Below are positions 1 to 64,000 of a DNA stretch of 64,000 nt, piece after piece. Positions within the stretch are counted from its first letter, which is position 1, and the number at the start of each line of letters is the position of its first letter. Source of the stretch: Escherichia coli. Its GTDB lineage: Bacteria > Pseudomonadota > Gammaproteobacteria > Enterobacterales > Enterobacteriaceae. The notes under the pieces are model-generated. The model worked only from the letters and a program-made list of their open reading frames with translations. It did not search any database and had not been told where the DNA came from. The translations under genes were made by a program, and so were the position numbers. The stretch lies in NCBI RefSeq assembly GCF_003019035.1, contig NZ_CP027448.1; one strand, 5' to 3'.

Positions 1-225
1 CCTGTTACGGCCATCCTGCATGCGGCTTAAATCCGCCCCGTCTGGCAACCTGCCCTCCAGAAGGCGGGTAAAGACATCCTTATCGACACTGCCCTGCAGC
101 CCCAGTTGTTCAGCCCCCTGGCCGGCCCAGCGTTCTCCCATGCTGCCCAGCACATAGTAATTATCCTTGTCGGTATAATAGTTCCCGGCACTTCCGGCCG
201 ATCTGACCTGCGCAATACTCATCAT
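1..225 (-). CDS. traI: TraI relaxase/helicase, N-terminal 75 codons (partial, runs off window start)
   Basis: Reverse-complement of 1-225 translates MMSIAQVRSAGSAGNYYTDKDNYYVLGSMGERWAGQGAEQLGLQGSVDKDVFTRLLEGRLPDGADL, matching the remembered F TraI N-terminus; ATG at 225, in frame to position 1. Absent from ORF track because no stop in window. Confidence 0.85.
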   Translation of the reverse strand, partial: MMSIAQVRSAGSAGNYYTDKDNYYVLGSMGERWAGQGAEQLGLQGSVDKDVFTRLLEGRLPDGADLSRMQDGRNR

Positions 226-306
226 AAACGTATATCCCTTTGACATATCCCGGCATCAATCCCACAATGGATATACACAAGACATATCCACATAAGGAGG
301 CAAATA

Positions 307-534
307 ATGGAAACCACCGTATTTCTCAGCAACCGCAGCCAGGCGGTCAGACTGCCAAAAGCGGTTGCATTGCCGGAAAACGTAAAACGCGTTGAAGTGA
401 TTGCTGTCGGACGAACCCGAATCATTACGCCTGCCGGAGAGACATGGGACGAATGGTTCGACGGAAACAGTGTCAGCGCTGATTTTATGGATAACAGGGA
501 ACAGCCTGGTATGCAGGAAAGGGAGTCATTCTGA
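307..534 (+). CDS. vapB: VapB/VagC antitoxin (AbrB/SpoVT-type)
   Basis: 75-aa ORF METTVFLSNRSQAVRLPKAV... matches remembered VagC/VapB antitoxins; 1-nt overlap with downstream PIN gene. Confidence 0.85.
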   Translation: METTVFLSNRSQAVRLPKAVALPENVKRVEVIAVGRTRIITPAGETWDEWFDGNSVSADFMDNREQPGMQERESF

Positions 535-932
535 TGCTGAAGTTTATGCTCAATACCAACATCTGCATTTTTACGATAAAGAACAAACCCGCCAGTGTCA
601 GGGAACGTTTTAACCTGAACCAGGGGAGAATGTGCATCAGTTCGGTCACTCTGATGGAGCTGATATATGGTGCAGAAAAAAGCCAGATGCCTGAACGTAA
701 TCTCGCTGTGATCGAGGGATTTGTTTCCCGCATTGACGTTCTGGATTACGACGCTGCTGCTGCCACACACACCGGCCAGATAAGAGCAGAACTTGCCCGT
801 CAGGGACGCCCTGTCGGGCCATTTGATCAAATGATCGCAGGTCATGCCCGCAGTCGGGGACTGATTATTGTGACTAATAACACCCGGGAATTTGAACGTG
901 TGGGCGGCCTGAGAATTGAAGACTGGAGTTGA
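534..932 (+). CDS. vapC: VapC/VagD PIN-domain toxin
   Basis: 132-aa ORF coupled to vapB (stop/start overlap at 532-536); size and sequence consistent with PIN-domain VapC. Confidence 0.85.
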   Translation: MLKFMLNTNICIFTIKNKPASVRERFNLNQGRMCISSVTLMELIYGAEKSQMPERNLAVIEGFVSRIDVLDYDAAAATHTGQIRAELARQGRPVGPFDQMIAGHARSRGLIIVTNNTREFERVGGLRIEDWS

Positions 933-940
933 CCTGTTCA

Positions 941-3094
941 TCAGAAATCATCTCCCGGCTCAACATCCTCCCCGCGCTCCCGGTGCACATTAATGTTCAC
1001 CTCTTCACGACGCTGCATCTGCTGCTGGATGTCCGGATGATTTTCCTGTTGCCATGCCTCATAAGCGGCCATATCCACCACTTCACCGGATTCACTGATC
1101 CCGGGTGGCAGTTGCTGTTCCATCTCTTCTTCCGGTTTCATTTTCAGCTCCTGCTCGATCCCCCCTACCGGAACATTCACACCTGAATCTGACTTCTTAT
1201 CGTTGATGGCAGGAGACACCGGCTGTTGCGGCTGTTCAGCCTGAGTCACGTCTTCTCCGGAAACAACCTCCGGGACATCCGGTTCGAAGAGGCTGGCCAT
1301 CTGACGACCTTCTGCTTCCCTTGCGGCAAGTACGGCACTCAGACGGTTCTCCATTTCCGGGTTGATGTCACGCGGAATAAACTCCGGAGCGACCTTCGGT
1401 CGTGTCTGATATTTCAGAGAGAGTTTTACTGCCGGATACGGTCCGGGCAGGGTGACATAACAGGTCAGATCCGGCAGAGACTGAATGTCGGAATAACTGA
1501 CCAGCGTCTGGCGCTCCATATCCTTACCGGTCGATACCCCGTCACGTACCGGATCAGCACCGTAGGAATACTGCTCGCTGGCTTTCAGGTGCTCTTTCTC
1601 ACCAATTTCACCGGCAGCGAACTCTGCAATCTTATGGCTGGGAGAACGGAAAAAGGCACGGGTGTTCATGACGTCAAACAGCGAGGCAGCCGCTTTCTCA
1701 CCGTAGATATCTTCCAGCTGGGCATAGGACTGGATACCAAACACATAACAGCCACCGAACTTACGGGCTTCCGGCAGGATCTCCACCAGGTCCGGCAGTT
1801 TGTGTAACGTGGGTAACTCATCACAGAAAAACCACACACGACGGTTACGGTTTTCTCCCATTGCCAGCAGACCACGAATGGCAATGGACAGCCACATGGA
1901 GATCACCGGCTTCAGGGAGGCATGGGTGTCGGCATTCGACGAAATAAACAGCCAGCCGTTTTTCTGATCTTCCCGGACACCACGCATCCAGTCACGGATG
2001 GTAAAAGACTCACCGTTATGCTCAATCCCCTGCAGGTAACGGATGGCTTTCACGTAGTTGGTCAGCACAGCACGGATGGAAATCGCCGTTTTCTCAATTT
2101 TCTCTTCCACCAGGTTGGCCGCCGGTGAATTACGCAGGAAGGTACGCAGTTTTTCGATTTTGATGGAAAGCAGTGTGTCCACCAGTTTGCTGTAGCTGCG
2201 GTTGGGGTCATTACGCATCAGGTACGCCGCTTCCGCAAAAATGGTACGTCCTGACCCCTGCCAGAACGGGTCCTCTTTTGTGCCCATCGGGATCAGCGTG
2301 TTCGCGGTATTATCAAAATCCGGCTGTGTCAGGCACTCCTTCCACAAATCCCAGGCGGCACAGCGGGCATCCAGCGGATTCAGGATTTTATCGATGGAGG
2401 GATCATAGTAACTTTTAACAAATTCCCCTGAACGGTCATAAATCACCACCATATCTCCACGCTGACGGGCGTAGTTGGCCAGACGACGGATAACTTCCGA
2501 CTTACCGGCCCCGACCGTGCCGTGCAGACAGAAGTTCTGGATTTCGGAATCCCGGATAATCGGCAGGTCGCCAATCCGTATATCGGAGTCCTTGCCGTCT
2601 TTTTTCAGCATCCGGGCAACGTCTTTCGGATTGTCTGTCAGCTGACGACCACCTGTGACTTCATTTTCGCTCTGTTGTTTACCCTGACGCCCCAGAATCC
2701 AGGAGACAACAAAGAAGGTAATCAGGCAAATAACCAGTGCCACAACTGTGGCCAGAACGAATGCGGACCATAGCTGCTCTCCGCACCAGATCATATATTT
2801 ATCATGCAGTACCTGAGCAGCATTCATCCGGAAGGTTTTGCCGTAATACTGGATCTCATATACCGGCTGGGACTTGATTAAATCCCGCATGCCTTCCAGC
2901 GTGGTACACCACCAGTAAATACAGCCGTTCACAAACGTCTGCCAGCTTATTTTTACCCATAAAACCAGACCAACGAGTATCCAGAAAAAAATAAACAGGC
3001 AGTAAAGCATGATATTGGCGATCTGGCTGAACATGCGGATACGCATGGACGCAATCTGACCGCCCTGGGTCATATCCTTTGCGTTAAAACTCAT
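941..3094 (-). CDS. traD: Type IV coupling protein TraD
   Basis: 717-aa ORF with Walker A (GTVGAGKS), N-terminal TM segments and Q/P/E-rich C-terminal tail ending ...GDDF, as remembered for F TraD. Confidence 0.95.
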
Positions 3095-3345
3095 GATGAT
3101 ATTCCGAAGAAAAAAGTCAGTCGGACTGATTATTAATGATGAAAAGATTAATAACCGTTAAATTCCGGCTTCGCCGGCAACACTTCACGGTCGCACAAAG
3201 AATTTGCACAACCGCTCAGTGTTTTCATATTTATTTCGGAAACGCCGGGGAGAAATAAAATTTATTTTATTTCTTTCCGGGGTTGGACAACGAGCAAAGC
3301 GAGGCGTCAGTCAGGAGGCCGGTCAGACCAGCCTCCGGAAGATAA

Positions 3346-4077
3346 TCAGAGAATATTTGCGATTGATTTGGCCAGCTGGTCTTCGAGAACAGGCTTCGCC
3401 TCTTCAAATTTCAGGTTAACCTTGTTCGCACTGGAGACCACACGGGTCTGATATTTATGCTGGTTACCTGTTTCAGTACTGGTCTGAATTTTCGCACCTG
3501 AAGTGCCCTGACGCAGGGCGGCAACATTATCTGTTGTCACCGTTGTCTTAGTACGCTCTGCAATCTGCACATCCGTGATCATGGTATAGTTCACATCTTC
3601 CACCATCGCATCTGCAGCCATACCCACCAGACCAGCAGCAAGGCCCACACCGAGTGTGGCACCGGCAGAATTGGAATTATATCCGGTAATACCGGCACCT
3701 AACGCTGCACCAACAGCTGCGCCTTCATAACCACGGTTCAGCCATCCCTGAGACTCCCGCAGATCCATCTTATCGGCCTTCAGCACATTCGCCTGAATCC
3801 AGTAGTAGGCTTTATCCGGAGAAGTCACCACCTGATACCCTTTTGCTTTCACAGCATCAGCAATTTTGCCCTGCAGCCCACTCATGTCTTTATCAGACGT
3901 GTTTTTGATCTGCAGAAATACCGTGCGTTCGCTGGCGGGTTCAAGCCAGATGGTCTCACTCATCTGGGTCTTCACCTCAAGGTTACGCTTCTTGATTGCT
4001 GTGCTCATCGCACCACACCCTGAAAGGGCCAGAGTGGAACTGACCAGTGCAACCATCATCAATTTTTTTGTTTTCAT
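3346..4077 (-). CDS. traT: Surface exclusion lipoprotein TraT
   Basis: 243 aa, lipoprotein signal [21 protein letters not shown]; position between traS and traD as in F. Confidence 0.95.
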
Positions 4078-4090
4078 CCAAAATATCCTT

Positions 4091-4600
4091 TTAACTAACA
4101 GACTCTTTTTTGAACAGCCCTATTACTGAGGCTATAGCTGAGAGATTATAACGATTTATGTCTATAGCATAAATAAAGAAAAAGATTATAAACAAAGCAA
4201 TTAATAAAAACTCATATAAGAGTGTATGGGCAAATGAAACCATTGAAAAAGCAATCAAAAATGACAAGATATAAGTTTTGTTCTTATCATACATAAAAGA
4301 TATAACTTTCGACTCATCTCTGAATTTTTCAGGGATAGCAAGATACAACATCATTCCATTAGTAATGGCAACAAAAAGGATAAAACCCATTACGCCACTA
4401 AAACATATATCAAATCCGGCATCTCGGATATCAATTTTATCTGCCAGCAAACGAAGAAATGTTGGCCATAATAAAACCCATAAAAACACATACCCCCCTG
4501 GCTTTATGACCTGTAATAATGGCGGGATATTAACCCCGTCTACAGAGAGTACATCCTTTAGTTTCTGTGTCTCCATTTTTATATCATAGTGAGTGATCAT
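4091..4600 (-). CDS. traS: Entry exclusion inner-membrane protein TraS
   Basis: 169-aa hydrophobic protein located between traG and traT; assigned by position and character, sequence family is variable. Confidence 0.7.
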
Positions 4601-7422
4601 AATGGCCCCTTCAGTCGTTCCTTTTTACCATCAATCATTTTTTTCACAGCCTCTCCTGATGGCTCAGGTATTATCTTTTGACTTTCTCGCTCTTCATTAT
4701 ATTTATTATTCTGAGATAATGCTTCTGTTTTATGGTGATTCTGCAGTTCAGAATACTGTCCTCTTACAATATTTTCCTCGCCATGTATGCTGTTCTGAGT
4801 ATCACCTATATTCCCTTTATATTCTGTGACCATATTATCAACCTGATGTTTTACATCATTACGGATATTACTGTCCTGTGTTCTTTGATCAATAATGGCC
4901 TGATGCCCCTGATGGTCAGCAATAATATTCTGGCTGCCACCACCCGAAGGTACGCTCTCCATTCCTTTACCAATATCGCCACGGGATTCACGCCAGGCAT
5001 TATCAACACCAGGTTGTACCTGTTCTTGCACAAAAGACCATGCCATCGCCCGACGGCGTTCTGCAATCTCCGGTGAACTGGTGTTTGTCAGAATAGCTTC
5101 TGCATACTGCGGCGCGTGTTTCATCACATACTGTGCAAACTGTTGCGACAGGTCTTCACTCATCTGCCCACTCATGCTTTCAGTACGGGATGCCATTTCA
5201 GCATATTCATGGCTGCGGGTCATATTCGTCGTGTACTGGTCGTAACTCTGTTTCGCTGAGTTCAGGGCTGCAGACAACTGGTCCACGCGGGAATCGGCAT
5301 TATTGTCAGTATGGCTTCCGGATTCACTGACTTTGCGACTGGTAAAGTAATCGCTGGCCTCTTTAAAGTCCTTACTGGCTCTAGCGTCAATATCATGGCG
5401 AGCATCATGGGAAGCCCTGCTGCCACTACTGGCTTCATGTGAGTCCAGATCACTACCGTCAATACTGGCTCGCCCACCAACCTTAGCGCCAACATCAACA
5501 CGCACACCAAAAAGGCTGGGCTTTGCATCTAATCCGGCATGAGCATCACCATACAATCCAGCTGATGCAGTCGTACTTCTCGATGCCAGTTCTCTTGTCG
5601 CCTGCTCATTACTGATATTATGCGCCTTCGCATAGCTTTCCACTGCACTGCGCATACGGCTGGCCATCATGGAGTCCTGAGCACTCATCGTGCTGTCAGC
5701 ACCACCGGTGACAGAATCACTGCTCCCCCGGTTAGAACCAAACTGACTGAGCGTGTTCCAGGCACTGGCAATACTGCTGCTGAACCCATGCAGGGCACTT
5801 TCTGCTCTGTTCGATGCTTCCCGGGCCATTTCCTGTTGTGCCGCCGCAATCTGACGCGTTGCATTGATGCCGACCGGTAACCGGGACATCGCTCCGCTTG
5901 CATCCATCACCATATTACCATCACGGGTCTGTGTGGCGGTTGCGCCACTGCCGGTCTGGTACATCATCTGACCAAACGACGTGGTGCTGTTGGTGCTCCA
6001 GCTGAAGCCGTTCACGTTCTCCGTCTGCATGTTGCCGTAGGAGTAATTACCGTCAACCACACTGCCTGCTGCACTGGCGGTCGGGCTGATAGCAGAGGAA
6101 GCGAAATGGCTGTACACACTGGAAAATCCTGCCCCGAGCCCCCTGACCATCATCCAGGATAATGGCGGGATCATCATGGAAAGATACCCGGCAGTGGAAG
6201 CCAGATCGGAGTATTTCAGCTGTATCTGTGAAATTTCCGAGAGCACCACCGGTGCACCATTCTGCTTCGCATAAAATGTCATGGCGCTGTTCAGAATGGC
6301 GTACAACATTGGCCATGACTGCAACCACATCAGGGCAAACACATAGCCTTTCAGGACGGACAGCGTCAGTTTGTTGAAGACAGCCGCCAGTACCAGGAGC
6401 GGGAAAATACCGATGGCGATCCCCGTCAGGATGGTCTGCGTCATGGGCAGTGTCCGCATCGCCACATGACCGATGGAGACATGTGCCAGACGTTGCTTCT
6501 CCATCGATGATGTGGTGGCCAGATTCACCAGGCTGGCCGAATCACCATTACGTGCGGCATAACTGGTGATCCCCTCCTTCAGCGCATTGATGGTGACATT
6601 CTGGCGGATGATCTGGCTGGCTGATTTACTTGAGCCATAGAAGTAACTGTAACTGTCGCCAATCAGCGTACTGAACAACAGGTTCGGATCAGGGCGTCCA
6701 CCAAATAGCTGCTGGGCATAATAATGCCATGTTTTTCCGCCACTCTGTGTGTCCAGATTCAGCTTGTCTTTCAGCGAAACCGACGCGTCCTTACAGGTCA
6801 CGAAATTATTATTGCTGTCATAAACGCCCCGCAGCGGACTGGGGCGGGAAAAAATCAGCGTGTAAGGATCAGCGGAGGCCATCAGTTCCTCCAGCGTGTA
6901 TTTGTGGTTCAGGTAAATATCCCCCATCACGCAGTTCTGCACATAATCCTGGAAAAGATTGGCGATTTCCGGATTACGGGACAAAAAGTCGGTGCTTTTT
7001 GATACCAGTTCTGCGCCAAACAGCATCCCCGTTTTGCTGTAGGTGACACTGTCCGGTTGCGTGAAGATCATCTCGTAACTGGCCACCATTGCATGCCCGA
7101 TACGGGTCGTCAGTGAAAGTGGCATCGCCAGTCCGACCGGCACATTATCCACCCGGTGAATTTTGACCAGGTCACTGTTATCAATAATCTGCACCGATGT
7201 GCGGACATTAACCAGCAGGCTGATAAGCACAAACACGGCCACCCAGCCCAGCAAATCCATCACGTTGTGCCGCTGTACCCACATTACGGCCACCGCTAGA
7301 ACAGACAATGTGAGCGCAATTTTTTCAATGGAATCCCACGTCCGGGTCCCCATAAAGGCGGCAATGGCATTCAGGTTATTCCGCAACCACTCACCACCGG
7401 CAATCACATAAACTTCATTCAC
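4597..7422 (-). CDS. traG: Mating pair stabilisation / pilus assembly protein TraG
   Basis: 941-aa ORF with N-terminal polytopic membrane region; size and synteny match F TraG. Confidence 0.93.
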   Translation of the reverse strand: MNEVYVIAGGEWLRNNLNAIAAFMGTRTWDSIEKIALTLSVLAVAVMWVQRHNVMDLLGWVAVFVLISLLVNVRTSVQIIDNSDLVKIHRVDNVPVGLAMPLSLTTRIGHAMVASYEMIFTQPDSVTYSKTGMLFGAELVSKSTDFLSRNPEIANLFQDYVQNCVMGDIYLNHKYTLEELMASADPYTLIFSRPSPLRGVYDSNNNFVTCKDASVSLKDKLNLDTQSGGKTWHYYAQQLFGGRPDPNLLFSTLIGDSYSYFYGSSKSASQIIRQNVTINALKEGITSYAARNGDSASLVNLATTSSMEKQRLAHVSIGHVAMRTLPMTQTILTGIAIGIFPLLVLAAVFNKLTLSVLKGYVFALMWLQSWPMLYAILNSAMTFYAKQNGAPVVLSEISQIQLKYSDLASTAGYLSMMIPPLSWMMVRGLGAGFSSVYSHFASSAISPTASAAGSVVDGNYSYGNMQTENVNGFSWSTNSTTSFGQMMYQTGSGATATQTRDGNMVMDASGAMSRLPVGINATRQIAAAQQEMAREASNRAESALHGFSSSIASAWNTLSQFGSNRGSSDSVTGGADSTMSAQDSMMASRMRSAVESYAKAHNISNEQATRELASRSTTASAGLYGDAHAGLDAKPSLFGVRVDVGAKVGGRASIDGSDLDSHEASSGSRASHDARHDIDARASKDFKEASDYFTSRKVSESGSHTDNNADSRVDQLSAALNSAKQSYDQYTTNMTRSHEYAEMASRTESMSGQMSEDLSQQFAQYVMKHAPQYAEAILTNTSSPEIAERRRAMAWSFVQEQVQPGVDNAWRESRGDIGKGMESVPSGGGSQNIIADHQGHQAIIDQRTQDSNIRNDVKHQVDNMVTEYKGNIGDTQNSIHGEENIVRGQYSELQNHHKTEALSQNNKYNEERESQKIIPEPSGEAVKKMIDGKKERLKGPL

Positions 7423-8795
7423 AGTGTGCTCCCTCCGAAGTGATAGTTGTTCTGGTAACGACTGAGCATGCGGGCGGAAAGCTGCTGACGCATGTAGCTC
7501 ATCTGACGATCGACAACCAGCAGCGCATCCTGCTGTACCTGCACCTGTGACTGAAACGCCGCAATCTGCCGGGTGGCATCATTCATGTTGTCGTTAATAT
7601 GCTCGATAACCGCTTCGTCATAATTTCCCGTGGCCACCATCGCCCGGGCCTGCTGTATCAGCTCCTGAATGTACTGCAGCAGGATGTCGTAACCGATATA
7701 GTCCGTCAGCTGGTAAATCATGCTGTTGGAAACGCCGAGCATCTGCGGGTCAACCAGATATTTGAAGACGGGGATGGTGGTACTGGAAATAAAACCTTTT
7801 TCCTTGTCATCCAGAGGCGTGTCACTGACCGCTTTGTTCTGAATGCTGGCCAGAAGTTTAGTAATCTGAGACTTCAGTGCATTATCCCGGCTGATGGTCA
7901 CCGGTGTGTCAGCCACCACTTTCAGGCATTTATCAGAATCGTTGCAGTGATAAATTTTTGCTGTGCCGCCTTCCATCATGGCCCGGATAATTGAGCGGTC
8001 AGAGGTTCTGGCTGACAGCGGTGTGATTTCGCCGTTGGGACCAAACACCAGTGAGCCGGTCAGCGTCATCACAAATTCTTTCAGCTCTTTGTTGCCGTCA
8101 AACATTCTGTTTTTGGAAAGCGCATTCCACATGATGTTGATGTTTTTGGTCACCCGCTCCTTATCCTTGTCGCTGGCTTTATCCCTGACACTGTCAGATT
8201 TCCCGCCAACGGTACATCCCTGCCGGGAAGCCGCCCAGTCAGCAAAAATATTGCTCTCACCGGCAATGTCCTGACAGACTTTCTGCTGGGACACCTGCGT
8301 CCGGGGGAAAAGCCCGCCGATAATCCCCTGTGCAGCCTGGCAGGAACTGAGGTTCATACTGTTAATGTCGCTTGCCATTTTCTGCACGAAGTCTTTTGCG
8401 GTTTTTATTTCCGGCACCGTTGTCTGCAGGGCAAGGTCAAAAAAGTAACCGGCAGCATTGCTCATAATCTGCTTAACAAAACGCTGCAACTGCTCACCAT
8501 TAATAAAACTGAACGAGCCGAGATAGGCGTCGATGCCGCCACATCCAGCATTGATATCCGGCAGCGTCATGGAAATTAGCTGAACATTTTTGACCTGAGT
8601 ACGGGCATACAGGGAGCCACCGTAAGCATAGCCGGCGGCCTGCCCCTGCCAGACGCCCGGCTGTGTGGTATTGGAAGCAAATCCCAGCTTATTAAAGAAC
8701 TGATTCATGTCGCTGTTCACATCCGCTGACGCTGCAGGCGTCACCGTCAGTAAGGCGGCACAAAGAACCAGAAGAGGTTTAATGCGTGGCATCAT
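7419..8795 (-). CDS. traH: Pilus assembly protein TraH
   Basis: 458 aa with signal peptide; synteny upstream of traG; 4-nt overlap with traG. Confidence 0.93.
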   Translation of the reverse strand: MMPRIKPLLVLCAALLTVTPAASADVNSDMNQFFNKLGFASNTTQPGVWQGQAAGYAYGGSLYARTQVKNVQLISMTLPDINAGCGGIDAYLGSFSFINGEQLQRFVKQIMSNAAGYFFDLALQTTVPEIKTAKDFVQKMASDINSMNLSSCQAAQGIIGGLFPRTQVSQQKVCQDIAGESNIFADWAASRQGCTVGGKSDSVRDKASDKDKERVTKNINIMWNALSKNRMFDGNKELKEFVMTLTGSLVFGPNGEITPLSARTSDRSIIRAMMEGGTAKIYHCNDSDKCLKVVADTPVTISRDNALKSQITKLLASIQNKAVSDTPLDDKEKGFISSTTIPVFKYLVDPQMLGVSNSMIYQLTDYIGYDILLQYIQELIQQARAMVATGNYDEAVIEHINDNMNDATRQIAAFQSQVQVQQDALLVVDRQMSYMRQQLSARMLSRYQNNYHFGGSTL

Positions 8796-9172
8796 TCTTG
8801 CCCTCCCTTAATGTGTTCTCCCGGTGCATACGACATTTCAGCAGGAATATCTTGATATTTCCGTATATTAATTCGTACATTGGGGACAGAAAAAAATGTA
8901 ACAAGAAACCCGGCTGCAAGCGCATATAACGTATACGGAATGGCATATATCAGGATATTCCACATATAACTCGAATTATTTAATTCCGGGTCCGCTTTCC
9001 ACGAATCAATACAGGCATCAAAAATAATATCCATAACTGTCCATAAAACAATTCTGGCAGTCAGGAATACCAGAGACAACCCAGCATACCTGCCAGTAAT
9101 TCTGGAAATGTATTTATAATCTCGTTCTGTACTTCTGATTTTGAGTTCAGGATTACTTTTATTTTCTCTCAT
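8792..9172 (-). CDS. trbF: TrbF (small membrane protein); start trimmed to internal Met giving 126 aa
   Basis: ORF 8792-9205; position between trbJ and traH as in F; start inferred. Confidence 0.55.
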   Translation of the reverse strand: MRENKSNPELKIRSTERDYKYISRITGRYAGLSLVFLTARIVLWTVMDIIFDACIDSWKADPELNNSSYMWNILIYAIPYTLYALAAGFLVTFFSVPNVRINIRKYQDIPAEMSYAPGEHIKGGQE

Positions 9173-9440
9173 TATAAGCCCCCTCTGATATTTCCGATAA
9201 TTCATTCAGACCGGTCATGCGGCTGTAATATATTTCAGACACCGAAATCCATCCCACAATTGCCCCCACAAAAAACACAACAGAAACAGAAAAGGTAAGA
9301 CTCAGAGAAACGACAATTTCTACAGGGCTGGCGGGATAAAAAAGCCCCTGACGGATAAAGGGGATATTCAGGCTGACGATTATTCCCGTCACGATGCCGG
9401 ATATTCCGGCAATGAGTAACACCACCTGCTTATTTCGCAC
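9159..9440 (-). CDS. trbJ: TrbJ
   Basis: 93-aa membrane ORF in the F-type trbB-trbJ-trbF-traH slot. Confidence 0.55.
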   Translation of the reverse strand: MRNKQVVLLIAGISGIVTGIIVSLNIPFIRQGLFYPASPVEIVVSLSLTFSVSVVFFVGAIVGWISVSEIYYSRMTGLNELSEISEGAYNERK

Positions 9441-9975
9441 CTTTTTTTCCTCCGTACATCTGCAAAACGGTATTCACCCGCGCCATAAAACCGGCGGCAT
9501 CCGTTGCCCCCTGTAAAAGCGGTAATGCCTCAAGCGTGTTGACGTTGACCAGGAAGGTGGTCGGTGTGGCCACCGGGATATTCGGGAAGAAGGTCTGCAT
9601 CACCTCCGGTGGCACCGGTAATGCTTCAGGAAAGGCCGTATCCCCCTGACCATCCAGGGTGTAGGAAAAAACGGAAAAGCCGTACTGCTGTGCCAGCTGT
9701 TTCAGTACCGGGTCAAACTGGTGACAGTAAGGGCAATGCCCCTGCATAAACAGCACCACCTTCCAGTCGGCCAGGTTAACCTGCCTGCCATTACTGAGGC
9801 GGAACCAGCGGGGAGTCGGCTTTGCTGTCCTGGCTGACGTGCCTGCTGCCGGTTGTGCAGGCTGCGTAGCCATACCCTGCGGATTCCAGAGTCGCTCTAT
9901 TTCATCCCGGGTGGAGGCCTGCACAGCAGCGGCGCTCAGCAACAGGGTGAACAGCAGTGATTTAGTGAGAGACAT
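9430..9975 (-). CDS. trbB: TrbB periplasmic thioredoxin-like disulfide isomerase
   Basis: 181 aa, signal peptide, CPYC active-site motif (...MQGHCPYCHQF...). Confidence 0.85.
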   Translation of the reverse strand: MSLTKSLLFTLLLSAAAVQASTRDEIERLWNPQGMATQPAQPAAGTSARTAKPTPRWFRLSNGRQVNLADWKVVLFMQGHCPYCHQFDPVLKQLAQQYGFSVFSYTLDGQGDTAFPEALPVPPEVMQTFFPNIPVATPTTFLVNVNTLEALPLLQGATDAAGFMARVNTVLQMYGGKKGAK

Positions 9976-10246
9976 GTCCGCCCTCCTGCTGCCCTTCCAT
10001 CATGGCCTGTTGCCTGGCTTCCAGTGCCTCACGCTCTTCCCGGCTGACACGGGCAATCCATGCATCCAGCACCTGGTATGCGCCGAACAGTACGAGAATG
10101 GCCGCAATCAGCTCCGCCAGAAAAAAAGCCATCCAGGGTTTGCTGTAAACAAGACGGGCGACGATATGAAACCAGACACCCAGGGAAAATACCCACATTC
10201 CCGTAATATCAAGCCGGGGTAAAGAGAATCTGCGTTTACTTATCAT
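9962..10246 (-). CDS. traQ: TraQ pilin chaperone
   Basis: 94-aa membrane protein in the F-type position. Confidence 0.7.
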   Translation of the reverse strand: MISKRRFSLPRLDITGMWVFSLGVWFHIVARLVYSKPWMAFFLAELIAAILVLFGAYQVLDAWIARVSREEREALEARQQAMMEGQQEGGHVSH

Positions 10247-10326
10247 GTTAAACTCCGGTTATTATTTACATGAGAGTATTCATGTCTGTAATATTCGCGT
10301 TTGTGTGATATTAATCAGAGGTACAA

Positions 10327-10641
10327 ATGGAAAAGCGATCTTTTAAAGAAAAACTGGAAATAATCAGAAACATAATAAGAGAGTCGTTACTGGGAAATGC
10401 GGCAATTATTGCGCTGATATATGCAGCATCACATTCATTACCGGTCAATGCCTTCCCTGACTATCTTGTAATAACTTTATTAAGTATCGCAGCAGGCATC
10501 GTTGTATTATGGTTATTTTCAATTATCTATATTTATTTTTGTGAGCTATTCAGAAGCCACTGGATTGCGGTATGGTTTATCATATGGTCTTCAGTAATCA
10601 ACCTCATTATTTTGTATGGTTTTTATGACCGTTTTATATGA
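10327..10641 (+). CDS. artA: ArtA (anti-sense-orientation ORF within tra region)
   Basis: 104-aa hydrophobic ORF on the opposite strand between traQ and trbA, the F artA arrangement. Confidence 0.55.
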   Translation: MEKRSFKEKLEIIRNIIRESLLGNAAIIALIYAASHSLPVNAFPDYLVITLLSIAAGIVVLWLFSIIYIYFCELFRSHWIAVWFIIWSSVINLIILYGFYDRFI

Positions 10642-10642
10642 C

Positions 10643-10990
10643 TTAGCCTGTCATAAGCCCCCTTATAAAAAACCACATCACTCCGGACCATACCGATGAC
10701 AACACAATACAGATAAATATTCTTCTGAACCTGTCGAAGTTCGTAACGTCCGGTAATGCGGCCGCAACTATTGAAACAACCAGTGCTGCGCCCTGACTCA
10801 TAATTGCACCACACAGAGACCAGAGACTGGCGGTAAGCACATATAAACACGCGATATTAATAACAAGGAAAACCAGTGAGCTCAAGAGAAACATTTTCCT
10901 GTCATTACGCTCAGAAAAGAAATAACCGGCAATAATGACAAATATTAACAGAACAACACCTGTAAACATTTTCAAATAATCTTCACTCAT
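10643..10990 (-). CDS. trbA: TrbA
   Basis: 115-aa membrane ORF between traF and artA/traQ as in F. Confidence 0.6.
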   Translation of the reverse strand: MSEDYLKMFTGVVLLIFVIIAGYFFSERNDRKMFLLSSLVFLVINIACLYVLTASLWSLCGAIMSQGAALVVSIVAAALPDVTNFDRFRRIFICIVLSSVWSGVMWFFIRGLMTG

Positions 10991-11005
10991 AAATCAAATC
11001 CGCGA

Positions 11006-11749
11006 TTAAAAATTGGGTTTAAAATCTTCAGAAACGTTCAGGAACTGTTTTGCCAGGTCGTCCTGCGAAATAAAGCCGTATGATAACGGGCGAACACTGC
11101 CCTGTTTCGGGTCAACCAGCATCATGGCCGGGAAATATTTCACGCCGAGGCGCTGCGCCTGCCCCTGGTCAGTCCGGGAATCCGGCAACAGCGGATTAAT
11201 CACGCCATCCACGGAAACGGGAATAACACTCAGACCATACGTATCCCGGAAGCCATTAATGACCTGCGCCAGTTGCCCGTCGATGGGGTCCTGCCCCCGG
11301 TAAAAAAACATGATGCCGTAGTGTTCAGCCAGTTTCGCAATGGCCTGTCGCTGCTGCGCCTGGTCTGCTGCCAGCTGGTTCCGTACCGTGCCGTTGTAAT
11401 GGCTGTACTGCAGGTTATAGTCCAGTTCAGGATGTGCCAGCATGGCCTTTCTGGCGCTCATGGTGAAAAGCCCGGCCTGCTGAGTCCAGTAATTTTGCAG
11501 CCGGAAATATTTCACAAAATTATCCACGCCGGGATACAGAATGGCTTCGTACAGCGCCCGCTTTGTTGCCGTCTGCAGTGCGGCCAGTTTCTGCATAATA
11601 TCCGGTTCCTGACGGGGGGCTGCAGGTACAGGTTTATTTTCTTTTTCCTTCGGATTTATTTTCTCGTTATACCACTGCCAGCCTGCATCTTTTCCTGACG
11701 CCGGAAAAATAAAGCAGCAGAGTAACAGTGGCAGTAATGCTTTATTCAT
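11006..11749 (-). CDS. traF: TraF periplasmic thioredoxin-fold pilus assembly protein (start set to MNKALL..., 247 aa)
   Basis: ORF 11006-11779; signal peptide after trimmed start; synteny. Confidence 0.88.
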   Translation of the reverse strand: MNKALLPLLLCCFIFPASGKDAGWQWYNEKINPKEKENKPVPAAPRQEPDIMQKLAALQTATKRALYEAILYPGVDNFVKYFRLQNYWTQQAGLFTMSARKAMLAHPELDYNLQYSHYNGTVRNQLAADQAQQRQAIAKLAEHYGIMFFYRGQDPIDGQLAQVINGFRDTYGLSVIPVSVDGVINPLLPDSRTDQGQAQRLGVKYFPAMMLVDPKQGSVRPLSYGFISQDDLAKQFLNVSEDFKPNF

Positions 11750-12002
11750 CTTCATTCCTTTCATCACTTTTTCTTTCATCAGGTTTCTGCAGGTCAGTCA
11801 GGGCAGAAAAACAAAAATACAGAATAAACAGGAGCACACCGGAGTAAAGGATAACGAAAGCAGCGGCAAGCATCCCGTCTGCCGTGGTTTCTTTTACCGT
11901 ATCCCACGACCAGATAATTACCGGAGAAATGACAATCGCTGTAATCAAAAGCCGGATAAGAAAATCAATAAAACGGTTCGACGTGAATATGACTTTCATC
12001 AT
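11742..12002 (-). CDS. trbE: TrbE
   Basis: 86-aa membrane ORF between traN and traF. Confidence 0.6.
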   Translation of the reverse strand: MMKVIFTSNRFIDFLIRLLITAIVISPVIIWSWDTVKETTADGMLAAAFVILYSGVLLFILYFCFSALTDLQKPDERKSDERNEDE

Positions 12003-12025
12003 TTCCCCCGGTTATTTCCCATACC

Positions 12026-13834
12026 TTACTGTCCTGCCTGTTTCAGCTGGTCAGCAATCTGCTCTTTCACTTTCTGCGTCAGAACGCCACTGTCCGGGAT
12101 TTTCTGGTTATTCATCAGGTCTTCGTAGAAGTTAGTGAAATCCAGTCTGTTGAACTGAATTTTCTGCAGCTCATCAACCGTAATCCCCCGACAGTCAGGA
12201 TGCTTCGCTCTGCCAAAACTGATACGCAACTGACCGTTGCGCCCCTGCTGCTGGACTATCTGCGCCAGCTTCGAATCAAACTGACAGTAGCTGCGTTTTT
12301 TCTCCAGACAGACGCCCAGCACTTTCTTCGAACAGAACTCCCCGACGCTGACGGTCAGTTTGTTTGATTTTGCTTTAGCCAGGGCTTTTTCATCACTGCT
12401 GCATTTGGCCAGCCCGATATCCTGTCCCCAGCCGCTGTCCTTACAGCAGTTGCTGTATCCGGCTGCAGCCTTCTTACAAAATTTCGCCTGACCGGTGAAA
12501 GCACGGACATCCACCCCGTTCAGCGCCGCAACATCCTTACCTGCAGCGGCCAGTGCTGCCAGCTGAGAAACAGCTTCAGCAAAATCATTACTCTTCCCGC
12601 CCTGAGCCTTATCGCATTCGCCATCGAGACAGAAGACGTCTCCCCCACAGACCATCACTTTCCCTGATGTTTTTGACTCGCAGGAGTAGGTGGCATATTC
12701 ATGCAGACAGGCACCTTCTTCGGAGTAAAAGGCGCACTGGTGTGACACCAGGGTACAGGCAGGATTGTCGGTGTAGGTCTGACAAGTTCCCTTGTCTGCT
12801 GACTGCGTGACATACGTGTCCCGGTATGCCCAGCAGCTCTGGTACATGCTGTATGACTGACCATCTTTCACCAGCGTCCTGTTCCCGCCAGCCTCCGTAC
12901 ATTCTGTTTTTGTCAGTTTCCCCAGCTCCTTGCTGAACGGGCAGCTTTCAGACCAGACAACATACGGGGTGTACGAGGCTTTTTTTACCCTGACAACCAG
13001 ACGCAGCTTCATTGCCGTATGACGTTTGAATTTTGTATTCCCGACCCGGACGGGGTGAGATGACGTAAAAGCCACACCGGCAGTCAGTGTTTTCTGTACT
13101 GGTGTAAATGAGGCATCTGCTGAGTATTTGGCATTCCAGCTCAGTGGGGTTCCCAGTACTGTAATTGTCATAGGTACACTCTTCTGCAAGTAAGTACGAC
13201 TCCAGCTGTAATGCGCATCGACAATTTCACCGGTAACGGGAGAGGTAATGGAGACAACATACTGACCATTCACTTCACGTGCAGGTAGCTGACTCATTTC
13301 ATACTCCAGCGTCCGGGTTTCCCATGTGGTACTCCCCTGCAGCTTCATACGGGCAGTTCGTGTGCAGTACTGCTCCACCTGTAAATCCCGCTCACAGGTG
13401 TAATTCGTGTATTCACTCCTGCTAATCTCCTGCGCACTGCACTGCTGCCCGGTGTTTCCCACAATGCTGTCAGCCCGGTTCACCACATCCCTGCCGGTCT
13501 GGATAAACGGTGCATCCGGTGAAAGAATGTCTTTCGGCTTGTTCATGAATGATTCTGTAATGGTTTTTCCGGTTTCACCGGTCGCCCATTCCGTGGTGCC
13601 GTCATTTTTCAGGCCGCCATCCCCGCCGGCAGTCACGCCACCGTAATATTTTGTCTCGTCCGGATTCGCGTTATAGCCGGGGATACTCTCCTGTGGCTTA
13701 AAGCCCTGAATACTGCTGCTTCCCTGCCCTTTGATCTGGTGAGCAAAATCAGAACCGGCCCGGTAATCACTGTTGCTGTCAGCCTGTGCCATGCCGGCAA
13801 CCAGAGCCAGTATCAGAGGTAAAATACGTTTCAT
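12026..13834 (-). CDS. traN: Mating pair stabilisation outer-membrane protein TraN
   Basis: 602 aa, signal peptide, Cys-rich C-terminal half; synteny. Confidence 0.93.
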   Translation of the reverse strand: MKRILPLILALVAGMAQADSNSDYRAGSDFAHQIKGQGSSSIQGFKPQESIPGYNANPDETKYYGGVTAGGDGGLKNDGTTEWATGETGKTITESFMNKPKDILSPDAPFIQTGRDVVNRADSIVGNTGQQCSAQEISRSEYTNYTCERDLQVEQYCTRTARMKLQGSTTWETRTLEYEMSQLPAREVNGQYVVSITSPVTGEIVDAHYSWSRTYLQKSVPMTITVLGTPLSWNAKYSADASFTPVQKTLTAGVAFTSSHPVRVGNTKFKRHTAMKLRLVVRVKKASYTPYVVWSESCPFSKELGKLTKTECTEAGGNRTLVKDGQSYSMYQSCWAYRDTYVTQSADKGTCQTYTDNPACTLVSHQCAFYSEEGACLHEYATYSCESKTSGKVMVCGGDVFCLDGECDKAQGGKSNDFAEAVSQLAALAAAGKDVAALNGVDVRAFTGQAKFCKKAAAGYSNCCKDSGWGQDIGLAKCSSDEKALAKAKSNKLTVSVGEFCSKKVLGVCLEKKRSYCQFDSKLAQIVQQQGRNGQLRISFGRAKHPDCRGITVDELQKIQFNRLDFTNFYEDLMNNQKIPDSGVLTQKVKEQIADQLKQAGQ

Positions 13835-14472
13835 TTCCCGGCATCTCCTTTCCCTGCCAGTAAATCATGAGCCACCTGCCGGCAGTCACCCGTGGCGGCC
13901 ACTTTCTCCAGCGCCTGGCCGACCCGCAGGTTTCCCCGGATGATGTCGTATCCCTGACTGCAGAACACCACCAGTGCCGGTACAGTGCGAATGCCGTACT
14001 GTGAAAACAGCGTCGGGTCGATCTGAACACCATCAGTCGCGCCGTCTTTCACCAGGGACAACACAGCTTCAGCGGTGGTCTTCAGGTCATTGTTCACCAT
14101 GCCCCGCAGTGTGGCCGGAATACCGTAGTGCCGGGTTTCGCCCAGCATTCGTTTCAGCCCCTCTTCGGGAATGGAAAACGACACAAAATACAGAGCACCC
14201 TGCCGGGGTTTCCCGTCCTGCGAAGCCTGCTGTTTACGAACCAGCTCATCCAGGAAATGGTTATCTGAACGCTGAAGGGGGTTTTCCAGCACCTGTTTCT
14301 CCGCCCAGGCTTTCAGCTGATGGTCAGGTTTTTCACGCAGTTGTCTGCTTAAATTTTCCTGCTGCTTCAGGAACTGGCGGTTTTCAGGAGTGTTCACGTT
14401 TTCTGACGCCATAACCGCCCCGTTCAGCATCATCAGCAGTGCTGCCAGAGATTTCATACTCAGCTTCATCAT
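13831..14472 (-). CDS. trbC: TrbC periplasmic pilus assembly protein
   Basis: 213 aa with signal peptide; synteny between traU and traN. Confidence 0.88.
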   Translation of the reverse strand: MMKLSMKSLAALLMMLNGAVMASENVNTPENRQFLKQQENLSRQLREKPDHQLKAWAEKQVLENPLQRSDNHFLDELVRKQQASQDGKPRQGALYFVSFSIPEEGLKRMLGETRHYGIPATLRGMVNNDLKTTAEAVLSLVKDGATDGVQIDPTLFSQYGIRTVPALVVFCSQGYDIIRGNLRVGQALEKVAATGDCRQVAHDLLAGKGDAGK

Positions 14473-14477
14473 TCACC

Positions 14478-15470
14478 TCACAGGAAGACACAGTTACGTT
14501 TACGCCACATCAGGTAGCCGAAGTTTTTCTTTGTGTTGGGCGGATTTTTCCCGGTTTCCCAGCGGGTCACGCTGCGCCCGAACGGGTGGCACTGCCCGCT
14601 GTCCGGATACATATTCACCATCTGGTAACGCCAGCGTTCTTTGGGCAGGATTGGGGACGGATATTCATTACAGACGGCGTTATTTTTCCCGATGGTTTCC
14701 ATAATCATGCCCTGACGGTGCAGCTTGAACGCCATGCGTTCACTGACCAGCAGGGAGGACTGCAACGGACTGGACTCATTACTCACCCAGCCATTGAACG
14801 GGTACATACTTCCCTGCGAACCGGCACACCAGAACAGAACATCGAGAGGCATATTAAAGGCGCTGGCAATCGCATCTGCTGCGCAGGCTCCCTGTGCTAT
14901 CGGATTGGCAAAGATGACAGCTTCCGGATTGAGAATGGTGGTCAGGCTGCTGTCCGTCCAGGTGGGGTCAATTTCAGAAAGATAAGCGATATCCAGGTCA
15001 CCACCTTCCAGACAGCCCAGCGATGTGATGATGTTCAGCCAGTACGTCAGCGGGTATTTGTACCAGTGAACGTGATAGAACGCCCCATTTACCTGCTTCT
15101 CATCCTTTTTCGCCGTTCCCTGTGCCGTTTTACCAAAAGCCGGCAGGCTGAAGCCCAGGTTCACCATGCATCCCGGTGACCGGGTGACGTCCGTCAACGC
15201 CATCGGCTCCCAGTAACCAATGGCCAGCCCGATACGCCTGAACAGCGGCGGCGGTGCCGGACAAATCTGAATGGGCATCGACGGGTTCGCCGTGTCGGGG
15301 ACCTTACCCTGACTGACTTTGATACTGCCCAGCGAGAGCGGGAAAATACAGCTCCAGCAGATATCTGTGATCGGGTTTACAAAACGCCCCTCACAGGCAG
15401 AATCCGCAGACGCCGCAGGGACATGACCGGCGAAAAGGAATAACATCAGCAGCCACAGCCTTCGCTTCAT
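14478..15470 (-). CDS. traU: TraU
   Basis: 330 aa with signal peptide MKRRLWLLMLFLFAGHVPAASA; synteny. Confidence 0.93.
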   Translation of the reverse strand: MKRRLWLLMLFLFAGHVPAASADSACEGRFVNPITDICWSCIFPLSLGSIKVSQGKVPDTANPSMPIQICPAPPPLFRRIGLAIGYWEPMALTDVTRSPGCMVNLGFSLPAFGKTAQGTAKKDEKQVNGAFYHVHWYKYPLTYWLNIITSLGCLEGGDLDIAYLSEIDPTWTDSSLTTILNPEAVIFANPIAQGACAADAIASAFNMPLDVLFWCAGSQGSMYPFNGWVSNESSPLQSSLLVSERMAFKLHRQGMIMETIGKNNAVCNEYPSPILPKERWRYQMVNMYPDSGQCHPFGRSVTRWETGKNPPNTKKNFGYLMWRKRNCVFL

Positions 15471-16099
15471 TTTCTGCCCTCCTCTGCCGGAATAAATTCC
15501 ACCTTCAGGAAGCGATCGCCGGGAACGGCGTTCACCCGTGCCGGGACCTGATCAATGCCGAGGCGCTGGCAGAGCACACCGTTCTGGTCAAAGTAAACAC
15601 GGCTGTCCAGAGACTTCTGCATCTCCGGGATACTGCCCTGCACGAGGATAATTTTGCTCTCCAGTGTGGGCGGCGTCTGGCGTTTCATCCAGGCCACCTG
15701 CGCCGGATCATCGCCATTGATGAAATACAGCGTCTGGTTAAAAGGAACATACTGCAGCGGATTCATCACTTCACCCTGACGGGCAAACACCCGCCCTTCG
15801 TTATCCCGGATATCCGCAGCCAGTCTGACGGACGGGTCAAACAACCGGCTGCCGTATTTCTCCGTGCGTCCGATACCGGGCACGGCAGGGGGCCGCAGAC
15901 TGTTGCGGATCACCCGCTCCTTAAAGGCATCCATTTTCCGGCCCATCTCACCGGACTGCTCCAGTGCCGTCAGGCGCTGCATGATCACCGTCAGCATGTC
16001 CGGCTCCTTTACCGGCCACAGATCGCCCCAGGTACCAAGATCGGCGGCGGCCACACTCTGCCCCCATATCAGCAGGGCAATCAACCCCCGGCATCTCAT
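15467..16099 (-). CDS. traW: TraW (start trimmed to MRCRGLIALL..., 210 aa)
   Basis: ORF 15467-16213 overlaps trbI; internal Met followed by signal peptide gives the F-type length. Confidence 0.85.
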   Translation of the reverse strand: MRCRGLIALLIWGQSVAAADLGTWGDLWPVKEPDMLTVIMQRLTALEQSGEMGRKMDAFKERVIRNSLRPPAVPGIGRTEKYGSRLFDPSVRLAADIRDNEGRVFARQGEVMNPLQYVPFNQTLYFINGDDPAQVAWMKRQTPPTLESKIILVQGSIPEMQKSLDSRVYFDQNGVLCQRLGIDQVPARVNAVPGDRFLKVEFIPAEEGRK

Positions 16100-16482
16100 G
16101 GTTCCGCCCTCATTCGCCGGGCAATATCCTGCTGGATTTCCCGGGTGATATCCGGTGCCCCCTGTACCACAGCAGGCGACACCAGAATGACCGCGTGGTG
16201 TTTCTGCTGCCACGCCTGCAGGCTGGCTTCCAGTGCCGTGTTAAAACGCGCTGAAAGAGCTTTTGACTGCGCTTCTGACAGTTGTTTCTGACTGGCGCTG
16301 TCAAAAAACGCATCCACGGTCTGTTTCATGTTGAAGGCGACAGTCACCGGTGCGTTCAGTCTGACAATGCCGTAACTGACGGCTGCGTTCAGTAACACCA
16401 TTGCCAGGCATCCCGGCACCGTCCACCACCAGTGGCTGCGTCGTTCTGCCGTGACGTCGGCGGGTTTCTGCGTTGAACTCAT
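16096..16482 (-). CDS. trbI: TrbI
   Basis: 128 aa with single TM; between traC and traW. Confidence 0.8.
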   Translation of the reverse strand: MSSTQKPADVTAERRSHWWWTVPGCLAMVLLNAAVSYGIVRLNAPVTVAFNMKQTVDAFFDSASQKQLSEAQSKALSARFNTALEASLQAWQQKHHAVILVSPAVVQGAPDITREIQQDIARRMRAEP

Positions 16483-19106
16483 GCCACACTCCTGTATTTC
16501 TCATGTTCTTCCAGCCAGGCTTCCAGCGAAGCCATTTCCGGCCCTGACTTCTTCCACGCCAGCTGCCACACTGCCTCATGAATACTCAGCCCCTCTTTAC
16601 GCTTCTGCTGCACAAACTCAAAATCCGGGCCGTCAGAGCTGTACATGGCGCGGCTTAACGGGTCCACAAACAGACGGTGCCAGGAGGAATGGTTTTCCAC
16701 CTGCAGCAGGAAGGAACTGAACCACTGGTCTTTGGCCGCACCAAACTTACCAATCATGTCACGCTGCAGTGGCAGGAACTGGTCCGGATACAGTTGGTTG
16801 TATTTCGCGAACTCCTTCGCACTCTGTTTGAGGATAATTTTGTAGGAGGAGTTACCCCATGCCGCGCGGGCAGCACTGGAGGCCTTATCAGAGTCAAAGT
16901 CGACGATGTTCTGTGTGATGGTGATATAGGCACCGGTATGACGGCGGGCCGTACGGTAGCCTTTCTCAATAAATTCACCGACCTTGTGATTTTTGAAGTC
17001 CAGCAGACGCCAGCCTTCATCAATAACGTTCAGTTTCTTGAGGTTACGCGGCGTGCGGTACATCCTGTTCTCGATGTAGATAATCAGGGAGAACATCACC
17101 GCAACCAGCAGTGACGGACGGTCTTCCAGTCCGCCCAGCTCCAGCACCACCATTTTTGCGTCATCCCTCAGGGACGGCTCATCAGAGTTAAAATACTGGC
17201 CGTAAGTGCCGTTGGCAGTGTACTGGTCAAGCAGCACAATCATTTCGTCCAGACGGCTGCGTATAGTTGGTGACTCGGCATACTGCTCGCTGTCACTGGC
17301 GTTTTTCAGGAAATCCACCACGTCATCAATACGTGCTCTGTTCTCTTTGGCCAGCCAGGAGGCTCTGACCGCCTGCAACAGCAGACCTTCATGCACTTCA
17401 TCCAGGTTACCGTTGGGGCTGGCCATCACTGACAACTGGTCACGGACACGCTCCGCTGACTGGTCAATATCGGTGATGTTCGCAAACGGGTTAAAACGCA
17501 GGGTTTCACCGTCCAGATACACCCCGCCCATGTTCTCACACAGGGACTTGTATCCATCCCCCATGTCGAACACCACGGCAAAGCCTCCGGAGTCCAGCAC
17601 GCTGCGGATAAGTGGCTGTATCAGCCCGGTTTTACCGGCCCCGGAGGTGCCACAGACCGCCATGTTGTAGTTGGTGTTATTCATCCCCCGGAAGAAAATA
17701 TCGATAAACGCCAGCTGGTTACGGTAGGTGGGTGCCAGCAGACCTGCCGGTGTCAGGGGGTTATCCGCCACTAACGGCATCAGGTTGGCAACATTAAAGC
17801 TCTCTGCGCGCTGAACCACTCCGGCCTCTTTCAGCTGTTTAAACAGCCCTTTCCCGGCCATAAAGGGCAGGCAGGTCAGGAAATTGCGCATGTGGTTAAA
17901 GCGCGGTGAAATCAGCTCAAAACCGTTTTTACGAAAGCTGTTCAGGATGTCCTGCTCCACTTCCAGCGCCGTTTCATTATTGTCCTTGCAGAATGCTGTG
18001 ATGTTGAGGAAGTAGGACACCACGGAGGACTGACCGGAGCCCAGCCGCTGACGCAGTTCCCCCCACTCCTTCGCCTCTTTCTCCACGGACGGAAACCATT
18101 TGGCATAGGAGGTCTTCGACTTTTTCTCCAGGTCCATGTACTTCAGGTTGGCTTCGCTGTGGGTTTTCACCTGGTCTTCCACCACCAGAGTCAGCGTCAG
18201 GATGAACGGACAGGAGATGGACAGTTCCGGGTTCAGCAGGTTGCTGTAGTTGTCGGCCATGTTCCACAGGAAAGCGATTTCCGGGTTACGGGCCAGATGG
18301 AAATTCAGGATGCGGGCCGTGCTGTTCCTGCCGTTCTCACGCAGGCCCAGCGTCAGGTAATCAGCCCGGACTTTCAGATCAAAACTGTCCTCCACACACT
18401 GATAATTCAGATCAGAATACGGGTCCAGCTGACGTCTTTTCGGGTACAGGGAGTCCGGGTTATGGTTAATCATCTCCCCGACAATATCGATAAAGACCTG
18501 TGCATCCACCGTCTGTGTGGTGATACTGGCCCCCTGTAACGACGCCCGGATGATTTTCACCAGGTTTTCCATTTCCAGAATGTCGGCCCGGCTTTTTTTC
18601 TTCGAAGGAGAACAGTACGAGATAAACACCCGGTAATGGCGCAGGGTCAGGGGCAGATTCATCCCCTCCGGCAGCGGAAACTGTGTCGCTGCCGCTTTCA
18701 TATAATAGGCCCGGGTAATGGCGTTAAACCGTTCAGCCTGTTCACCTGACCAGGAGAACTCACGCAGCCCGTATTCAATCCTGTCACCAACCAGCTGACT
18801 GGACATCAGATGGATACACAACGGAATACCGCGCGGCAGTTTGGTGCGCAGCATGTGATCGAGGGCCTCCACAATGGACTCATTCGCCCCATTGATGGGA
18901 ATGGCTTCCAGCATAAAGCCCATCGTGGTGTCATTCATGAACAGACCGGATTCCTGGTTGTAATCACGGTACGGCAGCAGACGGCTGAACTGCGGGAAGC
19001 TCATTTCGCCCAGAACTTCATTGGCCTTTGCGGATTCGTCAGGCAGTTTCAGTGCTGTGACGAGGGAGTTAACCGCCTGAGTGACGGCCTCAAGTGGGTT
19101 ATTCAC
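16479..19106 (-). CDS. traC: TraC (VirB4-like ATPase)
   Basis: 875 aa; Walker A GTSGAGKT; synteny. Confidence 0.95.
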   Translation of the reverse strand: MNNPLEAVTQAVNSLVTALKLPDESAKANEVLGEMSFPQFSRLLPYRDYNQESGLFMNDTTMGFMLEAIPINGANESIVEALDHMLRTKLPRGIPLCIHLMSSQLVGDRIEYGLREFSWSGEQAERFNAITRAYYMKAAATQFPLPEGMNLPLTLRHYRVFISYCSPSKKKSRADILEMENLVKIIRASLQGASITTQTVDAQVFIDIVGEMINHNPDSLYPKRRQLDPYSDLNYQCVEDSFDLKVRADYLTLGLRENGRNSTARILNFHLARNPEIAFLWNMADNYSNLLNPELSISCPFILTLTLVVEDQVKTHSEANLKYMDLEKKSKTSYAKWFPSVEKEAKEWGELRQRLGSGQSSVVSYFLNITAFCKDNNETALEVEQDILNSFRKNGFELISPRFNHMRNFLTCLPFMAGKGLFKQLKEAGVVQRAESFNVANLMPLVADNPLTPAGLLAPTYRNQLAFIDIFFRGMNNTNYNMAVCGTSGAGKTGLIQPLIRSVLDSGGFAVVFDMGDGYKSLCENMGGVYLDGETLRFNPFANITDIDQSAERVRDQLSVMASPNGNLDEVHEGLLLQAVRASWLAKENRARIDDVVDFLKNASDSEQYAESPTIRSRLDEMIVLLDQYTANGTYGQYFNSDEPSLRDDAKMVVLELGGLEDRPSLLVAVMFSLIIYIENRMYRTPRNLKKLNVIDEGWRLLDFKNHKVGEFIEKGYRTARRHTGAYITITQNIVDFDSDKASSAARAAWGNSSYKIILKQSAKEFAKYNQLYPDQFLPLQRDMIGKFGAAKDQWFSSFLLQVENHSSWHRLFVDPLSRAMYSSDGPDFEFVQQKRKEGLSIHEAVWQLAWKKSGPEMASLEAWLEEHEKYRSVA

Positions 19107-19265
19107 ATGAATTCCTTAGTTGAAAAATAAAGCGAGAAATGCGGTAGCCATGAAGGGAATACCTGTAATTAACGCACCATTTCCCGGCGCATATACAAAG
19201 ATTTCTGTTTTCTGAATATCCACTCATGTTCATCCGGAATTAAATCACTATGTTCTGCGACTGAC

Positions 19266-19487
19266 TTATGCATAATGTTTTCTCTGTCTTTCCTGATACG
19301 CCTGACATTCAACGCACAACGTCACACCGGGAAATATTTTCCGCCGGGCTTCCGGAATAGGATTTCCGCATGCTTCACAGAGATAAACAGGAATACCATG
19401 AGCATTTATTTTCTGGCGTATCCGGTTTATTCCTGTCATGCTCAGTTGTTCTGTCACTGAATATGCTTCATCGGCTTCATCACTCAC
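19266..19487 (-). CDS. traR: TraR (DksA/TraR C4 zinc-finger)
   Basis: 73 aa with CxxC...CxxC (CEACGNPIP...CVECQ). Confidence 0.88.
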   Translation of the reverse strand: MSDEADEAYSVTEQLSMTGINRIRQKINAHGIPVYLCEACGNPIPEARRKIFPGVTLCVECQAYQERQRKHYA

Positions 19488-19621
19488 GGAATATTCCTCC
19501 CGACATGTTCTGACACGCTACCGCCCATCCCTTTTCACGCACAGGGCACTCGTTTTACAGGCAGATTTTGAATACAGAAAGCCCGCCGGCATTGCCGGCT
19601 GATATACAACTTCAGGGCCAG

Positions 19622-20137
19622 TTAATTAATACGTGGTTTTCCCCATGCAGACGGTTTAATAACAAAAAACACACTGGATGGCTGATGATAAACATCCTGA
19701 TTATCAATATAAGGCGCTATCCATAATGCAGCCGTCTGCTCACCTGTTCTTAGCGGACGGGGAGGTGTTACCGGCGCAACTGAACTGACCGGAACAACCG
19801 TTTTCACTTCCCGGGCAGCGGTAAACAGCGGGCGTGGTGCCAGCAGTTTCTGCTCCGGATGAGCAGTCACTACAGGCCCGCTGCCGGATGGACTGGCCGT
19901 GCTGGCGGCCCGCACCGTGGTTGTCCGGAAGTTCCCTTCAGCCAGGCGCGGCAGTGATGCCGCAGCCGGCTTTGCATCTGCAGGCTGTTCCAGCTTTTTG
20001 GCCTTCTCGTTGGCCTGCTCCATCGTCATACAGGTATCGGATGTGGTGGCGTTACACTCAAATTCCGTACTGGTTCCGGCACAGCCGGAAAGTAATAAGG
20101 TCCCCAGCAGAGGAATAAATAAAGAAATCTGTTTCAT
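19622..20137 (-). CDS. traV: TraV outer-membrane lipoprotein
   Basis: 171 aa, lipobox LLSGCAG; synteny. Confidence 0.9.
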   Translation of the reverse strand: MKQISLFIPLLGTLLLSGCAGTSTEFECNATTSDTCMTMEQANEKAKKLEQPADAKPAAASLPRLAEGNFRTTTVRAASTASPSGSGPVVTAHPEQKLLAPRPLFTAAREVKTVVPVSSVAPVTPPRPLRTGEQTAALWIAPYIDNQDVYHQPSSVFFVIKPSAWGKPRIN

Positions 20138-20385
20138 TGTCCCTCACCTTTCTCATCGCAGTTCACAAAATCCTTCTTCAAATCCCTGACCGTACAGGTT
20201 TTTACAATGTCAGGATTTTCAAAAACCGTACTCCGTGATGATTTATAAACATATGCCACAATGCGTTTTCCCCCCGCATCAGGTTCTGGTGCACTGACTT
20301 CACATAACGGAGGTGTTATTCCGGACTCATACAGCACCGGATAATTTATTTTTTTGACGCTGCCATCAGAAACCAGCTTATTCAT
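20134..20385 (-). CDS. trbG: TrbG
   Basis: 83-aa ORF between trbD and traV. Confidence 0.6.
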   Translation of the reverse strand: MNKLVSDGSVKKINYPVLYESGITPPLCEVSAPEPDAGGKRIVAYVYKSSRSTVFENPDIVKTCTVRDLKKDFVNCDEKGEGQ

Positions 20386-20396
20386 CGAAGGGTTCC

Positions 20397-20594
20397 TTAT
20401 ATTTCTGAATTCTTCATCACACCGACAGCAGTCATATTAAAATTGTCCGGCAATGACTCAGAACCGAATTTCTCCGGTGCAGGAAGTACGATTCTTGTGG
20501 CGCAGTTACTGAGAACAGCATGCATAAAATCATCTGACACGGTTTTACCCGGCACAGAGAGGGCTGTAATAACATTAATATTACGCATGTTCAT
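20397..20594 (-). CDS. trbD: TrbD (start trimmed to MNMRN..., 65 aa)
   Basis: ORF 20397-20627; position after traP. Confidence 0.55.
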   Translation of the reverse strand: MNMRNINVITALSVPGKTVSDDFMHAVLSNCATRIVLPAPEKFGSESLPDNFNMTAVGVMKNSEI

Positions 20595-21171
20595 TTTTAT
20601 CTCCGTTGTTTCTGTTTGTTCTGTCATCAGGAAGATAAACAGGGCATTTCCTGATTTTTCCCGGCAGGGAAGCGTCTTCCGTATAAACTTCCTTCAGATG
20701 TTCATCTGCGGTTACCCCCCGGATACATTTCATTTTTCCGGGTCGCACCGGATATTTCCCGGTGATCGCTGCCAGCGAGACATACATCAGTGCCAGTGTT
20801 GCCCATAATGCGGTGACCAGTTGCATCAGTGACCGGTCAGTCTCCCTGACATAATCTGCAGCATCAGCCGCACGGTAATGGCAGATATCCTGTATTTCTG
20901 ATCTGCCTGAAGAATCAGAGGAAGAAAACCAGCATTCACTGACCGGGAACTGTCCGGCAGGTGCTGTTTGTCTTACGAAGTTAATCTCCTTAACCAGTAA
21001 TTTCCCCGGCGTGGTGTTGTCCTTCCATAAAACAAACAGAGCCATCAGGGCCATTGTGGCCAGTGGCAGAATGACTGTGTACTTCAGACACCAGAACAGT
21101 CCTCGCAGAACCCGGGCGACAACATACCGAGCGGCATGGCACGCCTGACGGGACGACATATTATTTGCCAT
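20581..21171 (-). CDS. traP: TraP
   Basis: 196-aa membrane protein; synteny after traB. Confidence 0.8.
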   Translation of the reverse strand: MANNMSSRQACHAARYVVARVLRGLFWCLKYTVILPLATMALMALFVLWKDNTTPGKLLVKEINFVRQTAPAGQFPVSECWFSSSDSSGRSEIQDICHYRAADAADYVRETDRSLMQLVTALWATLALMYVSLAAITGKYPVRPGKMKCIRGVTADEHLKEVYTEDASLPGKIRKCPVYLPDDRTNRNNGDKNEHA

Positions 21172-22588
21172 CGTTGCCCCCTCCCTGGCTGCCGGACATA
21201 AACTGCTGCGGATTCAGGTTGCCCAGCTGCTTCAGCATCTGGTCAGTATTAAAGCCGTTAAGATGACTTTCAGCCGATGGCGGAACAGGAACCGGACTTT
21301 CCGGATTGTCTTCTTCCGCTCTGCTCTGCGTGCGTTCCAGCGCCATCTCTTCCACGGTTTTCAGCTGGAAGCCGTCCTGGAACACCACGGTCACTTCGTT
21401 GCCCGCACCAATCGGTATCACCGGGTGATACTGTTCGGCACGTTTGATGTAGTAGTCACTGAGCGTCTGTGCGGCTTTCGATGCGCCGCCACCGATACCC
21501 ATTTTCAGGACATCACCAGCCCCGTAAGCGGCTGTGGCACCCAGCCCGACAGCCGGCTGGGAGGCGCGCTCCATTCCCTGACCGATACCGTCAACAAATC
21601 CCGCGCCCCATGCCCAGCCGAGGATTTTGCCGTTACGCATCACCACTTCGCCCTTGATACCGTTTTTACCCCGGAAGCTGACATGCCCCTTAATCGGCAT
21701 ATCAATAGTTTTGCCGTCCTTCAGGCAACTGATATTGCGGGTGCGTACAATGGCACGCTCACTGGACACATCCCCCCAGGCTTCCAGACCCACAAAACAT
21801 CCCGTTGCGTCATACGTCTTGCTGTTCGGCATTTCCACCAGGCCGGTGATACGCAGCTGCATCGGCACCGTGGATTCATTACCGGTGACAGAGGCATTGG
21901 CATCCGCCCCTTCAATCAGCATGGCTTTCGCAAAACTTCCTGACGGAATGTACGGCAGTGATGGTCCCTGTTTTCCCTCATTACGGGTAAACACCTTACG
22001 CTGTATCCGGTTAGGCACCGGCACAGACTGGTACGTCACCTGTGGTGGTGGCGTGACACCATTCCCGGGATAAAACGCCGTCGGCGGTGGAACAGCAACG
22101 CTGCCCTGCGGCGGGAAGGATACGGGGCTGTTTCCTGGCTGTGGTTCGCCTTCCGGGCCGGGCGGTGAGGCTGGCATCTGCGGTACTGGCTCACCGGTCG
22201 CCGTGACAGGATTAGCACCTAGGGCTTTCACCTGCTCTGCCAGGGCGGCATTGTCCTGTCCCAGCTTTTCAATACGACGCTGGTCATCACCGCGCTGTTT
22301 GTTCAGGACATCCAGCTCGCGACGGATTTCCTCATACTGCTTCTGCATCTGCGCTGCCGTCACCTGCATCTCTGTGGTGGCATGCTGACGCACCTTGTCA
22401 TCAAAGGTCGTATCCACCACACCGGTCATATCCGGCACGGGTTCCTGTTCAGCCACGGCCTCACCGTTACCGGACATGTCCACATCAGACAGATACAGTG
22501 CACCACCAATCGCGGAGGCTGTACCGACAACCACAATCCCCAGCCACAGGTACTGCTTGCGTTTCACAATGGTATTGATACTGGCCAT
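21161..22588 (-). CDS. traB: TraB (VirB10-like)
   Basis: 475 aa, Pro-rich region, N-terminal TM; synteny. Confidence 0.93.
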   Translation of the reverse strand: MASINTIVKRKQYLWLGIVVVGTASAIGGALYLSDVDMSGNGEAVAEQEPVPDMTGVVDTTFDDKVRQHATTEMQVTAAQMQKQYEEIRRELDVLNKQRGDDQRRIEKLGQDNAALAEQVKALGANPVTATGEPVPQMPASPPGPEGEPQPGNSPVSFPPQGSVAVPPPTAFYPGNGVTPPPQVTYQSVPVPNRIQRKVFTRNEGKQGPSLPYIPSGSFAKAMLIEGADANASVTGNESTVPMQLRITGLVEMPNSKTYDATGCFVGLEAWGDVSSERAIVRTRNISCLKDGKTIDMPIKGHVSFRGKNGIKGEVVMRNGKILGWAWGAGFVDGIGQGMERASQPAVGLGATAAYGAGDVLKMGIGGGASKAAQTLSDYYIKRAEQYHPVIPIGAGNEVTVVFQDGFQLKTVEEMALERTQSRAEEDNPESPVPVPPSAESHLNGFNTDQMLKQLGNLNPQQFMSGSQGGGNDGK

Positions 22589-23316
22589 CAGTTGCCCTCC
22601 CCGTCACGGATGACATACACATCCATGCGCGCACCTGCCAGTAACTGGCTGGCAGGCTGGCTGAACATCACGGCACGGGTTCCCGGCTGCCAGAAGTCAC
22701 TTTCCCGGATATTCAGGGCAGACAGCGTTTTATTTTCCACGGCAAAGCGGACCATCTTCAGGTGATTCCCCGTCCATACGGCATCTGCCACTGAAGACAG
22801 CCCCGCTGGGGCCTGCAGGGTTTCCTTTGTCACCGGGACCTGATACCAGCCTGCGGGTAATTTTCCGCCACGGACGGCCTGGCTGATGGTCACAAGCAGG
22901 GATTCGTAAGGCGTGGACGTTTCCCACGCACCGGCTTCTTCTCCGGTTCCGCGCAGGTCACTGACCAGCTGAATGGTACGCCCCGCGCCTTCACGGGGAA
23001 CGGCCTGAATGGAAAGATTCAGACCACGTTCTGTTTCCAGAATGAACGTAAAGGGCTTTTTGTTGACGGTGGCAACCACCACACCGCCGGAGGCGGTCTG
23101 CTCATTATTGGTCAGGGCACCATCCAGACTGTTCACGGCGATAATCCGGTCACCGGGAACGGTAAACAGATTCGGACTGGTATTGCTGATGGCAATACTG
23201 GCCTGACCACCGTTCACCATTGGCACCACGGTGGGGGCCAGCGTACCGTTTGCGGCCATCACGCTGCAGGAAAAAAACAGGCTGCCGAATATTATTGCCG
23301 TATTATTTTTTCTCAT
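22588..23316 (-). CDS. traK: TraK (secretin-like / VirB9-like)
   Basis: 242 aa with signal peptide; synteny. Confidence 0.9.
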
Positions 23317-23869
23317 CGTCTGTTTCCCCGAAATTATCCAGCCAGGTCACCCCGTTTTCCCGCTTCAGAATAAGGATGTAATGTTTGATATCAGTGAAAG
23401 GTTTTGAATCACCAATCCAGGTTTTAAGCACACCACGAATTTCCACACGGCCATACTGAGGCCAGACACGAACACTGGTCTGGAAAAAGGCTGAGTTCAC
23501 GTTATCGTTTTTAATACGCTTAGCTTCTTCAGCCAGAATAACTTTCATCTGGTTCTGTGCGCCCGGGCGGATATATTGCAGAAGCGCCTGATGTGAGGCA
23601 TCGACGGTTTCTGATGAAACATTCAGACGGAGGGCAATAAATGACAGCGCCATCTGCTGTAAATAAGAGGCGTCGGCACTGTTCTGTGACACGGCAAAGG
23701 GGGCATTAAATGCCATTGGCGTCACGGCAGTGCGTTGCTCATTCTGAAGACGGTAGTTATTCACCCCCTGAATGACGTTAACAGAGAGGCTGAGAACAAT
23801 AAGCACTGACATAAATATAAAGGCGATGGCCATTACACGACTGGTACTTAAACGGGCACCGTGTTCCAT
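23303..23869 (-). CDS. traE: TraE (VirB5/VirB8-like pilus assembly)
   Basis: 188 aa, N-terminal TM; synteny. Confidence 0.9.
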
Positions 23870-23890
23870 ATAACAATCCTGGTATCAGTT

Positions 23891-24202
23891 CTATTTAATC
23901 CACTGCCGGAAACACGAATCGGGAACATTATGAAAAATACCGCGCAGCAGGGCTGTTGGCATATACCAGTAAATCAGGTCTCGTAACCAGGAACTGCCCC
24001 GCCCTTTTTTCAGTTTTTTAATCCCGAAATAAACCAGAACCGCTGCACCAATACCGAACAGATATTTCGATGTTGTGATACCCCAGCCAATACAGATTGC
24101 TGCGGGGATCAGTTCATCCAGTGGCAGGCCAAACCAGCGGCTCTGGTTGGTCAGTGTTTCCGGGAAACGATATTTCTTAAGTTTATTCTCGTCTCCCGAC
24201 AT
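23891..24202 (-). CDS. traL: TraL
   Basis: 103-aa membrane protein directly downstream of traA. Confidence 0.85.
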
Positions 24203-24216
24203 CGTTTTATTTCCTG

Positions 24217-24582
24217 TCAGAGGCCAACGACGGCCATACCCACAGCAATAAATACAGAGATGATGGCAAAACCGGCCAGGAACTTGACGTTTTTGGTCAT
24301 CATGTACATGACAGCACCGACCAGAACTTCAGCCAGAACAACCCATTTAACAACACTGGAGTCCTTACCGAAGGTCGCCTTAACCGTGGTGTTACCGCTT
24401 GCCATCAGGTCCTGACCACTGCTACCGGCGGCCATCGCCAGCTGCGGGAAGAACATCATCAGAACAGCAGCCGGGATCACAGCGCGAGCCAGGCGAAGTA
24501 TATTCAGACGAGTGAATTTGGAAAAAAACGATTTCTTTTTGACGGGCGAAGAAGCACCCTGAACACTTAAAACGGCGTCCAT
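24217..24582 (-). CDS. traA: Propilin TraA (F-type pilin)
   Basis: 121 aa; long leader then mature pilin [70 protein letters not shown] matches remembered F pilin. Confidence 0.97.
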
Positions 24583-24615
24583 ATGATTCCTCTGTTTAAT
24601 ATTGATAGATAAAAA

Positions 24616-24843
24616 CTAAAGTTCTTTAAATGTTGACTCGCTCTCTTCGGTCACCTCCCTGAATATTTCTTCGTTATAGAAATCAGGAAACCGTTTCAGA
24701 TGATCTCTGAGACGGATCTGGACTTCTATCGTTTTACTTCTTCCACTACGATCTTTGGCCTTAATAAGTCGGTTATTTGTATCCTCATCGAGATACACCG
24801 AGACCGTTCTGCTTATACCGCCTCTCGCGTTACGCCTCCTCAC
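24616..24843 (-). CDS. traY: TraY (short R100-type, 75 aa, inferred GTG start)
   Basis: C-terminal RHH-like sequence ...RSGRSKTIEVQIRLRDHLKRFPDFYNEEIFRE...; ATG-extended ORF (to 24936) abuts traJ stop leaving no promoter space, so start placed at GTG 24843 preceded by GAGG. Confidence 0.7.
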   Translation of the reverse strand: MRRRNARGGISRTVSVYLDEDTNNRLIKAKDRSGRSKTIEVQIRLRDHLKRFPDFYNEEIFREVTEESESTFKEL

Positions 24844-24936
24844 TAAATTCACCTCTGTTTCCCGACTAATAAAATTATGATTGCACAGAAATCGGCGAAA
24901 AAAAACACGCCAAAATTGGCGTGTCTTATTTAACAT

Positions 24937-25623
24937 TTATTTAACACCATAAAATTCACGAATTATACTTAATAGCGAATCTATTTCTCCTTTATATATA
25001 CATGACACTCTGAATAAATCAAAGTGTTCAAAAAACTCTTTTATTTTCCGTTTAACTGGTTTAATTCGATCCTCAGATGCTCTGTCTGTAATACCCAATT
25101 CTCTGGCAATTGTTGCGTGACCAACACCCAGCATATAAAAAGAGAAAACAACCAATGTTCCTGGAGAAAGATCATTCCATATCGTTAATTGACCAGAAGT
25201 ATTTGTATTACTTACACTCTGATTTAACGCAAAAAATGGATAATCAGGAAACGGATTAATTTGCCATAAAACAACAGATTCGTCATTATAAAAAGAAACA
25301 TTCTCCATCCTTATCTGATAGATTTCGCCATGAAAATTAAAACGACGACAAAATGCAGAGCCATGTCCAAGAGCCTGGCATTCCAGTTCAAGTGATGAAA
25401 GAAAAATTTCAACCTGCAGACGTATATAACTCTCTCCGGATAAAGGTTTATCTTCTCTGGAAAAGAGTTCAATAAAAGCCCCATTGGCATAAAGGATTTT
25501 CCGGTTTTTGTTACGGACACAAACCGGAACGGGAGAATTTCTGTAGATATTCTGAACGTTAAGGATGTATTTATTTACAGATTGACTGTTTAGTGGCCTT
25601 TCTCTACGATCCAGCGCACACAT
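24937..25623 (-). CDS. traJ: TraJ transfer activator (start set to MCALDRR..., 228 aa)
   Basis: ORF 24937-25701; ATG 25623 has GGAGG 5 nt upstream; position between traM and traY. Sequence is not the F allele as I recall it. Confidence 0.75.
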
Positions 25624-25692
25624 AGGAACCTCCAGTAAGGATTCTATGGACAGTCGATGCAGGGAGTTACAGCTCCCTGCATCGGCGATTTT
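25618..25692 (+). ncRNA. finP: FinP antisense RNA (candidate), complementary to traJ RBS/start
   Basis: Plus strand opposite traJ leader shows imperfect stem-loop (25622-25648) then perfect hairpin GATGCAGGGAG-TTAC-AGCTCCCTGCATC (25656-25683) followed by T-rich tract: terminator-like, as expected for FinP. Ends approximate. Confidence 0.55.
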
Positions 25693-25812
25693 CAGTTTCA
25701 ATTTTTAACGTGGTATTAACCACATAATTAATATACTAATTATCTGACGTATTGTCATCTTTTTGAATCATAAAAATTCTTATATTTGAACCAACTCAAA
25801 CTTCATTTTCAT

Positions 25813-26196
25813 TTATTCATCATCATTTTTTGGGAAAAACCGGTCCATCTCAACAGACACTTTCTCTCTGATATCGTCAACCATACTGGCATATTCAAAC
25901 TTCGGGTTTCCGGAGACATGAGGACTGAGAGACTCAATACCTAAAATTTTCGCTACTGATGATTGTGTTTTTACAACGCATTCAAGAAGTAATTTATTAA
26001 ACTCAGTCTGATTAAATGCAGACTCTTTACGCTCCATCTGAGCGTCATATACACGGAGCCCTAATTCAAGAAGCATTGAAGCAGTTCCTGAAAGGCTTAT
26101 ATCTTTATCTCTTGCTCCCTCCTGACGACGCTTTTCAACAATCATGTTAATTTTTTCATGAACCTCATTACTGATATACAGATTTACTCTGGCCAT
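25813..26196 (-). CDS. traM: TraM relaxosome accessory protein
   Basis: 127 aa MARVNLYISNEVHEKINMIVEKRRQEGARDKD... closely matches remembered F TraM. Confidence 0.95.
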   Translation of the reverse strand: MARVNLYISNEVHEKINMIVEKRRQEGARDKDISLSGTASMLLELGLRVYDAQMERKESAFNQTEFNKLLLECVVKTQSSVAKILGIESLSPHVSGNPKFEYASMVDDIREKVSVEMDRFFPKNDDE

Positions 26197-26610
26197 AAGA
26201 CAGTACCTTTTAGATTCTGAAATAAGAGTTTTATTTCATCTACTCATAGTATGGTCTGAAAAAATAAGAGCACCCCTAGCAGCGCCCCTAGGGGCATACT
26301 ATAAAAAAACGCACGGCGCTGCTAGGGGCGGCCCTAATATATCCAAATGTTTTTCATGAAAATTGTCAAAACTGACCCTAACAAGGGTCGTCATAGGGTC
26401 GTTATAGGGTCGTCAACGACCCTATTTAATAATGTAAAATAAATTAAAATACATTATTTAGAACATAAACTAATGATTTAAAAAACAAATCAGCAAAAAC
26501 TTGTTTTTGCGTGGGGTGTGGTGCTTTTGGTGGTGAGAATCACCAACCTGTTGAGCCTTTTTGTGGAGTTGGTTAAATTATTTACGGATAAAGTCACCAG
26601 AGGTGGAAAA
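26197..26610 (+). promoter_or_regulatory. oriT: oriT region; nic predicted between 26519 and 26520 on the plus strand
   Basis: Sequence TTTGCGTGGGGTGT/GGTGCTTTTGGTGGTGAGAATCACC matches remembered F nic region; lies between traM and orf169; direct/inverted repeats at 26280-26340 and 26385-26425 are candidate TraM/TraY/IHF sites. Confidence 0.85.
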
Positions 26611-27120
26611 ATGAAAAAATGGATGTTAGCCATCTGCTTGATGTTTATAAATGAGATCTGCCATGCCACTGATTGCTTTGATCTTGCAGGCTGGGATTAC
26701 AAAATAGATCCTGATTTACTGAGAGCAATATCATGGAAAGAATCCCGTTACCGGGTTAATGCCATCGGTATTAATCCGGTAACGGGATATGGCAGCGGAC
26801 TGATGCAGGTAGATTCCCAGCATTTTAACGAACTGGCCCGCTACGGAATTAAGCCAGAACATCTGACAACAGATCCCTGCATGAACATTTATACCGGTGC
26901 TTATTATCTGGCAATAGCATTTAAAAAATGGGGCGTCACCTGGGAGGCCGTTGGTGCATACAATGCAGGATTCAGGAAATCCGAACGCCAGAACCAGAGA
27001 CGTCTTGCCTACGCATCAGAGGTTTACCGGATTTATACCGGGATAAAAAGCAGTAAAGGTATCCGGCTTCCGGCCACGAAGAAATCACTTCCGGAAATTA
27101 ACAGCGTGCAGAACAATTAA
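26611..27120 (+). CDS. Lytic transglycosylase (F orf169 / gene X / R1 gene 19 type)
   Basis: Start set at [10 protein letters not shown]... (169 aa) inside ORF 26518-27120 because the longer ORF would read across nic; signal peptide and ...WKESRY... transglycosylase-like motif. Confidence 0.85.
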
Positions 27121-27365
27121 TCTTACAGATATTGTCAGATACCGGTTATGCCGCAAAAGCGGCATGGAAGGCCACACACAAAAATATCATATGAGTGACA
27201 ATACTGACTGGCCGAAGCCCCGCGAAGAGGTAACCCATCTTATATATACCCGGTAACTGCGCAGCCTCCTGCCAGACCATTTTTCGCGGGCACAATATTT
27301 ACAGACAACCGGAAATCCGGTCGATGAAATTGAGGTATATCAGACGACACAGCAATGCCGAAAAA

Positions 27366-27417
27366 TGATAATATAAGTAAAGCCCCGAAAAATTTTTCGG
27401 GGCTTTACTTATATTAT
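27366..27417. terminator. Bidirectional rho-independent terminator between convergent orf169 and DUF932 gene
   Basis: Long perfect palindrome GATAATATAAGTAAAGCCCCGAAAAA/TTTTTCGGGGCTTTACTTATATTATC. Confidence 0.6.
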
Positions 27418-27530
27418 CATGACTTCCACTTTCTGAACTGTTCGGCAATCACCCATAACGCCTTGTTGATTCTTATATCACCATCAATACCTGTAATGGC
27501 TCTTGTCCTGGTATTTTTCCCGGAGGCACT

Positions 27531-28319
27531 TCACCCCGATAATCCACCTTTTATCATATTCTCCTGAACCCGCTGCCAGGTTGTCCAGAGATCGTTCTGT
27601 TTGTCTTCCCGACGACGGGGAGTAATTATCTGTTCAGGTGTCACTGGCGTTTTATTTTCATCTTCATACCTGACCATCAGTGCAGCTCTGCCAAATAAAT
27701 GTTGCTCGTCACTGTTAAGATGAATTTCTTTCATCGCCTCCATATTATCAGTGACCTTATCAAAGACACCGAGCACTTCATACGCTCCCTCGATAACCTG
27801 CCCGACAATATCACCTTTATGTGGAACGCGGATTTCGCCAAAATTATTTCCGCACACCAGGCCATTTGTGCAGACAAAACGAAAAATTCCGGGGATCATC
27901 TGATAACTGGATGAACCATCATGTGAATTAAGCAGGATAATTTCAGGAGCTTCCTGTCCGTTAATATGCCCTTCCCTGCGAAGACGTAACATATGTTTAC
28001 TGTATTCGCGACGTCCCAAATCACGAACCCGACTCTGACAGGCAAAGAATGGCTGGAAACCTTCATCACGTAACTTATTGATGATATTGATTGTTGGAAT
28101 ATACGTATAACGTTCACTCCGGGACTCATGTTTATCACCGGAAAATACCGAAGGCACGAACTGCATTAATTCATCATCCGTTAAAGGACGTTCACGGCGG
28201 ATGGAATTATACCGACCAAAACGGGAAGCTAATCGCATAACAGCTACTCCTTTATGAAAGAATAAATTTAATAAAAAATTTTTCCGCTTAATATCATCCC
28301 CCCTGATCTCCATTAACAA
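27531..28319 (-). CDS. DUF932-family leading-region protein
   Basis: 262-aa ORF; family assignment from memory of conserved IncF leading-region proteins; not verified. Confidence 0.7.
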   Translation of the reverse strand: MLMEIRGDDIKRKNFLLNLFFHKGVAVMRLASRFGRYNSIRRERPLTDDELMQFVPSVFSGDKHESRSERYTYIPTINIINKLRDEGFQPFFACQSRVRDLGRREYSKHMLRLRREGHINGQEAPEIILLNSHDGSSSYQMIPGIFRFVCTNGLVCGNNFGEIRVPHKGDIVGQVIEGAYEVLGVFDKVTDNMEAMKEIHLNSDEQHLFGRAALMVRYEDENKTPVTPEQIITPRRREDKQNDLWTTWQRVQENMIKGGLSG

Positions 28320-28356
28320 GATTGCAACAATCAGGAGGGATATTCATCACATCCGG

Positions 28357-28644
28357 TCAGCAGATCGCCCGGATATCGAGGCCGGCACGCTTAATCTGAC
28401 GCAGGAACTGTTTGAAGTGATCGGCTTCCGCAATGTTGATATGGCGGAACTGCTTATCCACACCCTGACTGAGCGCGTAGCTATAACTGAAGGCCATCTT
28501 TTCCGGGTGGCTTTTGCGATATTTTTTCAGCTCAGTCAGGCTGCTGAATTCCAGGACGTCCCACTCTTCCCTGGTGTTTTTTTTCTTCCCGGCAACAAGA
28601 AGCGTGTACGACGCGGTGTTAACGTGGATATTTCGGGTACTCAT
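28357..28644 (-). CDS. DUF905-family small protein (YkfF-like)
   Basis: 95-aa ORF, GAGGAGA RBS upstream of ATG 28644; immediately downstream of repeat copy 1. Confidence 0.65.
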   Translation of the reverse strand: MSTRNIHVNTASYTLLVAGKKKNTREEWDVLEFSSLTELKKYRKSHPEKMAFSYSYALSQGVDKQFRHINIAEADHFKQFLRQIKRAGLDIRAIC

Positions 28645-28666
28645 CCTGCTTTCTCCTCTCTCTGGT

Positions 28667-29314
28667 TTTCAGCCCCCATCATCTTTTGAGTTTCGGGAGC
28701 CGCGGTTTTGACGTTTTGCGGGGACCTGCCTTTTGTTCCCTCCGGTATTCACCATCACCTTTTTGAGAACCTTCGCCGCAAGGGGCATCACTGCCACGGA
28801 CGGAAACGACTGTCCGGGGGCAGACCGCAAAAGTTTTTGCCTGCTTTTGAGCAAAAAGTTTTGCGGGATGTACATTTCACCCCTGGACTGGCGGAGACGG
28901 TTGTGGCTGTATCAGCCCCCGGCGACAGGGGCTTAAACAGGTGAATGGCACCGGACAGAACAACGGGCAGGGACCCGCCGCAACGACGTGAAGCGCGGTT
29001 TGCGAAACGGCGTTGCCCCTTACATCCCGGCGGCCTTTTGCCGGGATGCCGGGAGCGCAGGCCACGGCGCGACAGAGGCGGCGCGACCGGAACGGTCGCT
29101 GCAAGCCCGGGGTTTTCACGCATCGGACCGTAGCGACAGCCCGAAACCGCGCCAGCGGGTTCGGCGGAGACTGGCAGGTGCGCCAGCAGCTGCCTGTCGG
29201 AGTCGGGCCTGACGACCGGATGCCGCCAAGCAGCCGGGAGCCGAAGGTGCGCCCGGCAGATAGGACAACACTGCAGTAGTCAGAATCAGAGCAGAAAGAA
29301 AAAGAGAATAATCA
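28667..29314 (+). repeat. Structured ~0.63-kb leading-region repeat, copy 1 (Frpo/ssi-like candidate single-strand promoter)
   Basis: Near-identical to 34087-34720 and 37421-38033; contains hairpins (28825-28866; CATCCCGGC...GCCGGGATG); ends about 20 bp upstream of the DUF905 start. Confidence 0.75.
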
Positions 29315-29565
29315 CAGGGAAGGTGATGTGATTTCTGACAGGCCATAACCAGAGAAGGCGGGGGAAAAGAACGGGCGCCGCAGGCGCGCGTTCATCCCCG
29401 TTCCTGAAGGGAAACGACCTTCCTGAAGTCAGGTTGTTCATGCCCGTACAACATCAGCAAGGAGAAAGGGGCTACCGGCGAACCAGCAGCCCCTTTATAA
29501 AGGCGCTTCAGTAGTCAGACCAGCATCAGTCCTGAAAAGGCGGGCCTGCGCCCGCCTCCAGGTTG

Positions 29566-29724
29566 CTACTTACCGGATTCGTAAGCCATGAAAGCCGCCA
29601 CCTCCCTGTGTCCGTCTCTGTAACGAATCTCGCACAGCGATTTTCGTGTCAGATAAGTGAATATCAACAGTGTGAGACACACGATCAACACACACCAGAC
29701 AAGGGAACTTCGTGGTAGTTTCAT
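29566..29724 (-). CDS. hok: Hok-family toxin (52 aa), flmA/hok
   Basis: Reverse-complement translates [52 protein letters not shown], the Hok sequence as I recall it; below the 60-aa cutoff so absent from ORF track. Confidence 0.9.
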
Positions 29725-29782
29725 GGCCTTCTTCTCCTTGCGCAAAGCGCGGTAAGAGGCTATCCTGATGTGGACTAGACAT
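29570..29782 (-). CDS. mok: Mok (modulator of killing) overlapping reading frame
   Basis: 70-aa ORF overlapping hok in another frame, the known hok/mok arrangement. Confidence 0.65.
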
Positions 29783-29825
29783 AGGGATGCCTCGTGGTGG
29801 TTAATGAAAATTAACTTACTACGGG
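29758..29825 (+). ncRNA. sok: Sok antisense RNA (candidate)
   Basis: Plus strand opposite mok 5' end, contains hairpin GTTAAT-GAAA-ATTAAC; ends approximate. Confidence 0.45.
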
Positions 29826-30003
29826 GCTATCTTCTTTCTGCCACACAACACGGCAACAAACCACCTTCACGTCATGAGGCAGAAAGCCTCAAGCGCCGGG
29901 CACATCATAGCCCATATACCTGCACGCTGACCACACTCACTTTCCCTGAAAATAATCCGCTCATTCAGACCGTTCACGGGAAATCCGTGTGATTGTTGCC
30001 GCA

Positions 30004-30723
30004 TCACGCTGCCTCCCGGAGTTTGTTCGGCACCATCCACCGCTCCATCTCACGGACAGCGTGACCGGCCTCTCTTGCTGCAAGACTGGCTTCCGCAATA
30101 ACCTGCCAGAACGGCATATCCTGCCACTGCCAGCGTTCCATTCCGGCCAGTGACGGAAAACGCTCGCCCCACTGCCAGAACAGGGTTTCCAGGTCATGCT
30201 CTGCCACCCGGTCACTCCAGCGTGCATGCCAGCTTCCGACTGTTTCCGGCGAATGGAATGCCAGTTCGATTTCAGCCTGAGCGACCAGCGCCTGGTACGC
30301 ACGGGCTTTCTGCTCTGCCTCCCTCGCCTGCTGGCGGCTGTACTTCTGCATGACCAGCGCGGATTTATGGCGACTGCGTTCCCTGACACGAAACCGCACC
30401 GACGGGAACAAGCGCTCTGCTGCATCACCGGGAAGGGGAAGGAGGCAGACCTCGCCCTGTGTTTCAATCAGCACATCGATGGCATACAGCCACTGAAGAC
30501 GGTTGCCGTGCAGTTCTTCTGCGGTCAGGGACGGCATGAAAAATCGCAGGTCAGACAGCGATATCCTGCGGCTTCCGTTCAGACAGCGGAAAAACGCCCC
30601 CGCATACGGATATTCAGCCAGCGTGTTACCCTGATGGCGGCGTTTTTCGGTCTCCGCCACCGCCCGCCATACGGCCTGTTGCTCTGTGCTGAGGGGAACC
30701 AGTGCCTGTGAACGTGCGCTCAT
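30004..30723 (-). CDS. psiA: PsiA (plasmid SOS inhibition protein A)
   Basis: 239 aa; 4-nt overlap with psiB; synteny ssb..psiB-psiA. Confidence 0.88.
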
Positions 30724-31157
30724 GCCTGACCTCCTTCCGCCATCAGGATATGGATGATGTCACTGACGCTGTACCCCTGCGCGTCCAGTGACGCCGCCAG
30801 TGCCAGTGAATGGCTGACGGCTTCCGGTGCAAACCGCCGCTGTACCTGAACCACCGCAAACGGCTCACCACCGGCATTCACCAGAACCAGCACCCAGACC
30901 TGAGAGACATCGCCCGGTGAACATAACGCCAGGTGAAAACGTTCGTGGGCAGGCGTGAAACGGACCTGGACGGGGAAAAATCCGCCAAACTCGCTGCCGT
31001 ACTCGCCGTTCATCGTCCAGTTGTCCGGCGCATCCAGCTCCCGCATCACGGCGTGTGTCAGCTCACGGCGTTCATCACTTCCGGCAGCCCGGATATCTTC
31101 ATATTCCTGTGTGTTCATGGTCTGTAATACATTCAGGGTCAGTTCAGTTTTCATCAC
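30720..31157 (-). CDS. psiB: PsiB (anti-SOS, RecA inhibitor)
   Basis: 145 aa [47 protein letters not shown]...; matches remembered PsiB. Confidence 0.9.
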
Positions 31158-31208
31158 GGTATCTCCCTTGCTGCCGCCCCGTCTCCGGCGGGGCGGTGTG
31201 GTTGTTCA

Positions 31209-33167
31209 TCAGGCGGCATCAGCCAGGTTATCGGTGCGTTCAGTGGCATCCGTCTGTGGGCGTGGTGCACACATCCAGCCAGGCACCCAGCGGTTGTCTT
31301 TCATATGGTGCTCTGCATGTTCAGCCGCATCGCCTTTCTTCATCTTCTCCGCGTCCCGTGCAGCACCGGACAGTCCTGCCTCATTCAGGGCTGCGATAAT
31401 CTGCGGCTTTTTCAGGTGTCCGAAGAAGTTTGCTTTTGTCGGCTGCCACCAGTCGCGCATGTGAAAGCCGATGGCGCTTTCCAGCGAATCCAGCGGACTG
31501 CGTGACGTGTGACCATACTCACGGGTCTGAACACCGTGGATGCTGCATGCAGTGCAGAAACTGAGCAGGGACAACAGAACCTCCTGGCTGAGTGACAGGA
31601 ACGTCGTCATATCCCGTGCCCATCCCTCCGGTAACAGGGCTGCAAGACGGGCTTTTTCTGCCATCATCGCCATGAATGCGGCACCGTCCTTCCCCGATGG
31701 CGCATCGCTGGTCAGCGCATAATGCTCACATTCCAGACGAATTTTTGCGGGATTGCTGTACGCCCCGCTACCAAACACATTCAGGCAGAGCGTCCATGCC
31801 AGCAGTGCCAGGGATTTGTCCGGCTGTTGCATAAGCGCCGCCTGGACTGCCAGCGTGCGCTCTGAGGACATTTTCGTCAGCAGTGGCAGACTGATTTCCT
31901 CCACGGAGGCTTTCTCCTGCACCTGTTCCGTGTGGTCAGCGTCGTCAGCCACATCATCCTCACTGCGTAACTGCACACCACGCTGGACACATACGTTTCC
32001 ATAACGCCAGGACACCACCACGCCACTTCCGGCACGCATCTCCGGCGTCCACGCCCTGACCTTCGCCATGCAGTCAATCAGCTTCATTTCTGCTTCCAGC
32101 AGGTCGGATTCCTCACACTGGTTTTCCAGCGCATCGTAACGTGCCATCAGTTCGTTCAGGCGTTCTTCTTCTGCCTCCGTCAGCACCGCTTCCGGCTCCG
32201 GCAGACTGCGGTATGTTCCGGCATCCTCACGGCACTCACCAACGGCCTCCATGCGTCCGGCACACCATCCCCAGCCCTCGGCTTCCCGAAGGTGTTCAGC
32301 AACAGCCTGGAGTTTTTCCAGCAGGGCAGCATCGAGCGCAACACAGTCCACATAGCCACCCTCGTCGTCGCTGAACAAATCGGTGCGCAGTTCATCTGGC
32401 GAGAAGGCATCAGCCCCCACAAAGCGGAATTTAGTGTTCCCCACCACCGCCACTTCACTTTCGGTCACCAGACGACGAATGGTCTGTACTCCCGGTTTTC
32501 CGCCCCATCCCGACTGACAGGCAGCTTCAAACACCTGCACCTGACGCGCGGTGTCGTTCTCCAGCGCCAGCGCCTGACAGTGCTCTGTGGTGATGCGGTC
32601 TTCTGCCAGCGCATCGAGGATGACAGGCGCAAGGTCTGCCAGTTTCAGCATTCGCTGAACGTGGCGGGGTGAATAGCCCAGCAAATCACCGATTTGTGCA
32701 GGCGTTTTGCCTTCCTGCGCCATTGCACGGAATCCGGCAATCTGTTCGGCAGGGTGCATATCCCGACGATGACCGTTTTCAGTCATTGATGCGGCAGTCG
32801 CCAGTTCCTGCGGAATAACCTTCACGCGGACAGGCCAGTCAGCAGGAAGGATGTTGCGCTCTGCCAGCATGTTGAGTGCTGCCAGTCGGCGACCGCCTGC
32901 GGCGACACCGTAACGGTCACCTGGCAGGGCATGAACAACCAGATTCTGCAGCAGGCCGACGCCCTTAATGGACTCTGCCAGTTCGCTGACGGACTCCGCA
33001 GAATACGGCACCGTGCGCACATTCAGCGGTGACTTAATCAGCGAGGCCAGCGGCACGCTCACTTCAGCCGTCTCCGCCAGCAGGGCCGACAGGACTGTTT
33101 CCTGCGTTTTTGCAGGTTTACGGCTGGATTTACGCTCCGTTTTTACCTTAGACTCTGTAACTGACAT
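31209..33167 (-). CDS. ParB/Srx-domain (ParB-like nuclease) leading-region protein, 652 aa
   Basis: N-terminal ParB-like motif ...LVVHALPGDRYGVAAGGRRLAAL...; start set at ATG 33167 with AAGGAG RBS (ORF track begins 33263). Confidence 0.78.
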   Translation of the reverse strand: MSVTESKVKTERKSSRKPAKTQETVLSALLAETAEVSVPLASLIKSPLNVRTVPYSAESVSELAESIKGVGLLQNLVVHALPGDRYGVAAGGRRLAALNMLAERNILPADWPVRVKVIPQELATAASMTENGHRRDMHPAEQIAGFRAMAQEGKTPAQIGDLLGYSPRHVQRMLKLADLAPVILDALAEDRITTEHCQALALENDTARQVQVFEAACQSGWGGKPGVQTIRRLVTESEVAVVGNTKFRFVGADAFSPDELRTDLFSDDEGGYVDCVALDAALLEKLQAVAEHLREAEGWGWCAGRMEAVGECREDAGTYRSLPEPEAVLTEAEEERLNELMARYDALENQCEESDLLEAEMKLIDCMAKVRAWTPEMRAGSGVVVSWRYGNVCVQRGVQLRSEDDVADDADHTEQVQEKASVEEISLPLLTKMSSERTLAVQAALMQQPDKSLALLAWTLCLNVFGSGAYSNPAKIRLECEHYALTSDAPSGKDGAAFMAMMAEKARLAALLPEGWARDMTTFLSLSQEVLLSLLSFCTACSIHGVQTREYGHTSRSPLDSLESAIGFHMRDWWQPTKANFFGHLKKPQIIAALNEAGLSGAARDAEKMKKGDAAEHAEHHMKDNRWVPGWMCAPRPQTDATERTDNLADAA

Positions 33168-33231
33168 ATATTTCTCCTTTGACCGGGGTGGTTGTATGTC
33201 TGCCGGACGTGATCCCCGTCCGGCACCTCTC

Positions 33232-34720
<1,489 letters not shown>

Positions 34721-34929
34721 GAAAAAGAAGAACAGTAGCAGTAGCAGTAGCAGGAACAACAACATCAGTAACAGACAAATGACAGGCATGAAGAAACAGA
34801 AGCCCCCATCAGAACGTCCGCGTAATGAAAGGGGCGGCGCGTGAGCGCGGCCCCTTTCAGCGCCACCGGCGCGCGGTCTTTTCCCGGCGCGGGCAGACGG
34901 GCATTTATCCTCCCGCCTGCCCGGCGTCT

Positions 34930-35493
34930 TCAGGCACGCAGACGAATAATCATCGTCGGGACATCGGTATAAGCAAACGTGCCGCGCGGCAGCTCCTCGC
35001 GGACGTCAGAAAACGGTAACAGCTTCTCCTGCTGGCGTGGTCCGTTGAGACAGACGGCGACCAGCACGCCACCCGGACGCAACAGGGAAAAGGCCCGCAG
35101 GATATGCCGGATATCCTGCCCGTGGCTGAACGGCGGATTCATGATAACCCGGCTGTAATACTGCGCCGGCTGCCATTCCATGAAGTCGCCACACTGAACC
35201 CTGACACCGTTAAAATTTTCCCGCAGATACCGGACCAGCCCGCTGTTGATTTCCACCGCATCACACATGGCCCCCGGCGCGGTATCCCGAATCGCCCGCA
35301 GTATGGCCCCGGTGCCGGCAGAGGGTTCCAGAATGTGATCACGGTTGCTGATCTCCGCCAGCATCACCAGGCGATCACAGACCGGGGCAGGAGTCACAAA
35401 AAGCTGAGATTCAGCCCGGATTTCAGCAACCGGCGCGGCGTTATCCAGCCTTGCGCGCATCAGCCGGATACGTTCTCTTAACTGACTGTGCAT
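34930..35493 (-). CDS. Small SAM-dependent DNA methyltransferase-like protein (NPPF motif), orphan
   Basis: 187 aa with motif I-like EPSAGTGAIL and motif IV NPPF; no adjacent restriction enzyme. Confidence 0.7.
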   Translation of the reverse strand: MHSQLRERIRLMRARLDNAAPVAEIRAESQLFVTPAPVCDRLVMLAEISNRDHILEPSAGTGAILRAIRDTAPGAMCDAVEINSGLVRYLRENFNGVRVQCGDFMEWQPAQYYSRVIMNPPFSHGQDIRHILRAFSLLRPGGVLVAVCLNGPRQQEKLLPFSDVREELPRGTFAYTDVPTMIIRLRA

Positions 35494-35540
35494 GTCATTA
35501 TCTCCGTCATCCCCCGGGGATTTTCCCGGGGGGATATACC

Positions 35541-36902
35541 TTATTTCTGTGGAATTTCCGTGATTTTCATGTCGGTGATATACACATTCACCAGGCGGAA
35601 ATTATTGTCCATTGTGCGGCGGTAGCGGTATGCCCCGTGGTCTTCTGCTTCTGCCACACTGCGCACGGCCTTACAGTCCCGGGGCAGGGCGGCCCACTGT
35701 GCCTTTGTCATTTCCCGGAAACCTTCCCCCGGATAGTTGACTACCGGCGGACGCTTCGCGGCCTGACTGGCGACGGCAGCCTCTTCTGCCGATGGTGCTT
35801 TGTAGTCCGTGATGCGATCGGGCGTCACTTTCATCGTGCCGCTGTACCCGAGAAAACTGTAATTTGGCGTTGTGACTGAACTCACCACCCCGTTGCTTTT
35901 GTTCACACGGATGATGGTCAGCCACTCGCCCCGGCTGAAAACCTGTCCGCCCGGCTCAAAATCCTGTGTCCGGGTAACCACGCCGCCGCTTTCGTCCAGC
36001 ATGGCACGCTCATAGATCAGGCGGTTCTGATAGTGGTTAACCCAGCGTTGCTGACGCTGGATCTGCCGTTCATGACAGCGGATCGCAATTTCGCGGGCCT
36101 GCTCCGTGGTGATGATGTCATCATCCAGGGCCGACCATAACGATCGACTTCCTTCATACTGGCTTTTTTCTGCCGGGCGCGGATACGTATCCAGCGGGAA
36201 ACAGGCGCTAATATGGTCATGACTGCTGATGAGTTTTGCCATATTCAGATCCAGCGATTCAGCCCGCCACATCGTCAGATATTTCTGCGACTGTGCGATG
36301 GTCTTTTCAGCCTTGCGCAAATCAGCTTCGATTTTTTTGATACGACGCCAGCGAACGTCCGGACGTTCTTTATACTTCGCGTGAAGCAGTGCCGACCGCG
36401 CGCGTTCTTCCCAGTATTCCGCACGTTCAAAGAGCATCACGGCACGTTTCATGCCGTTTTCAATACGCTGCGCATCACGACGGGCGCGGCGTTCGCTGTG
36501 ATGCCCCACAAGAATGGGCTGACCGGGCGGGATCATCGCGGCCAGTCTTTCCACTTCATCAAGTGCCTGTGCGGATTCACTGGCCCGCTTTCCGCTGTAT
36601 CCGGTAAACCGCTCCGCCCGTGCTTCCTGACGTTCAGCGAGCGTGCTGTCTTCATCCTCAATCTCTCCGGCAAGTGAGAGGAGCACGTCTTCCCGGCCCG
36701 GTGTCCAGGCTGGCGCGACAAACAGCGCCTGTTTGGGTGCCCAGCGAAAACCGGCATCATGCACTTTTTTATACGTCTCCGGGTCGAGGCGTGACGCGGC
36801 ATACAGGCGCAGTTTGTTGTCATCCGGTGAGTAGGTCGCGCGGTACATCTGCACAGGGCTGGCGGCTTCCGGGGCGGTCATGGTGATGGCTGCTAATGTC
36901 AT
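35541..36902 (-). CDS. Conserved leading-region protein (DUF3560-like, 453 aa)
   Basis: Long ORF, charged/helical middle region; family name from memory, unverified. Confidence 0.6.
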   Translation of the reverse strand: MTLAAITMTAPEAASPVQMYRATYSPDDNKLRLYAASRLDPETYKKVHDAGFRWAPKQALFVAPAWTPGREDVLLSLAGEIEDEDSTLAERQEARAERFTGYSGKRASESAQALDEVERLAAMIPPGQPILVGHHSERRARRDAQRIENGMKRAVMLFERAEYWEERARSALLHAKYKERPDVRWRRIKKIEADLRKAEKTIAQSQKYLTMWRAESLDLNMAKLISSHDHISACFPLDTYPRPAEKSQYEGSRSLWSALDDDIITTEQAREIAIRCHERQIQRQQRWVNHYQNRLIYERAMLDESGGVVTRTQDFEPGGQVFSRGEWLTIIRVNKSNGVVSSVTTPNYSFLGYSGTMKVTPDRITDYKAPSAEEAAVASQAAKRPPVVNYPGEGFREMTKAQWAALPRDCKAVRSVAEAEDHGAYRYRRTMDNNFRLVNVYITDMKITEIPQK

Positions 36903-36953
36903 AAAATGTTCTCCTTCCGTCTGTTGCCGCCCCTCGCGGGGCGGCTCACCTCA

Positions 36954-37184
36954 TCAGTTAAAAGCGCGTTTCAGTTCGAGTGTGCGGAGCACCTGCCCGA
37001 AGGCCGTGTTTTTCATGGCGGGGATGTGTACACCACGCCCCCGGTGAAAACTCCGGGCTATGTGTCGCCCGAAGGCTTTCAGCACGGGGTCAATTTCCGG
37101 CGCGGGGATGTCTTCGCGTCTGAAACGGGGATGACGGCGGGGCTTTACAGCCGCTGCGGAAGGTGAAACAATACTTACCGTCAT
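36954..37184 (-). CDS. Small basic hypothetical protein (76 aa)
   Basis: AAGGAG RBS 8 nt upstream of ATG 37184; first ORF downstream of repeat copy 3. Confidence 0.45.
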   Translation of the reverse strand: MTVSIVSPSAAAVKPRRHPRFRREDIPAPEIDPVLKAFGRHIARSFHRGRGVHIPAMKNTAFGQVLRTLELKRAFN

Positions 37185-37420
37185 AAATGAAACTCCTTAT
37201 GACTGTTGAATGGAACCGCAGAAACTGCTCGAACAGTTTTTGCGGTGTGGATTAAGCAGGTCCTCCCCGGCCTGCTTTTTTCATATCTGCGTCTGACGTT
37301 CTCCGGTGTTTTCCTCCTTCTGTTCCTGCGTTCTCATTACCTGCCAGCCGGATGACTGACAGAACAAATAAATGCGTATTGCCGGAGCCTGAAATAAATC
37401 CTGATTTTTAAAGAACATCA

Positions 37421-38033
37421 CCCGTTGAGTTTCGGGAGCCGCGGTTTTGACGTTTCGCGGGAACCTGCTGCTGTATTCCCTGTGGTATGAACTTCACCCG
37501 TTTGAGAACCTTCGCCGCAAGGGGCATCACTGCCACGGCCTGACGCACCTGTCCTGGGCAGAACGCAAAATTTTTTACCGGGTTTGGGGTAAAAAATTTT
37601 GTGGGCTGTTCATTTACCCTGGACAGTCAGTGCGGCAGGTTGTGGCTGTATCAGCCCCCGGCGACAGGGACTCATACGGGTGTGTGGCACCCGGCAGGCA
37701 ATGAGCAGGGACCCGCCGCAACGACGGAGAGCGCGTGCGCGAAACGGCGTTGCCCCTTACATCCCGGCGGCCTTTTGCCGGGATGCCAGGAGCGCAGGCC
37801 ACGGCGCGACAGAGGCGGCGCGACCGGAACGGTCGCTGCAAGCCAGGGGGTTTCACGCATCGGACCGTAGCGGCAGCCCGAAACCGCGCCAGCGGGTTCG
37901 GCGGAGACTGGCAGGTGCGCCAGCAGCTGCCTGTCGGAGTCGGGCCTGACGACCGGATGCCGCCAGGCAGCCGGGAGCCGAAGGTGCGCCCGGCAGACAG
38001 AACAACACTGCAGTAGTCAGAATCAGAGCAGCA
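37421..38033 (+). repeat. Structured leading-region repeat, copy 3 (Frpo/ssi-like), diverged 5' part
   Basis: 3' two-thirds nearly identical to copies 1 and 2; 5' part diverged but hairpin retained with compensatory changes (37563-37603). Confidence 0.75.
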
Positions 38034-38224
38034 GATAAAGGAACAACAACAACATCAGGAACAGTTCCACAACATAAGAAAGAAACACTCCTGAGTCAGA
38101 CACATCACAGACGGGAAGGGTAACGGGCGACGCGCCAGCGTGGCCCGCTTCCCTTCCGGCAGGCGTCAGCCTGCCAGGGGTTTTCGCGCGGGCTGACAGG
38201 CGGCCTCCACCGCCTGCCCCTGTA

Positions 38225-38416
38225 TCACCTGTTTCTGCTGCCCTGTAAGATGTAGTGACCGCCCAGGAAAACCGCCTGCTGATTCGCCACAAAATCGCAG
38301 ATTTCATCAACAATCTGCGCGGTGGTGAGCGGTTTCTGCCCCATTTCACGACGCCGCGCATTAATCACGGCCCTGTAATTACGCAGAATTTCGCGGGTTT
38401 CTGTGCTGATATTCAT
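38225..38416 (-). CDS. Small hypothetical protein (63 aa)
   Basis: ATGA overlap with upstream gene (38413-38416) suggests translational coupling. Confidence 0.45.
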   Translation of the reverse strand: MNISTETREILRNYRAVINARRREMGQKPLTTAQIVDEICDFVANQQAVFLGGHYILQGSRNR

Positions 38417-38835
38417 GACATCGTCTCCCCGTCCAGCGCCTGTAACACAACGTCCATTGCTTCGCGTTCCTCCCTGACGAATGCGTCACCGTCGCCCCCG
38501 TTCTCACTCCCGACGGCATACAGGCGCTTCATTTCACTGCCTGCCAGCGCCATCACTTTTTCCAGCATCACCGCCGGGACTGTCACATGACGGCTGGCGC
38601 GCTTTTCTTCCATCAGTTCACGAACAACGTCGTGAACAACGCTGACATCCGCACCATGCTCAAAGGCATCGTCCAGCCGCTGCATGACGGTTTCCAGCTC
38701 ATCGTCTGCCAGACTCCAGTCCTGAGCTATGTGGCGCACATCCCCACGGGTCAGCACCACGGCAAAAACGCATTCACTGTCCGGCACGTCTGTATCCAGC
38801 ACTTCGCGGATAATTTCTTTAACAGTACAGTACAT
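38413..38835 (-). CDS. Acidic leading-region protein (DUF1380-like), paralog of 40542-40976
   Basis: 140 aa starting MYCTVKEII...; shares MY.T....RE.... N-terminus and acidic character with the 144-aa ORF. Confidence 0.6.
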   Translation of the reverse strand: MYCTVKEIIREVLDTDVPDSECVFAVVLTRGDVRHIAQDWSLADDELETVMQRLDDAFEHGADVSVVHDVVRELMEEKRASRHVTVPAVMLEKVMALAGSEMKRLYAVGSENGGDGDAFVREEREAMDVVLQALDGETMS

Positions 38836-38881
38836 GTTCTCGTCTCCTTTACAGGGGCGGCATTGCCGCCCCGTCCGTTAA

Positions 38882-39307
38882 TCAGTCCAGTGCCGCGTAA
38901 ATCGCGTTACATTCGGGGTGAAATTCGATGTGGCTCCACAACTGCGCATCGCGCATCCTGTACAGGTGAGTCAGTCCTGCATCACCGCTGTCGTGGTACA
39001 GCCACAACTGACGGTTAATCACAAGGGAAGTCACAATGATGCCTGCGGCATCGGCGCTGACCGTACGGTCAAACCAGTTTTCACCGTTCACCATGTGGAA
39101 ACGGTCGCCATCCGGCATCATGTAACCGCCACCGTCCGGCAGGCGGATGAAGTGCCAGAATCCGCCTTCATATTCCGGCATCATTTTTTTCGCCAGCGCG
39201 TACACAGATGCCTCGGCATACAGAAAATCATTGCCAAACAGATACAGCAGAAAGGAGAGACGGTCGCATTCTTCAACATTCAGAGTGACAGGTTTCGCAT
39301 ACTGCAT
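38882..39307 (-). CDS. ardB: ArdB/KlcA-family anti-restriction protein (141 aa)
   Basis: ...[21 protein letters not shown]...[23 protein letters not shown]... matches remembered ArdB/KlcA pattern; start at ATG 39307 with GGAGG RBS (track ORF begins 39487). Confidence 0.78.
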
Positions 39308-39719
39308 GGGATTTCCTCCGTTGTTCACATATTCCGCGACACCGGGCGGTGCCGTGCCTCCATAAAAGCCGGGCGATAAGGCGGGGATGCACAGGGCGCA
39401 AGGGAAGCCGCAGCCTGACGCACACGGCTGACGGGAGTTGGAGGGGGAGACCGCGAAATCTGAGCGGGTGAACGACCGGAAAATCACGGCAGACGGGAAG
39501 GAGGGACCGGGTGACCGCAGCGTTCATTTTACCCTTGCATCCCCGCCAGCCCGGCTAAGATGGAGGCACGGCACAGCCCGCACACGACACGGTGGCCACA
39601 TAACTGAAAACCCACAAGGCCATGCCTGCATGGCCGGGTAAAGCGGAGCCGGCGGCGACTTCCTTTGTGCTCTGTCCGGGGACCGGCAGAAAAAAAAGCG
39701 GGGATTTTCCCCGCCATCA

Positions 39720-40496
39720 TCAGCCCCTGATTTTTGCCAGGGCATCCGCCATGCTGCGGATTTCGGCCCGGGCTTCCCGGACAACTTCCCGCAGAACACC
39801 ACGGTCAAACCTCTGGCGGGGCGGTTCATCCGGTATACGCAGCACATCGCAGGCCAGCCCACTGGACAGGATATGTTCAATACAATCGCTGACCAGATAC
39901 ATTTCCACCGCCGAAAAACGTGCGCCCCGGTTCAGGATGGCATCGAGCACCACGGGCAGGTTTTCGTCGTCCTCATCGAGCCAGCAGGGGTGATCGCTTT
40001 CCTTCACGACCAGGCGAAAGCGGCGCGTCTGGCGGGTCAGTAACGTCTGACCAGTGGTGGTCAGCGCCGCCCGGATACGCCGCGTATCTTCTGCCACCCG
40101 GCAACTGACACTGCGTACCGCATCGCGCACCGCCGCAAGTACAGCCCTGATTTCGTCTTCGGTCAGCCATTCACCGGCATACGGAAAAGACACCTGCGTT
40201 CCGTCTGCCGGAAGTACCGGCAGCGACTGCCACTGACTGCCGGACAGTACAAGTTCCTCCCCGGTTCCGGTCAGTTTGTGAATGGCGGAGGCCAGGAGCG
40301 GCGGCAGTACGCCGCCGTGACGGTTTATAAGTAACGTCGCCAGCTGGGGCGCATCCAGCCGCACGTAAATGCTGATCCAACCCGGATAGTTCGGGTTTCG
40401 CTGGTCAACATCAGTCTCTTCCGGCCAGCCCTGCGCCAGCAGCAGGTCGCGGGCGTGACGACAAATCAGTGCATTCAGCGTTGTGTTTTCGTTCAT
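39720..40496 (-). CDS. Hypothetical leading-region protein (258 aa), function unknown
   Basis: Uninterrupted ORF in operon context; no family recognised. Confidence 0.55.
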
Positions 40497-40541
40497 GATT
40501 AATCGTTCTCCCTGTATCGCCGCCCGGAGGCGGCGATAACA

Positions 40542-40976
40542 TCAGTCGTTTTCGTGTGTGTTGTTTTTCAGCAGGCTGCGGGTCTGATTAACCACCGCCT
40601 GACGGCGGGTGACGCATTCCGGGACGGCGAGGCCGTTATCACGGGCGGCCCATTCACGCTTCCACAGTGCCTGTTCAGCGGTCTGAATCAGGGACGCCAG
40701 CAGTTCAGCAGGGACGGTCACCTGGCGGTTTTCACTCACGTTGCTGATAATCTCCATCGCCGCACAGGAAGAAATACCGGACTCAGTCCGCTGGTCTTCC
40801 GGGATGTCCTCCAGCCGCGCCAGGACGGTCCTGATTTCATGATCGGACAGGGAAATATCCATTCCGTCAGCGAGGGCCTGAGTTTCTTCCGGGGACCAGA
40901 TAACCAGCATCAGCGGCGTGTCTCCCGGATACTGCGCTGCCAGCTCCCGGCACAGCGTTTCGCATGTTCCGTACAT
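40542..40976 (-). CDS. Acidic leading-region protein (DUF1380-like), paralog of 38413-38835
   Basis: 144 aa starting MYGTCETLCRELA... Confidence 0.6.
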   Translation of the reverse strand: MYGTCETLCRELAAQYPGDTPLMLVIWSPEETQALADGMDISLSDHEIRTVLARLEDIPEDQRTESGISSCAAMEIISNVSENRQVTVPAELLASLIQTAEQALWKREWAARDNGLAVPECVTRRQAVVNQTRSLLKNNTHEND

Positions 40977-40989
40977 TCTCGTCTCCTTC

Positions 40990-41211
40990 TCAATCTTTGA
41001 AGCAGGAATCCAGTTCCAGAATTTCGGTATACGCCTCCATAAACAGGCGATTGGCGCGATACAGCGTCTGGCGTGTCAGGCGTTCAACAAGCACATCGGA
41101 ATCAAAGCGACAGCGATGCTCCATATCGTTCAGCCTGGCCCGAAGGTCACACATGGTGTTGGCCACCTCCGCCACGTCGGCGCGAAGTTTTTCGTGTCCG
41201 GCATAGTTCAT
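40990..41211 (-). CDS. Small hypothetical protein (73 aa)
   Basis: Directly abuts the upstream methyltransferase gene (41212). Confidence 0.45.
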   Translation of the reverse strand: MNYAGHEKLRADVAEVANTMCDLRARLNDMEHRCRFDSDVLVERLTRQTLYRANRLFMEAYTEILELDSCFKD

Positions 41212-41895
41212 TTACGCAGCCTCCGGTTCAAACCAGTTATCATTCGCGGCCCCCTGCTGCATGGCCCGTTGCACGGCGGCCATTCGTTGCTGTCCGGCAC
41301 GGTGATACTGTTCAAGCAGCTCGATACCGATATACCGGCGTCCGGACTGAAGGGCGACCACGCAGGTTGAGCCGCTGCCTGCAAACGGGTCCAGCACAAT
41401 CGCGTTCGGATGTGTGAAGCTCTCAATCAGTGGTTGCAGGCTGGTAACGGGCTTTTCCGTCGGGTGATGGCGGTTGCCTGAATATTTCCAGCCCAGCACG
41501 TCCGGCAGCAGGTTTTGTGGCAGACGTGGACGGCCTTTTGCCAGGATGTAGGCGCATTCGTGGCGATAGCCCACATATGCGGCCTTCGATGTGTAGTTTT
41601 TGGTGAAGACCAGGTGCTCGACCACACTGAATCCCGCATTTTTCCAGGCGGCCATAAAGCGATCGACGCGGTTCCAGCCATAGAGGCTCACCATCAGCGC
41701 GTCTTTTTTCAGCACACGGTACATTTCATTACAGGCCGGTTGCAGCCATTCATCGGTTTTATCACCCGCGATGGTACGTCCCTGACGGTCACGAAAACCG
41801 ACGAGGTACGGCGGGTCAGTCAGCATGAAATCAATGGCGTTATCAGGGATACGGGCCATAACATCGATGCAGTTACCGAGGACAAAACGGGACAT
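41212..41895 (-). CDS. DNA methyltransferase (N6-adenine/N4-cytosine family, DPPY motif), orphan
   Basis: 227 aa with DPPY (motif IV) preceding FAGSGST (motif I); no cognate nuclease nearby. Confidence 0.85.
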   Translation of the reverse strand: MSRFVLGNCIDVMARIPDNAIDFMLTDPPYLVGFRDRQGRTIAGDKTDEWLQPACNEMYRVLKKDALMVSLYGWNRVDRFMAAWKNAGFSVVEHLVFTKNYTSKAAYVGYRHECAYILAKGRPRLPQNLLPDVLGWKYSGNRHHPTEKPVTSLQPLIESFTHPNAIVLDPFAGSGSTCVVALQSGRRYIGIELLEQYHRAGQQRMAAVQRAMQQGAANDNWFEPEAA

Positions 41896-42278
41896 AACAA
41901 CGCTCCTTCTTTCACAGAGGGCACCGGGAGGGCCCCCTGTGGTGCCCGTTCCCCGCTGCCTGTGGGCTGTTCACCGCGTCCGGTAACTGGTCAGGCCGAC
42001 CGTGGAATACCGCAGCCGTCGTCTTTTTGACGGCAAGGTTATGCCGCGAAAGCGGCTTGAAGGGCGTTCATCAGAAAAGGGCGACGGGCTGGCGTACACT
42101 GTCACCGACGCCAGCCGGGAGCGGTAAAAGCGACCGTTCCGTGCCCGCCGGACGCGGGACACTGACCACAGGCAGCGTTCCTGCCGCGCCGCGTCAGCCG
42201 GCGCAGTAAAAAGAGGAGCACGGCGACATCCTTTGTCGGAAAAGAAACGGGCGGTTGCCCGCCCGTCTCCGTCATACT

Positions 42279-43205
42279 TCATCCGCCATAATGCGCCACA
42301 TTGTCGACTATCCACGCAGGTCCGGTGACCTCCGGCAGCTCATCGTCATCTGTCGGGGAAGACCATTCCTGTTCCCCCCACAGAACATCAACAAGCTCTC
42401 CACGCTCATATCGCTGCCAGCCACAGAAATTGCAGCCCTGTTCGGCATACCAGTGCTCCAGCGTGCAGCCGAAACGGCGGCTTAATTCTGCAACAACGTC
42501 GCTTTCCGGCTGACACCACGGCGTGTCAAAATCCACCTGAATGAAGTTTTCTCCCTGACGGCCGATATTCAGGTCATACCCACAAGGCCACTTCACGCCA
42601 TACCGTTCCGTATACCAGTGATATGCAGAAGGAACACCGTTCAGAACACCACCGTTAAAGCCGTTCACTTCAACATCCAGGCGGGTCGGCAGAACCGTCA
42701 GCAGGTCAAACGGCATGGTTTTTTCCGGCACTACGTTGTCACACAGACGGTTCCACCACACCGATACATCCTCGTTACTCCAGAAGCCACACCAGTCACC
42801 TCTTTTTGCGGTGAAAAGTGCGGTGATGGTATCCCTGACATCGTCCGGTAATCCTTCCCAGCGACGCTGTCCAGTACCGCTCTGCAGCCAGAGTTCATGC
42901 AGCATCAGGCAGTTTTGCTCATCCAGCAGTACACCGTCCTGCAGATATGTCAGCCAGCGGGTGAACGCGATATTCTCCGGCGATACAACGCCACGCCCGG
43001 CAGCCGTCAGTCCGGGGCATGGTTCAAACCGCACATCTTCAGTGGTCTGCAGAAGTCCGGCACTTCCGGCCAGAAACAGCTGAATACCTTCATTTGTGGC
43101 GCGGCGATAAAGCGGTGTGACTGCGCCGCTGGCCAGTCGTTTAATCTCAGCGATCTGTGCCGGTTCACCAGAAAAATACATACGATTCGAGCACCAGTTT
43201 GGCAT
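42279..43205 (-). CDS. Conserved leading-region protein with MPNWCxN N-terminus (DUF1281/Api92-like as recalled), 308 aa
   Basis: ATG 43205 preceded by GAGGAGA; track ORF starts 43250. Family name from memory. Confidence 0.65.
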   Translation of the reverse strand: MPNWCSNRMYFSGEPAQIAEIKRLASGAVTPLYRRATNEGIQLFLAGSAGLLQTTEDVRFEPCPGLTAAGRGVVSPENIAFTRWLTYLQDGVLLDEQNCLMLHELWLQSGTGQRRWEGLPDDVRDTITALFTAKRGDWCGFWSNEDVSVWWNRLCDNVVPEKTMPFDLLTVLPTRLDVEVNGFNGGVLNGVPSAYHWYTERYGVKWPCGYDLNIGRQGENFIQVDFDTPWCQPESDVVAELSRRFGCTLEHWYAEQGCNFCGWQRYERGELVDVLWGEQEWSSPTDDDELPEVTGPAWIVDNVAHYGG

Positions 43206-43559
43206 GGGAATTCTCCTCTCACATGCGGCCTCCATCAGGCCGTGCCGCACCTGTAACCGGGCGACCGCATACGAATGCAGGTGCGGCCCCGAAGCCGCAG
43301 CGCGTGGAGGAGGAACGACGAAACGTGACCGGGTGAGGAGGCCGGCGACAGCGACACACTTGCATCGGATGCAGCCCAGTTAACGTGCCGGCACGGCCTG
43401 GGTAACCAGGTATTTTGTCCACAGAACCGTGCACAAAATGCTGTGGATAAGCTGGACACAGCAGCCCACAGCAGGCATACAGCCACACCCTCAGAGAATT
43501 GAACGTTTTTTAGCCGCAACAATGACATTTGACTGTATGTGGATTCAGTTATTAGAATG

Positions 43560-43575
43560 CTGTATATGCATACAG
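43560..43575 (+). promoter_or_regulatory. LexA operator (SOS box) upstream of impC
   Basis: CTGTATATGCATACAG fits CTGT-N8-ACAG; a weaker CTGTATGTGGATTCAG lies at 43542-43557. Confidence 0.75.
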
Positions 43576-43598
43576 CAAAAGAAAAGAGAGATGAGAAC

Positions 43599-43847
43599 AT
43601 GATCCGCATTGAAATTCTTTTCGACCGCCAGAGCACAAAAAACCTCAAATCAGGCACACTTCAGGCGCTACAGAATGAAATCGAACAACGACTGAAACCA
43701 CACTACCCGGAAATCTGGCTGCGTATAGACCAGGGCAGCGCCCCGTCTGTATCTGTCACAGGAGCCCGCAACGACAAGGATAAAGAACGTATCCTGTCTC
43801 TGCTGGAAGAAATCTGGCAGGACGACAGCTGGCTGCCTGCAGCATGA
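43599..43847 (+). CDS. impC: DinI-like small protein (ImpC-like)
   Basis: 82 aa MIRIEILFDRQ...EEIWQDDSWLPAA; start chosen downstream of the LexA box. Confidence 0.75.
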   Translation: MIRIEILFDRQSTKNLKSGTLQALQNEIEQRLKPHYPEIWLRIDQGSAPSVSVTGARNDKDKERILSLLEEIWQDDSWLPAA

Positions 43848-44281
43848 GTACCGTTTATCACCGTCCGGCTGACCCTTCAGGCGATGACAGTTACGTGCGA
43901 CCGTTGTTTGCCGATCGTTGCCAGGCCGGTTTTCCTTCGCCTGCCACTGATTATGCTGAGCAGGAACTGGATCTGAACAGCTATTGCATCAGCAGACCTG
44001 CAGCCACCTTCTTTCTGCGCGCCAGCGGTGAATCGATGAACCAGGCTGACGTGCAGAATGGTGATCTGCTGGTAGTGGACAGGGCCGAAAAACCACAACA
44101 CGGGGACATCGTTATCGCTGAGATCGACGGTGAGTTCACCGTCAAACGACTGCTGTTGCGCCCACGCCCGGCACTGGAGCCGGTTTCAGACAGCCCGGAG
44201 TTCCGCACACTGTATCCGGAAAACATCTGTATTTTTGGTGTTGTCACTCACGTGATACACAGGACGCGGGAGTTACGCTGA
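43844..44281 (+). CDS. impA: UmuD/ImpA-like S24 peptidase subunit of error-prone polymerase
   Basis: 145 aa with Ser-Lys dyad context (ASGESM ... FTVKRL). Confidence 0.88.
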   Translation: MSTVYHRPADPSGDDSYVRPLFADRCQAGFPSPATDYAEQELDLNSYCISRPAATFFLRASGESMNQADVQNGDLLVVDRAEKPQHGDIVIAEIDGEFTVKRLLLRPRPALEPVSDSPEFRTLYPENICIFGVVTHVIHRTRELR

Positions 44282-44407
44282 TGTTTACACTGGCTGATAT
44301 CAACAGTTTCTACGCCTCATGTGAAAAAGTTTTCCGCCCGGACCTTCGCAACGAACCGGTCATCGTACTCAGCAATAACGATGGCTGTGTGATCGCACGC
44401 AGCCCAG
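44281..44407 (+). pseudogene. impB: 5' fragment of umuC/impB-like Y-family polymerase gene, interrupted by insertion
   Basis: Translates MFTLADINSFYASCEKVFRPDLRNEPVIVLSNNDGCVIARSP then homology is lost at 44408. Confidence 0.85.
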
Positions 44408-44453
44408 ATTATGTGGAATTGCAAGTAACGTTGTAGTGCTGATGAGGAAAATT

Positions 44454-46682
44454 TTATCTGACTACAATATTGATATCGTTTTCCGCAACAATCAGCATCA
44501 CGGCAGGTAAACCCTCCACACGCATTTTCTGGTGTAATTTTTTGATTAAATTATCATCTTCATTACTGGCTTTTGCGGAAAAGCCTTGTGGATGGGAGTG
44601 CCATTCGCCAACATAATCGACAACACGAGCGGTCAACTGGTGAACCCGTTCTAATGCTTCTTGTTGTCCCGCTTCTCCCCGGACAAAGGAGGCTGGAGAG
44701 GATTTACTGTCGATAGGTTCAGGGAGCACGTCAACCAGAATAATCGTTTTGTTCTTAAAATCTGTTATGCCAACAATTGCACCTCCTGTTTCATTAGGCA
44801 GTGCCTGTAAGCGGGTGTGCTGCAATTTTTGCGCTAAGCCCTGGTCATATTTAACAACCCATTCGCCAGAAATTATAGATACCACGGAATAGAGTTCAAT
44901 TTCATGTGCATCCATCGCGCCTGATATTTCATCAGATACCCAGATACACAATCGAGCATTTCCTTTGAGTGCAGTCTGGCGAAGTTGGCGTGAGAGGATA
45001 CCGGCATGAACATGAATACATTCACTGGACATACGTACAGAAATATCCCGACATCCACCACCGACCCAACGATCGCCATAATTGTGCTGTAGGTGAGTAC
45101 TTCCCCACTCACTGCTCAAAATTGCCCGATAGTATTGCCCCTCAATTGCATCAATTCGGCATTGTCTGTCTACATCCTCCATTAACATCACGCTAGACTG
45201 ACCCGATGGAGTCAGAAACAGGCTAACTATTCTGGGTATATCATCTTTTAACACTAGAGTCCTCGGCACCTCAAAGGTGGTACTGACATCCACAACTAAG
45301 TCTGCCTCATTCATTGCCTTAGCAATATCATCATCGTCATCAAGAATACTTTTATGGATCGCCTGAGGGAGGGGCTCATGCGGATAAATAGATTTGGCAA
45401 TATGCTGAATAATATGGGGTTTTGAGACTCCAATATGACAATCAAACCCAATATGGCGAGACAAATTATGTGGAAGAAGCCGATCTGGATCAATAAAAGT
45501 CCATGTCCCCCACCCCATTCGAATCCAAATATCAGCCAATGTACTACCAAGAGCGCCAACTCCAGCTAAAATACCTCGAAAAGCTGCACTCTCTGAATCA
45601 ACAGCAGATATGTCTCTCGCATGTGTGGCCTTCATAGCCGAACGTATTTCAACTGGTAAAAGCGGTAATTGTCGCCACTTGGTACTAATTGATCCGCCAA
45701 GAAGCCGTACGCGATGCTGTACTCCTCGCTCATTTTTTGGCGCCAGCATATCTAGTGCAGTGGCAAGTTCACCGAGTGAACTTTGCACAACATAGCCCAT
45801 CACATCCGTACGTTCTGTTTCTCCGTTTCTTAGACGGGGGATCCAAAGCAGGATAAGTAAGCCTTCTCCTTTACCAGACGTTGGGCGGATACCATCACTT
45901 GGTATTGCTTCATAAACAGCGTCAGTTAGTGGTTTTAGGAGCTCACTTCCCCATTCATTAAGTTGTTCTTCTAATTTTCCCAGATTATCCGGGTATGTAG
46001 CCACCGTAGAAACATCGACAGGAGGAACAGCAATAGTTAATAAGCGAAATGGCTTAACGCTTGAGGTATCTTGTTCTGGTACAGCCCTTAAAATAATCGG
46101 TCGCCCCTCACTGACCATCTGGAGACTGAGCTTATTGTCAGTCGCGTGATGATAATCGGGGTAATTGGCTGGCAAAATGAGCTGATAGGGACTCAAATAA
46201 AAAAGTTGCTCAAGTGGCTGATCTTCTCGATGTAGATGCAGTTCGGCCGATTCTCTAAGCCACCAAAAAATGCGCTCAAGGAATCTCTCGGGGGTCCAAC
46301 TGCGCTCAACTGCGCTCCAGGAGGCCTCATATAGGCAAAGAATTCGTGGTGAGCCAGGTTCTCCAGCATGCTGGTGAGAAAGAACAGGGAAATCTTTCCG
46401 CAATGCATGAACCAAGATAGGTATGCTTGATTTGGGATTGACCTCAATAGCCAATCGTTCTTTACGACGAATACGGGCTTGATTACCAGAAGCCACAGTC
46501 CCATCAGCAGCATCAATGATTAGATATTCCGAGCGGTTATCATTTATTTCAGAAAATCGTAATTCTCTGACTGTGACGTAAGGATGATTCTCGCATGCTT
46601 TAAGCAGCGAAATCGTTTGTGGATAAAGGCTATCGCGCCCCGATGAATCGAGGCGCTCACCCAATTCGAAATATTCGATCAT
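44454..46682 (-). CDS. Multidomain E2-like / E1-like (ThiF) / JAB-JAMM peptidase fusion protein (742 aa)
   Basis: HQH..10 aa..C (E2-like), GILAGVGALGSTLADIW...IDPD (ThiF Rossmann), EWHSHPQGFSAKASNEDD (JAMM HxH..S..D) read directly from the translation; ATGA overlap with upstream MBL gene. Confidence 0.75.
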   Translation of the reverse strand: MIEYFELGERLDSSGRDSLYPQTISLLKACENHPYVTVRELRFSEINDNRSEYLIIDAADGTVASGNQARIRRKERLAIEVNPKSSIPILVHALRKDFPVLSHQHAGEPGSPRILCLYEASWSAVERSWTPERFLERIFWWLRESAELHLHREDQPLEQLFYLSPYQLILPANYPDYHHATDNKLSLQMVSEGRPIILRAVPEQDTSSVKPFRLLTIAVPPVDVSTVATYPDNLGKLEEQLNEWGSELLKPLTDAVYEAIPSDGIRPTSGKGEGLLILLWIPRLRNGETERTDVMGYVVQSSLGELATALDMLAPKNERGVQHRVRLLGGSISTKWRQLPLLPVEIRSAMKATHARDISAVDSESAAFRGILAGVGALGSTLADIWIRMGWGTWTFIDPDRLLPHNLSRHIGFDCHIGVSKPHIIQHIAKSIYPHEPLPQAIHKSILDDDDDIAKAMNEADLVVDVSTTFEVPRTLVLKDDIPRIVSLFLTPSGQSSVMLMEDVDRQCRIDAIEGQYYRAILSSEWGSTHLQHNYGDRWVGGGCRDISVRMSSECIHVHAGILSRQLRQTALKGNARLCIWVSDEISGAMDAHEIELYSVVSIISGEWVVKYDQGLAQKLQHTRLQALPNETGGAIVGITDFKNKTIILVDVLPEPIDSKSSPASFVRGEAGQQEALERVHQLTARVVDYVGEWHSHPQGFSAKASNEDDNLIKKLHQKMRVEGLPAVMLIVAENDINIVVR

Positions 46683-47866
46683 TGGTTTGATACACCTGCC
46701 CTAGGAGCGGCGGCCGTAGCAGCACTTACCGCAGCTGAAACAGCACCAACAATAGCGGGTATTAACTTCCCGTCTCCAGCCACTTCAAATTCAAGGAACG
46801 CTGTATCTTTAAGATCCCCCGTACAGCTAAACCAACCATCAACACTGTCCAGAATATCCTCATACTCACGCTTAGCCCGGATGCACGGTGGATCATAATC
46901 ATCATCAAGTATCTGATTGCTACTCGATACAATTGTTGCCCCGGAACGAGCCTGACCTAAAGCATTACGGGCCGCATCACAAACTTCAGCATTCTCCCCC
47001 CATTGTGACCAGCTATCATAGGAAAGTGAATGCCATGAACAATGATGCGGTGTGAGGAGAAGATCATATTCTAGTGCCTCAGCATTGCTTTTGTAACGAT
47101 CCCATAATCGCTCCCAGATGAGAACTTCTGCGTCTCCACCTAATAGAAAGTGCATAGGATTACGGGAATATGCAGAGGGCAGTATTTTCATGTTCATGAT
47201 GATACTGGATTCGTTTTTAGAAAGAGCTTCTTCCAAATATTCATCATCTTCATGTGGTGCGGGCGCCAGAAGCTGTGCGGAGAACACTTCTGAAATTTGC
47301 CCGTCAATTCTGGTGAATGTATCTCCAGCTTTGATAAGAATGGCACTCAGATCATCTGTTTTGCCATTAATATCTTCACCCATGATAAGGATTCGATTAC
47401 CGCTAGATGCATAACCATGTTCCCGCCAGTATTTTACTCGGCGCCGTGCTTCTGTATTAAATGCCTGAGCATCTTCGCAAAGTGTGTGACTTTTGGAACG
47501 ACGCCGAAAAATCAATGGTGATGACCACAATTCTCGAATAATGATACGCTTTTCTGAACGTTTCACATCGTCATCTGGATAATCTTCAGGACGGCCCAGC
47601 CAGAAATGTTTACGCAGGCCACCGCAATGATCCTGATCGGGATGACTGAGCATAAAAACATCAATAAAGGGACGATCTTTTTCATCATACTTCAATCTGC
47701 TACGTAATGCCGAGGCAACATCAGGTGTGTCATCATTGGGGTTATCAGCAGCAGAGCGAATATGTACATCAATCAGAATGGATGTGCCCCGGGTGTCGGC
47801 CAAACGTACCAGTGTCATATCACCGTTGCCGACTTGGAAAAAAGTAATTTTGGCTGCCATCGACAT
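46679..47866 (-). CDS. Metallo-beta-lactamase-fold protein (395 aa) with Ala/Gly-rich C-terminal tail
   Basis: MBL-like motifs ...LIDVH..., SHPDQDHCGG, ...TPHHCSWH...; C-terminus ...AIVGAVSAAVSAATAAAPRAGVSNQ. Confidence 0.75.
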   Translation of the reverse strand: MSMAAKITFFQVGNGDMTLVRLADTRGTSILIDVHIRSAADNPNDDTPDVASALRSRLKYDEKDRPFIDVFMLSHPDQDHCGGLRKHFWLGRPEDYPDDDVKRSEKRIIIRELWSSPLIFRRRSKSHTLCEDAQAFNTEARRRVKYWREHGYASSGNRILIMGEDINGKTDDLSAILIKAGDTFTRIDGQISEVFSAQLLAPAPHEDDEYLEEALSKNESSIIMNMKILPSAYSRNPMHFLLGGDAEVLIWERLWDRYKSNAEALEYDLLLTPHHCSWHSLSYDSWSQWGENAEVCDAARNALGQARSGATIVSSSNQILDDDYDPPCIRAKREYEDILDSVDGWFSCTGDLKDTAFLEFEVAGDGKLIPAIVGAVSAAVSAATAAAPRAGVSNQ

Positions 47867-47994
47867 CTCCTTTAGGGATACGAAAGATTGAGGTTAAGAG
47901 CATCTATTGCTAAGATACATCTAGTAATTATACTAGTCTAGTAATTAGACGTATATTTTGGACTTAAATTGTAAGTACAGGAAATTATTGATAA
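47867..47994. promoter_or_regulatory. Divergent promoter/operator region with tandem direct repeats (TCTAGTAATTA x2)
   Basis: AT-rich intergenic region between divergent MBL operon and WYL gene; repeats at about 47918-47950. Confidence 0.4.
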
Positions 47995-48849
47995 ATGAGT
48001 GATAAAATGGTGAGAACTGGTCATTGGAGCCAAGAAAGACGGCTTGAATTCATCGATTTTCGCCTACTGTGGGAAGGTCGGCTTAACCGTGCAGATCTCA
48101 CGACATTTTTCAGAATTTCAGTTCCGCAAGCCTCATTAGATTTGGCAAAATATCAAGAAGTTGCGCCAAACAACATGGTGTATGATCGAACTCAGAAGGC
48201 TTACATTACGACTCCTGATTTCAAACCTGTTTTTACAAGCTTTGACAGTAATCATTACCTGAATGAACTACTTGGGCGAGAAAATGAAATAGTGGATCCT
48301 GATGATAGTTTCATTGGGTGGGTACCCCCGGTAGCCAGCCTTCCTCTCCCTGCCAGGAAAGTACAACCTGAAATATTGATTGATTTAATTCGAGCCATGC
48401 AAAGAAAACAGGCTTTGGTTGTTGATTATCGCTCAATGACTAATGAACCAGCAATTCGTACGCTATACCCAACAGCATTTGCACATGATGGGCATCGGTG
48501 GCATGTTCGTGCTTATTGTTTTAAGTCTACAATGTTTAAAGATTTTGTTCTTGGTAGGTTTTTTAAAATCGTTGAATTTGTTTCCCCACCGACATCAATT
48601 CCACAAGATGTGGACTGGAATACATTTATTGACGTGGTAATAGGTCCAAACCCTAACTACGATATGAATAAACGGCTATCTATTGAACATGATTATCAAA
48701 TGGTAAAAGGAGAAGCAAAAATCCACATACGTAAAGCGCAATTATATTATCTTAATCGTCGATTAAATTTGGATGTAAATAGCGATGGTTCAATAGATGA
48801 CAAACAGCAGATCATCATGCTCAGAATAGACGAGTCTAAAACCTATTAA
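47995..48849 (+). CDS. HTH-WYL domain transcriptional regulator (BrxR/CapW-like)
   Basis: 284 aa; central ...HDGHRWHVRAYCFKSTMFKDFVLGRFFKI... fits the WYL pattern; N-terminal HTH-like region. Confidence 0.7.
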   Translation: MSDKMVRTGHWSQERRLEFIDFRLLWEGRLNRADLTTFFRISVPQASLDLAKYQEVAPNNMVYDRTQKAYITTPDFKPVFTSFDSNHYLNELLGRENEIVDPDDSFIGWVPPVASLPLPARKVQPEILIDLIRAMQRKQALVVDYRSMTNEPAIRTLYPTAFAHDGHRWHVRAYCFKSTMFKDFVLGRFFKIVEFVSPPTSIPQDVDWNTFIDVVIGPNPNYDMNKRLSIEHDYQMVKGEAKIHIRKAQLYYLNRRLNLDVNSDGSIDDKQQIIMLRIDESKTY

Positions 48850-48861
48850 GGGAATATTTAT

Positions 48862-49380
48862 ATGAATGCGAATGATGTTAACAAACGGAATAAAGAATGG
48901 ATGATTGTAATCATTATTATCTATCTTTTTATTTTGTTATGTATAGCAACATACGCTATTGGGGCTATGTCTCTAGGTTGGTTACCAACACCTTACGCAC
49001 CATTAAGGGTGCCACTGATGTGCGGAGCAATTGCCTATATAGGTGGTTGTTTATATTGTTTTCGTGCAATTTACCTCAATAAATGTATTAGAAAACAATG
49101 GGATCCAGATTGGCATGTATGGTATTTCATTCGCCCACTGACCAGTACAATCGCAGGTGCTATCAGTTATTTATTCCTTAAGGCGGGGTTGTTAGTTTTG
49201 GAGTCTAGTTCCAATGTAGGAGCTAGTGAAATGGGTTTCTTTGCGCTGGCATTTATTGCTGGTTTTAACGTCGATAAATTTGTCGCAAAAATCGAGGAAG
49301 TTGCAAAGGCTGTCTGGGGTATTGAAAAAACTCGAAGCTCGACTAATAATGATGCGAAAAATTCGGAAAAAAAAGAATAG
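48862..49380 (+). CDS. Small membrane protein (about 4 predicted TM helices, 172 aa)
   Basis: Hydrophobic segments throughout; 12 bp downstream of the WYL gene. Confidence 0.55.
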   Translation: MNANDVNKRNKEWMIVIIIIYLFILLCIATYAIGAMSLGWLPTPYAPLRVPLMCGAIAYIGGCLYCFRAIYLNKCIRKQWDPDWHVWYFIRPLTSTIAGAISYLFLKAGLLVLESSSNVGASEMGFFALAFIAGFNVDKFVAKIEEVAKAVWGIEKTRSSTNNDAKNSEKKE

Positions 49381-49426
49381 TCTGGATGTATTTAAATTAA
49401 AATGAAATTAGTGCTGAGCTATTTTA

Positions 49427-50746
49427 TTACTTTCTCTTATTTCCTGGGGTCGCGCCCCCAGTGAGCTTATTCAAAAGTTTGTCCACTGCCTGTATATCGT
49501 TTTCTACAGCGGCTTGTTCGTCATCAGTCAAAGGGATTTCCTGCATCAGCTTGAGTAGATTCTGGCGACCTTCCAAGTATTGTGCTTCAGATGAAGATTT
49601 TGGCATATAAAATGAGCATTTTGCACATGCCATCCGATGGGGGCATTGCTCAAAAAAGTCATAAGTACAGAAACCGTGTCCAAGATCATAATAACGCCAT
49701 GGCTTCCCGGATGCTACCAGCCCTTCAGCTATCGCGTCTTGATCAATGAGAACTGAAACCATGCGGCGATTACATTCAAAGTAACCAGCTTTATCCAGTG
49801 ATCCTGCCAACCTCGTCGGTGTAATTTCGACATAATGTCGGGTAGATTCAGGTGAAGAATGCCCCAACCATTTCTGTAGCTCAAAAATATCAAGTGGTTC
49901 CCTGGCGTTGTAAAGCTGACTGGCTATAGTGGCTCTTGCCCGATGGCTGGTGATTTTACCTCTGGCATCCTGCTCAGGTATACCAGCCTTTCTGCATAGC
50001 AAAGGGATTAGCGAATTATTAATATAACTACTGTGTACCCGTTTCCCCCTGTGCATGAACAAAAAACGGACGCTTTCACCTGTTTTAGAATCTTCCTGGA
50101 GGGGGTGGGGGTTACGAACAAGTTCCCATTGTTCGATATATTCCCCGATAATAGGGTCAACTGGCTTTGTGAATGCCGCGTAAGTCTTGCTAACGGGTAC
50201 ATCTATCAGACAGATACGGGATACATTATTTTCTTCTGGCTGTTGCCAGCGGATACACCCACACTGCATACGTAGAATTTCATCACGTCTGAGGCCTCCA
50301 AATAACCAGAGAACGCTGAGTGCTCTGACCATCTCCAGTGGATAAAAATAAGGATATGCAACACAGTTTGGTAAATCCGACTCCTGCAGGTTCTGTCCGG
50401 CGTGAAGTAATTTACACCACATATCATCGGCCACAATACGAGGCTCTGGTCCAACCAGGGAAGTCAAGCTACGCGGTGCCCTGAAAACTCTTTCTGGGCT
50501 GAATCGTACAGGTATCCATCCCCATTCCTGCAAGTCATGAAAGAAAGTTCTAATATGACCCAACATCCTGGCTCTCGCTGCAGGCATCATCATTTTGCCA
50601 CGACGGTCACGATACATGCCCCCAGGGGTTGCCCATTCACCAACTTTCATTCTACAAGCGGCGGTCACCCAGACGATCGCGGTGTCCCGTGTCCAATCAG
50701 ATGGTGACAGACAGGTTGGATAGCACTCAGCTAACCAGCTGACCAC
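49427..50746 (-). CDS. Tyrosine recombinase/integrase (439 aa)
   Basis: Catalytic signature residues: ...GGLRRDE..., ...SHRARAT..., ...LGHSSPESTRHYV... Confidence 0.85.
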   Translation of the reverse strand: MVSWLAECYPTCLSPSDWTRDTAIVWVTAACRMKVGEWATPGGMYRDRRGKMMMPAARARMLGHIRTFFHDLQEWGWIPVRFSPERVFRAPRSLTSLVGPEPRIVADDMWCKLLHAGQNLQESDLPNCVAYPYFYPLEMVRALSVLWLFGGLRRDEILRMQCGCIRWQQPEENNVSRICLIDVPVSKTYAAFTKPVDPIIGEYIEQWELVRNPHPLQEDSKTGESVRFLFMHRGKRVHSSYINNSLIPLLCRKAGIPEQDARGKITSHRARATIASQLYNAREPLDIFELQKWLGHSSPESTRHYVEITPTRLAGSLDKAGYFECNRRMVSVLIDQDAIAEGLVASGKPWRYYDLGHGFCTYDFFEQCPHRMACAKCSFYMPKSSSEAQYLEGRQNLLKLMQEIPLTDDEQAAVENDIQAVDKLLNKLTGGATPGNKRK

Positions 50747-51677
50747 ACTTTAGCAAAACGTACCAACCGGACAAAATAGATGAAGGGCGAAGTACTGAGG
50801 TAGCACGCCACCGTTTGCACCATACCAGCCATTTAGTTGGTACATCAGCTGTTGCATTATATTCGCGGGGAGGACGGCGACGTTGTGTTATTCGGTAATC
50901 AACCCCTTCCTCAATAGTCCCTGATGCAGCCAGTATACGCGATAGAGTAGCTGAGGCTTCCCGGAGGGAATCCGGGCACGTTGCAGCAATCTGTTGCAAC
51001 GTGGTCACGGTGATATGGTCTAGTTGAGCATCCCTTTGCAGAAGCATTGCCATACACATGGCATTTCTGATGCCGTTGTTCCGACTATCACGAGGCACAT
51101 ATCCCAGAACCTGCATCATATTGTCAAGCTGGCTGACGGCAAAATCGGTGCTCTGTCGGCCAAAAACCTTAAGACAGAGCCGATATTGATAGAATATGCC
51201 ACAGTGTTCCAGCCGCTCAAACCCACATAGCAACCATGCTAACGCTATAACATATTGCCGACAGTTGCCGCTGGCTCCAAACCGTCGACGAAATTCCCCT
51301 TCGCTGTTGCAAATAACTTCTAACCACTCTTCTTGTGTCCAGGCCCAGTATGTTTTCCGGATGCGCTGCATCTCTAGGACTATATCGTGAATAGATGAAT
51401 TGTAGGGGGCCTTGGCCGCATGCATTTTTGTTAGCGTGTCGCGTAGTGGTAAAAGAAGGCGGGAAAGCCGTTTTTGTATATCAGGTGACCAGTTTTTACC
51501 TCCTTGCTGGAAGTGGTCGACCAATGTATCCAGTGCCGCAAGCTCGCTTTCAGAGATCTCCGATCGGGTATCCCAAAGTAGGGCAGGAAGACTGAGTGAT
51601 GTTGTCGGACAAGGCGCTGTATGTTCAGATTGCATCATGGAGAAGGATCCTGCTGTTGTAGTACAGTAAGGCGGCAA
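50727..51677 (-). CDS. Recombinase-operon middle gene (316 aa), divergent/uncertain
   Basis: Overlaps both neighbours (translational coupling); no clear R-H-R-Y motifs seen by eye. Confidence 0.55.
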   Translation of the reverse strand: MPPYCTTTAGSFSMMQSEHTAPCPTTSLSLPALLWDTRSEISESELAALDTLVDHFQQGGKNWSPDIQKRLSRLLLPLRDTLTKMHAAKAPYNSSIHDIVLEMQRIRKTYWAWTQEEWLEVICNSEGEFRRRFGASGNCRQYVIALAWLLCGFERLEHCGIFYQYRLCLKVFGRQSTDFAVSQLDNMMQVLGYVPRDSRNNGIRNAMCMAMLLQRDAQLDHITVTTLQQIAATCPDSLREASATLSRILAASGTIEEGVDYRITQRRRPPREYNATADVPTKWLVWCKRWRATSVLRPSSILSGWYVLLKCGQLVS

Positions 51678-52687
51678 GTATGCAAGGATGCGACCGTGTA
51701 ATTGAAACGACTACTCAGATCACGTGCGCTGAGATGAATATAGAGCAGAGTTGACTGGATACGACGGTGGCCAGCGAATGCAGCAATTTCGTGGATGTCC
51801 CACCCCACGCGTGCCAGTTCTGTCAGACAAAGATGTCGGAATGTGTGGGTGCTGATGAGTGGAAGATCAGCCTTAATAGCTAAACCGCGAACTACTTTTG
51901 ACCAAGTCCAGTTGCTAATAGGTTCTGCCCGATTACGCGGAGAGCGTGAGAGAAACAACGGACCGCGAGATGAGCTTAGCATACGACGTTCAGTGAGCCA
52001 TGCTGTGTAGAGTTCCCCCGTCACAGGAGAATAGGGCACAACCCGACCAAAGCGGTTTTTGGTATGCTCAGCGCGCACAGTGAGCAAGCGTTGAGAAGGG
52101 TCAATATCTCCGGTAGCTACTGTGCAAAGTTCTTCTCTGCGTAATCCGCAGTCGTAGGCCAGTGCCAGCATAAAACGAGTACGGATATCAGCTTGTCCGG
52201 CTACCTCAAGAAAGCGCAACCACTCCGCATCATCCGGGATCCACGGTAGCCGCCGCTGCAACGGCACTATACCAGCTTTTCCTTTCCCTCCGTTTTTCCA
52301 GACACCTCGTCTGACAGGATTTCTCTCCCGTATCCCCTCCTCACAAAGCCAATAGTTGTACAGTCGTACCACCGTCAGCCGGTGGCGGATAGTGGCAGCT
52401 GCCAGCTGGCGACCGGTATGCAGGCTGCGGACATAGAGTGCGACCGTATCACGTCCAGCGACAGCAGCCGTCAGGGCAACAGAGTGACAGAAAGCGAGCC
52501 AGTCATTGACGCCACGGGCATAGGCATCAATGGTGTTTGGAGCACACAGCAGGTCCTCCTGCAGGCACACCCACCGGCAAGCTGAAGGATCGGCCGACAG
52601 AAAAGGCAGCGCATCCAGCAGTTTCTTGTGCACAGCATCCCCCTTTTCGATAACAGAATGTGTTGTATGAAATATAGTCAATTCCAA
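51635..52687 (-). CDS. Tyrosine recombinase (XerC/D-like, 350 aa)
   Basis: ...CGLRREEL..., ...HTFRHLCLTELA..., ...GHRRIQSTLLYIH...; start lies 9 bp from element end. Confidence 0.85.
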   Translation of the reverse strand: MELTIFHTTHSVIEKGDAVHKKLLDALPFLSADPSACRWVCLQEDLLCAPNTIDAYARGVNDWLAFCHSVALTAAVAGRDTVALYVRSLHTGRQLAAATIRHRLTVVRLYNYWLCEEGIRERNPVRRGVWKNGGKGKAGIVPLQRRLPWIPDDAEWLRFLEVAGQADIRTRFMLALAYDCGLRREELCTVATGDIDPSQRLLTVRAEHTKNRFGRVVPYSPVTGELYTAWLTERRMLSSSRGPLFLSRSPRNRAEPISNWTWSKVVRGLAIKADLPLISTHTFRHLCLTELARVGWDIHEIAAFAGHRRIQSTLLYIHLSARDLSSRFNYTVASLHTCRLTVLQQQDPSP

Positions 52688-52696
52688 ATAACATAG

Positions 52697-53841
52697 AAGC
52701 GAAGCGGCTGGGCATAAAAATGGGAGTACCGTGGTTTCAGCTGAAGTCGGTGAAATTTCCGGAGCCGGTCATCGCCTTCTCCAGTAATTACGCGCTATAC
52801 GCATCGATGTCGAACAGGGTTATGTCTCATCTCGAGGAGCTGGCGCCGGGCGTGGAGCAGTACAGTATTGATGAGATGTTTCTCGACGTGCGGGGTATTG
52901 ACAGCTGCATCGATTTCGAGGATTTCGGCCGGCAGCTGCGTGAACACGTCAGGAACGGGACTGGCCTGACTATCGGTGTCGGAATGGGGCTAACCAAAAC
53001 GCTGGCAAAGTCAGCACAGTGGGCTTCCAAAGAGTGGCCACAGTTTGGTGGCGTGCTGGCGTTAACGCCAGGCAATATCCGCCGTACGGAAAAACTGCTG
53101 TCACTGCAGCCGGTGGAGGAAATCTGGGGGGTAGGCAGCAGGATATCAAAGAAGCTGAACACAATGGGGATAACAACTGCACTGCAGCTGGCGCGCGCTA
53201 ACCCTGTATTTATCAGGAAAAACTTCAATGTGGTTCTGGAGAGAACGGTCCGGGAACTCACCGGAGAAAGCTGTATTTCACTGGAGGAAGCACCGCCCCC
53301 CAAACAGCAGATAGTCTGCAGCAGGAGCTTTGGGGAACGTGTCACAACTTATGAAGCCATGCGACAGGCAGTTTGTCAGTACGCTGAGCGTGCAGCTGAA
53401 AAGCTGCGCGGCGAGCGTCAGTTCTGCAGGCATATTGCCGTGTTTGTGAAAACATCGCCGTTCGCCGTAAATGAGCCCTACTACGGTAATCTGGCCAGTG
53501 AAAAACTGCTCATCCCCACGCAGGATACACGGGACATCATTGCCGCTGCCGTCAGAGCTCTGGACAGGATCTGGGGGGATGGTCACCGTTACGCAAAGGC
53601 AGGCTGTATGCTGAACGATTTCGCTCCTGACGGGGTTTCGCTGTTGAACCTGTTCGATGATACTCAGCTCCGAAGCAACAGCAATCAGCTGATGAAAGTT
53701 GTGGACGGTATTAATCATTCAGGACTCGGAAAAGTGTGGTTTGCAGGCCGGGGGATTGCATCTGAATGGCAAATGAAACGGGAGATGCTTTCACCAGACT
53801 ATACAACTCGCTGGTCTGAACTACCAGTAGCGAAATTATGA
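52697..53841 (+). pseudogene. impB: 3' portion of umuC/impB-like Y-family polymerase gene (continues frame of 44281-44407)
   Basis: EAKRLGIKMGVPWFQLKSVKFPEPVIAFSSNYALYASMSNRVM...SRSFGERVTTYEAMRQAV... matches remembered UmuC/MucB; track ORF 52720-53841 starts at internal Met. Confidence 0.88.
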
Positions 53842-53977
53842 GTCACGTAGAAGTTGAGAAAAAGTGGTGATTTCAGTGTGAAAGAATTTTTATTTTTCTT
53901 TTATAATCAAAGAAGTAGCCATGAAATAGGCATGGTGAAAAACATAAGACAAGGATGCTCTCCGGCATCCTTGTCGC

Positions 53978-54949
53978 TTACTCACTTGACTCAGGAAGTC
54001 TTTCCAGAATACGTTTTATTGCCTCATCTATCTCCGACTGTGCCTCAGCGGAAATGCGGGAAAACTCATAAACAACAAGTCGTTTCTTTGAATCAATTTT
54101 CTTTCTTGCAAATTGGTTGCGATCTGAAAATTCTCTCAGCTTCTCAGTTTGAACCGTGCGGGTCGGGCGAACTATCAGCGATTTGCTCTCAGCTCTGATA
54201 ACAGCCAGAATTTTGCTTTTATCAATTGCCGGATAATCTGGCATGGTCTTCAACCGATGCTGAACTTTTTCCATCAGTTCTGTTACTGATCTTTGCTTGT
54301 TGTTTGCTTCTTCAGCTAGTTTCAGTAAAAAATGATAATCCGGCAACGAAATATCATTTATCACAGGGAAAACTGCAACCATTTCATCTGGCACTGCTGC
54401 GGCCTGAAACGCACGAGTCACTTTCGCAGGAGAGAGATTTTCTGCCTGAGCAATCTCTTCCTTCGTCATACTGGTTCCATACGTAACTTCGAGTCGTTTT
54501 CCCAGCTCACGCAAGCTATGCTCACGTGCGGTTTGTATGTCTTTTGCCAGTTGTCGTGCATCTGACAGTTCAATATCGTCCTTTGTAACAAGTATTTCGA
54601 ATTTAACATTGCTATAAATGCAGGCTGCCCGGCGACGTGTGCCGTCCAGGATCTCAATTCGCCCGTTGACCTCTCTCCCAATAGCGGGGAAAAACTGCTG
54701 CAGTTTTATGGTACGGGAAATGTCACTGACTGACTCAGGGGATAACATTGCCTGGTCGCGACCATTAACAGATGAATCAACAAATGTCTTCGATTCGATC
54801 TCACCGCTTAGCACAACCGTTTTCACAAATTTGGCCTGTTTACCAGATTTGAGAGTAAAGGTTTTCACATCGCCATCGCTTTCAAGCATTCGCGCAAATT
54901 CTGAATTGCTGTTGCCAAGAACTCGGCCACGAGCTAAAACTTTCCTCAT
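53978..54949 (-). CDS. parB: ParB partition protein (P1/P7-type)
   Basis: 323 aa, ParB-like HTH region; 4-nt overlap with parA. Confidence 0.82.
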   Translation of the reverse strand: MRKVLARGRVLGNSNSEFARMLESDGDVKTFTLKSGKQAKFVKTVVLSGEIESKTFVDSSVNGRDQAMLSPESVSDISRTIKLQQFFPAIGREVNGRIEILDGTRRRAACIYSNVKFEILVTKDDIELSDARQLAKDIQTAREHSLRELGKRLEVTYGTSMTKEEIAQAENLSPAKVTRAFQAAAVPDEMVAVFPVINDISLPDYHFLLKLAEEANNKQRSVTELMEKVQHRLKTMPDYPAIDKSKILAVIRAESKSLIVRPTRTVQTEKLREFSDRNQFARKKIDSKKRLVVYEFSRISAEAQSEIDEAIKRILERLPESSE

Positions 54950-56151
54950 TTTGATGCTCCACGGATATATTCAATTCGATCAAAAACAGCCTTAGTAAAT
55001 CGTTCAGCTTCAGTTCGGGCTTTTTTCAGTGCTTCAACACTTCCAGGGTAGGAAACGGGGTTTGCACTAATAATGGTGTCAAACGACTCACCACACCGTT
55101 CGAATCCGTCAAGTCGCGGCAGTGACGCATCAAGAATGTTACTTGCGTACACTTCACGCGCCAGACTATGTGACGTCTCGTGGTCACGTTTGCCGGTCAT
55201 TTTTGACATAAACCCAATACTGGCGCTGAGCCTGGGTTCCACACCTTCTTCTTCAAGGCGTTCCAGCATCTCCGGTAAACGTGTCAGGTATTTCAACGTG
55301 GAGTGAAAATCAACCTGTGCCGGTGGAGTAGGGGTCAAGAGCAAATCGCTCGCGGCCAGTCCATTCAGGAGGAACGGATCAAGGTGAGGGCCTGTATCAA
55401 TAAAGACAAAATCATAATCACCTGCGATACGGTCAATAATTGTTTTTTTGAGCACCTCAGAAGGTTTCAGACCTGGTAAATGTTCTGTAACTAATGACTC
55501 CCACTGGCTGGCGACAAAGCCGTCGTCGATCGACGCAGGGATGATATCGACGCCTGGGATAATAGTTGGGCGAATTACAGCTTCTCTCAACGTTTCTGCA
55601 TCGAGATCATTCAGCATTGCCTGGGCTGCTGTTTCAAGAACAGTACCAATGCTATGAGTGTGATCAAGAAACATAGTACTGGATGCCTGCGGATCAAGGT
55701 CAATAACCAGGATGCGGAGATCATGACGAAGCAAGTCCGGATGTACTCGTAATGCATGTGCGAGAGTGACTGTCGTGACTGTTTTTGATACACCGCCTTT
55801 AAGATTGACGACAAAAATCACGTATGGTTCTTTGTGAATATCGCGGTACTTAGGTATTTGACGGTGGGCGTAAATGTCGATAACGTTCTGAATAGTGAGA
55901 GCGTATTGCTCTACGTTGCCAACCTGCTTTTTATTGAATTCGTAACCGCTGTCCTCCATCTCTTTTACAGCAAGTTCAACGATGCGACGGCTTAACTTAG
56001 GCAGTTTTGCCACAGCATTTCTGGTATATGTCTGATGATATTGAGTCAGATTAAATTCTTTTCTCTGAGCCTCAATATCCCTGCTCATAGCCTGAAGTAA
56101 GGCACTTGCTCTGAGAGCTATGGTGCCAACACTACCGTAATCACGTCTCAT
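54946..56151 (-). CDS. parA: ParA partition ATPase (type Ia, with N-terminal HTH extension)
   Basis: 401 aa; deviant Walker A VNLKGGVSKT. Confidence 0.9.
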   Translation of the reverse strand: MRRDYGSVGTIALRASALLQAMSRDIEAQRKEFNLTQYHQTYTRNAVAKLPKLSRRIVELAVKEMEDSGYEFNKKQVGNVEQYALTIQNVIDIYAHRQIPKYRDIHKEPYVIFVVNLKGGVSKTVTTVTLAHALRVHPDLLRHDLRILVIDLDPQASSTMFLDHTHSIGTVLETAAQAMLNDLDAETLREAVIRPTIIPGVDIIPASIDDGFVASQWESLVTEHLPGLKPSEVLKKTIIDRIAGDYDFVFIDTGPHLDPFLLNGLAASDLLLTPTPPAQVDFHSTLKYLTRLPEMLERLEEEGVEPRLSASIGFMSKMTGKRDHETSHSLAREVYASNILDASLPRLDGFERCGESFDTIISANPVSYPGSVEALKKARTEAERFTKAVFDRIEYIRGASK

Positions 56152-56569
56152 TGTTTTCCCCTTCCCCTAAAGATGGATTCCTTGCGCGTCAAATATGTGT
56201 AAAGCTTAATCACATTGTACACAACACAACAAAACGTACAACATTTATAACCACGACATTAAATTAATGTACGTGGCATTATATTTATCACCAAAAGGAA
56301 TAGGTAGTGCTCGCCGCAGCCTTGAGACCGAGCATCGCGAGCGAACTGGCGAGGAAGCGCAACGGCGCTATAGTCACATAATGCTCGTACGCACCTGATT
56401 TAAAGGATATTGTGGGAAACACCCAAAGTTTTCTCTGACAGTTCAGATCAACTTTTCCACATACTCACAGACTGTTTTTTAAGCTATTTTTATTCCTTTT
56501 TAAAAGTTTTCTCCTTTTTGTCCATTTTAGGATGCCCAGAGACCGCGTCATGTCTGCCTTTCAGGCCTC

Positions 56570-56700
56570 CTTTATGGGAATCACCCAGGGTTATGCTGGG
56601 AAATACCACGGATTAATATGGGTAACAGCCCGAATTTTTATGGGAAATGCCACGAGTTGGTATGGGAAACACCTCGTATTGCTATGGGAAACGCCCCTGG
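56570..56700 (+). repeat. Iteron array upstream of rep (six about 22-bp repeats, core ATGGGAAA)
   Basis: Repeats centred near 56573, 56597, 56618, 56641, 56663, 56685. Confidence 0.7.
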
Positions 56701-56744
56701 TTTAAATTCGTGTTTTATGACTGTGGATAACACGTTAATTTCCC

Positions 56745-57503
56745 TTGTTGGATGGGCTTTTGCATGACAATATGGGCGAGTTAAAAACAACCCATACGAT
56801 AATGACAATGACAATAAGTACCGCGAAAAAATCAGTCAACATTAGTCAATCCAATGAACTGACAGAAGCAGCTTACTACTTGCCGTTGCAAGCCAAGAGG
56901 GTGCTATGGTTATGCCTTATTCAGTGCTATCCACTGAAAGATGATCCTGATTCGGTATCGCCAGTATTCACAGTTCTTGTTGCTGATTATCAAAAGTATT
57001 TCAAAGTGTCTGTTGATACAGCGTCATCTGATGTTAAAAAGGGCGTCACTGCACTGGCTGAAAGTAGTGTTGTGTTTTATCCCAAAGACGGAGAGTTTGA
57101 CGAGATCAAACGGCCCTGGCTGGCTGAGGCTGGGCTAAAAAAAGGGCGCGGAAAATGGCAAATTGAATTTAATTACAAAGTCATGCCCTATCTGATGGGA
57201 CTGACCAGCCAGTTCACCACGTATTCACTCTATGACTGCGGAAAAATAAACAGTGTTAGGGTCATTCGACTGTATGAAAGCCTGTGCCAGTACCGTTCCA
57301 GCGGAGTATGGGTTACTACTCAGGAATGGCTGTCAGAGCGATTCATGCTTCCTGAATCGCAAAGATCAAACTTCGCTGAAATGAAGAGAACGTTTATCAA
57401 TCCGGCACTGAAAAAGATAAACGCAAATACACCACTTAAAGCCGCAATGACACAGAATGAAGATGGCAGGTTAGTCTTCACCATTGTTGATTCGAAAAAC
57501 TAA
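56745..57503 (+). CDS. Iteron-binding replication initiator (RepFIB-like)
   Basis: 252-aa ORF flanked by iterons on both sides; true start may be upstream non-ATG. Confidence 0.7.
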   Translation: MLDGLLHDNMGELKTTHTIMTMTISTAKKSVNISQSNELTEAAYYLPLQAKRVLWLCLIQCYPLKDDPDSVSPVFTVLVADYQKYFKVSVDTASSDVKKGVTALAESSVVFYPKDGEFDEIKRPWLAEAGLKKGRGKWQIEFNYKVMPYLMGLTSQFTTYSLYDCGKINSVRVIRLYESLCQYRSSGVWVTTQEWLSERFMLPESQRSNFAEMKRTFINPALKKINANTPLKAAMTQNEDGRLVFTIVDSKN

Positions 57504-57529
57504 CCAGGTTTGTTTACCATAATAATGAA

Positions 57530-57620
57530 CCTGGGCTATTTCCCATACCAGCCCAGCGACACACACTAACCAGGCCTGTTTTCCATTCTATGGAAAACTT
57601 GGTGTGTTTCCCATAGTCTG
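57530..57620 (+). repeat. Downstream inverted iterons (TTTCCCATA)
   Basis: Copies at about 57538 and 57607 in inverted orientation; further copies at 58130-58175. Confidence 0.55.
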
Positions 57621-58189
57621 GGCAATGGGTTCGGGGTTCTGGCGGTATCATCCCGGGCAGATCTCAACGCCCTTGTATTAATTCCCCGCACCGTTTCAGA
57701 GTAAGCACCCTTTTTAGAGCGTAGTGTAAACCCCTGCTTACACTACGCTCTAAAAAGGGCGCTTACAACTGCTCGTTAGCCTATGAATAACAATCAGAAA
57801 GTACCATAACAGACCCGAAAAAAATGAAATATAAGAGAAGATCAGCGGGTGAAGAAAAAGTTCAAAAAATGGCTACCGGGGAGGAAGGAAAGTACCGGAT
57901 GGAAAGAGTCCCCACGAAAGCAGACTGACAGACATCACAAATCCCCGGGAGGAGACTTGTGTATAAGAGACAGCTCAGATACAGGGAAAGTGCAGAATGG
58001 CAACTATGATGTCTGGCGGCAATGCGAGTTCACCGGAACGATACATAGATTCTGTTTACCTCTCTCTCAACGAGTTTAGTCTCCAGGATTCCCGGGGCGG
58101 TTCAGTCTGGCGACTCATCCTAATCATGCCTGTTTCCCATCCAACGGGAAAACCTGGGGTATTTCCCATATACTGGCCAGAGCATTTTC

Positions 58190-58996
58190 TCAGGATAATT
58201 GTTTCAGCATCACAACCGCATCAGATTCCGGCATCGCAAACTGCACCCGGTGCCGTGCAGCCACATCCAGTGCAAACACCTTCGTGTAGACCTCCGTTGA
58301 GCTGATGGACTTATGCCCCATCAGGCTCTGCAGGACCTTCAGCGGTATACCGGCATACAGCATGTGCATCGCATAGGAATGGCGGAACGTATGTGGTGTG
58401 ACCGGAACAGAGAACGTCACACCGTCAGCAGCAGCGGCGGCAACCGCCTCCCCAATCCAGGTCCTGACCGTTCTGTCCGTCACTTCCCAGATCCGCGCTT
58501 TCTCTGTCCTGCCTGTTCGTTTATTACGCCGTTCCATGGGGATTTTCAGTGTGGCCACCATCGTCTGCAGCTGGCTGACGTACCAGGCATCAGAGAGCGG
58601 AACCAGCCGGTGAGTCTGCTGACCGGCGGGCATTCTTCCTGCCGTCCTGGCTGCTTTTTCGGTCCGTTGTTTCAGGGTCGCAAGCTGCACAAACGGATAC
58701 GGAGGCGCGAGCGAAAAATCCCCCCGCGTCAGCGCCAGTGCTTCATTAATGCGCGCACCGGTGTTCCACAGTGTGGCCAGCAGCATCTTGCGGCGCAGAT
58801 CCGGGACGTAATGGAGCAGGGCACTCACTTCCGGAGCCAGCAGATATTTCGGCAGTTCATCATGGACCATCGACATCTGGCGAAGTGCCAGAGCTGCCGG
58901 ATAATCAATGACAACAGGAAGTTGTGGAGACTGTCCGGCAGAATACACTGCCGGTACCATGGCTGCAGACTGGCTGTGTATAACGGAGCCTGACAT
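58190..58996 (-). CDS. resD: ResD-like tyrosine recombinase (multimer resolvase, 268 aa)
   Basis: ...HTFRHSYAMHMLYAGIPLKVLQSLMGHKSISSTEVYTKV...; downstream of ccdAB as in F. Confidence 0.82.
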   Translation of the reverse strand: MSGSVIHSQSAAMVPAVYSAGQSPQLPVVIDYPAALALRQMSMVHDELPKYLLAPEVSALLHYVPDLRRKMLLATLWNTGARINEALALTRGDFSLAPPYPFVQLATLKQRTEKAARTAGRMPAGQQTHRLVPLSDAWYVSQLQTMVATLKIPMERRNKRTGRTEKARIWEVTDRTVRTWIGEAVAAAAADGVTFSVPVTPHTFRHSYAMHMLYAGIPLKVLQSLMGHKSISSTEVYTKVFALDVAARHRVQFAMPESDAVVMLKQLS

Positions 58997-59522
<526 letters not shown>

Positions 59523-61831
59523 AATGCACCTCATCTTACATACTCTCTGTACATCATTAAGTATACACCAGTATTACGCTATAACATGCCTCCGGAAACG
59601 GAATATTGTTATCTGGCTATTATTAACACAATCATCAATAACTGACCTAAAAAGTGATCATGGAAATAATAACCGTCAATGTAGTAACCATGATAAATTA
59701 CAGGATGACTGTTTTTCTATGATCCGATTTTTATGGGATTCAGGATTTTCCGGAAGTGAATCAGGATCAGTGAATAAGCGAAGCGATCTTTTCTGCCGCT
59801 GATGACTGACTCGGGAACACGGGAAGAAACACAACATAGAGCGTCATGTCAGCGAAGCGTGACACCACATCCTGTAAAAGCGGACCAGCGGGCGGCAGCG
59901 AAGGATCTGCGGATCCGGAACTACCTTTTTTCGGATCTTATTAGTGTAGAAGAACGATTGTTGCGGTGAGGGGATTATTGCTTAGGAAGCAAAATTCAAA
60001 ACTGACTAAGCCAGAAATAGCAACAACAAGATAAGGAAATTTTCCCCCTCAGCCCCTGCATGCCGTGAGGGGGAGCAACTACCCAGCTACAGTTTTCATT
60101 TTATGATACGTCTTCACTAGGTAATACCTGTGAACTGACAGAGTCTTTATGGAGTGTATGGCGGACCTAAATTTGATCCCTGAAAACTGTCAGCGCTGCG
60201 AGGACGAAGAAAGTATTACGGCTAAAGCCGTAATACCTCCCCATCCAGCTTCAAGCTATGTAGAAACTTATGTGGGTAGAGCAGTCCCGACAGGGCAGTA
60301 CCGCATTGACAGGCCGTCAGGGCCGCTTACGAGCTTGTATGACAAGGGGGCCGTCTGGATATAGCGAATTATTGTACGGTAAGCCTTTTTTGAACACCTT
60401 ACCTATTGCTATAGAGGGAAACTCCTACGTTATACGCCGCTTTCAGGGGATTCGACCTTAATGAGACAACTCAAATATGATCGACAACTTAAACGCGATA
60501 GCTGCTGATAAAATCAATCCATTACGCGTTTCAATTGATTAAATAATGCACTTAATGTACAAAAATTTCCGATCTCAAAACTGAACCCTAAAGATACCAG
60601 GCATCTCCCCCAGGAAGCGCCCTCATGCGTTTTCCTGTTCCGCCTCTGCCACCTACCTTCTGTTTCATACTTGTTGTATTATTGTTTTTTGTTTTCAATC
60701 CCCAAGGAGACGTCGCTATATGACTGTGCGGGAGACAGAGGAAAACATTGAACAAATCTTCCCTGAGCTTTCGAACTTAATTGATATTATTAATAAATGG
60801 CTTTCCCATGGAAACATTGATCCCGAACTGGCACACTTCATCATTTATCTTCTTGATTACCTAACCACCACACACAAAAGCATATAAAAAATTTCCTTGC
60901 ACATCCATTTCTTTGCGAATATTATTATCCCCGCTGAATATGATTCAATATCGCACGCTACTCATCCATCCCTGGATAATGAGTACATAGGTTGAAGTTT
61001 CAACACCCCCACTACGGGGGTGTTTTTTTACCAATAAAAACAAATCACACCATCGCCATACCCTGTTTGCCAGACATTGATTGGTAAATATGCGTAACTC
61101 GCTATAATACAAAAAGAAAAATCAGAACCAGAAACTAGTTTCCAGATAAAAAACACCCTCCCGAAGGAGGGGACAGACACATTCATATTTCCCAAAACAG
61201 GAATTTTTATTTTTATGACGCATTAATGAAGTTACTTCATCTCCAGTAGATTAACTTCATTTAAAGTGGAGATCAATCATATTTATTACGACTCTAAACC
61301 ATTACAACAACCACAATAAGATATCACCTCAAATATAAAAGACAATTCTTACAAAAACATTCTGAAAACAAAAAAAATACAGATAAACACCAATAAAAAC
61401 AGAAAACTCCTACAAGATTAAAGATGGTAAAATAATATAGAACTGTTAGTCTAATGGAGAAGGCGCATCTAATTCAGAGCAATCTATTGCGAAGAATCAG
61501 AACAACAGTTATCCACAGATTCTGGGGATAACTGCAGAAAGAAGATGTGCAAGAAAAGTCAGCCCCCCGGGAAAGTATTCTTTCTGTTGGGAATCCAATC
61601 ACTATAGGATTCGCGAAGATGGTCAGTACCCGAGTAAAGTAGTTTACACTCTTACTGGCGCTGAACCGAAAAGGCAAAAAAGAAGTTCCAGGCCTGTATC
61701 TGACTAAAAGTGAAGACGCTAACTTCTGGCTATCGGTCCGCAAAACCGTGGTGTGGATGGTCTGACTGTTTTCCCATAAGGCAAACCAGCCTTTGAACAC
61801 ATAAAATATTTTTCTGGACTTTTATATAAAT

Positions 61832-64000: not shown

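What the first reader, a model, noticed from the sequence alone, without database searches (positions are those of the whole stretch)
226..940. vapBC toxin-antitoxin module embedded antisense between traD and traI
traD ends at 941 and traI starts at 225 on the minus strand. The intervening 715 bp encodes vapB-vapC on the plus strand. Tra-operon read-through to traI must therefore cross the TA module in antisense (convergent transcription), or traI needs its own promoter. A 239-aa minus-strand ORF exactly fills the gap but looks like a shadow of vapBC.
Basis: partly seen in the sequence, partly recalled or inferred. Interest (0 to 1): 0.45.

Follow-up and report, generated by a model that had tools for sequence, protein, structure and literature searches.

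The report
vapBC cassette and trbH bridge ORF
This is the well-known toxin-antitoxin pair that sits backwards between two conjugation genes of F-type plasmids; the arrangement is not new, but the toxin here carries a likely inactivating mutation, and the "shadow" reading frame opposite it seems to be kept open by selection so ribosomes can cross it.

Summary
traD ends at 941-943 and traI starts at 225, both on the minus strand. The 715-bp gap holds vapB (307-534) and vapC (534-932) on the plus strand.

The layout is already known. The F plasmid has the same cassette, as do pSLT, Shigella pINV, about 1,160 PLSDB plasmids and 759 of 5,426 complete E. coli genomes. R100-type plasmids have the empty site, with traD and traI overlapping as TGATG.

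The 239-aa minus-strand ORF is the historical "trbH". Its protein sequence is not conserved: dN/dS is 0.69 (2.3 over vapC), against 0.03-0.05 for VapB and VapC.

It is still more than a chance shadow. In all four deep tra-context lineages (E. coli/Salmonella, Enterobacter, Pantoea, Serratia) the ORF is open and its stop overlaps the traI start. Its start overlaps the upstream stop in three lineages and lies 1 nt after it in Serratia. The same frame is open in 1 of 77 vapBC homologues elsewhere.

My best reading is that trbH is a sequence-agnostic translated bridge that re-couples traD to traI across the antisense cassette. This mechanism is inferred.

This window's VapC carries D7N at the catalytic aspartate. 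The allele is absent from complete plasmids and genomes but occurs on 86 draft contigs.

The parts
1..225 (-). 5' end of traI (relaxase/helicase); ATG at 225-223, first 75 codons present in the window
   Evidence: Reading gives MMSIAQVRSAGSAGNYY... RefSeq annotates traI at this position in near-identical plasmids and in F.
222..225 (-). ATGA overlap: traI ATG (225-223) and trbH stop TGA (224-222). One copy of the 4-bp ATGA that flanks the 716-bp cassette.
   Evidence: The empty sites in R100 and pPK8261-tetX read traD-TGATG-traI directly.
226..306 (+). vapBC control region. Promoter-like TTGACA (240-245), 17-nt spacer, CACAAT (263-268). Repeated GTATATCC/GACATATCC operator-like motifs (227-250 and 266-289; inverted repeats 230-240/266-276 and 268-274/284-290). 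Shine-Dalgarno AAGGAGG about 294-300.
   Evidence: [quoted passage not shown] Function was not tested here.
307..534 (+). vapB antitoxin, 75 aa (AbrB/MazE-type DNA-binding N-terminus)
   Evidence: Pfam PF04014 and NCBIfam NF040493 at 112 bits. Identical to the F-plasmid VapB. dN/dS 0.046 against pSLT.
534..932 (+). vapC toxin, 132 aa, PIN-domain tRNA(fMet) endonuclease family; carries D7N
   Evidence: Pfam PIN, NCBIfam NF010285 at 288 bits. Near-identical to solved Shigella and F VapC chains. dN/dS 0.028.
552..554 (+). Codon 7 of vapC, AAT (Asn) instead of GAT (Asp). G552A is the only difference from the nearest complete plasmids inside the cassette, and it is synonymous in the trbH frame.
   Evidence: mismatch at 552; 0 of 959 PLSDB records and 0 of 772 complete E. 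coli records match the 61-mer exactly; the exact protein is on 86 contigs, always in the traI-vapBC-traD context. PDB 5ED0 is the engineered D7N protein.
222..941 (-). trbH: 239-aa tra-strand ORF antisense to vapBC. Proposed translated bridge between traD and traI.
   Evidence: Identical to database 'TrbH' entries. No Pfam or NCBIfam hit. dN/dS 0.69 overall and 2.26 over vapC. Open and coupled in all tra-context lineages, against 1 of 77 elsewhere.
938..943 (-). TGATGA: traD stop TGA (943-941) overlapping the trbH ATG (941-939). Second copy of the flanking ATGA (941-938).
941..3094 (-). traD coupling protein, 717 aa. Its 3' end carries the GGAG Shine-Dalgarno that serves traI in empty-site plasmids and trbH here.

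Best explanation
What it is. Window 226-940 is the F-type traD-traI cassette, a 716-bp unit flanked by ATGA. On the anti-tra strand it carries an autoregulated type II toxin-antitoxin operon: vapB, an AbrB/MazE-type antitoxin and repressor, and vapC, a PIN-domain nuclease of the initiator-tRNA-cleaving enteric VapC/MvpT family.

How the TA module works. In its wild-type form the module acts as a plasmid addiction system. Cells that lose the plasmid lose the labile VapB, and VapC then cleaves tRNA-fMet. This is established for the Shigella and Salmonella orthologues and was not tested here.

The tra strand. The long tra operon transcript (P_Y near window position 24,900, running to traI) has to cross the cassette antisense. 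On that strand lies the 239-codon ORF trbH. It starts on the traD stop (TGATG), using the ribosome-binding site and ATG that serve traI in empty-site plasmids. It ends inside the traI start (ATGA).

Proposed role of trbH. I propose that trbH encodes no functional protein. It is kept open so that ribosomes translate across the cassette. That would keep the mRNA covered, limiting Rho-type polarity, and would deliver ribosomes to the traI start by termination-reinitiation.

This window's allele. VapC carries D7N at a catalytic acidic residue, so the toxin is probably inactive. VapB, the operator region and trbH are untouched.

Shown versus inferred.
- Shown: gene identities, the layout, the selection pattern, conservation of the ORF, and the distribution of the D7N allele.
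- Inferred: that trbH is translated, the anti-polarity and coupling role, and the loss of toxicity.
For: Identity.
- Pfam and NCBIfam hits are above the curated cut-offs.
- VapC is near-identical to solved VapC chains.
- F, pSLT and pCP301 have the same annotated layout.
- About 1,160 PLSDB plasmids and 759 of 5,426 complete E. coli genomes carry the cassette.

Selection acts on vapBC, not on the TrbH sequence. Comparing the window with pSLT (85.6% nt identity):
- 46 of 53 vapC substitutions fall at vapC codon position 3.
- dN/dS is 0.046 for VapB, 0.028 for VapC, and 0.69 for TrbH (2.26 over the vapC part).
- vapC dS (0.83) is about the same as traD dS (0.96), so there is no second layer of constraint and the cassette co-diverged with its flanks.

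The ORF is maintained.
- It is open in the window, F, pCP301 and pSLT (239 aa), in E. albertii and in four E. coli drafts.
- It is also open in Enterobacter (L012, L097) and Pantoea (L013, L095, L096) at 250 aa, and in Serratia (L088) at 267 aa.
- In E. coli/Salmonella, Enterobacter and Pantoea the ATG overlaps the upstream stop. In Serratia it lies 1 nt after it.
- In every case the stop overlaps the traI ATG.
- Gap lengths of 716, 752 and 800 nt are all 2 mod 3.
- vapC dS between the deep lineages is saturated.

Controls.
- Among 77 vapBC homologues outside tra operons, the same frame (or any antisense frame) is open in 1. It is open in 0 of 52 with GC3 at or below 0.65, where the mean is about 5 stops.
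- Synonymous resampling with GC3-matched family codon usage gives P(open) of 0.037, 0.05, 0.014, 0.048 and 0.115 per lineage. The product is about 3e-4 to 1e-7, depending on how many lineages are counted as independent.
- The null over-predicts openness in the non-tra loci (2.85 expected, 0 observed).

Empty site. R100 and pPK8261-tetX read traD-TGATG-traI.

D7N. E42, D98 and E119 are intact on direct reading of the sequence.
Against: - There is no direct evidence that trbH is translated. It has no domain hit.
- From memory, and not checkable here (PMC193242 is not held), F trbH insertion mutants transferred normally, and traI was reported to have a TraJ-independent promoter. Either would make read-through dispensable in the laboratory.
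- A second anti-tra gene in the same operon, artA (window 10327-10641), sits in the roughly 350-nt trbA-traQ gap with no bridging tra-strand ORF. Bridging is therefore not a general requirement.
- The tra-context lineages share ancestry, so the independence assumed in the probability product is only approximate.
- In Serratia an extra MobF-fragment ORF, not traD, precedes the bridge, and there is an 88-nt gap upstream of that ORF.
- Loss of activity by D7N rests on engineered mutants of the Shigella orthologue (PDB 5ED0 and 5ECW exist; their non-toxicity is from memory). It was not assayed for this allele.
Confidence: 0.6

Rival explanations
1. trbH is a pure shadow ORF, open by chance. The tra transcript crosses the cassette untranslated, or traI is expressed mainly from its own promoter, so the ORF has no role.
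For: - The TrbH sequence evolves without protein-level constraint and has no family hit.
- Its frame over vapC is the classic shadow frame, in which only TTA, CTA or TCA codons create stops. Chance openness is about 1-11% per lineage, which is not negligible.
- The artA gap has no bridge.
- A weak minus-strand promoter-like site lies at 601->573.
Against: - The ORF is open and start/stop-coupled in all four deep tra-context lineages despite saturated synonymous divergence.
- Indels between lineages preserve the frame (716, 752 and 800 nt, all 2 mod 3).
- Only 1 of 77 non-tra homologues is open, including E. coli homologues (L008, L009) whose VapC is closer to F VapC than the Enterobacter, Pantoea or Serratia ones are.
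- The null is calibrated and conservative.
Confidence: 0.2
2. TrbH is a genuine functional protein of the transfer system, overlapping vapBC as a dual-coding gene.
For: The ORF is conserved in length class and position. It was historically named as a tra-region gene and is deposited as TrbH.
Against: - dN/dS is 0.69 overall and 2.26 over vapC. Amino-acid identity is 72% at 86% nucleotide identity.
- vapC dS is not depressed relative to traD.
- Length differs between lineages (239, 250, 267 aa), and the non-overlapped C-terminus diverges except where the vapB promoter is mirrored.
- No Pfam or NCBIfam domain.
- The cassette is absent from most F-like plasmids, including R100.
Confidence: 0.07
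3. The vapBC module in this window is a fully active addiction system, because D7N is tolerated by the nuclease.
For: - Both ORFs are intact, and VapB and the operator region are identical to F.
- Three of the four acidic active-site residues are intact.
- The allele persists on at least 86 contigs.
Against: - D7 is invariant in all other tra-context VapCs examined and in every matching complete plasmid or genome.
- D7N and D7A were engineered for crystallography of the free toxin (PDB 5ED0, 5ECW). From memory, this was possible because they abolish toxicity.
- The plasmid also carries hok at 29566-29724, so loss of VapC activity need not destabilise it.
Confidence: 0.15

Closest known systems
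F plasmid traD-traI region (trbH; Swiss-Prot 'Uncharacterized protein in traD-traI intergenic region')
   Same: Same layout, same 716-bp cassette, identical VapB, and the same 239-aa trbH ORF with TGATG and ATGA overlaps.
   Different: F VapC has D7, V43 and L89, whereas the window has N7, L43 and R89. The window is a different mosaic F-like plasmid.
Shigella pINV MvpAT/VapBC (pMYSH6000, pWR100, pCP301)
   Same: About 97% nucleotide identity across the whole cassette, including flanks. trbH is annotated over it. VapC structures have been solved. An antisense transcript 'as-trbH' is described (bioRxiv 10.1101/2025.06.29.662172).
   Different: In pCP301 traD is reduced to a 61-aa remnant next to IS600 and traI is split, so the tra operon is defunct there. 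VapC has D7, K32 and T128.
Salmonella pSLT VapBC2 ('encoded within the trbH gene', PMC5065971)
   Same: Same position between traD and traI, and the same 239-aa bridge ORF and overlaps.
   Different: 85.6% nucleotide identity. VapC has D7. Reported to contribute to pSLT stability and to intracellular survival (PMC5065971).
R100/R1-type traD-traI junction (empty site)
   Same: The same traD 3' end, Shine-Dalgarno and TGATG overlap.
   Different: No cassette. traD is directly translationally coupled to traI.
artA, the other anti-tra-strand gene of the F tra operon
   Same: A gene embedded antisense in an intergenic gap of the same operon.
   Different: There is no tra-strand ORF across it, and the tra-strand RNA there is AT-rich.
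Translational coupling by overlapping stop/start codons (for example the trp operon UGAUG junctions) and Rho-dependent polarity of untranslated operon segments
   Same: TGATG and ATGA overlaps at both ends of trbH. The role proposed is to keep ribosomes on the mRNA (established general knowledge).
   Different: Here the coupled ORF would be a spacer with no protein function, lying antisense to a TA operon. That has not been demonstrated.

Membership tests
Enteric VapBC (MvpAT) type II toxin-antitoxin | Toxin is a PIN-domain protein of the tRNA(fMet)-specific VapC subfamily | tested here: met
   Pfam PIN E = 3e-19. NCBIfam NF010285 288 bits against a cut-off of 143. Near-identical to PDB 3TND, 6SD6 and 9H6A chains.
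Enteric VapBC (MvpAT) type II toxin-antitoxin | Complete acidic active-site quartet (D7, E42, D98, E119 in Shigella numbering; the numbering is from memory) | tested here: not met
   Residue 7 is Asn (AAT at 552-554). E42, D98 and E119 are present (and direct reading). The gene is a member by descent but probably not an active toxin.
Enteric VapBC (MvpAT) type II toxin-antitoxin | Upstream antitoxin with an AbrB/MazE-type DNA-binding domain, with its stop overlapping the toxin start | tested here: met
   PF04014 and NF040493 at 112 bits against a cut-off of 60. TGATG overlap at 532-536.
Enteric VapBC (MvpAT) type II toxin-antitoxin | Autoregulated promoter with inverted-repeat operators | tested here: inconclusive
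   A promoter-like site (10 of 12 matches) and repeated or inverted GTATATCC/GGATATAC motifs are present. Binding and repression were not testable.
Enteric VapBC (MvpAT) type II toxin-antitoxin | Cleavage of initiator tRNA and post-segregational killing | not testable with these tools
   Known for the orthologues (PMC5065971 cites Winther & Gerdes 2011 and Sayeed 2000). An assay is needed, especially for D7N.
F-type traD-traI cassette / trbH | Lies exactly between the traD stop and the traI start of an MPF-F/MOB-F tra operon, on the opposite strand to vapBC | tested here: met
F-type traD-traI cassette / trbH | 239-aa tra-strand ORF matching deposited TrbH | tested here: met
   Exact match to TrbH of E. 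coli O157:H- 493-89, in a cluster with the Shigella TrbH entries.
Functional protein-coding gene (for trbH) | Purifying selection on the amino-acid sequence | tested here: not met
   dN/dS 0.69 overall and 2.26 over vapC. No depression of vapC dS.
Translationally coupled operon ORF (for trbH) | Start and stop codons overlap or abut the neighbouring cistrons, conserved across lineages | tested here: met
   TGATG or TAATG at the 5' end (a 1-nt gap in Serratia) and ATGA or TGATG at the traI start, in 4 deep lineages.
Translationally coupled operon ORF (for trbH) | The ORF is actually translated, and its translation affects downstream expression | not testable with these tools
   Needs ribosome profiling or a reporter or nonsense-mutant experiment.

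The most novel reading that the evidence does not exclude
trbH is a 'bridge ORF'. It is a reading frame kept open and start/stop-coupled purely so that ribosomes traverse an antisense toxin-antitoxin cassette inside a 25-kb operon. Selection acts on ORF integrity, not on the protein. As a corollary, induction of the tra operon would drive transcription and translation head-on through vapBC. That could tie toxin-antitoxin expression to the conjugation state of the donor. I found no paper proposing either idea, but the library searched is incomplete.
Probability: 0.5. Interest if true: 0.6.

Novelty: already known. Interest (0 to 1): 0.4.

Why it matters
The arrangement itself is textbook-level F biology and deserves no novelty credit.

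Two things are worth keeping.

1. The classical "gene" trbH behaves neither as a real protein gene nor as a chance shadow. Its sequence drifts freely, while its openness and coupling are preserved across Enterobacterales F-like plasmids. If confirmed, it would be a clean natural example of selection on translation itself. It would also explain how an operon tolerates a gene cassette inserted backwards at a translationally coupled junction. The test is simple: a vapC-synonymous stop codon in trbH.

2. A circulating E. coli plasmid lineage carries VapC with the catalytic Asp7 replaced by Asn. This is a natural "dead toxin" that leaves the antitoxin, the operator and the bridge ORF intact. It is relevant to how addiction modules decay, and it shows that counting TA genes from annotation can over-estimate functional systems.

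Tried and rejected
- Broken-trbH counterexamples. The 96-aa and 67-aa 'TrbH' database entries looked like interrupted ORFs. The underlying contigs have the full 239-aa ORF, so the short entries are truncated gene calls.
- First resampling nulls. Codon usage taken from long window ORFs and from flanking tra genes gave unstable values from 0.0065 to 0.46. The window entry was contaminated by non-coding frames. I replaced these with codon usage from GC3-matched vapC homologues outside tra operons and checked calibration on those loci.
- traI-proximal promoter. The consensus scan gives only one weak minus-strand site (601->573, 9 of 12 matches) inside vapC. This is inconclusive, and I make no claim from it.
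- Intrinsic terminators. Only weak plus-strand candidates were found. The vapC and traD stop codons are 8 bp apart, so the two transcripts must overlap at their 3' ends.
- Rfam. No known RNA family in 1-1400 at E <= 1.
- Literature. Nothing found for VapC D7N. Maneewannakul & Ippen-Ihler 1993 on trbH mutants is not held. No paper was found on traD-traI read-through, Rho polarity or a bridge ORF.
- Sequencing error or engineered origin for D7N. Rejected, because the exact protein occurs on 86 contigs from independent assemblies, always in the same context. The window is identical over 4.9 kb to one of them.
- Generality of bridging. The artA gap in the same operon has no bridge ORF. I do not claim a general rule.

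Full report
**Observation**

- traD is the 717-aa minus-strand ORF 941..3094. Its stop codon is at 943-941.
- traI begins at 225 on the minus strand. Reading, the window holds its first 75 codons (MMSIAQVRSAGSAGNYY...), which I recognise from memory as the F TraI N-terminus. RefSeq annotates traI at the same place in near-identical plasmids and in F.
- The gap 226-940 is 715 bp. It holds two plus-strand ORFs, vapB (307-534, 75 aa) and vapC (534-932, 132 aa). Their stop and start overlap as TGATG.
- VapB matches Pfam MazE_antitoxin and NCBIfam NF040493 (112 bits, cut-off 60). VapC matches Pfam PIN (3e-19) and NCBIfam NF010285, tRNA(fMet)-specific endonuclease VapC (288 bits, cut-off 143).
- A 239-aa minus-strand ORF (941 down to 222) fills the gap exactly. 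It has no Pfam or NCBIfam match.
- No Rfam family matches the region.

**The arrangement is already known**

- The F plasmid (NC_002483) has traD, then vapC and vapB on the opposite strand, then traI, with identical spacing. Its VapB is identical to the window's.
- Salmonella pSLT has the same layout. So does Shigella pCP301, where the genes are called mvpA/mvpT and the overlapping ORF is annotated trbH.
- In PLSDB, 4,209 plasmids match the traD and traI ends. Of these, 1,159-1,165 carry the cassette.
- 759 of 5,426 complete E. coli genomes carry it, almost always on plasmids.
- The literature says the same. PMC5065971 describes vapBC2ST as 'encoded within the trbH gene' of pSLT and as homologous to mvpAT. 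A Shigella preprint (10.1101/2025.06.29.662172) mentions an antisense transcript, 'as-trbH', of unknown function. UniRef names VapB an 'uncharacterized protein in traD-traI intergenic region'.
- PMC5102898 used F TrbH as a query and found it annotated in only 8% of MOB-F12 plasmids.

**Filled and empty sites**

- In R100, traD and traI overlap by one base...GATGATTTCTGATGTTGAGT....
- Many plasmids whose flanks are 97-99% identical to the window lack exactly 716 bp. One of them, pPK8261-tetX, reads ...TTTCTGATGATGAGTATC....
- In the window the same traD end reads TGATG AACAGG..., and the traI start reads ...CGTTT ATGATGAGT.
- The cassette is therefore a 716-bp unit flanked by ATGA.
- The ATG that initiates traI at an empty site, together with the GGAG upstream of it in the traD 3' end, initiates trbH at a filled site.
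- trbH then ends at the TGA embedded in the ATGATG of traI. This explains why the ORF 'exactly fills the gap'.

**Is trbH a conserved protein? No.**

I compared the window with pSLT. They differ at 104 positions in 722 bp, with no indels.
- 46 of the 53 substitutions in vapC fall on vapC codon position 3, which is trbH position 1.
- In vapB, 22 of 30 fall on position 3.
- Nei-Gojobori dN/dS is 0.046 for VapB and 0.028 for VapC. For TrbH it is 0.69 overall and 2.26 over the part opposite vapC.
- TrbH is 72% identical at the amino-acid level, against 93-95% for VapB and VapC.
- vapC dS (0.83) is about the same as dS in the adjacent traD (0.96). So no second coding layer slows vapC synonymous change, and the cassette has diverged together with its flanks.

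**Is trbH then only a chance shadow? The evidence says no.**

A scan of one genome per species with VapC returned 80 loci.
- Two of them, an Enterobacter MAG (L012) and Ca. Pantoea gossypiicola (L013), have traD and traI flanks. Their VapC is only about 83% identical to the F VapC.
- Both have a 250-aa antisense ORF. Its ATG overlaps the traD stop (TAATG or TGATG) and its TGA overlaps the traI ATG (TGATG).
- Plasmids from Enterobacter huaxiensis, Pantoea ananatis and P. agglomerans show the same arrangement.
- A Serratia proteamaculans plasmid at 71% nucleotide identity has a 267-aa ORF. It starts 1 nt after the stop of an upstream MobF-fragment ORF and ends in ATGA on traI.
- E. albertii pEA11_1 and four E. 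coli drafts also keep the 239-aa ORF.
- The gap lengths 716, 752 and 800 are all 2 mod 3.
- Synonymous divergence of vapC between these lineages is saturated. dS is 1.6 or more, except for window-pSLT at 0.83.

The picture is different among the 77 vapBC homologues that are not between traD and traI.
- The equivalent antisense frame is open across vapB and vapC in one, a Pseudomonas with GC3 of 0.85.
- It is open in none of the 52 with GC3 at or below 0.65, where the mean is about five stops.
- Allowing any of the three antisense frames changes nothing.
- The broken cases include two E. coli homologues (L008, L009) whose VapC is closer to F VapC than the Enterobacter, Pantoea or Serratia proteins are.

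I also resampled synonymous codons of vapB and vapC, using the codon usage of GC3-matched non-tra homologues.
- The frame stays open in 3.7%, 5.0%, 1.4%, 4.8% and 11.5% of trials for the five lineage representatives.
- The joint probability is roughly 3e-4 if only three lineages are treated as independent, and 1e-7 if all five are.
- Applied to the non-tra loci, the same null predicts 2.85 open cases where 0 were observed. It is therefore conservative.

My conclusion is that selection preserves the openness and the coupling of trbH, but not its sequence.

**Mechanism (inferred)**

- The window contains the whole tra operon on the minus strand: traM 25813-26196, traJ, traY 24616-24843, and on down to traD and traI.
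- The simplest reading is that ribosomes finishing traD restart at once on trbH, translate its 239 codons, terminate at ATGA, and reinitiate on traI. Purine-rich Shine-Dalgarno-like motifs lie 8-10 nt upstream of the traI ATG in each lineage.
- Continuous translation would also protect a 716-nt segment from Rho loading. That segment has several C-over-G stretches on the tra strand: 31 C to 20 G, and 33 C to 16 G, per 100 nt.
- Caveats follow.
  - No translation data exist here.
  - From memory, F trbH insertion mutants transfer normally and traI has a TraJ-independent promoter. The relevant paper is not held.
  - The other anti-tra gene of the operon, artA (10327-10641), has no bridging ORF. 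However, the tra-strand RNA there is AT-rich.
  - The promoter scan finds only one weak minus-strand site upstream of traI (601->573).

**The D7N allele**

- Inside the cassette, the window differs from its closest complete relatives by one base, G552A. This turns VapC codon 7 from Asp to Asn.
- None of the 959 PLSDB records that match the surrounding 61-mer has it. Nor does any of the 772 records from complete E. coli genomes.
- The exact protein is nevertheless on 86 contigs in the large collection. All 24 contigs inspected have the traI-vapB-vapC-traD-traT context.
- The window is identical over 4.9 kb to one of those contigs, from GCA_020350545.1. The allele is therefore real and clonally propagated, not an error.
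- D7 is invariant in all the other tra-context VapCs examined.
- PDB 5ED0 and 5ECW are engineered D7N and D7A versions of the Shigella protein. From memory, these were made because they abolish toxicity.
- E42, D98 and E119 are intact.
- The change is synonymous in trbH: the window's TrbH is identical to that of pSFO157.
- The plasmid also carries hok (29566-29724).
- I infer a catalytically dead toxin in an otherwise intact module, with about 0.8 confidence.

**Verdict**

vapBC is real and antisense, but it is not novel, and 'shadow' is an incomplete description of trbH.
- The locus itself is already known.
- Two leads are worth following: the conserved, sequence-agnostic bridge ORF, and the natural D7N toxin allele.

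Noticed in passing
window 10327-10641 (+), between trbA (10643-10990, -) and traQ: artA, a second gene on the anti-tra strand inside the tra operon. Unlike vapBC, it has no tra-strand ORF across it; only 25-45-aa fragments occur, and the tra-strand RNA there is AT-rich.
   Followed up: partly
L088 (Serratia proteamaculans NZ_MT039190.1) 2402-3082: A 226-aa 'MobF family relaxase' fragment ORF sits between traD and the vapBC cassette. The bridge ORF starts 1 nt after its stop, and an 88-nt gap separates it from traD.
   Followed up: no
L096 (Pantoea agglomerans NZ_CP143405.1) 1042-1494: The vapC stop codon is mutated (TAG to CAG). This gives a 150-aa VapC that runs 46 nt into the antisense of traD. 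The bridge ORF is unaffected (CTA to CTG on the tra strand).
   Followed up: no
PDB 9H6A-9H6D: Four recent entries have exactly the F-plasmid VapC sequence (V43, L89), so the F module has been studied structurally. I found no associated paper in the library.
   Followed up: no
L089 (E. albertii pEA11_1) about 2330-2360: The traD 3' end carries an internal deletion, and traD and traI are not listed as genes. The 239-aa bridge ORF and both overlaps are still intact.
   Followed up: partly
window 29566-29724: A hok-family type I toxin gene in the leading region, next to psiA (30004-30723). It is a second post-segregational killing system on the same plasmid as the D7N VapC.
   Followed up: partly
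window 39001-64000: This part matches a different set of plasmids (ThiF-family protein, autotransporter, integrases, ParA/ParB) at 99.5-99.8% identity. No single PLSDB record covers both halves of the window, so the plasmid is a mosaic not present as a complete record.
   Followed up: no
L006 (pCP301) 3786-4411: In AF386526 the gene names are swapped relative to size. The 75-aa antitoxin ORF is labelled mvpT and the 132-aa PIN toxin mvpA. This is a trap for annotation transfer.
   Followed up: no

Follow-up and report, generated by a model that had tools for sequence, protein, structure and literature searches.

The traJ–finP–traY regulatory region of an Escherichia coli F-like plasmid is of the R1/pSLT type and encodes a short TraY with a probable GTG start

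Introduction

The diversity of TraJ and FinP alleles, the short TraY with a single ribbon-helix-helix (RHH) found in non-F plasmids and the use of non-ATG start codons for traY have all been described since the 1980s, and allele specificity is known to be set by the sequence of the FinP loops (Finlay et al. 1986; Koraimann et al. 1991). The anatomy of the PY promoter, from which traY is transcribed, was mapped experimentally for the R1 subgroup in 2020 (Bischof et al. 2020, PMC7303359). In R1, the ArcA-P site (abs) has the sequence TGTTAAGTAAATGTTAA and spans −76 to −60, the TraJ binding site (jbs) is the dyad CGCCAATTTTGGCG at −51 to −38, which has been footprinted and verified by mutation, and the promoter itself consists of a poor TTTTTT −35 element combined with an extended −10, as established by DNase footprints and promoter mutagenesis (PMC7303359).

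TraJ proteins of the R1 and pSLT subgroups are 73% identical and functionally exchangeable, whereas those of R1 and F are only about 18% identical and are not exchangeable; the R1 site CGCCAATTTTGGCG is activated by the TraJ of R1 and of pSLT, but not by the TraJ of F (PMC7303359). The R1 subgroup of MOBF12A activators is attributed to Koraimann 2018, as cited in the same work (PMC7303359). The TraY of R1 has been described as a dimer of single-RHH subunits (PMC12117103), while that of F is a monomer of 131–133 residues containing two RHH units in tandem.

Here we describe the traJ–traY region of an E. coli plasmid, located within a stretch of 64,000 nucleotides (contig NZ_CP027448.1 of assembly GCF_003019035.1) that is referred to as the window. 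An earlier, sequence-only reading of this region had proposed a non-F traJ allele and a short, R100-type traY with a GTG start. The region almost certainly represents the R1-subgroup form of the regulatory core that is standard in F-like conjugative plasmids (MOBF12 group A), and the earlier reading is correct apart from the name of the allele, which is of the R1/pSLT type and not of the F or R100 type.

Materials and methods

NC_002483.1 served as the F reference and NC_002134 as the R100 reference. The comparison with R1 (KY749247) was indirect, by way of its published sites (PMC7303359) and of the R1-like plasmids L012 and L013. Eleven relatives of the allele family, pSLT included, were aligned for the comparison of traY starts, and PGAP annotations were compared in plasmids 99.4–99.7% identical over a 1261-nt query.

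Results

Organisation of the locus

The region forms the head of an F-like transfer operon on the minus strand, in the order traM, traJ leader with the antisense finP gene, traJ, a 93-nt spacer, traY and traA, with traL, traE and traK as the genes after traA. This order (traM-finP/traJ-PY-traY-traA) is shared with F, as are the FinP stems and the regulatory logic. The genes are:

25813–26196, minus strand: traM, the upstream neighbour, 127 aa, 87–89% identical to the TraM of F and R100 (87% for F)
24937–25623, minus strand: traJ, 228 aa plus stop, ATG start, activator of the R1 subgroup with an N-terminal PAS fold
24616–24843, minus strand: traY, 75 aa plus stop, GTG start (24843–24841), R1/pSLT-type TraY with a single RHH
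24217–24582, minus strand: traA, propilin, 121 aa, the next gene of the tra operon, 97.5% identical to the TraA of F

The traM gene is annotated as such in the near-identical plasmids. Elsewhere the window has the usual make-up of an F-like plasmid: besides the tra operon and oriT there is a leading region that carries ssb, psiB, hok and an antirestriction gene, and there are genes for partition and replication as well as ccdB. The finO gene is not within the window. The 1261-nt region is matched by 3553 PLSDB records, in 1648 of which at least 80% of it is covered.

PY promoter elements between traJ and traY

The stretch between the end of traJ and the start of traY contains counterparts of the elements mapped in R1, as follows:

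24930–24946, minus strand: putative ArcA-P site (abs), TGTTAAATAAATGTTAA (TGTTAA-ATAAA-TGTTAA), by homology to R1
24908–24921, minus strand: TraJ binding site (jbs), assigned by identity to R1, dyad directly 5′ of the T-run
24898–24924, minus strand: terminator-like hairpin, ACACGCCAAUUUUGGCGUGU followed by U8, directly after traJ
24865–24887, minus strand: PY core, with the extended −10 region TGTGCAATCATAAT at 24887–24874 and a start that would lie near 24870
24849–24856, minus strand: traY Shine-Dalgarno sequence, AGAGGTGA, 5 nt (AATTT) before the GTG
24844–24936, minus strand: non-coding traJ–traY spacer, from which a mechanical ORF call reads 31 extra TraY codons (MLNKTRQ...)

The jbs dyad, CGCCAATTTTGGCG, is identical to that of R1. 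The two ArcA boxes (TGTTAA-N5-TGTTAA) are at the same distance as in R1 and are likewise combined with a T-run −35; the abs as a whole differs from the published R1 abs by one base, A for G, in the spacer between the boxes. The position of the PY start near 24870 is counted from the jbs at −51 to −38 in R1, and is thus an estimate by analogy; over the PY core stretch, the alignment with the R1-like loci L012 and L013 has no gaps. Relative to pSLT, in which the half-sites of the jbs are almost the same, the spacer contains one insertion and one deletion.

The stem of the hairpin contains the jbs, and the T8 run that follows it (24905–24898) is the non-canonical −35 element of PY. A terminator-like site was called at 24905–24924, with a predicted RNA fold of −17.1 kcal/mol, and hairpin and U-run may, judging from their sequence, also serve as the traJ terminator. 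The corresponding position in F, in R100 and in two further TraJ subgroups is taken up by another dyad, again with T-rich sequence behind it. A weak Rfam hit to the Bacteroidetes FopS RNA (24896–24959, 32 bits against a gathering score of 56) was rejected, reflecting only the post-traJ hairpin and U-run.

A consensus promoter scan of the region picked up promoters for traJ and finP and missed PY, as is expected from the TTTTTT −35 element of PY and its dependence on activators.

Start codon of traY

A mechanical ORF call extends traY to an ATG at 24936–24934, directly after the traJ stop codon TAA (24939–24937), giving a frame of 106 codons (24616–24936). The sequence-only reading had observed that such an extended ORF would abut the traJ stop and leave no room for the traY promoter, and had inferred a GTG start. 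Both observations hold: the ATG is on the base after the TAA, and the 93 nt before the GTG contain the PY elements.

The GTG start at 24843–24841 is well supported by comparison with the relatives. Its Shine-Dalgarno sequence is invariant in all 11 aligned family members, and PGAP annotates the same 228-nt, GTG-started gene in near-identical plasmids. The 75 codons are intact in the eleven relatives, with 92–100% amino-acid identity, and are under purifying selection, with 27 synonymous and 6 non-synonymous codon changes relative to pSLT; the 31-codon extension has 3 synonymous and 12 non-synonymous changes in the same comparison, a non-coding pattern.

The main alternative is a 106-aa, ATG-initiated TraY whose translation would begin right behind the traJ stop; the original pSLT record annotates the ATG-extended ORF as traY in this way. 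An ATG followed by an open frame is present in L002, L009 and pSLT as well as in the window (in pSLT it also abuts traJ), and databases list the long sequence as TraY on 85 contigs. In eight of the eleven relatives, however, the extension is broken. L001, which is 99.7% identical over the region, has GTG in place of the ATG; L010, L011, L012, L013 and L014 have a TGA codon immediately before the traY GTG; the frame is shifted by an extra T in the T-run of L008 and by a missing T in L011; and L015 has an in-frame stop within the extension. The ORF is open in the window because the codon before the GTG is TTA, as opposed to TGA in the R1-like plasmids. A conserved, full-length TraY starting at ATG, which the sequence-only reading had named as the finding that would count against it, was therefore not what the alignment returned, the extension being kept in only three of the eleven relatives.

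Further evidence argues against the 106-aa protein. The extension is made up of regulatory elements, namely the ArcA boxes, the TraJ dyad and the −35 and −10 of PY, and its ATG, like the traJ stop codon, falls within the abs. The ATG at 24936 has no Shine-Dalgarno sequence in front of it, and in the long form the Pfam TraY domain is not reached until residue 45, so that the domain gains nothing from the extra codons. The open frame in itself was rejected as evidence of coding by a shuffle test, in which 8.7% of shuffles of the 93-nt spacer had no in-frame stop, and by the pattern in the relatives. The 75-aa form, in addition, is found on at least 1000 contigs and is exactly the Swiss-Prot entry TRAY2_ECOLX, which may be the type II allele of ColB4-K98 (compare Finlay et al. 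1986). Since the ATG belongs to the second ArcA box, approximately 66 nt upstream of the probable PY start, the 106-aa ORF is best regarded as an annotation artefact, and a 106-aa TraY is highly improbable.

A start at the GTG at 24852–24850, three codons upstream, would give a TraY of 78 aa, and this codon is in frame and within the predicted PY transcript. It belongs, however, to the Shine-Dalgarno sequence AGAGGTGA and has none of its own, and in L010–L014 it is cut off from the TraY frame by a TGA without any change in TraY, making this start very improbable as well. The GTG at 24843–24841 is accordingly the start used in what follows.

TraJ allele

The sequence-only reading took the TraJ of this region for a non-F allele, and the alignments bear this out, with 29.3% identity to the TraJ of F. 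Identity to the TraJ of pSLT, also of 228 aa, is 73.7%, similar to the 73% reported between R1 and pSLT, and identity to the common E. coli and Klebsiella plasmid alleles sampled is 96–100%. In the R1-like L012 and L013, whose abs is that published for R1, TraJ is 98.7% identical to that of the window. Residues 23–122 match the Pfam PAS domain (E 4.7e-17), and residues 4–128 align to the solved N-terminal domain of pSLT TraJ (4EW7; E 9e-66).

The allele can, on this comparison, be assigned to the R1 subgroup, with pSLT representing a sister subgroup; the assignment draws on the identical jbs upstream of the PY −35, the 73–74% identity to pSLT TraJ together with the low identity to that of F, the PAS fold, and the R1-like relatives with an abs matching R1. 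pSLT thus belongs to another TraJ subgroup, although its TraJ activates the PY of R1.

None of the NCBIfam TraJ models (F, R100 and other types) was passed by the TraJ of the window, whose best score was 25.7 bits against a cut-off of 349. The TraJ of pSLT, which is a proven TraJ, likewise fails these models (40.8 bits), and the model set therefore has a gap, with the R1/pSLT subgroup uncovered. This explains why PGAP, which annotates the same 687-nt traJ gene in the plasmids 99.4–99.7% identical over the query, names the product ‘PAS domain-containing protein’.

The start of traJ is the ATG at 25623, which is preceded by GGAGG. The upper boundary of 25701 given in the sequence-only reading has to be discarded, as a mechanical ORF call simply begins with a TTG there and reads across the traJ leader and finP.

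traJ leader and FinP

Upstream of traJ, the leader and the antisense gene overlap as follows:

25730–25758, minus strand: predicted traJ promoter, ATGACA-17-TATATT, 10 of 12 matches in the consensus scan
25618–25725, minus strand: traJ mRNA leader (5′ UTR; Rfam RF00243), the target of FinP, including the GGAGG ribosome-binding site
25617–25692, plus strand: finP antisense RNA gene (Rfam RF00107), two stem-loops and a U-tail
25582–25610, plus strand: predicted finP promoter, TTGACT-17-TACGAT, 9 of 12 matches in the consensus scan

Both RNAs are matched over their full length, the leader with 110.9 bits (gathering score 50, E 1.6e-19) and FinP with 94.5 bits (gathering score 45, E 3.9e-19; model positions 1–76 of 76). 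The predicted traJ promoter is just upstream of the Rfam start of the leader at 25725. The predicted finP promoter is located within the first traJ codons, its −10 ending 7 nt before the start of the FinP model, and a GATC at 25608 overlaps this −10. FinP is antisense to the traJ leader and overlaps both the GGAGG ribosome-binding site and the traJ ATG.

FinP is predicted to fold into two hairpins (−39.2 kcal/mol), with a terminator-like site at 25653–25686. The loop region of stem-loop I is complementary to the region of the traJ ribosome-binding site, and stem-loop II is followed by the U-tail. The stems are conserved among the alleles compared and the loops are variable:

Window: loop I CCAGUAAGG, loop II UUACAG
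R1-like loci: loop I CCGUUAAGG, loop II UUCAGAC
pSLT: loop I CCUCAAAGG, loop II UGACAG
F: loop I CCUCACAAAGG, loop II UUCACGU
R100: loop I CCUCUCAAAGG, loop II GUCGCU

Both loops of the window differ from those of F, as do those of the window from the loops of pSLT and of the R1-like loci. Among 72,556 plasmid records, only 5 contain the 121-nt leader in exactly this form. At position 25636, in loop I, the window has U where its closest relatives have C; complementarity between FinP and the leader is unaffected by this change, since sense and antisense RNA are read from the same DNA.

These loops bear on the proposal, also made in the sequence-only reading, that regulation is allele-specific and distinct from that of F. 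Such control would follow from the differing FinP loops together with an R1-type TraJ site, that is the dyad CGCCAATTTTGGCG, which the TraJ of F does not activate in R1, and the proposal is borne out to that extent.

TraY allele

TraY was expected from the first reading to be short and to lack an ATG start, and it is indeed a protein of 75 aa with one Pfam TraY domain (PF05509, E 3.3e-24), of the same length and single-RHH architecture as the TraY of R1. It is 96% identical to the TraY of R1-like plasmids, L012 and L013 included, and 92% identical to that of pSLT. The equivalog NF010302 (R1/pSLT-type TraY, 75 aa) is matched over positions 1–75 of 75 with 178 bits against a cut-off of 147, and is also passed by the TraY of pSLT and of L012.

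The TraY of F, the start of which is likewise non-ATG (annotated as GTG), is different in architecture, and identity to it is 48%, in the second repeat only. Consistent with this, the model for the tandem double-RHH protein of F (NF010303, 131 aa; cut-off 232) gives 66.1 bits for the window, which matches only its second half, positions 69–131, as compared with 301.7 bits for the TraY of F.

The label ‘R100-type’ given to traY in the sequence-only reading stands for length and architecture (75 aa with a non-ATG start in both) but not for sequence, for which identity is 49% and the R100-type model NF010300 (75 aa) returns 100.1 bits, below its cut-off of 114 and below the 167.5 bits of R100 TraY itself. 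The sequence MRRRNARGG..., with which the TraY of the window begins, is not that of the R100 TraY, since the 75-aa protein in the R100 record is another one and starts at TTG. That the locus carries the traJ, traY and finP alleles of R100, and so would cross-react with R100 regulation, has next to no probability and is already refuted by the alignments: beyond the equal length of TraY and the non-ATG starts (TTG in R100, GTG in the window), TraY differs as above, TraJ is only 27.7% identical and scores 17.3 bits with the R100-type TraJ model (cut-off 442), FinP loop II is different, and the dyad between traJ and traY bears no relation to that of R100, GGTGACATTATGTCACC.

Discussion

The sequence comparisons establish which genes and RNAs are present, how the alleles are related, that the ATG extension is not conserved and that the TraJ site is that of R1. 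The regulation of this region as an R1-subgroup system can be outlined by analogy, with protein binding, the transcription start, counter-silencing of H-NS, the action of FinP and the N-terminus of TraY carried over from what has been established for R1, pSLT and F. The traJ mRNA would be transcribed from its own promoter, and the two loops of FinP would pair with the traJ leader, cover the ribosome-binding site and hold TraJ at a low level; FinO would stabilise FinP. Once accumulated, TraJ, made up of the PAS domain and a C-terminal DNA-binding part, would bind the dyad at 24921–24908, with ArcA-P at the two TGTTAA boxes (24946–24930) adjoining the bound TraJ. Together, TraJ and ArcA-P would counteract H-NS and activate PY, a weak promoter with a T-run −35, from which transcripts would start near 24870.

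As the first cistron of the PY transcript, traY would then be translated from the weak GTG at 24843, behind the Shine-Dalgarno sequence AGAGGTGA, and the 75-aa, single-RHH TraY would act as a dimer at oriT and at PY.

Two departures from this scheme can be envisaged, and it is very unlikely that either applies. Where transcription from the traJ or traM promoter continues past the post-traJ hairpin, the read-through RNA could be translated from the ATG at 24936 into an extended TraY, an isoform that could be independent of PY; this could concern only those plasmids that keep the ATG frame open (this one, L002, L009 and pSLT), which are a minority. Alternatively, the base at 25636 could shift the cross-reactivity of FinP between co-resident F-like plasmids.

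The R1-subgroup region described here is ordinary and present in thousands of sequenced plasmids, and what was found matches the already known biology of MOBF12A plasmids, so that it carries little weight as a discovery. Its practical value is for annotation: the 106-aa ‘TraY’ of some records, for example the original pSLT record, over-extends across the promoter, and PGAP labels the master activator of conjugation, in the records inspected, only as a protein containing a PAS domain.

The dyad and T-rich stretch downstream of traJ

All TraJ subgroups examined carry a dyad of their own followed by a T-rich stretch, located between the traJ stop codon and the tra-operon promoter PY. The same arrangement is found at the same position in R100 (L004), F (L005) and two further TraJ subgroups, L016 and L018, and in the window it lies at:

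24898-24924, (-) strand, dyad followed by T-rich stretch

In R1, TraJ binds to the dyad, and the T-run serves as the -35 element (PMC7303359). Transcribed into RNA, the dyad and T-rich stretch resemble an intrinsic terminator for traJ, and a putative dual role is plausible, in which the same element would act as the TraJ site and -35 region of PY and as the traJ terminator.

Annotation of traJ and of other ORFs

TraJ of the R1/pSLT subgroup, including that encoded by the window traJ (24937-25623, (-) strand), scores below the cut-off of all five NCBIfam TraJ models, and pSLT TraJ, which is experimentally proven, likewise falls below the cut-off of these models. The models miss this subgroup, and in the records inspected PGAP therefore names the R1-subgroup traJ gene 'PAS domain-containing protein'.

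Elsewhere in the window, a cluster occupies 44454-48849, with the leading-region genes to one side and a tyrosine recombinase to the other, and may represent an accessory or defence module.

ORFs of the cluster, with their annotation in a 98%-identical plasmid
44454-46682, (-) strand, 742-aa ORF, ThiF family adenylyltransferase
46679-47866, (-) strand, 395-aa ORF overlapping the 742-aa ORF, hypothetical protein
47995-48849, (+) strand, divergent 284-aa ORF, WYL domain-containing protein

At 49427-51677 on the (-) strand, adjoining 439-aa and 316-aa ORFs overlap by 20 nt, whereas a related plasmid has a single 2211-nt tyrosine recombinase gene at this place; the pair may represent one gene split by a frameshift.

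The traJ leader and FinP alleles

A GATC (Dam) site at 25608 on the (+) strand falls within traJ codons 5-6 and overlaps the -10 element (TACGAT) of the predicted finP promoter; finP transcription in pSLT is reportedly affected by Dam methylation.

The traJ leader is deleted in the related locus L014 (NZ_CP009860.1 pECO-824, about 560-660), where '...aaaaatcgccg' is joined directly to ATGAGAGAAAGG; this locus lacks the two stem-loops of FinP as well as the traJ RBS and initial codons. L014 TraJ shares 68.6% identity with the window TraJ and differs in its C-terminal third, and the dyad after traJ differs too. L014 traJ could be a FinP-less or inactive variant.

In FinP loop I, the window carries U at 25636 (+) in place of the C present in its closest relatives, L002 and L008, and an exact match to its 121-nt finP/traJ leader is present in just 5 of 72,556 PLSDB records. 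L009 encodes a TraJ 99.6% identical to that of the window, yet its FinP loops are R1-like; this pairing of near-window TraJ with R1-like loops suggests that the alleles of finP and of traJ recombine independently of each other.

Follow-up and report, generated by a model that had tools for sequence, protein, structure and literature searches.

Three leading-region repeats of an IncF-type plasmid as probable Frpo/ssi single-stranded DNA promoter units, each bearing a conserved folded module

We identified three direct repeats of ~0.65 kb in an IncF-type plasmid from Escherichia coli, within its leading region. Each very probably constitutes a single Frpo/ssi (class 1) single-stranded DNA (ssDNA) promoter unit of the kind carried by F-like and I-like conjugative plasmids. 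The repeats lie in a 64,000-nucleotide stretch of contig NZ_CP027448.1, referred to here as the window. A repeat search of the window placed copy A at 28665-29314, copy B at 34088-34740, and copy C at 37404-38050, and resolved them into two adjacent families, one gene proximal (28665-28964, 34088-34387, and 37404-37703; 100, 95, and 67% identity) and one gene distal (29003-29302, 34426-34725, and 37740-38039; 97, 100, and 97% identity). Aligned with MAFFT, the copies are alike across ~640 columns. The part corresponding to F ssiD is 95.4% identical between A and B and 79.2% identical between C and either of the others; identity among copies is 94.5 to 96.2% in the distal segment (29023-29314 in copy A) and 97.8 to 99.4% in the distal core (29076-29255 in copy A). 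Given their length and identity, the repeats cannot have arisen by chance. The region matches at least 5,000 plasmid records, the majority of them from conjugative MOBF/MPF_F plasmids; the top matches reach 100% coverage at 98.4% identity, and a record typically carries three copies.

The orientation of the repeats is set by the origin of transfer and by the genes that follow each copy, as follows.

26511-26527, plus strand: F-type oriT nic motif GTGGGGTGT/GGTGCTTT, exact match
28357-28644, minus strand: ygeA homologue, 95 amino acids (aa), first gene below copy A (97% identity to the F ORF)
33527-34066, minus strand: plasmid ssb, first gene below copy B (translation, and annotation of NZ_CP032799.1, a record 98.4% identical)
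36954-37184, minus strand: 76-aa ORF, first gene of the operon below copy C (ORF list and annotation)

The nic motif is flanked by traM (25813-26196, minus strand) and the SLT/orf169 gene, and the nick presumably falls between 26519 and 26520, as judged from the biochemistry of F TraI. Because the exact F motif is on the plus strand, this is the transferred strand, and higher coordinates enter the recipient first. The repeats lie on the leading side of nic, 2.1 to 11.5 kb away, and every downstream gene is on the minus strand, for which the plus strand is the template, as a first-pass annotation of this DNA had proposed. The gene order is traM, oriT, SLT, DUF932, ygeA, copy A, hok/sok, psiA, psiB, parB-like, DUF905, ssb, copy B, methyltransferase, DUF3560, 76-aa ORF, copy C, DUF1380, and antirestriction. 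Genes start at 28644, 34066, and 37184, immediately to the left of copies A, B, and C, respectively. The repeat search and alignment thus bear out the earlier description of three structured repeats, each upstream of a minus-strand gene, and the translations, ORF list, and annotation agree that copies B and C precede ssb and the 76-aa ORF. The gene below copy A had been called DUF905, wrongly: a Pfam search of that gene returned no significant match, DUF905 included, and its product is 97% identical to that of ygeA, the F ORF just downstream of Frpo1. DUF905 is instead the small gene that separates ssb from the ParB-like gene, which is followed by psiB and psiA. The 76-aa ORF has a weak Pfam match to HU-like proteins (E = 7e-4) and is followed by DUF3560 and then a class I SAM methyltransferase.

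We compared the repeats by blastn with F ssiD (D90178; sequence from Samuel 2024, Suppl. 4) and folded them as ssDNA. Each contains a promoter hairpin in its gene-proximal part.

28673-29062, plus strand: copy A hairpin, homologue of F Frpo1/ssiD (ssp1a), from ssiD identity and ssDNA fold
34096-34485, plus strand: copy B hairpin, homologue of Frpo2/ssp1b by position, from ssiD identity and fold
37427-37799, plus strand: copy C hairpin, a divergent variant, from ssiD and Frpo2 identity and fold

Copies A and B match the full 351 nt of ssiD at 95.7% (28673-29022) and 94.9% (34096-34445), and copy C matches 335 nt at 78.2% (37427-37759), with E values from 5e-161 to 2e-70. Copy C is 91.8% identical to the published Frpo2 construct and has the type of apex seen in F Frpo2. 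In copy A the AT-rich apex occupies 28827-28867, with a conserved bulge at 28869-28878. On the plus strand this part of each copy folds into an imperfect hairpin of ~370 nt with mismatches and bulges. The minimum free energy of the hairpins as ssDNA is −180 to −189 kcal/mol, with z scores of about −8.3 to −9.5 (−9.46 for copy B and −8.28 for copy C), and no shuffled sequence folded equally well. The plus-strand fold is more stable than the minus-strand fold by 8 to 20 kcal/mol (8 to 13 kcal/mol for the hairpin alone), and a consensus hairpin from 16 homologues shows invariant G·T pairs on the plus strand together with compensatory changes. Homology, fold, and strand geometry therefore support the Frpo/ssi-type reading that the first-pass annotation had offered. 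Two points against it deserve mention. Copy C shares only 78% identity with ssiD and is separated from its ORF by ~230 nt, an interval that holds the plus-strand Rfam antisense RNA AS-pc01. In addition, the portion most conserved among the copies differs from the portion shown to be a promoter: the copies had been described as near-identical over their 3′ parts, which is correct, but the near-identical part is the gene-distal half, outside the characterized ssiD/Frpo element.

The arrangement closely follows that of F, where ygeA is preceded by Frpo1 and ssb by Frpo2, two elements with 92% identity that are ~5 kb apart and have flm/hok between them (PMC9849209). Copies A and B resemble these elements in sequence over the whole of ssiD (~95%), in the long hairpin, in their positions upstream of ygeA and ssb with hok/sok between, and in their strand relative to nic. 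They differ in that the present plasmid has a third copy, C, before an operon that F lacks, and in that both F copies diverge after the first small distal hairpin, without the four-helix core module described below. The ColIb-P9/IncI1 elements ssi1-3 (class 1; Bates 1999, Nasim 2004, Wen 2025) are likewise three dispersed copies on the template strand upstream of leading-region operons, and they share an apex motif consisting of an AT-rich palindrome, a GT.CAT.T bulge, and CCCCTGGAC; here, however, only ~90 to 110 nt of the apex align, at 75 to 81%, the lower stem is unalignable, and the downstream genes are different (ardA in IncI1). Three Frpo-containing repeats have also been described in IncI leading regions (PMC3817090), and 13,089 Frpo homologues are known across 6,006 conjugative elements (PMC11541004). 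Class 2 (ssp2, "Frpo3") and class 3 promoters of F and pESBL are also transferred-strand hairpin promoters of the same region but have no sequence similarity to the three repeats; for ssp2, replication-roadblock activity has been demonstrated (bioRxiv 10.64898/2026.01.09.698686). The sso of rolling-circle plasmids, which reviews treat as functionally comparable (PMC7690428), is also folded ssDNA on which host RNA polymerase makes a primer, but it is unrelated in sequence and has a role in replication alone and none in gene expression.

Work on F and IncI1 suggests how copies A to C would act. ssDNA-only transcription and priming by RNA polymerase, with zygotic induction, are known for the F homologues (PMC9849209, and Masai & Arai 1997, cited there) and for IncI1, where start sites of class 1 hairpins were placed by 5′ RACE (PMC12672017). 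By analogy, the plus strand, nicked at 26519/26520, would enter the recipient 5′ end first, and while it is still single stranded the gene-proximal ~370 nt of each unit would refold into the long hairpin, whose stem would offer sigma-70 RNA polymerase a duplex promoter absent from the ordinary double-stranded sequence. The polymerase would then copy the plus strand toward oriT, so that three operons are expressed early and transiently. Copy A would serve ygeA and the genes that follow it, copy B would serve ssb, DUF905, parB-like, psiB, and psiA, and copy C would serve the 76-aa ORF, DUF3560, and the methyltransferase. The same transcripts could prime synthesis of the complementary strand, and conversion to duplex would remove the hairpin and so switch the promoter off.

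A sequence scan found no linear sigma-70 consensus on either strand of the repeats. A candidate box pair, TTGAGA-N16-18-(C/T)ATCAC or GTAAAC, lies on the 5′ arm of the hairpin, its position kept in 15 of 16 homologues.

28763-28768 and 28786-28791, 5′ arm: copy A candidate −35 (TTGAGA) and −10 (CATCAC), from positional conservation
34186-34191 and 34209-34214: copy B candidate −35 and −10 (TATCAC), from positional conservation
37502-37507 and 37525-37530: copy C candidate −35 and −10

The candidate TTGAGA-N17-CATCAC/TATCAC faces a much poorer counterpart, TTTAAG...TGATAC, on the other arm. The published Frpo2-acrIIA4 construct, which is still functional, would lose the complement of the candidate −35, in partial conflict with this assignment.

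The repeats might instead be mainly recombination substrates or scars, homogenized by gene conversion and shuffling or deleting leading-region cassettes, with no promoter role of their own. Their cores are 98 to 99% identical, yet their hairpins differ by up to 21%, and F Frpo2 is a mosaic that looks like a B × C recombinant, resembling copy B in the end nearest the gene and copy C in the apex, the 3′ arm, and the flank upstream. The 3.3-kb operon between copies B and C is absent from F, as a B × C crossover would give, and a comparable R1/R3 hybrid occurs in IncI (PMC3817090). Recombination explains the likeness of the copies but does not account for the conservation of the hairpin, the strand bias of the G·T pairs, or compensatory changes across genera, and it leaves their fixed placement upstream of operons on the template strand unexplained. 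Moreover, deletion of Frpo1 or Frpo2 in F abolishes early expression (PMC9849209), and ssDNA promoter activity of the cloned hairpin has already been shown for F ssiD. We therefore consider a recombination-only account very improbable; the recombination role of the repeats is real but is additional to the promoter role, not an alternative to it.

Even less credible is the proposal that the repeats encode small proteins and that their likeness is that of a paralogous gene family. PGAP and other pipelines do call internal ORFs (e.g., 76 aa at 29116-29346 and 68 aa at 28669-28875, both on the minus strand), and many records annotate a "hypothetical protein," some a "single-stranded DNA-binding protein (x3)," inside the repeats; open frames are, however, expected by chance at 72% G+C. 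The annotated ORFs change strand and frame among the three copies, no frame stays open across hairpin homologues, module lengths (155 to 184 nt) vary by non-multiples of 3, six internal ORFs gave no NCBIfam matches, and substitutions are compensatory for base pairing. The earlier judgment that these ORFs are almost certainly noncoding thus holds.

Beyond ssiD, the near-identical distal half of each promoter unit holds a module separate from the hairpin, detected with a covariance model (R1).

29076-29255, plus strand: copy A distal module, 146 bits
34499-34678, plus strand: copy B distal module, 148.7 bits
37813-37992, plus strand: copy C distal module, 144.2 bits

This ~180-nt module has a conserved multihelix fold with strong compensatory changes; in copy A it comprises a small hairpin (29083-29099) and a four-helix core closed by a CGCATC/GGTGCG helix. 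Its base-pair cells contain 105 G·T/T·G versus 22 A·C/C·A combinations, an excess that places the fold on the transferred (plus) strand. It occurs in plasmids from across the Enterobacterales, both MOBF and MOBP (Escherichia, Salmonella, Klebsiella, Enterobacter, Citrobacter, Yokenella, Phytobacter, and Erwiniaceae), and in an IncI-gamma/K1 plasmid it is 92 to 97% identical. The core is absent from the laboratory F plasmid, in which most of the cited Frpo work was done, and the model finds no module at the class-2-like hairpin upstream of the antirestriction gene (about 39330-39590). Rfam gave no match in the repeats at E ≤ 1 (25 kb) and noise only at E ≤ 10 (701 nt), and we did not find the module described in the Frpo/ssi literature examined.

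The module may be an accessory cis element of the promoter unit, recognized as folded ssDNA. Our tentative interpretation, which we hold with less than even confidence, is that it is an undescribed functional element at which a host or plasmid factor binds the folded strand and tunes how long the promoter stays single stranded and active, perhaps by protecting the hairpin against replication or transcription that approaches from the upstream side.

The plus-strand G·T excess would also suit a gene for a structured RNA of plus sense, complementary to transcripts of the leading operons. Such an RNA would be made in the donor from the retained strand, or from the plasmid in duplex form, and the module would then not work as folded ssDNA. 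RNA-like traits include a multihelix junction, numerous unpaired bases that do not vary, and, on visual inspection of the alignment, G·A oppositions conserved at two adjacent positions in helix P5; stability under DNA parameters is ordinary in a divergent module copy (z = −0.76), a plus-strand sRNA (AS-pc01) is known close by, and T-rich plus-strand runs follow several non-E. coli versions. No sigma-70-like promoter precedes the module on the plus strand, however, and no T-run terminator follows any of the three copies in the window. The module has no Rfam family, an antisense transcript there is not reported in the Frpo/ssi literature examined, and its constant position, next to an ssDNA promoter of the transferred strand, agrees with a role as ssDNA. 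We regard an RNA gene as unlikely.

Somewhat more doubtful still is an ssi priming signal, at which primase or PriA would start complementary-strand synthesis on the entering strand. The module is folded ssDNA on that strand with an invariant CTG, and the leading region has other ssi elements, such as the F ssiE homologue at 27115-27303. Against this, the F ssi screens that yielded ssiD limited it to the hairpin, a primer made at the module would at once convert and silence the neighboring promoter, and a comparison with phage origins found no similarity. F lacks the core module, which is therefore not needed for conversion of F.

The Frpo/ssi biology of these repeats is already known (Masai & Arai 1997; Couturier 2023; Samuel 2024; Wen 2025), and the promoter finding adds nothing new because it reidentifies a textbook-level element under active study; the only less familiar part is the conserved folded 180-base module on each copy. 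Through Frpo/ssi promoters, resistance plasmids entering a new host express a burst of anti-SOS, ssb, and antirestriction functions that lets them become established there. The repeats of this plasmid are also shown to serve as sites where recombination remodels the gene content of the leading region. For annotation, it is almost certain that the ORFs called inside them, which appear in thousands of records, are not genuine. Beside each promoter, natural IncFII/IncI-type plasmids have a conserved folded module that is missing from the model plasmid F; should this module influence the lifetime of the promoter or the conversion of the strand, part of the establishment program would have escaped studies confined to F.

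A repeat search found two adjacent three-copy families of direct repeats in the window:

28665-28964, 34088-34387 and 37404-37703: direct repeats, family 1
29003-29302, 34426-34725 and 37740-38039: direct repeats, family 2

Together they form three units, copies A (28665-29314), B (34088-34740) and C (37404-38050), which a MAFFT alignment shows to be similar without a break across about 640 columns. In the segment homologous to ssiD of plasmid F, A and B are 95.4% identical, and A/C and B/C are each 79.2% identical; identity is 94.5 to 96.2% over the distal 292 nt and 97.8 to 99.4% over a 180-nt core within that part (29076-29255, 34499-34678 and 37813-37992). Given the two repeat families, the alignment and the segment identities, the first-pass annotation was correct in its repeat coordinates and in describing the plus-strand 3′ parts as near-identical, although the near-identical stretch lies outside ssiD, beyond the characterized hairpin.

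At its far end each unit carries a tract rich in purines on the plus strand (29270-29314, 34690-34745, 38005-38050, and equivalents at related loci). Short tandem repeats occur in this tract, CAGTAG repeats in copy B and, in copies from Salmonella and Citrobacter, (GGAACA)n; for copy A, pairing is predicted between the tract and the pyrimidine-rich complement of the ribosome-binding region of the downstream gene. The sole hit of a terminator scan, a terminator-like GC hairpin with a T-run at 29375-29387 (minus strand), lies just upstream of copy A, and when the flanks of B and C are aligned a short hairpin is visible by eye at the corresponding position. The operon preceding copy A seems to end before the distal module starts.

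To relate the repeats to characterized elements, we used five reference Frpo/ssi sequences (Samuel et al. 2024, supplementary file 4) as blastn queries. This comparison, proposed earlier as a check, showed that all 351 nt of F ssiD align with 28673-29022 in copy A (95.7%) and 34096-34445 in copy B (94.9%), and that its nucleotides 17-351 align with 37427-37759 in copy C (78%). ColIb-P9 ssi1-3 match only at the apex (28810-28922 and equivalents; 75 to 81%), apart from one small additional segment, 29047-29075. F ssiE (D90180), a single-strand initiation sequence, has a 97% match at 27115-27303, between the SLT gene and DUF932. Couturier et al. describe two F elements that share 92% identity, Frpo1 in front of ygeA and Frpo2 in front of ssb, separated by about 5 kb that includes flm/hok; early expression in transconjugants depends on each of them. 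The repeats in the window are arranged in the same way, and the 95-amino-acid gene that follows copy A shares 97% identity with the F open reading frame (ORF) below Frpo1. That gene had been called DUF905, an assignment we rejected: Pfam gives it no DUF905 domain, and DUF905 is the gene beside ssb.

Two further hairpins were considered. A second kind of long single-stranded DNA (ssDNA) hairpin at 39330-39590 (plus strand; z = -4.5), upstream of the antirestriction gene, has by eye long stretches in common with 'Frpo' 4′, a candidate listed in Samuel 2024, and is probably the counterpart of the class 2/ssp2 element of F and pESBL, a known promoter and roadblock. The interval 42270-42560 was considered as a class-3-type hairpin and rejected as not structured (z = -0.48).

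The following features orient the region:

25617-25725: FinP and traJ 5′ untranslated region (Rfam)
26511-26527, plus strand: F nic sequence GTGGGGTGTGGTGCTTT, exact, single occurrence
29722-29898: sok (Rfam)
30004-30723: psiA, between hok and psiB, as at related loci

As established for F TraI, the nick is predicted to fall after GTGT, with the 5′ end leading. Because the nic motif is on the plus strand, this strand is the one transferred, with higher coordinates entering first, and it serves as template for the minus-strand leading genes, as the first-pass annotation had assigned it. The 10.5 kb surrounding the repeats matches at least 5000 plasmid records, mostly conjugative and usually at three places per record, and the best matches have 100% coverage and 98.4% identity. 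An annotated twin, NZ_CP032799.1 (typed IncFIA, MOBF, MPF_F), has the order traM, SLT, DUF932, 95-amino-acid ORF, copy A, hok, psiB, ParB-like gene, DUF905, ssb, copy B, SAM methyltransferase, DUF3560, 76-amino-acid ORF, copy C, DUF1380, antirestriction gene and onward; the identity of ssb was confirmed by translation. Below copy C, the 76-amino-acid ORF (36954-37184, minus strand) has a weak Pfam match to the HU-like HU-CCDC81_euk_1 (E = 7e-4), which hints that its product may be a small DNA-binding protein. Between the start of this ORF and copy C, antisense to the 5′ untranslated region expected from copy C, lies an Rfam match over the gathering threshold (37179-37280, plus strand; 89.7 bits) to AS-pc01, an antisense RNA of plasmid pHK01.

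Folding of the copies as ssDNA, also suggested earlier as a check, yielded a stable plus-strand structure in every unit (-180 to -189 kcal/mol, versus about -134 to -138 for shuffled sequences; z = -8.3 to -9.5). The main fold is one imperfect hairpin of about 370 nt, 8 to 13 kcal/mol more stable on the plus strand than on its complement, with an AT-rich palindrome (GCAAAAGTTTTTGCC ... GCAAAAAGTTTTGC, 28827-28867) at its apex followed by a bulge of 8 to 9 nt in the 3′ arm. The consensus fold of 16 homologs from seven genera and a metagenome contains several G·T pairs invariant on the plus strand, together with compensatory changes, as expected if the transferred strand folds. Some class 1 variants (Citrobacter, Salmonella copy 4 and an insect metagenome) carry a short GC hairpin, GCGCGGTTTACCGCG, in place of the AT-rich apex and retain the motif CATTTACCCTGGA after it; the palindrome is therefore not universal to the promoter.

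A linear sigma-70 consensus scan of both strands of the repeats found no promoter, as would suit an element inactive in duplex form. Just one -35/-10-like pair is conserved in position, in 15 of the 16 homologs, namely TTGAGA-N16-18-(C/T)ATCAC or GTAAAC:

28763-28791, 34186-34214 and 37502-37530: candidate -35/-10 pair, 5′ arm

On the 3′ arm, the sequence facing these candidate boxes is poorer and the -10 falls in an internal loop, features that would explain single-strand specificity. The published Frpo2-acrIIA4 construct ends just short of the complement of the candidate -35. Together, homology, fold, strand and gene arrangement uphold the single-strand promoter reading of the first-pass annotation: the repeats are class 1 ssDNA promoter units, a kind of element that thousands of sequenced plasmids carry and that is being actively studied.

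The distal half of the unit is conserved differently from the hairpin. On an IncI-gamma/K1 plasmid (MOBP, MPF_I) it is 92 to 97% identical to the window, whereas the hairpins barely align, and it is detectable at 74 to 80% in plasmids of Salmonella, Enterobacter, Citrobacter and Erwiniaceae in which BLAST misses the hairpins. A genome-contig scan with GACCGGAACGGTCGCNGCAAGCC returned only 10 loci, so diversity was drawn from the plasmid collection. Searches seeded with a Salmonella unit and with an Erwiniaceae module each matched at least 5000 records, among them Klebsiella, Escherichia, Enterobacter, Salmonella, Serratia, Citrobacter, Raoultella, Pantoea, Yersinia and others. No Rfam family matched the repeats or module at permissive thresholds, and a search of the phage collection gave no module match.

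In an alignment of 17 module copies, long invariant stretches (including CATC.GAC..TAG, GGCGGAG, CGGAGT, GACGAC and GGAGCCGAAGG) alternate with covarying helices. A covariance model built from 12 of these copies found 37 matches in 19 sources, exactly three of them in the window, all on the plus strand. At every annotated locus the match is on the template strand for the leading genes, a few hundred nucleotides (about 245 to 630) upstream of the operon start. Pairing and covariation exceeded those obtained with partners slid, in the model-fitted alignment and in a structure-blind one:

Support for the distal module fold (true partners versus partners slid)
Model-fitted alignment, 37 copies: cells paired, 92.6% versus 30-41%; pairs with double changes, 37 versus 7-14; covariation score, 0.284 versus at most 0.067
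Structure-blind MAFFT alignment, 12 copies: cells paired, 90.9% versus 29-47%; pairs with double changes, 19 versus 3-7; covariation score, 0.229 versus at most 0.084

Among module pairs, G·T/T·G cells number 105 versus 22 for A·C/C·A, and the consensus energy is better on the plus strand than on the minus strand. Both observations disfavor a minus-strand, mRNA-sense fold and assign the structure either to the transferred strand or to a plus-sense RNA; a gene for such an RNA is a less probable alternative for the module, as is a priming signal.

Plasmid F (NC_002483) offers a natural comparison. Both of its Frpo units contain the long hairpin and, distal to it, the first small one (GCGACCGGAACGGTCGC), after which the sequence is different; the covariance model reaches only 43 bits (106 nt) in one unit and 35 bits (49 nt) in the other. 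Because F lacks the core, the core module is shown not to be needed for basic Frpo activity. The missing core in F probably explains why the literature consulted, which builds largely on F and on hairpin mining, treats the hairpin alone; no description of the distal module was found there. Compared with copies B and C, F Frpo2 (within 11839-12643) is itself a mosaic: its gene-proximal ~130 nt match copy B (and A), while its apex, most of its 3′ arm and its upstream flank match copy C. F is also without the 3.3-kb methyltransferase-DUF3560-76-amino-acid operon that separates copies B and C in the window. Because of both features, F Frpo2 looks like the product of a putative B × C crossover; the published Frpo2 construct, whose best match is copy C, agrees. 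An analogous hybrid repeat occurs in an IncI plasmid (Venturini et al.), and Couturier et al. noted that A × B deletion should be counteracted by hok/flm, which sits between the two F promoters Frpo1 and Frpo2. The very high module identity between copies would fit gene conversion.

ORFs within the repeats had been dismissed as non-coding in the first-pass annotation, and our results agree. Six internal ORFs and four flanking genes (two of the latter one base out of frame) gave no match to NCBIfam. The distal module is not coding: its lengths differ by non-multiples of three and no frame is retained among homologs. Public annotations nevertheless place 'hypothetical protein' ORFs at 28669-28875 (minus), 29116-29346 (minus), 34539-34778 (minus) and 37599-37949 (plus) and in matching records, and some records label such ORFs 'single-stranded DNA-binding protein (x3)'. 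Their strands and frames disagree between copies, and they are probably annotation artifacts spread through databases.

The distal module is a structured element, conserved and specific to one strand. In thermodynamic terms it is only modestly stable (z = -3.25 in the window and -0.76 in a Salmonella copy), which weakens a role as a thermodynamic roadblock. Conservation applies to a particular shape in which many unpaired bases are fixed, and this speaks for specific recognition more than for a bulk barrier. We tentatively propose that the distal module may be an accessory cis element, recognized as folded ssDNA, that would protect or time the adjacent promoter.

Follow-up and report, generated by a model that had tools for sequence, protein, structure and literature searches.

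An intact hok/mok/sok locus of the plasmid R1 type in the leading region of an Escherichia coli plasmid

The hok/sok (parB) system of plasmid R1 is the paradigm type I toxin-antitoxin system, and for it a model is established in which an inert, end-paired mRNA is trimmed and refolds, after which either Sok and RNase III dispose of it or the cell is killed (PMC9841398, PMC1635323). Faridani et al. (2006; PMC1635323) report hok mRNA in three lengths, 441, 398 and 361 nt, and a Sok RNA of 64 nt with an 11-nt single-stranded 5' tail, and they list the anti-Sok PNA-1 as TATGTCTAGTC. The numbered functional bases of the hok mRNA come from Le Rhun et al. (2022; PMC9841398): G4, C5 and T6 in tac are loss-of-function positions, the A70 G71 C72 box is named aSD, and G105 and A106 are Shine-Dalgarno mutations.

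Several relatives of this system have been described. The flm system of F shares with the locus analysed here its architecture, its leading-region position, tac, fbi, the 3' hairpins and most of the coding sequence. Further plasmid hok-like systems are srnB and pnd, and the chromosomal hokA-E/gef loci of E. coli, which we liken to the present locus from their descriptions, have a toxin of the same Pfam family and the same type I logic. Here we compare with these systems a locus found in a stretch of 64,000 nucleotides of E. coli DNA (the window), in which a previous sequence-only reading had placed a hok/mok/sok killer locus at 29566-29825.

Identity, extent and reading frames of the locus

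We consider it nearly certain from sequence comparison that the locus is an intact copy, base for base, of the type I toxin-antitoxin hok/mok/sok (parB) of plasmid R1. The closest known system is hok/sok (parB) of R1 (GenBank X05813 / NZ_KY749247), and alignment of positions 29400-30010 with R1 (NZ_KY749247, 57.3-58.0 kb) gave 611 identical bases out of 611, so that no difference between the two was found over this interval, within which promoter, leader, mok, hok, Sok, 3' UTR and terminator all lie. The neighbouring psiB and psiA genes are also shared with R1, and the host replicon alone differs. Furthermore, the Rfam model RF01794 matches 29898-29722 on the minus strand with 88.9 bits (gathering score 59; model positions 1-157), and a chance explanation was dismissed on the Pfam and Rfam scores, which are above their cutoffs, together with the identity to R1. 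No second copy of hok, mok or the locus was found by tblastn and blastn in the whole window. The features are collected in Table 1.

Table 1. Features of the hok/mok/sok locus, with their positions in the window
Feature	Position	Strand	Basis
Whole locus	~29933 to 29457	hok on -, Sok on +	
hok promoter	29904..29933	-	consensus scan
hok mRNA, +1 = G 29897	29457..29897	-	numbering match to PMC9841398
tac (translational activator), mRNA nt 1-7, GGCGCUU	29891..29897	-	fold, PMC9841398
ucb / anti-SD box, mRNA nt ~67-75 (incl. A70 G71 C72)	29823..29831	-	folds
mok Shine-Dalgarno GAGG, mRNA nt 105-108	29790..29793	-	sequence
mok ORF, 70 aa, ATG start	29570..29782	-	ORF list, Pfam
hok Shine-Dalgarno GGAG, within mok	29734..29737	-	sequence
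hok CDS, membrane toxin, 52 aa + stop	29566..29724	-	translation, Pfam, R1 identity
3' road-block stem-loop, mRNA nt 342-363	29535..29556	-	fold, homologues, PMC9841398
fbi (fold-back inhibition) AAGCGCC, mRNA nt 390-396	29502..29508	-	fold
Terminal hairpin AAAGGGGCUGCUGG-UUCG-CCGGUAGCCCCUUU then CUCCUU	29465..29496	-	fold
Putative Sok promoter	29738..29766	+	position of Sok 5' end 29773
Sok antisense RNA, 64 nt: 11-nt single-stranded 5' tail GACUAGACAUA + long hairpin	29773..29836	+	

According to the Pfam matches, the reading frames, the R1 alignment and the folds, the sequence-only reading had both the nature of the locus and its location right. Its interval of 29566-29825 is nevertheless too short when set against the whole locus. 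Missing at the high-coordinate end are 11 nt of Sok, which ends at 29836, the mRNA leader of hok, which contains tac and reaches 29897, and the hok promoter up to 29933; at the other end the 3' UTR, in which fbi and the terminator lie, is lacking as far as 29457.

The same reading had assigned to 29566-29724 of the minus strand a 52-aa Hok that falls below a 60-aa cutoff and overlaps the mok frame, and all of this was borne out. The hok frame opens with an ATG at 29724-29722 and closes with a TAG ending at 29566, and its product is a Hok/Gef toxin that matches PF01848 (HOK_GEF) over residues 8-48 with 76.5 bits (cutoff 22; E 1.2e-21), a match which also answers in the affirmative whether the peptide belongs to the Hok family. 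From the earliest possible start, TTG 29745, the frame reaches 59 aa, and because this is under the 60-aa cutoff hok is absent from the ORF track. On the other hand, mok starts upstream of hok in another frame and spans nearly all of it (29782..29570 against 29724..29566), and its product matches PF17496 (DUF5431, Mok family) along its full length, residues 1-70, with 140 bits (cutoff 27; E 2.6e-41).

The hok mRNA, its two 3' hairpins and Sok

The hok promoter, whose region is the same as in R1, consists of a -35 hexamer TGGTCA (29933-29928) and a -10 hexamer TATGAT (29909-29904) with an 18-nt spacer, matches the consensus at 9 of 12 positions and ends, at its -10, 7 nt upstream of the mRNA +1 (29897). 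With +1 at this base, all of the numbered bases named by Le Rhun et al. (PMC9841398) fall on the right base: G4 C5 T6, A70 G71 C72, GAGG at 105-108, G345 (29553) and C358 (29540). Counted from there, the ends of the three isoforms, 441, 398 and 361 nt long, would fall near 29457, 29500 and 29537. The end of the 398-nt form falls just past AAGCGCC (29508-29502), and those of the other two fall at a hairpin each, the 361-nt end just past the hairpin 29556-29539 and the 441-nt end (29457) ~8 nt beyond the terminal hairpin 29496-29465.

The first of these hairpins, GGCGGGC-GCAG-GCCCGCC (29556-29539) followed by UUUU, folds with -24.6 kcal/mol (z -5.1), and four pairs of its stem carry compensatory changes among the homologues (helix 16). 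This hairpin is the road-block to the exonuclease at which the mature 361-nt mRNA ends, with fbi and the likely terminator downstream. The second has -25.1 kcal/mol (z -4.7), is paired in 99.3% of cells across the homologues with six one-sided changes (helix 17), and is likely to be the intrinsic terminator of the 441-nt primary transcript. Neither 3' hairpin was listed as a terminator by the consensus scan, because their T-runs are short, and their assignment comes from the folds together with published work.

Its 7-bp all-G/C stem followed by UUUU gives the road-block hairpin the look of a terminator, and the sequence-only reading had taken a hairpin at about 29537-29560 as one. The GC-rich hairpin is indeed present, but a reading in which 29539-29556 terminates hok transcription and the locus ends there is, in our view, quite improbable on several grounds. 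The fbi box, which pairs with the mRNA's 5' end and is invariant in all of the homologues, lies 31 nt downstream of the stem; the published primary transcripts have 398 and 441 nt, this hairpin being the end of the processed 361-nt form (PMC1635323); mutations of G345 and C358 abolish the truncated mRNA only (PMC9841398); a second, stronger hairpin with a U-rich tail follows at 29496-29465; and the T-run of four bases is under the criterion of the scan. The role that stands is therefore that of the road-block of the processed mRNA.

The 398-nt mRNA folds with -175.9 kcal/mol (z -8.25), and the 441-nt mRNA, with -201.0 kcal/mol, keeps this fold and adds the terminator hairpin. In the minimum free energy (MFE) structures of both forms tac, nt 1-7, pairs with fbi, nt 390-396, and in the full-length structure the mok Shine-Dalgarno (SD) is base-paired, being sequestered by the ucb box, and the hok Shine-Dalgarno is base-paired too. 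Imposing the published tac/ucb pairs (4-72, 5-71 and 6-70) raises the energy of the 398-nt form by 12.2 kcal/mol but that of the 361-nt form by only 0.2, and in the latter the constrained fold has tac and ucb paired and a stem between the mok SD and dcb appears. In the unconstrained MFE of the 361-nt form there is no tac/ucb stem, a metastable 5' hairpin standing in its place and the tac/ucb pairing being an isoenergetic alternative; the first 30-60 nt alone fold into the published metastable 5' hairpin. The predicted folds in this way reproduce, in silico only, the published 5'-3' end-pairing switch. What the analysis gives directly is the presence of the elements, their positions, their identity, the predicted end-pairing and the energetic switch.

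The conservation of this structure was followed in an alignment of 10 loci of 80-100% identity, from plasmids of E. coli, Klebsiella and Enterobacter and one plasmid of uncultured source. The full-length structure is paired in 92.3% of cells over the 10 loci, compared with 37-45% when the partners are slid, a control in which it is favoured as it was derived from the window sequence. Moreover, 13 pairs show compensatory changes over the 10 loci, a number reached by none of 500 shuffles. Neither tac nor fbi varies among the 10 homologues (helix 1), and the helix between them, although 100% paired, therefore carries no covariation information.

A candidate sok antisense hairpin on the plus strand had also been proposed, and it is supported by both the complementarity to PNA-1 and the folding of the sok region that had been suggested as a check. 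The complement of PNA-1, GACTAGACATA, is the plus strand at 29773-29783, and we place Sok at 29773-29836 because its 5' tail exactly complements PNA-1, taken together with the published length of 64 nt. The fold of this segment leaves the 5' tail free and closes the remainder into a long hairpin (-26.5 kcal/mol, z -6.7). Sok is complementary to hok mRNA nt 62-125, with which it forms a perfect 64-bp duplex covering ucb and both the SD and the AUG of mok, but not the hok start. As for its promoter, the distance to the Sok 5' end points to TTGCGC (29738-29743) as -35 and TATCCT (29761-29766) as -10, with a 17-nt spacer; the consensus scan did not pick up this candidate, which has 8 of 12 matches and lies below its threshold.

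Relatives and plasmid setting

An alternative to the R1 assignment is that the locus is the flm allele of F (flmA/flmB/flmC), which would have a different antisense specificity. It occupies the place that flm has in F, within the leading region and downstream of psiB/psiA, and outside the antisense region most of it is identical to F. However, the alignment with R1 hok/sok and F flm, proposed as a check by the earlier reading, identifies the R1 allele (611/611): the window is 100% identical to R1, F-type alleles reach ~94%, and the flm candidate was rejected on this basis. The differences from F, both indels and substitutions, concentrate in the Sok/FlmB hairpin and in the region of the mok start, where flm has deletions of 3 nt and 2 nt and clustered substitutions; in addition, flm has a 2-nt insertion before fbi, and Hok residue 38 is His in the window and Tyr in FlmA. 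The features of F flm, namely the FlmB/antisense-target sequence and FlmA Tyr38, were absent from the window in the alignment, and we give this alternative hardly any credence.

More distant than flm are plasmid hok homologues of ~80-83% identity, found in plasmids of E. coli, Klebsiella and Enterobacter and in pGA45. These have the same fold as the R1-type locus, with tac and fbi invariant, the SD/anti-SD pairing retained and the road-block and terminator hairpins kept through compensatory changes, whereas they diverge in coding sequence, in the hexamers of the Sok promoter and in the sequence of the antisense target.

The locus lies in the usual place of hok/sok in IncF plasmids, downstream of psiB-psiA in the leading region of a conjugative plasmid, as in R1 and F. 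In fact, psiA (30723-30004) and psiB (31157-30720) are directly upstream of hok on the same strand, the surrounding sequence has its matches in IncF tra and leading regions, and the fertility-inhibition antisense pair of FinP and the traJ 5' UTR was found by Rfam at 25617-25725 (94.5 and 110.9 bits). When a 601-base query was used, at least 5,000 plasmid records matched, at least 1,436 of them at 99% identity or more and mostly from Escherichia, Klebsiella, Salmonella and Shigella; among the best 5,000 records by score, 4,024 were predicted to be conjugative. For the remainder of the window, identity to the plasmid records that match best does not exceed 97.6%.

The window carries RepFIA, sopAB and ccdAB. 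By homology to CP055749 (99.6% identity), the ccdA/ccdB type II addiction module lies at ~58997-59522, a replication initiator gene at 56802-57503 and a ParA/ParB-type partition pair at 53978-56151. As both hok/sok and ccdAB are present, the number of independent post-segregational killing systems on the plasmid is at least two.

Three direct repeats of ~640 bp in the same orientation are also found in the window, at 28665-29305, 34088-34728 (96.4%) and 37416-38040 (87.7% to the first). The first lies just downstream of hok, and the first and second bracket a 5.4-kb segment running from ssb to psiB-psiA-hok/sok. The repeat body has 68-70% GC. When folded as single-stranded DNA, the initial 300 nt of copy 1 (plus strand, 28700-29000) form a long, imperfect hairpin whose apex is at 28825-28866; the 741-nt segment that was folded has, as a whole, a z of -14.6. 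By analogy with F, where the Frpo1/Frpo2 single-strand promoters flank flm (PMC9849209), the three repeats are probably ssDNA promoters of the Frpo1/Frpo2 type of IncF leading regions.

Several other elements were found in the window. Rfam detected two plasmid antisense RNAs, AS-pc01 at 37179-37280 (plus strand, 89.7 bits), just before the third Frpo-like repeat, and AS-traG at 6618-6703 (plus strand, 62.1 bits). UptR (RF02568), described as an E. coli small RNA, has a full-length, near-perfect match at 60933-61024 (plus strand, 122.5 bits), ~1.4 kb beyond ccdA in the plasmid backbone. A permissive Rfam search added matches at chance level only, such as an L25 leader (E 0.25) and an FGF1 IRES (E 0.82).

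Adjoining umuD and dinI-like genes on the plasmid, a gene at 44454-46682 (minus strand) encodes a 742-aa protein with Prok-E2_A, ThiF (E1) and Prok-JAB domains (Pfam; E1-E2 and JAB according to PADLOC), and it overlaps by 4 nt a gene at 46679-47866 (minus strand) for a 395-aa, MBL-like protein annotated as a metallohydrolase, for which there was no Pfam match and the PADLOC matches to LmuA/RTasMBL were weak. Two genes divergent from this pair, at 47995-48849 and 48862-49380 (both plus strand), include a regulator with a WYL domain, and the 172-aa protein beside it had no Pfam or PADLOC match. The E2-E1-JAB/MBL pair resembles a Cap2/Cap3-type module for ubiquitin-like conjugation; no CD-NTase gene was seen among its annotated neighbours.

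Annotation of the locus and its expected function

The system found here is already known, real but ordinary, and of little value as a discovery; the same locus is present without change in well above a thousand sequenced plasmids. Its practical value is in annotation. In RefSeq/PGAP Hok starts at an internal GTG (29691) and has 41 aa (WP_001372321.1; 29566-29691, minus strand), and the 52-aa form is found in one GenBank record. In record CP057706 a 62-aa "protein sok" CDS is annotated on the plus strand at 29804-29992, which is spurious, Sok being an RNA. The RF01794 model, named "sok antitoxin", matches the hok-sense strand at 29722-29898 (minus strand), that is, hok mRNA nt 1-176, with no match on the plus strand; since this minus-strand match stops at the hok AUG, the model represents the hok leader and not Sok, and an annotation made from Rfam only would give Sok a wrong strand and a wrong extent. 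Taken together, a toxin below 60 aa, the 41-aa calls, a spurious CDS and the strand of the Rfam match mean that automated tracks tend to misplace or miss every part of the locus.

As regards function, transcription, processing, RNase III cleavage and killing would be expected here from the literature and the identity to R1. All of the elements found agree with the R1 model, as do the predicted folds, and no feature of the sequence speaks against the R1 assignment. Following the R1 model, the promoter at 29933-29904 would give rise to a stable hok mRNA with its 5' end (tac) paired to its 3' end (fbi), a closed form in which ucb holds the mok SD, so that the mRNA would be neither translated nor bound by Sok. 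Slow 3'-exonucleolytic trimming, halted at the hairpin 29556-29539, would remove fbi, and the freed tac would then pair with ucb and open both the translation-initiation region of mok and the Sok target. In plasmid-bearing cells the short-lived Sok would bind through its 11-nt 5' tail and block the translation of mok, to which that of hok would be coupled, and the duplex of Sok and hok mRNA would be cut by RNase III. In plasmid-free cells Sok would decay first and the matured hok mRNA would be translated, the 52-aa Hok then damaging the inner membrane and causing cell death (post-segregational killing).

It could be argued that the locus is instead a decayed or silent hok relic that stabilises nothing, as the chromosomal hok homologues have been reported not to mediate post-segregational killing (bioRxiv 10.1101/2025.08.07.668861). 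This we hold to be extremely unlikely, since all of the regulatory elements and both ORFs are intact and the same as in the functional minimal R1 parB+ region, and the locus is not on a chromosome but on the backbone of a conjugative plasmid, with FinP, traJ and tra genes. The 100% identity to that functional region argues for an active R1-type system, which would mediate post-segregational killing and so stabilise the plasmid.

Finally, the position of the locus may matter beyond killing upon plasmid loss, through repeat-deletion killing, through expression of hok before Sok, or through both, a proposal that we put forward tentatively and think rather unlikely to hold. Killing upon deletion of a segment by recombination between repeats has been suggested for flm of F (PMC9849209), and by analogy hok/sok could kill cells whose plasmids lose the 5.4-kb segment in this manner. 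Furthermore, hok is co-oriented with the leading genes and the template for Sok is the complementary strand; with this arrangement, the incoming single strand could serve as the template for hok mRNA, through read-through from the upstream Frpo-like promoter, before any Sok is transcribed. If so, the predicted inert, end-paired form of the hok mRNA would cover the gap before Sok is made.

Follow-up and report, generated by a model that had tools for sequence, protein, structure and literature searches.

Two methyltransferase genes in the leading region of an IncF plasmid, one of them paired with a DUF3560 gene

Gene content of the leading region

The window (the whole stretch of 64,000 nucleotides analysed here) comes from an IncF plasmid of the ordinary resistance type, and both methyltransferase genes lie in the portion that is transferred first (Table 1). 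The two ORFs, predicted earlier as unrelated orphan methyltransferases of the leading region, are present with the expected motifs and do represent different classes, permuted beta for the 227-aa protein and gamma-like for the 187-aa protein. Genes for PsiA, PsiB, a ParB-like protein, SSB, and KlcA are located near both. All leading-region genes are encoded on the minus strand, and the transferred (+) strand is thus their template. This leading region occurs on more than 5000 public plasmids, and both methyltransferase families as well as DUF3560 were already reported to be enriched in leading regions (Samuel et al. 2024). From 34 to 43.3 kb, a crude consensus scan of the coding strand found no sigma-70-like site.

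A partner nuclease was detected for neither methyltransferase. Pfam, NCBIfam, and PADLOC scans of the region from 31 to 44.3 kb, which covered ORFs of 150 aa or longer and the annotated small ORFs, identified no restriction-nuclease-like protein, and from 44.5 to 56 kb Pfam detected no nuclease in ORFs of 150 aa or more. A complete restriction-modification system was rejected, as the Pfam, NCBIfam, and PADLOC scans found no nuclease family in neighbouring genes and the structural model of YdbA, encoded next to the 187-aa protein, has no nuclease-like match.

Table 1. Features of the leading region, with positions in the window
Feature	Position	Strand	Evidence and remarks
oriT	near 26.3 kb		
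SLT gene	26518-27120	-	
DUF932 gene	27531-28319	-	
Frpo-type element (class 1), copy 1	28677-29305	+	oriT-proximal side; 96% identical to copy 2, 97% to the oriT-proximal Frpo of F
PsiA gene	30004-30723	-	
ssb	33527-34105	-	
Frpo-type element, copy 2	34100-34730	+	upstream of ssb
YdcA (name in pS88), 187 aa	34930-35493	-	gamma-type amino-methyltransferase core; ATG start
ydbA-ydcA junction, 47 nt	35494-35540	-	GC-rich hairpin; GGAGA Shine-Dalgarno sequence 8 nt before the ATG
YdbA, 453-aa DUF3560 protein	35541-36902	-	Pfam DUF3560 (5e-37)
76-aa ORF, first gene of the cassette	36954-37184	-	no family above cutoff
Frpo-type element (class 1), copy 3	37416-38048	+ (transferred strand)	directly upstream of the ydbA-ydcA operon
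KlcA/ArdB-type antirestriction gene	38882-39487	-	Pfam Antirestrict (1.5e-26); annotated start near 39307
Terminator-like hairpin	39697-39715		after the YchA-like ORF
Three co-oriented genes downstream of the 227-aa methyltransferase	39720-41211	-	order kept in pESBL and F
YchA-like 258-aa ORF	39720-40496	-	
DUF1380 gene	40542-40976	-	
73-aa ORF	40990-41211	-	
227-aa beta-class N6-adenine DNA methyltransferase	41212-41895	-	M.EcoGIX homologue (YfeA in F, YfbB in R64) by Pfam, NCBIfam, PADLOC, and identity
DUF1281 gene	42279-43250	-	first of the co-oriented run that includes the M.EcoGIX homologue; Pfam DUF1281 and DUF1281_C; gene order identical in pESBL
Intergenic region	43251-43538	+	precedes the DUF1281/M.EcoGIX run; a "class 3" ssDNA promoter may lie here

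A close homologue of M.EcoGIX

In the 227-aa protein the DPPY motif (residues 27-30) precedes FAGSGST (residues 171-177), the circularly permuted order, IV then I, of the beta class. Residues 21-201 match Pfam N6_N4_Mtase (2.9e-39), the full-length protein scores 485.8 bits against NCBIfam PRK13699 (cutoff 244), and PADLOC matches it to MTase_II (2e-137). Over the full length, 208 of 227 residues (92%) are identical to M.EcoGIX of pESBL, at a locus identified as such previously (PMC4288162). The gene is found about 15 kb from oriT and shares its strand with psiB and ssb. The intergenic region upstream of its gene run is near-identical to the matching region of pESBL, a plasmid for which a class 3 ssDNA promoter with 5' RACE was reported (PMC12672017), and folds as ssDNA with z = -2.8.

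M.EcoGIX is a single-strand-specific m6A DNA methyltransferase with almost no sequence specificity (SAY) (PMC7736820, PMC4288162). It is induced early in transconjugants, where it is expressed from the entering strand, and protects pESBL against EcoRI and EcoGIII in recipients (PMC4288162, PMC7736820, PMC12672017). Early protection of the entering plasmid, as originally predicted for both genes, thus holds for the 227-aa gene to the extent that it was shown experimentally for this 92%-identical enzyme. By analogy, the 227-aa protein (module 1) would place promiscuous m6A (SAY context) on the incoming single strand, and the methylated DNA would be cleaved less by recipient restriction enzymes after it becomes double-stranded; the homology comes from our analysis and the activity from the published enzyme. 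It is established that orphan methyltransferases of the leading region shield plasmid DNA on entry (Yamaichi 2015, Fomenkov 2020, Samuel 2024), so that the finding is largely already known and the M.EcoGIX homologue of this window adds nothing new.

YdcA, a gamma-type methyltransferase core

The second enzyme, YdcA, contains EPSAGTG (residues 56-62) and NPPF (residues 119-122), with QLFVTP and LPRGTFAYT as further motifs. The motif order X, I, II, III, IV, VIII and the (N/D)PP(Y/F) loop are those of the gamma class. The catalytic motifs are also present on formal alignment: across 27 homologues (51-96% identity), little or no variation is seen in QLFxTP, EPxAGTG, E81, DF (103-104), NPPF, and LPRGTFxYT. 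The Pfam matches to MTS and Methyltransf_25 are both only just over cutoff, and in PADLOC several Type II MTase models match, as does mad2 (1e-20). Among PDB sequences, the catalytic domain of M.TaqI matches best (E = 1.2e-6; YdcA residues 33-135 vs. M.TaqI 22-122), and the top Foldseek matches of the AF2 model (pLDDT 87) include M.TaqI, HsdM, and PacII. YdcA has no target-recognition domain, as it extends for only some 65 residues past NPPF and M.TaqI is unmatched beyond residue ~165, and Pfam and PADLOC found no HsdS-type specificity partner nearby. The suggestion that two classes imply different target specificities finds no support, because M.EcoGIX is nearly sequence-nonspecific and YdcA lacks a recognisable specificity domain.

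The sequence of YdcA is compatible with more than one substrate class, since a profile search against the PDB scores M.TaqI (DNA) and KsgA, Erm, MJ0882, and HemK (RNA/protein) about equally (1e-7 to 1e-5). Together with YdbA, YdcA could instead act on RNA, methylating adenine in host rRNA or tRNA shortly after entry and reprogramming the recipient rather than protecting DNA, a reading that we regard as unlikely. It would fit the level scores of KsgA, ErmC', RsmC-like MJ0882, and M.TaqI, the presence of TrmN, Dim1, and ErmE among the Foldseek matches, the small size of YdcA, which resembles that of stand-alone RNA methyltransferase cores, and the best NCBIfam matches, Erm (8.9e-9) and KsgA (2.3e-7). 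The latter are, however, far below their family cutoffs (35.1 vs. 212 bits and 30.4 vs. 171 bits). Moreover, the alignment covers the N-terminal domain only, and YdcA is 60-80 aa shorter than Erm and KsgA and lacks their C-terminal RNA-binding domain. On the basis of these cutoffs and the missing domain, YdcA was rejected as an Erm/KsgA-type rRNA adenine dimethyltransferase.

Further evidence against a role in RNA modification comes from the relatives of YdcA. The nearest matches in the mobile-element libraries, which consist mostly of DNA enzymes, are DNA methyltransferase families, and fused relatives reach Pfam N6_Mtase. One relative carries an extra N-terminal beta-clamp homologue, and YdcA-type domains recur inside giant phage proteins, some of them annotated as virion or internal proteins; the latter would be consistent with an early-acting counter-defence role. 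DNA is the substrate that we would predict for YdcA.

YdbA and YdcA as two halves of a fused family

YdbA and YdcA are encoded on the same strand in different reading frames. The AF2 model of YdbA (pLDDT 86) revealed neither a solved structural homologue nor a nuclease fold, and we know of no published function for DUF3560. YdbA is the counterpart of the N-terminal ~450 aa of fused DUF3560-methyltransferase proteins, which are single chains of 600-700 aa found on Betaproteobacteria and Pseudomonas plasmids and on other mobile elements. These proteins are colinear first with YdbA (residues ~20-452, 42-50% identity) and then with YdcA (residues ~24-183, 40-50% identity), and the split point corresponds to their Pro-rich linker. 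A tblastn search with a fused protein found the two halves in colinear order in at least 4974 of the best 5000 plasmid records; a single CDS encodes them in plasmids of Acidovorax, Comamonas, Burkholderia, and Pseudomonas, and two CDS encode them in Enterobacterales. In Klebsiella, the ydbA-ydcA synteny is retained at 60% identity. With a full-length DUF3560 gene next to a co-oriented YdcA-type gene, the window carries the two-gene form of this family, and on sequence comparison YdcA is the split-off C-terminal half of the fusion rather than a self-contained orphan. YdcA has a conserved non-nuclease partner in YdbA.

It is quite improbable that YdcA works on its own as a sequence-specific orphan DNA methyltransferase and has DUF3560 as an incidental neighbour. 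A separate start codon, a Shine-Dalgarno sequence of its own, and a frame different from that of ydbA would allow this, as would the KEGG-based annotation of its family (family 26) as an adenine-specific DNA methyltransferase (Samuel 2024). Against this reading, YdcA lacks a target-recognition domain, M.TaqI aligning over the catalytic domain only. In addition, among the distant relatives listed, in most proteins of at least 550 aa the methyltransferase domain is preceded by the complete YdbA sequence, making this the commonest architecture, and the colinearity across plasmid records argues against a chance association. The two families are also nearly equal in size and adjacent in median position (1957 at position 11 and 1913 at position 12; Samuel 2024).

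Alternatively, ydbA-ydcA might be what is left of a fusion gene that broke apart, lost its function, and is now decaying, leaving only the M.EcoGIX homologue of importance. The split itself, an apparently C-terminally truncated Klebsiella ydbA copy (395 aa), and the efficient transfer of F and pESBL, the experimentally studied plasmids, both of which lack the whole cassette, could be taken to indicate decay. Yet the split YdcA is full length, its motifs are conserved across Enterobacterales down to 51% identity, ydcA has a good ribosome-binding site, the gene pair occurs in thousands of plasmids, and an ssDNA promoter copy of its own has been kept. We thus have little confidence in this interpretation and favour a functional YdbA-YdcA pair.

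Frpo-type elements and the proposed role of the pair

The three Frpo-type copies in the window are 82-97% identical to the two Frpo loci of F, placing them in Frpo class 1 by sequence. Copy 3 is 88% identical to copy 2 and 93.6% to the ssb-proximal Frpo of F, and copies 2 and 3 form a direct repeat flanking the 3.3-kb ydbA-ydcA cassette. As ssDNA, copy 3, the only copy folded, forms a long hairpin (-178.9 kcal/mol, z = -8.1 vs. shuffles). Transcription initiation from the single-stranded form was shown for the F and pESBL elements (PMC12672017). Because such a copy stands upstream of its operon, early expression of YdcA is plausible, which is as far as the predicted early protection extends for the 187-aa gene.

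We consider it probable that the locus is a standard IncF anti-defence "establishment" block with two adenine-methyltransferase modules, both transcribed from the entering single strand: the M.EcoGIX-like enzyme described above and a split, two-subunit methyltransferase that also acts against restriction. This module 2 would be a three-gene cassette (76-aa ORF, YdbA, and YdcA) behind its own Frpo-type promoter, copy 3. YdbA and YdcA may act together in a physical complex, the split form of what is a single polypeptide elsewhere. YdbA would bind the substrate or direct the enzyme to it, with ssDNA or replicating DNA as the most likely target. YdcA, with its SAM-binding EPSAGTG and amino-methylating NPPF motifs, would methylate adenine at N6 with low sequence specificity. 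The result would be a second, independent protective layer against restriction. An ST131 methylome study (PMC4659465) speaks against this in that it lists only a single plasmid methyltransferase for pEC958 and no additional motif was assigned, a point that would carry weight if pEC958 has ydcA.

A more specific version of this proposal is tentative, and we rate it as rather less likely than the general one. In it, YdbA and YdcA form a two-subunit adenine methyltransferase without a target-recognition domain that is switched on from its own ssDNA promoter within minutes of entry, and DUF3560 anchors the methyltransferase core to ssDNA or to the replisome, resulting in processive, low-specificity protection. 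Thousands of clinical IncF plasmids would then carry a second methylation-based anti-restriction system, missed experimentally because F and pESBL lost or never had the cassette.

At least 5000 sequenced plasmids of Enterobacterales, including many clinical ones, carry the YdbA-YdcA pair, which is absent from the two plasmids in which early-entry biology was worked out. Viewing it as one split enzyme means that both genes should be expressed and deleted jointly, and the natural single-chain fusions are available for biochemistry. A second promiscuous DNA methyltransferase, if confirmed, would help to account for the ready crossing of restriction barriers by IncFII-type plasmids.

Comparison with known systems

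The 227-aa protein has the beta-class layout DPPY...FAGSGST in common with PRK13699 members M.EcoGIX (pESBL, IncI1), YfeA (F), YfbB (R64), and M.EcoMVIII (pEC958). Its neighbours are also those of the M.EcoGIX system (DUF1281, small ORFs, DUF1380, YchA, and KlcA), and the 19 substitutions relative to M.EcoGIX, known here from sequence, represent no substantive difference. The Frpo-type copies are homologous to the Frpo/ssi class 1 ssDNA promoters of F and ColIb-P9, but the third copy, dedicated to the ydbA-ydcA cassette, has no counterpart in F.

YdcA shares its motif order, NPPF loop, and Rossmann core with M.TaqI and other gamma-class N6-adenine DNA methyltransferases (HsdM, PacII, and Eco57I-like enzymes). 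Unlike these enzymes, it stops soon after the catalytic domain, has no target-recognition domain or HsdS-type partner, and occurs with a DUF3560 protein, either as a pair or as a fusion. The closest parallel to the pair is the fused form, e.g. Ajs_4206 (658 aa) of Acidovorax sp. JS42, encoded among the ssb, DUF932, and RadC genes and near TraD and TrwC on the conjugative plasmid pAOVO01. The fused form is one polypeptide with a Pro-rich linker, whereas the window has a stop codon, a 47-nt spacer, and a new start instead. YdcA-type modules are also embedded in polyvalent or virion-injected phage and plasmid proteins, e.g. a 2715-aa ORF of Vibrio phage 1.211.A. DarB of phage P1 offers a possible comparison for virion-injected proteins with methyltransferase modules. 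In phages the module would enter as a packaged protein, in contrast to the module of the window, which would enter as a gene expressed from ssDNA.

Setting in the leading region

The original prediction correctly placed two methyltransferase ORFs, encoding proteins of 187 aa (YdcA) and 227 aa, in a plasmid leading region; both are on the minus strand. The SLT, DUF932, PsiA, psiB, ssb, and KlcA genes around them make this a textbook IncF leading region, with TraJ and TraM on its left (traM placed by synteny with pUR5239) and DinI and UmuD following DUF1281 on the opposite strand. As the leading-region genes are all on the minus strand, they have the transferred plus strand as template. The 31.0–44.5 kb region is matched by at least 5000 plasmid records, at least 822 of which cover more than 80% of it among the megablast matches listed. 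In agreement with the claim that both enzymes lack a partner nuclease, none was matched among the scanned neighbours of either gene using Pfam, NCBIfam, PADLOC, and PHROG.

Features of the leading region and the adjoining island (window coordinates)
Feature	Coordinates	Strand	Remarks
SLT gene	26518-27120	-	
DUF932	27531-28319	-	
Frpo element copy 1	28677-29305		~630 nt
PsiA	30004-30723	-	psiB adjoining
ParB-like gene	31209-33263	-	
ssb	33527-34105	-	
Frpo element copy 2	34100-34730		~630 nt; upstream of ssb
ydcA	34930-35493	-	187 aa
ydbA	35541-36902	-	453 aa, DUF3560
Frpo element copy 3	37416-38048		~630 nt; directly upstream of 76-aa ORF, ydbA, ydcA
DUF1380 gene	38413-38835	-	
KlcA-type antirestriction gene	38882-39487	-	
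DUF1380 gene	40542-40976	-	
M.EcoGIX homologue	41212-41895	-	227 aa
DUF1281	42279-43250	-	
UmuD	43844-44281		
E2-E1(ThiF)-JAB triple fusion	44454-46682	-	742 aa
ORF without family assignment	46679-47866	-	395 aa; just upstream of triple fusion
WYL-domain protein	47995-48849	+	
Tyrosine recombinase	49427-50746	-	
ORF without family assignment	50727-51677		316 aa; between recombinases
Tyrosine recombinase	51635-52687	-	
umuC 3' part	52720-53841		resumes past island

Beyond UmuD, a low-GC island of ~8 kb is apparently inserted in umuC (44454-53841). The island resembles a defence module based on ubiquitin-like conjugation, carried by a recombinase-borne element.

The 227-aa protein is an M.EcoGIX homologue

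The 227-aa protein, with DPPY near its N-terminus and FAGSGST near its C-terminus, is a full-length N6_N4_Mtase (Pfam, 2.9e-39) and belongs to NCBIfam PRK13699 (485.8 bits vs. a cutoff of 244). The gene order around it is the same in pESBL (NC_018659), where the ‘DNA methylase’ at 54782-55465 is the M.EcoGIX locus of Yamaichi et al. (PMC4288162); the two proteins have 208 of 227 residues (92%) in common. M.EcoGIX is a promiscuous, single-strand-specific m6A methyltransferase acting in an SAY context and is encoded in IncI1 and IncF leading regions (PMC7736820). Its deletion reduces transfer into EcoRI or EcoGIII recipients (PMC4288162). Both M.EcoGIX and its F homologue show induction in transconjugants; for pESBL, 5' RACE has mapped the ‘class 3’ single-strand promoter from which it starts (PMC12672017). 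In the window, the intergenic stretch ahead of the DUF1281/methyltransferase run, a candidate site for this promoter, is near-identical to that of pESBL and has a moderate fold (z = -2.8). For this gene, the idea of early protective methylation was right and is already published for its pESBL homologue (PMC4288162, PMC7736820, PMC12672017).

YdcA is a methyltransferase core without a specificity domain

YdcA carries EPSAGTG and NPPF and scores barely above the cutoff of generic class I methyltransferase models (Pfam MTS, 29.3 bits), while the NCBIfam models for Erm, KsgA, and PrmC are matched far below their cutoffs. Among solved structures, the M.TaqI catalytic domain is its top match by sequence (residues 33-135 vs. 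22-122, E = 1.2e-6). The AlphaFold model (27 homologues, pLDDT 87) is a plain Rossmann methyltransferase core, with M.TaqI, type I HsdM, and PacII, and also TrmN, Dim1, and ErmE, among its top Foldseek matches. On formal alignment of homologues with 51–96% identity, the gamma-class motifs (QLFxTP, EPxAGTG, E81, D103-F104, NPPF, and LPRGTFxYT) are invariant or near-invariant.

The substrate is less sharply indicated, as the family profile does not separate DNA from RNA or protein methyltransferases when compared with the PDB. Matches in PADLOC (mad2 at 1e-20, plus several models of Type II) and PHROG (families named ‘DNA methyltransferase’) favour DNA, a tendency to be read in light of the bias of both libraries towards DNA methyltransferases. 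Based on these comparisons, ‘DNA methyltransferase’ is the likeliest label for YdcA. The protein ends ~65 residues past NPPF and therefore has no target-recognition domain. Because M.EcoGIX is nearly nonspecific and YdcA lacks a specificity domain, the proposal that the two enzymes differ in target specificity is unsupported.

YdbA and YdcA as a proposed split enzyme

Among 1.8 billion cluster representatives, searched exhaustively with HMMER, 10,116 YdcA relatives were retrieved, many of which, at 40–50% identity, are proteins of 600–700 aa with an N-terminal DUF3560 region and a C-terminal YdcA-like domain. YdbA is colinear with these fused proteins over residues ~20-452 (42–50% identity), after which a Pro-rich linker leads into the methyltransferase domain. 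The helix at the YdcA N-terminus pairs in alignment with the one just after the linker of the fused proteins, which places the break within the linker. ydbA lies directly upstream of ydcA in a different frame, with 47 nt between them that hold a GC hairpin and a GGAGA ribosome-binding site. Among the 5000 best plasmid records (tblastn with a fused protein as query), at least 4974 have both halves colinear, either as a single CDS (Acidovorax, Comamonas, Cupriavidus, Burkholderia, Pandoraea, and Pseudomonas plasmids) or as two, ‘DUF3560’ and ‘methyltransferase’ (Klebsiella, Raoultella, Serratia, and Escherichia). Even on a Klebsiella plasmid whose YdcA is 60% identical, ydbA is still directly upstream. 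This colinearity argues that YdcA supplies the catalytic half in a conserved unit of two parts, a predicted split enzyme, and is not the lone orphan originally described.

The fused gene also occurs in mobile settings, together with ssb, DUF932, and RadC and near TraD and TrwC on Acidovorax pAOVO01, and in metagenomic elements with RadC, resolvase, integrase, primase, or phage tail genes. A 227-aa gene beside one metagenomic fused homologue (L004) was considered as an M.EcoGIX relative and rejected, the equal length being coincidental.

Two local features were also noted. The GC-rich inverted repeat CCCCCCGGGAAAATCCCCGGGGG (within 35494-35540) lies past the ydbA stop codon and ahead of the ydcA ribosome-binding site. 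It is not followed by a T-run and thus differs from a typical terminator; a role in modulating translation of ydcA or stability of the mRNA is possible. On the Klebsiella pneumoniae plasmid CP025212 (locus L009, 5599-6786), the ydbA homologue is only 395 aa long and absent from the record's gene table, and may be C-terminally truncated or frameshifted.

The four-part YdbA model (pLDDT 86) consists of a small alpha/beta domain at the N-terminus, a long helical hairpin that forms the DUF3560 region and bears a conserved GHHSE loop, a second long helix, and two small beta-rich domains at the C-terminus. The UniProt-derived name ‘HD superfamily hydrolase’ for DUF3560 is unsupported by Pfam matches or structure. 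In a 1018-aa relative (metagenomic locus L007, SRR29078160_27512, 6930-9986), DUF3560 and the methyltransferase domain are preceded by a beta-sliding-clamp homologue (E = 1.6e-7 vs. solved clamps) and a Cys-rich segment; it sits in a phage-like element that has tail genes and a Pox_D5-type primase. Phages carry the YdcA-type domain inside giant proteins, a few of them with virion or internal protein annotations. We infer that these clamp and phage-protein associations point to DNA and early counter-defence.

Frpo elements and the ydbA-ydcA cassette

The three Frpo copies are 82–97% identical to the two Frpo loci of F. On the transferred strand, copy 3 would fold as ssDNA at -178.9 kcal/mol (z = -8.1 vs. 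shuffles), and a search of the coding strand over 34–43.3 kb, a weak test, found no sigma-70-like site. Copies 3 and 2 are direct repeats 3314 nt apart that flank the 3.3-kb cassette, which is entirely absent from F and pESBL; copy 3 is nearest to the ssb-proximal Frpo of F and copy 2 to the oriT-proximal one. Together, these features suggest that the cassette was gained or lost by Frpo-Frpo recombination. Since F and pESBL lack it, the published early-conjugation transcriptomes are uninformative on ydbA-ydcA.

Comparison with known leading-region families

Samuel et al. (2024) list three leading-region-enriched families that bear on these genes: family 8 (K07319 methyltransferase, M.EcoGIX type, 3753 members), family 26 (K07317 ‘adenine-specific DNA methyltransferase’, also labelled Erm; 1957 members, median position 11), which corresponds to the YdcA type, and family 28 (DUF3560; 1913 members, position 12), whose structural matches include some ‘methyltransferase domain’ proteins. 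Their family 14, named ‘putative DNA methyltransferase’ from UniProt names, was rejected as the 187-aa family, as it is DUF1380; neither DUF1380 protein of the window matches a Pfam methyltransferase model. That two methyltransferase families occur together in the leading region is thus already known. We found DUF3560 and ydbA/ydcA only in gene lists, and no paper assigning a function to DUF3560 or treating ydbA-ydcA as one enzyme.

The proposed protection by orphan methylases is partly supported: it holds, as in the literature, for the M.EcoGIX homologue, and is plausible for YdcA, which moreover would be one half of a split enzyme and no stand-alone orphan. The remaining value lies in YdbA-YdcA as a hypothetical second protective methylation system, which clinical IncF plasmids commonly carry and the model plasmids lack.
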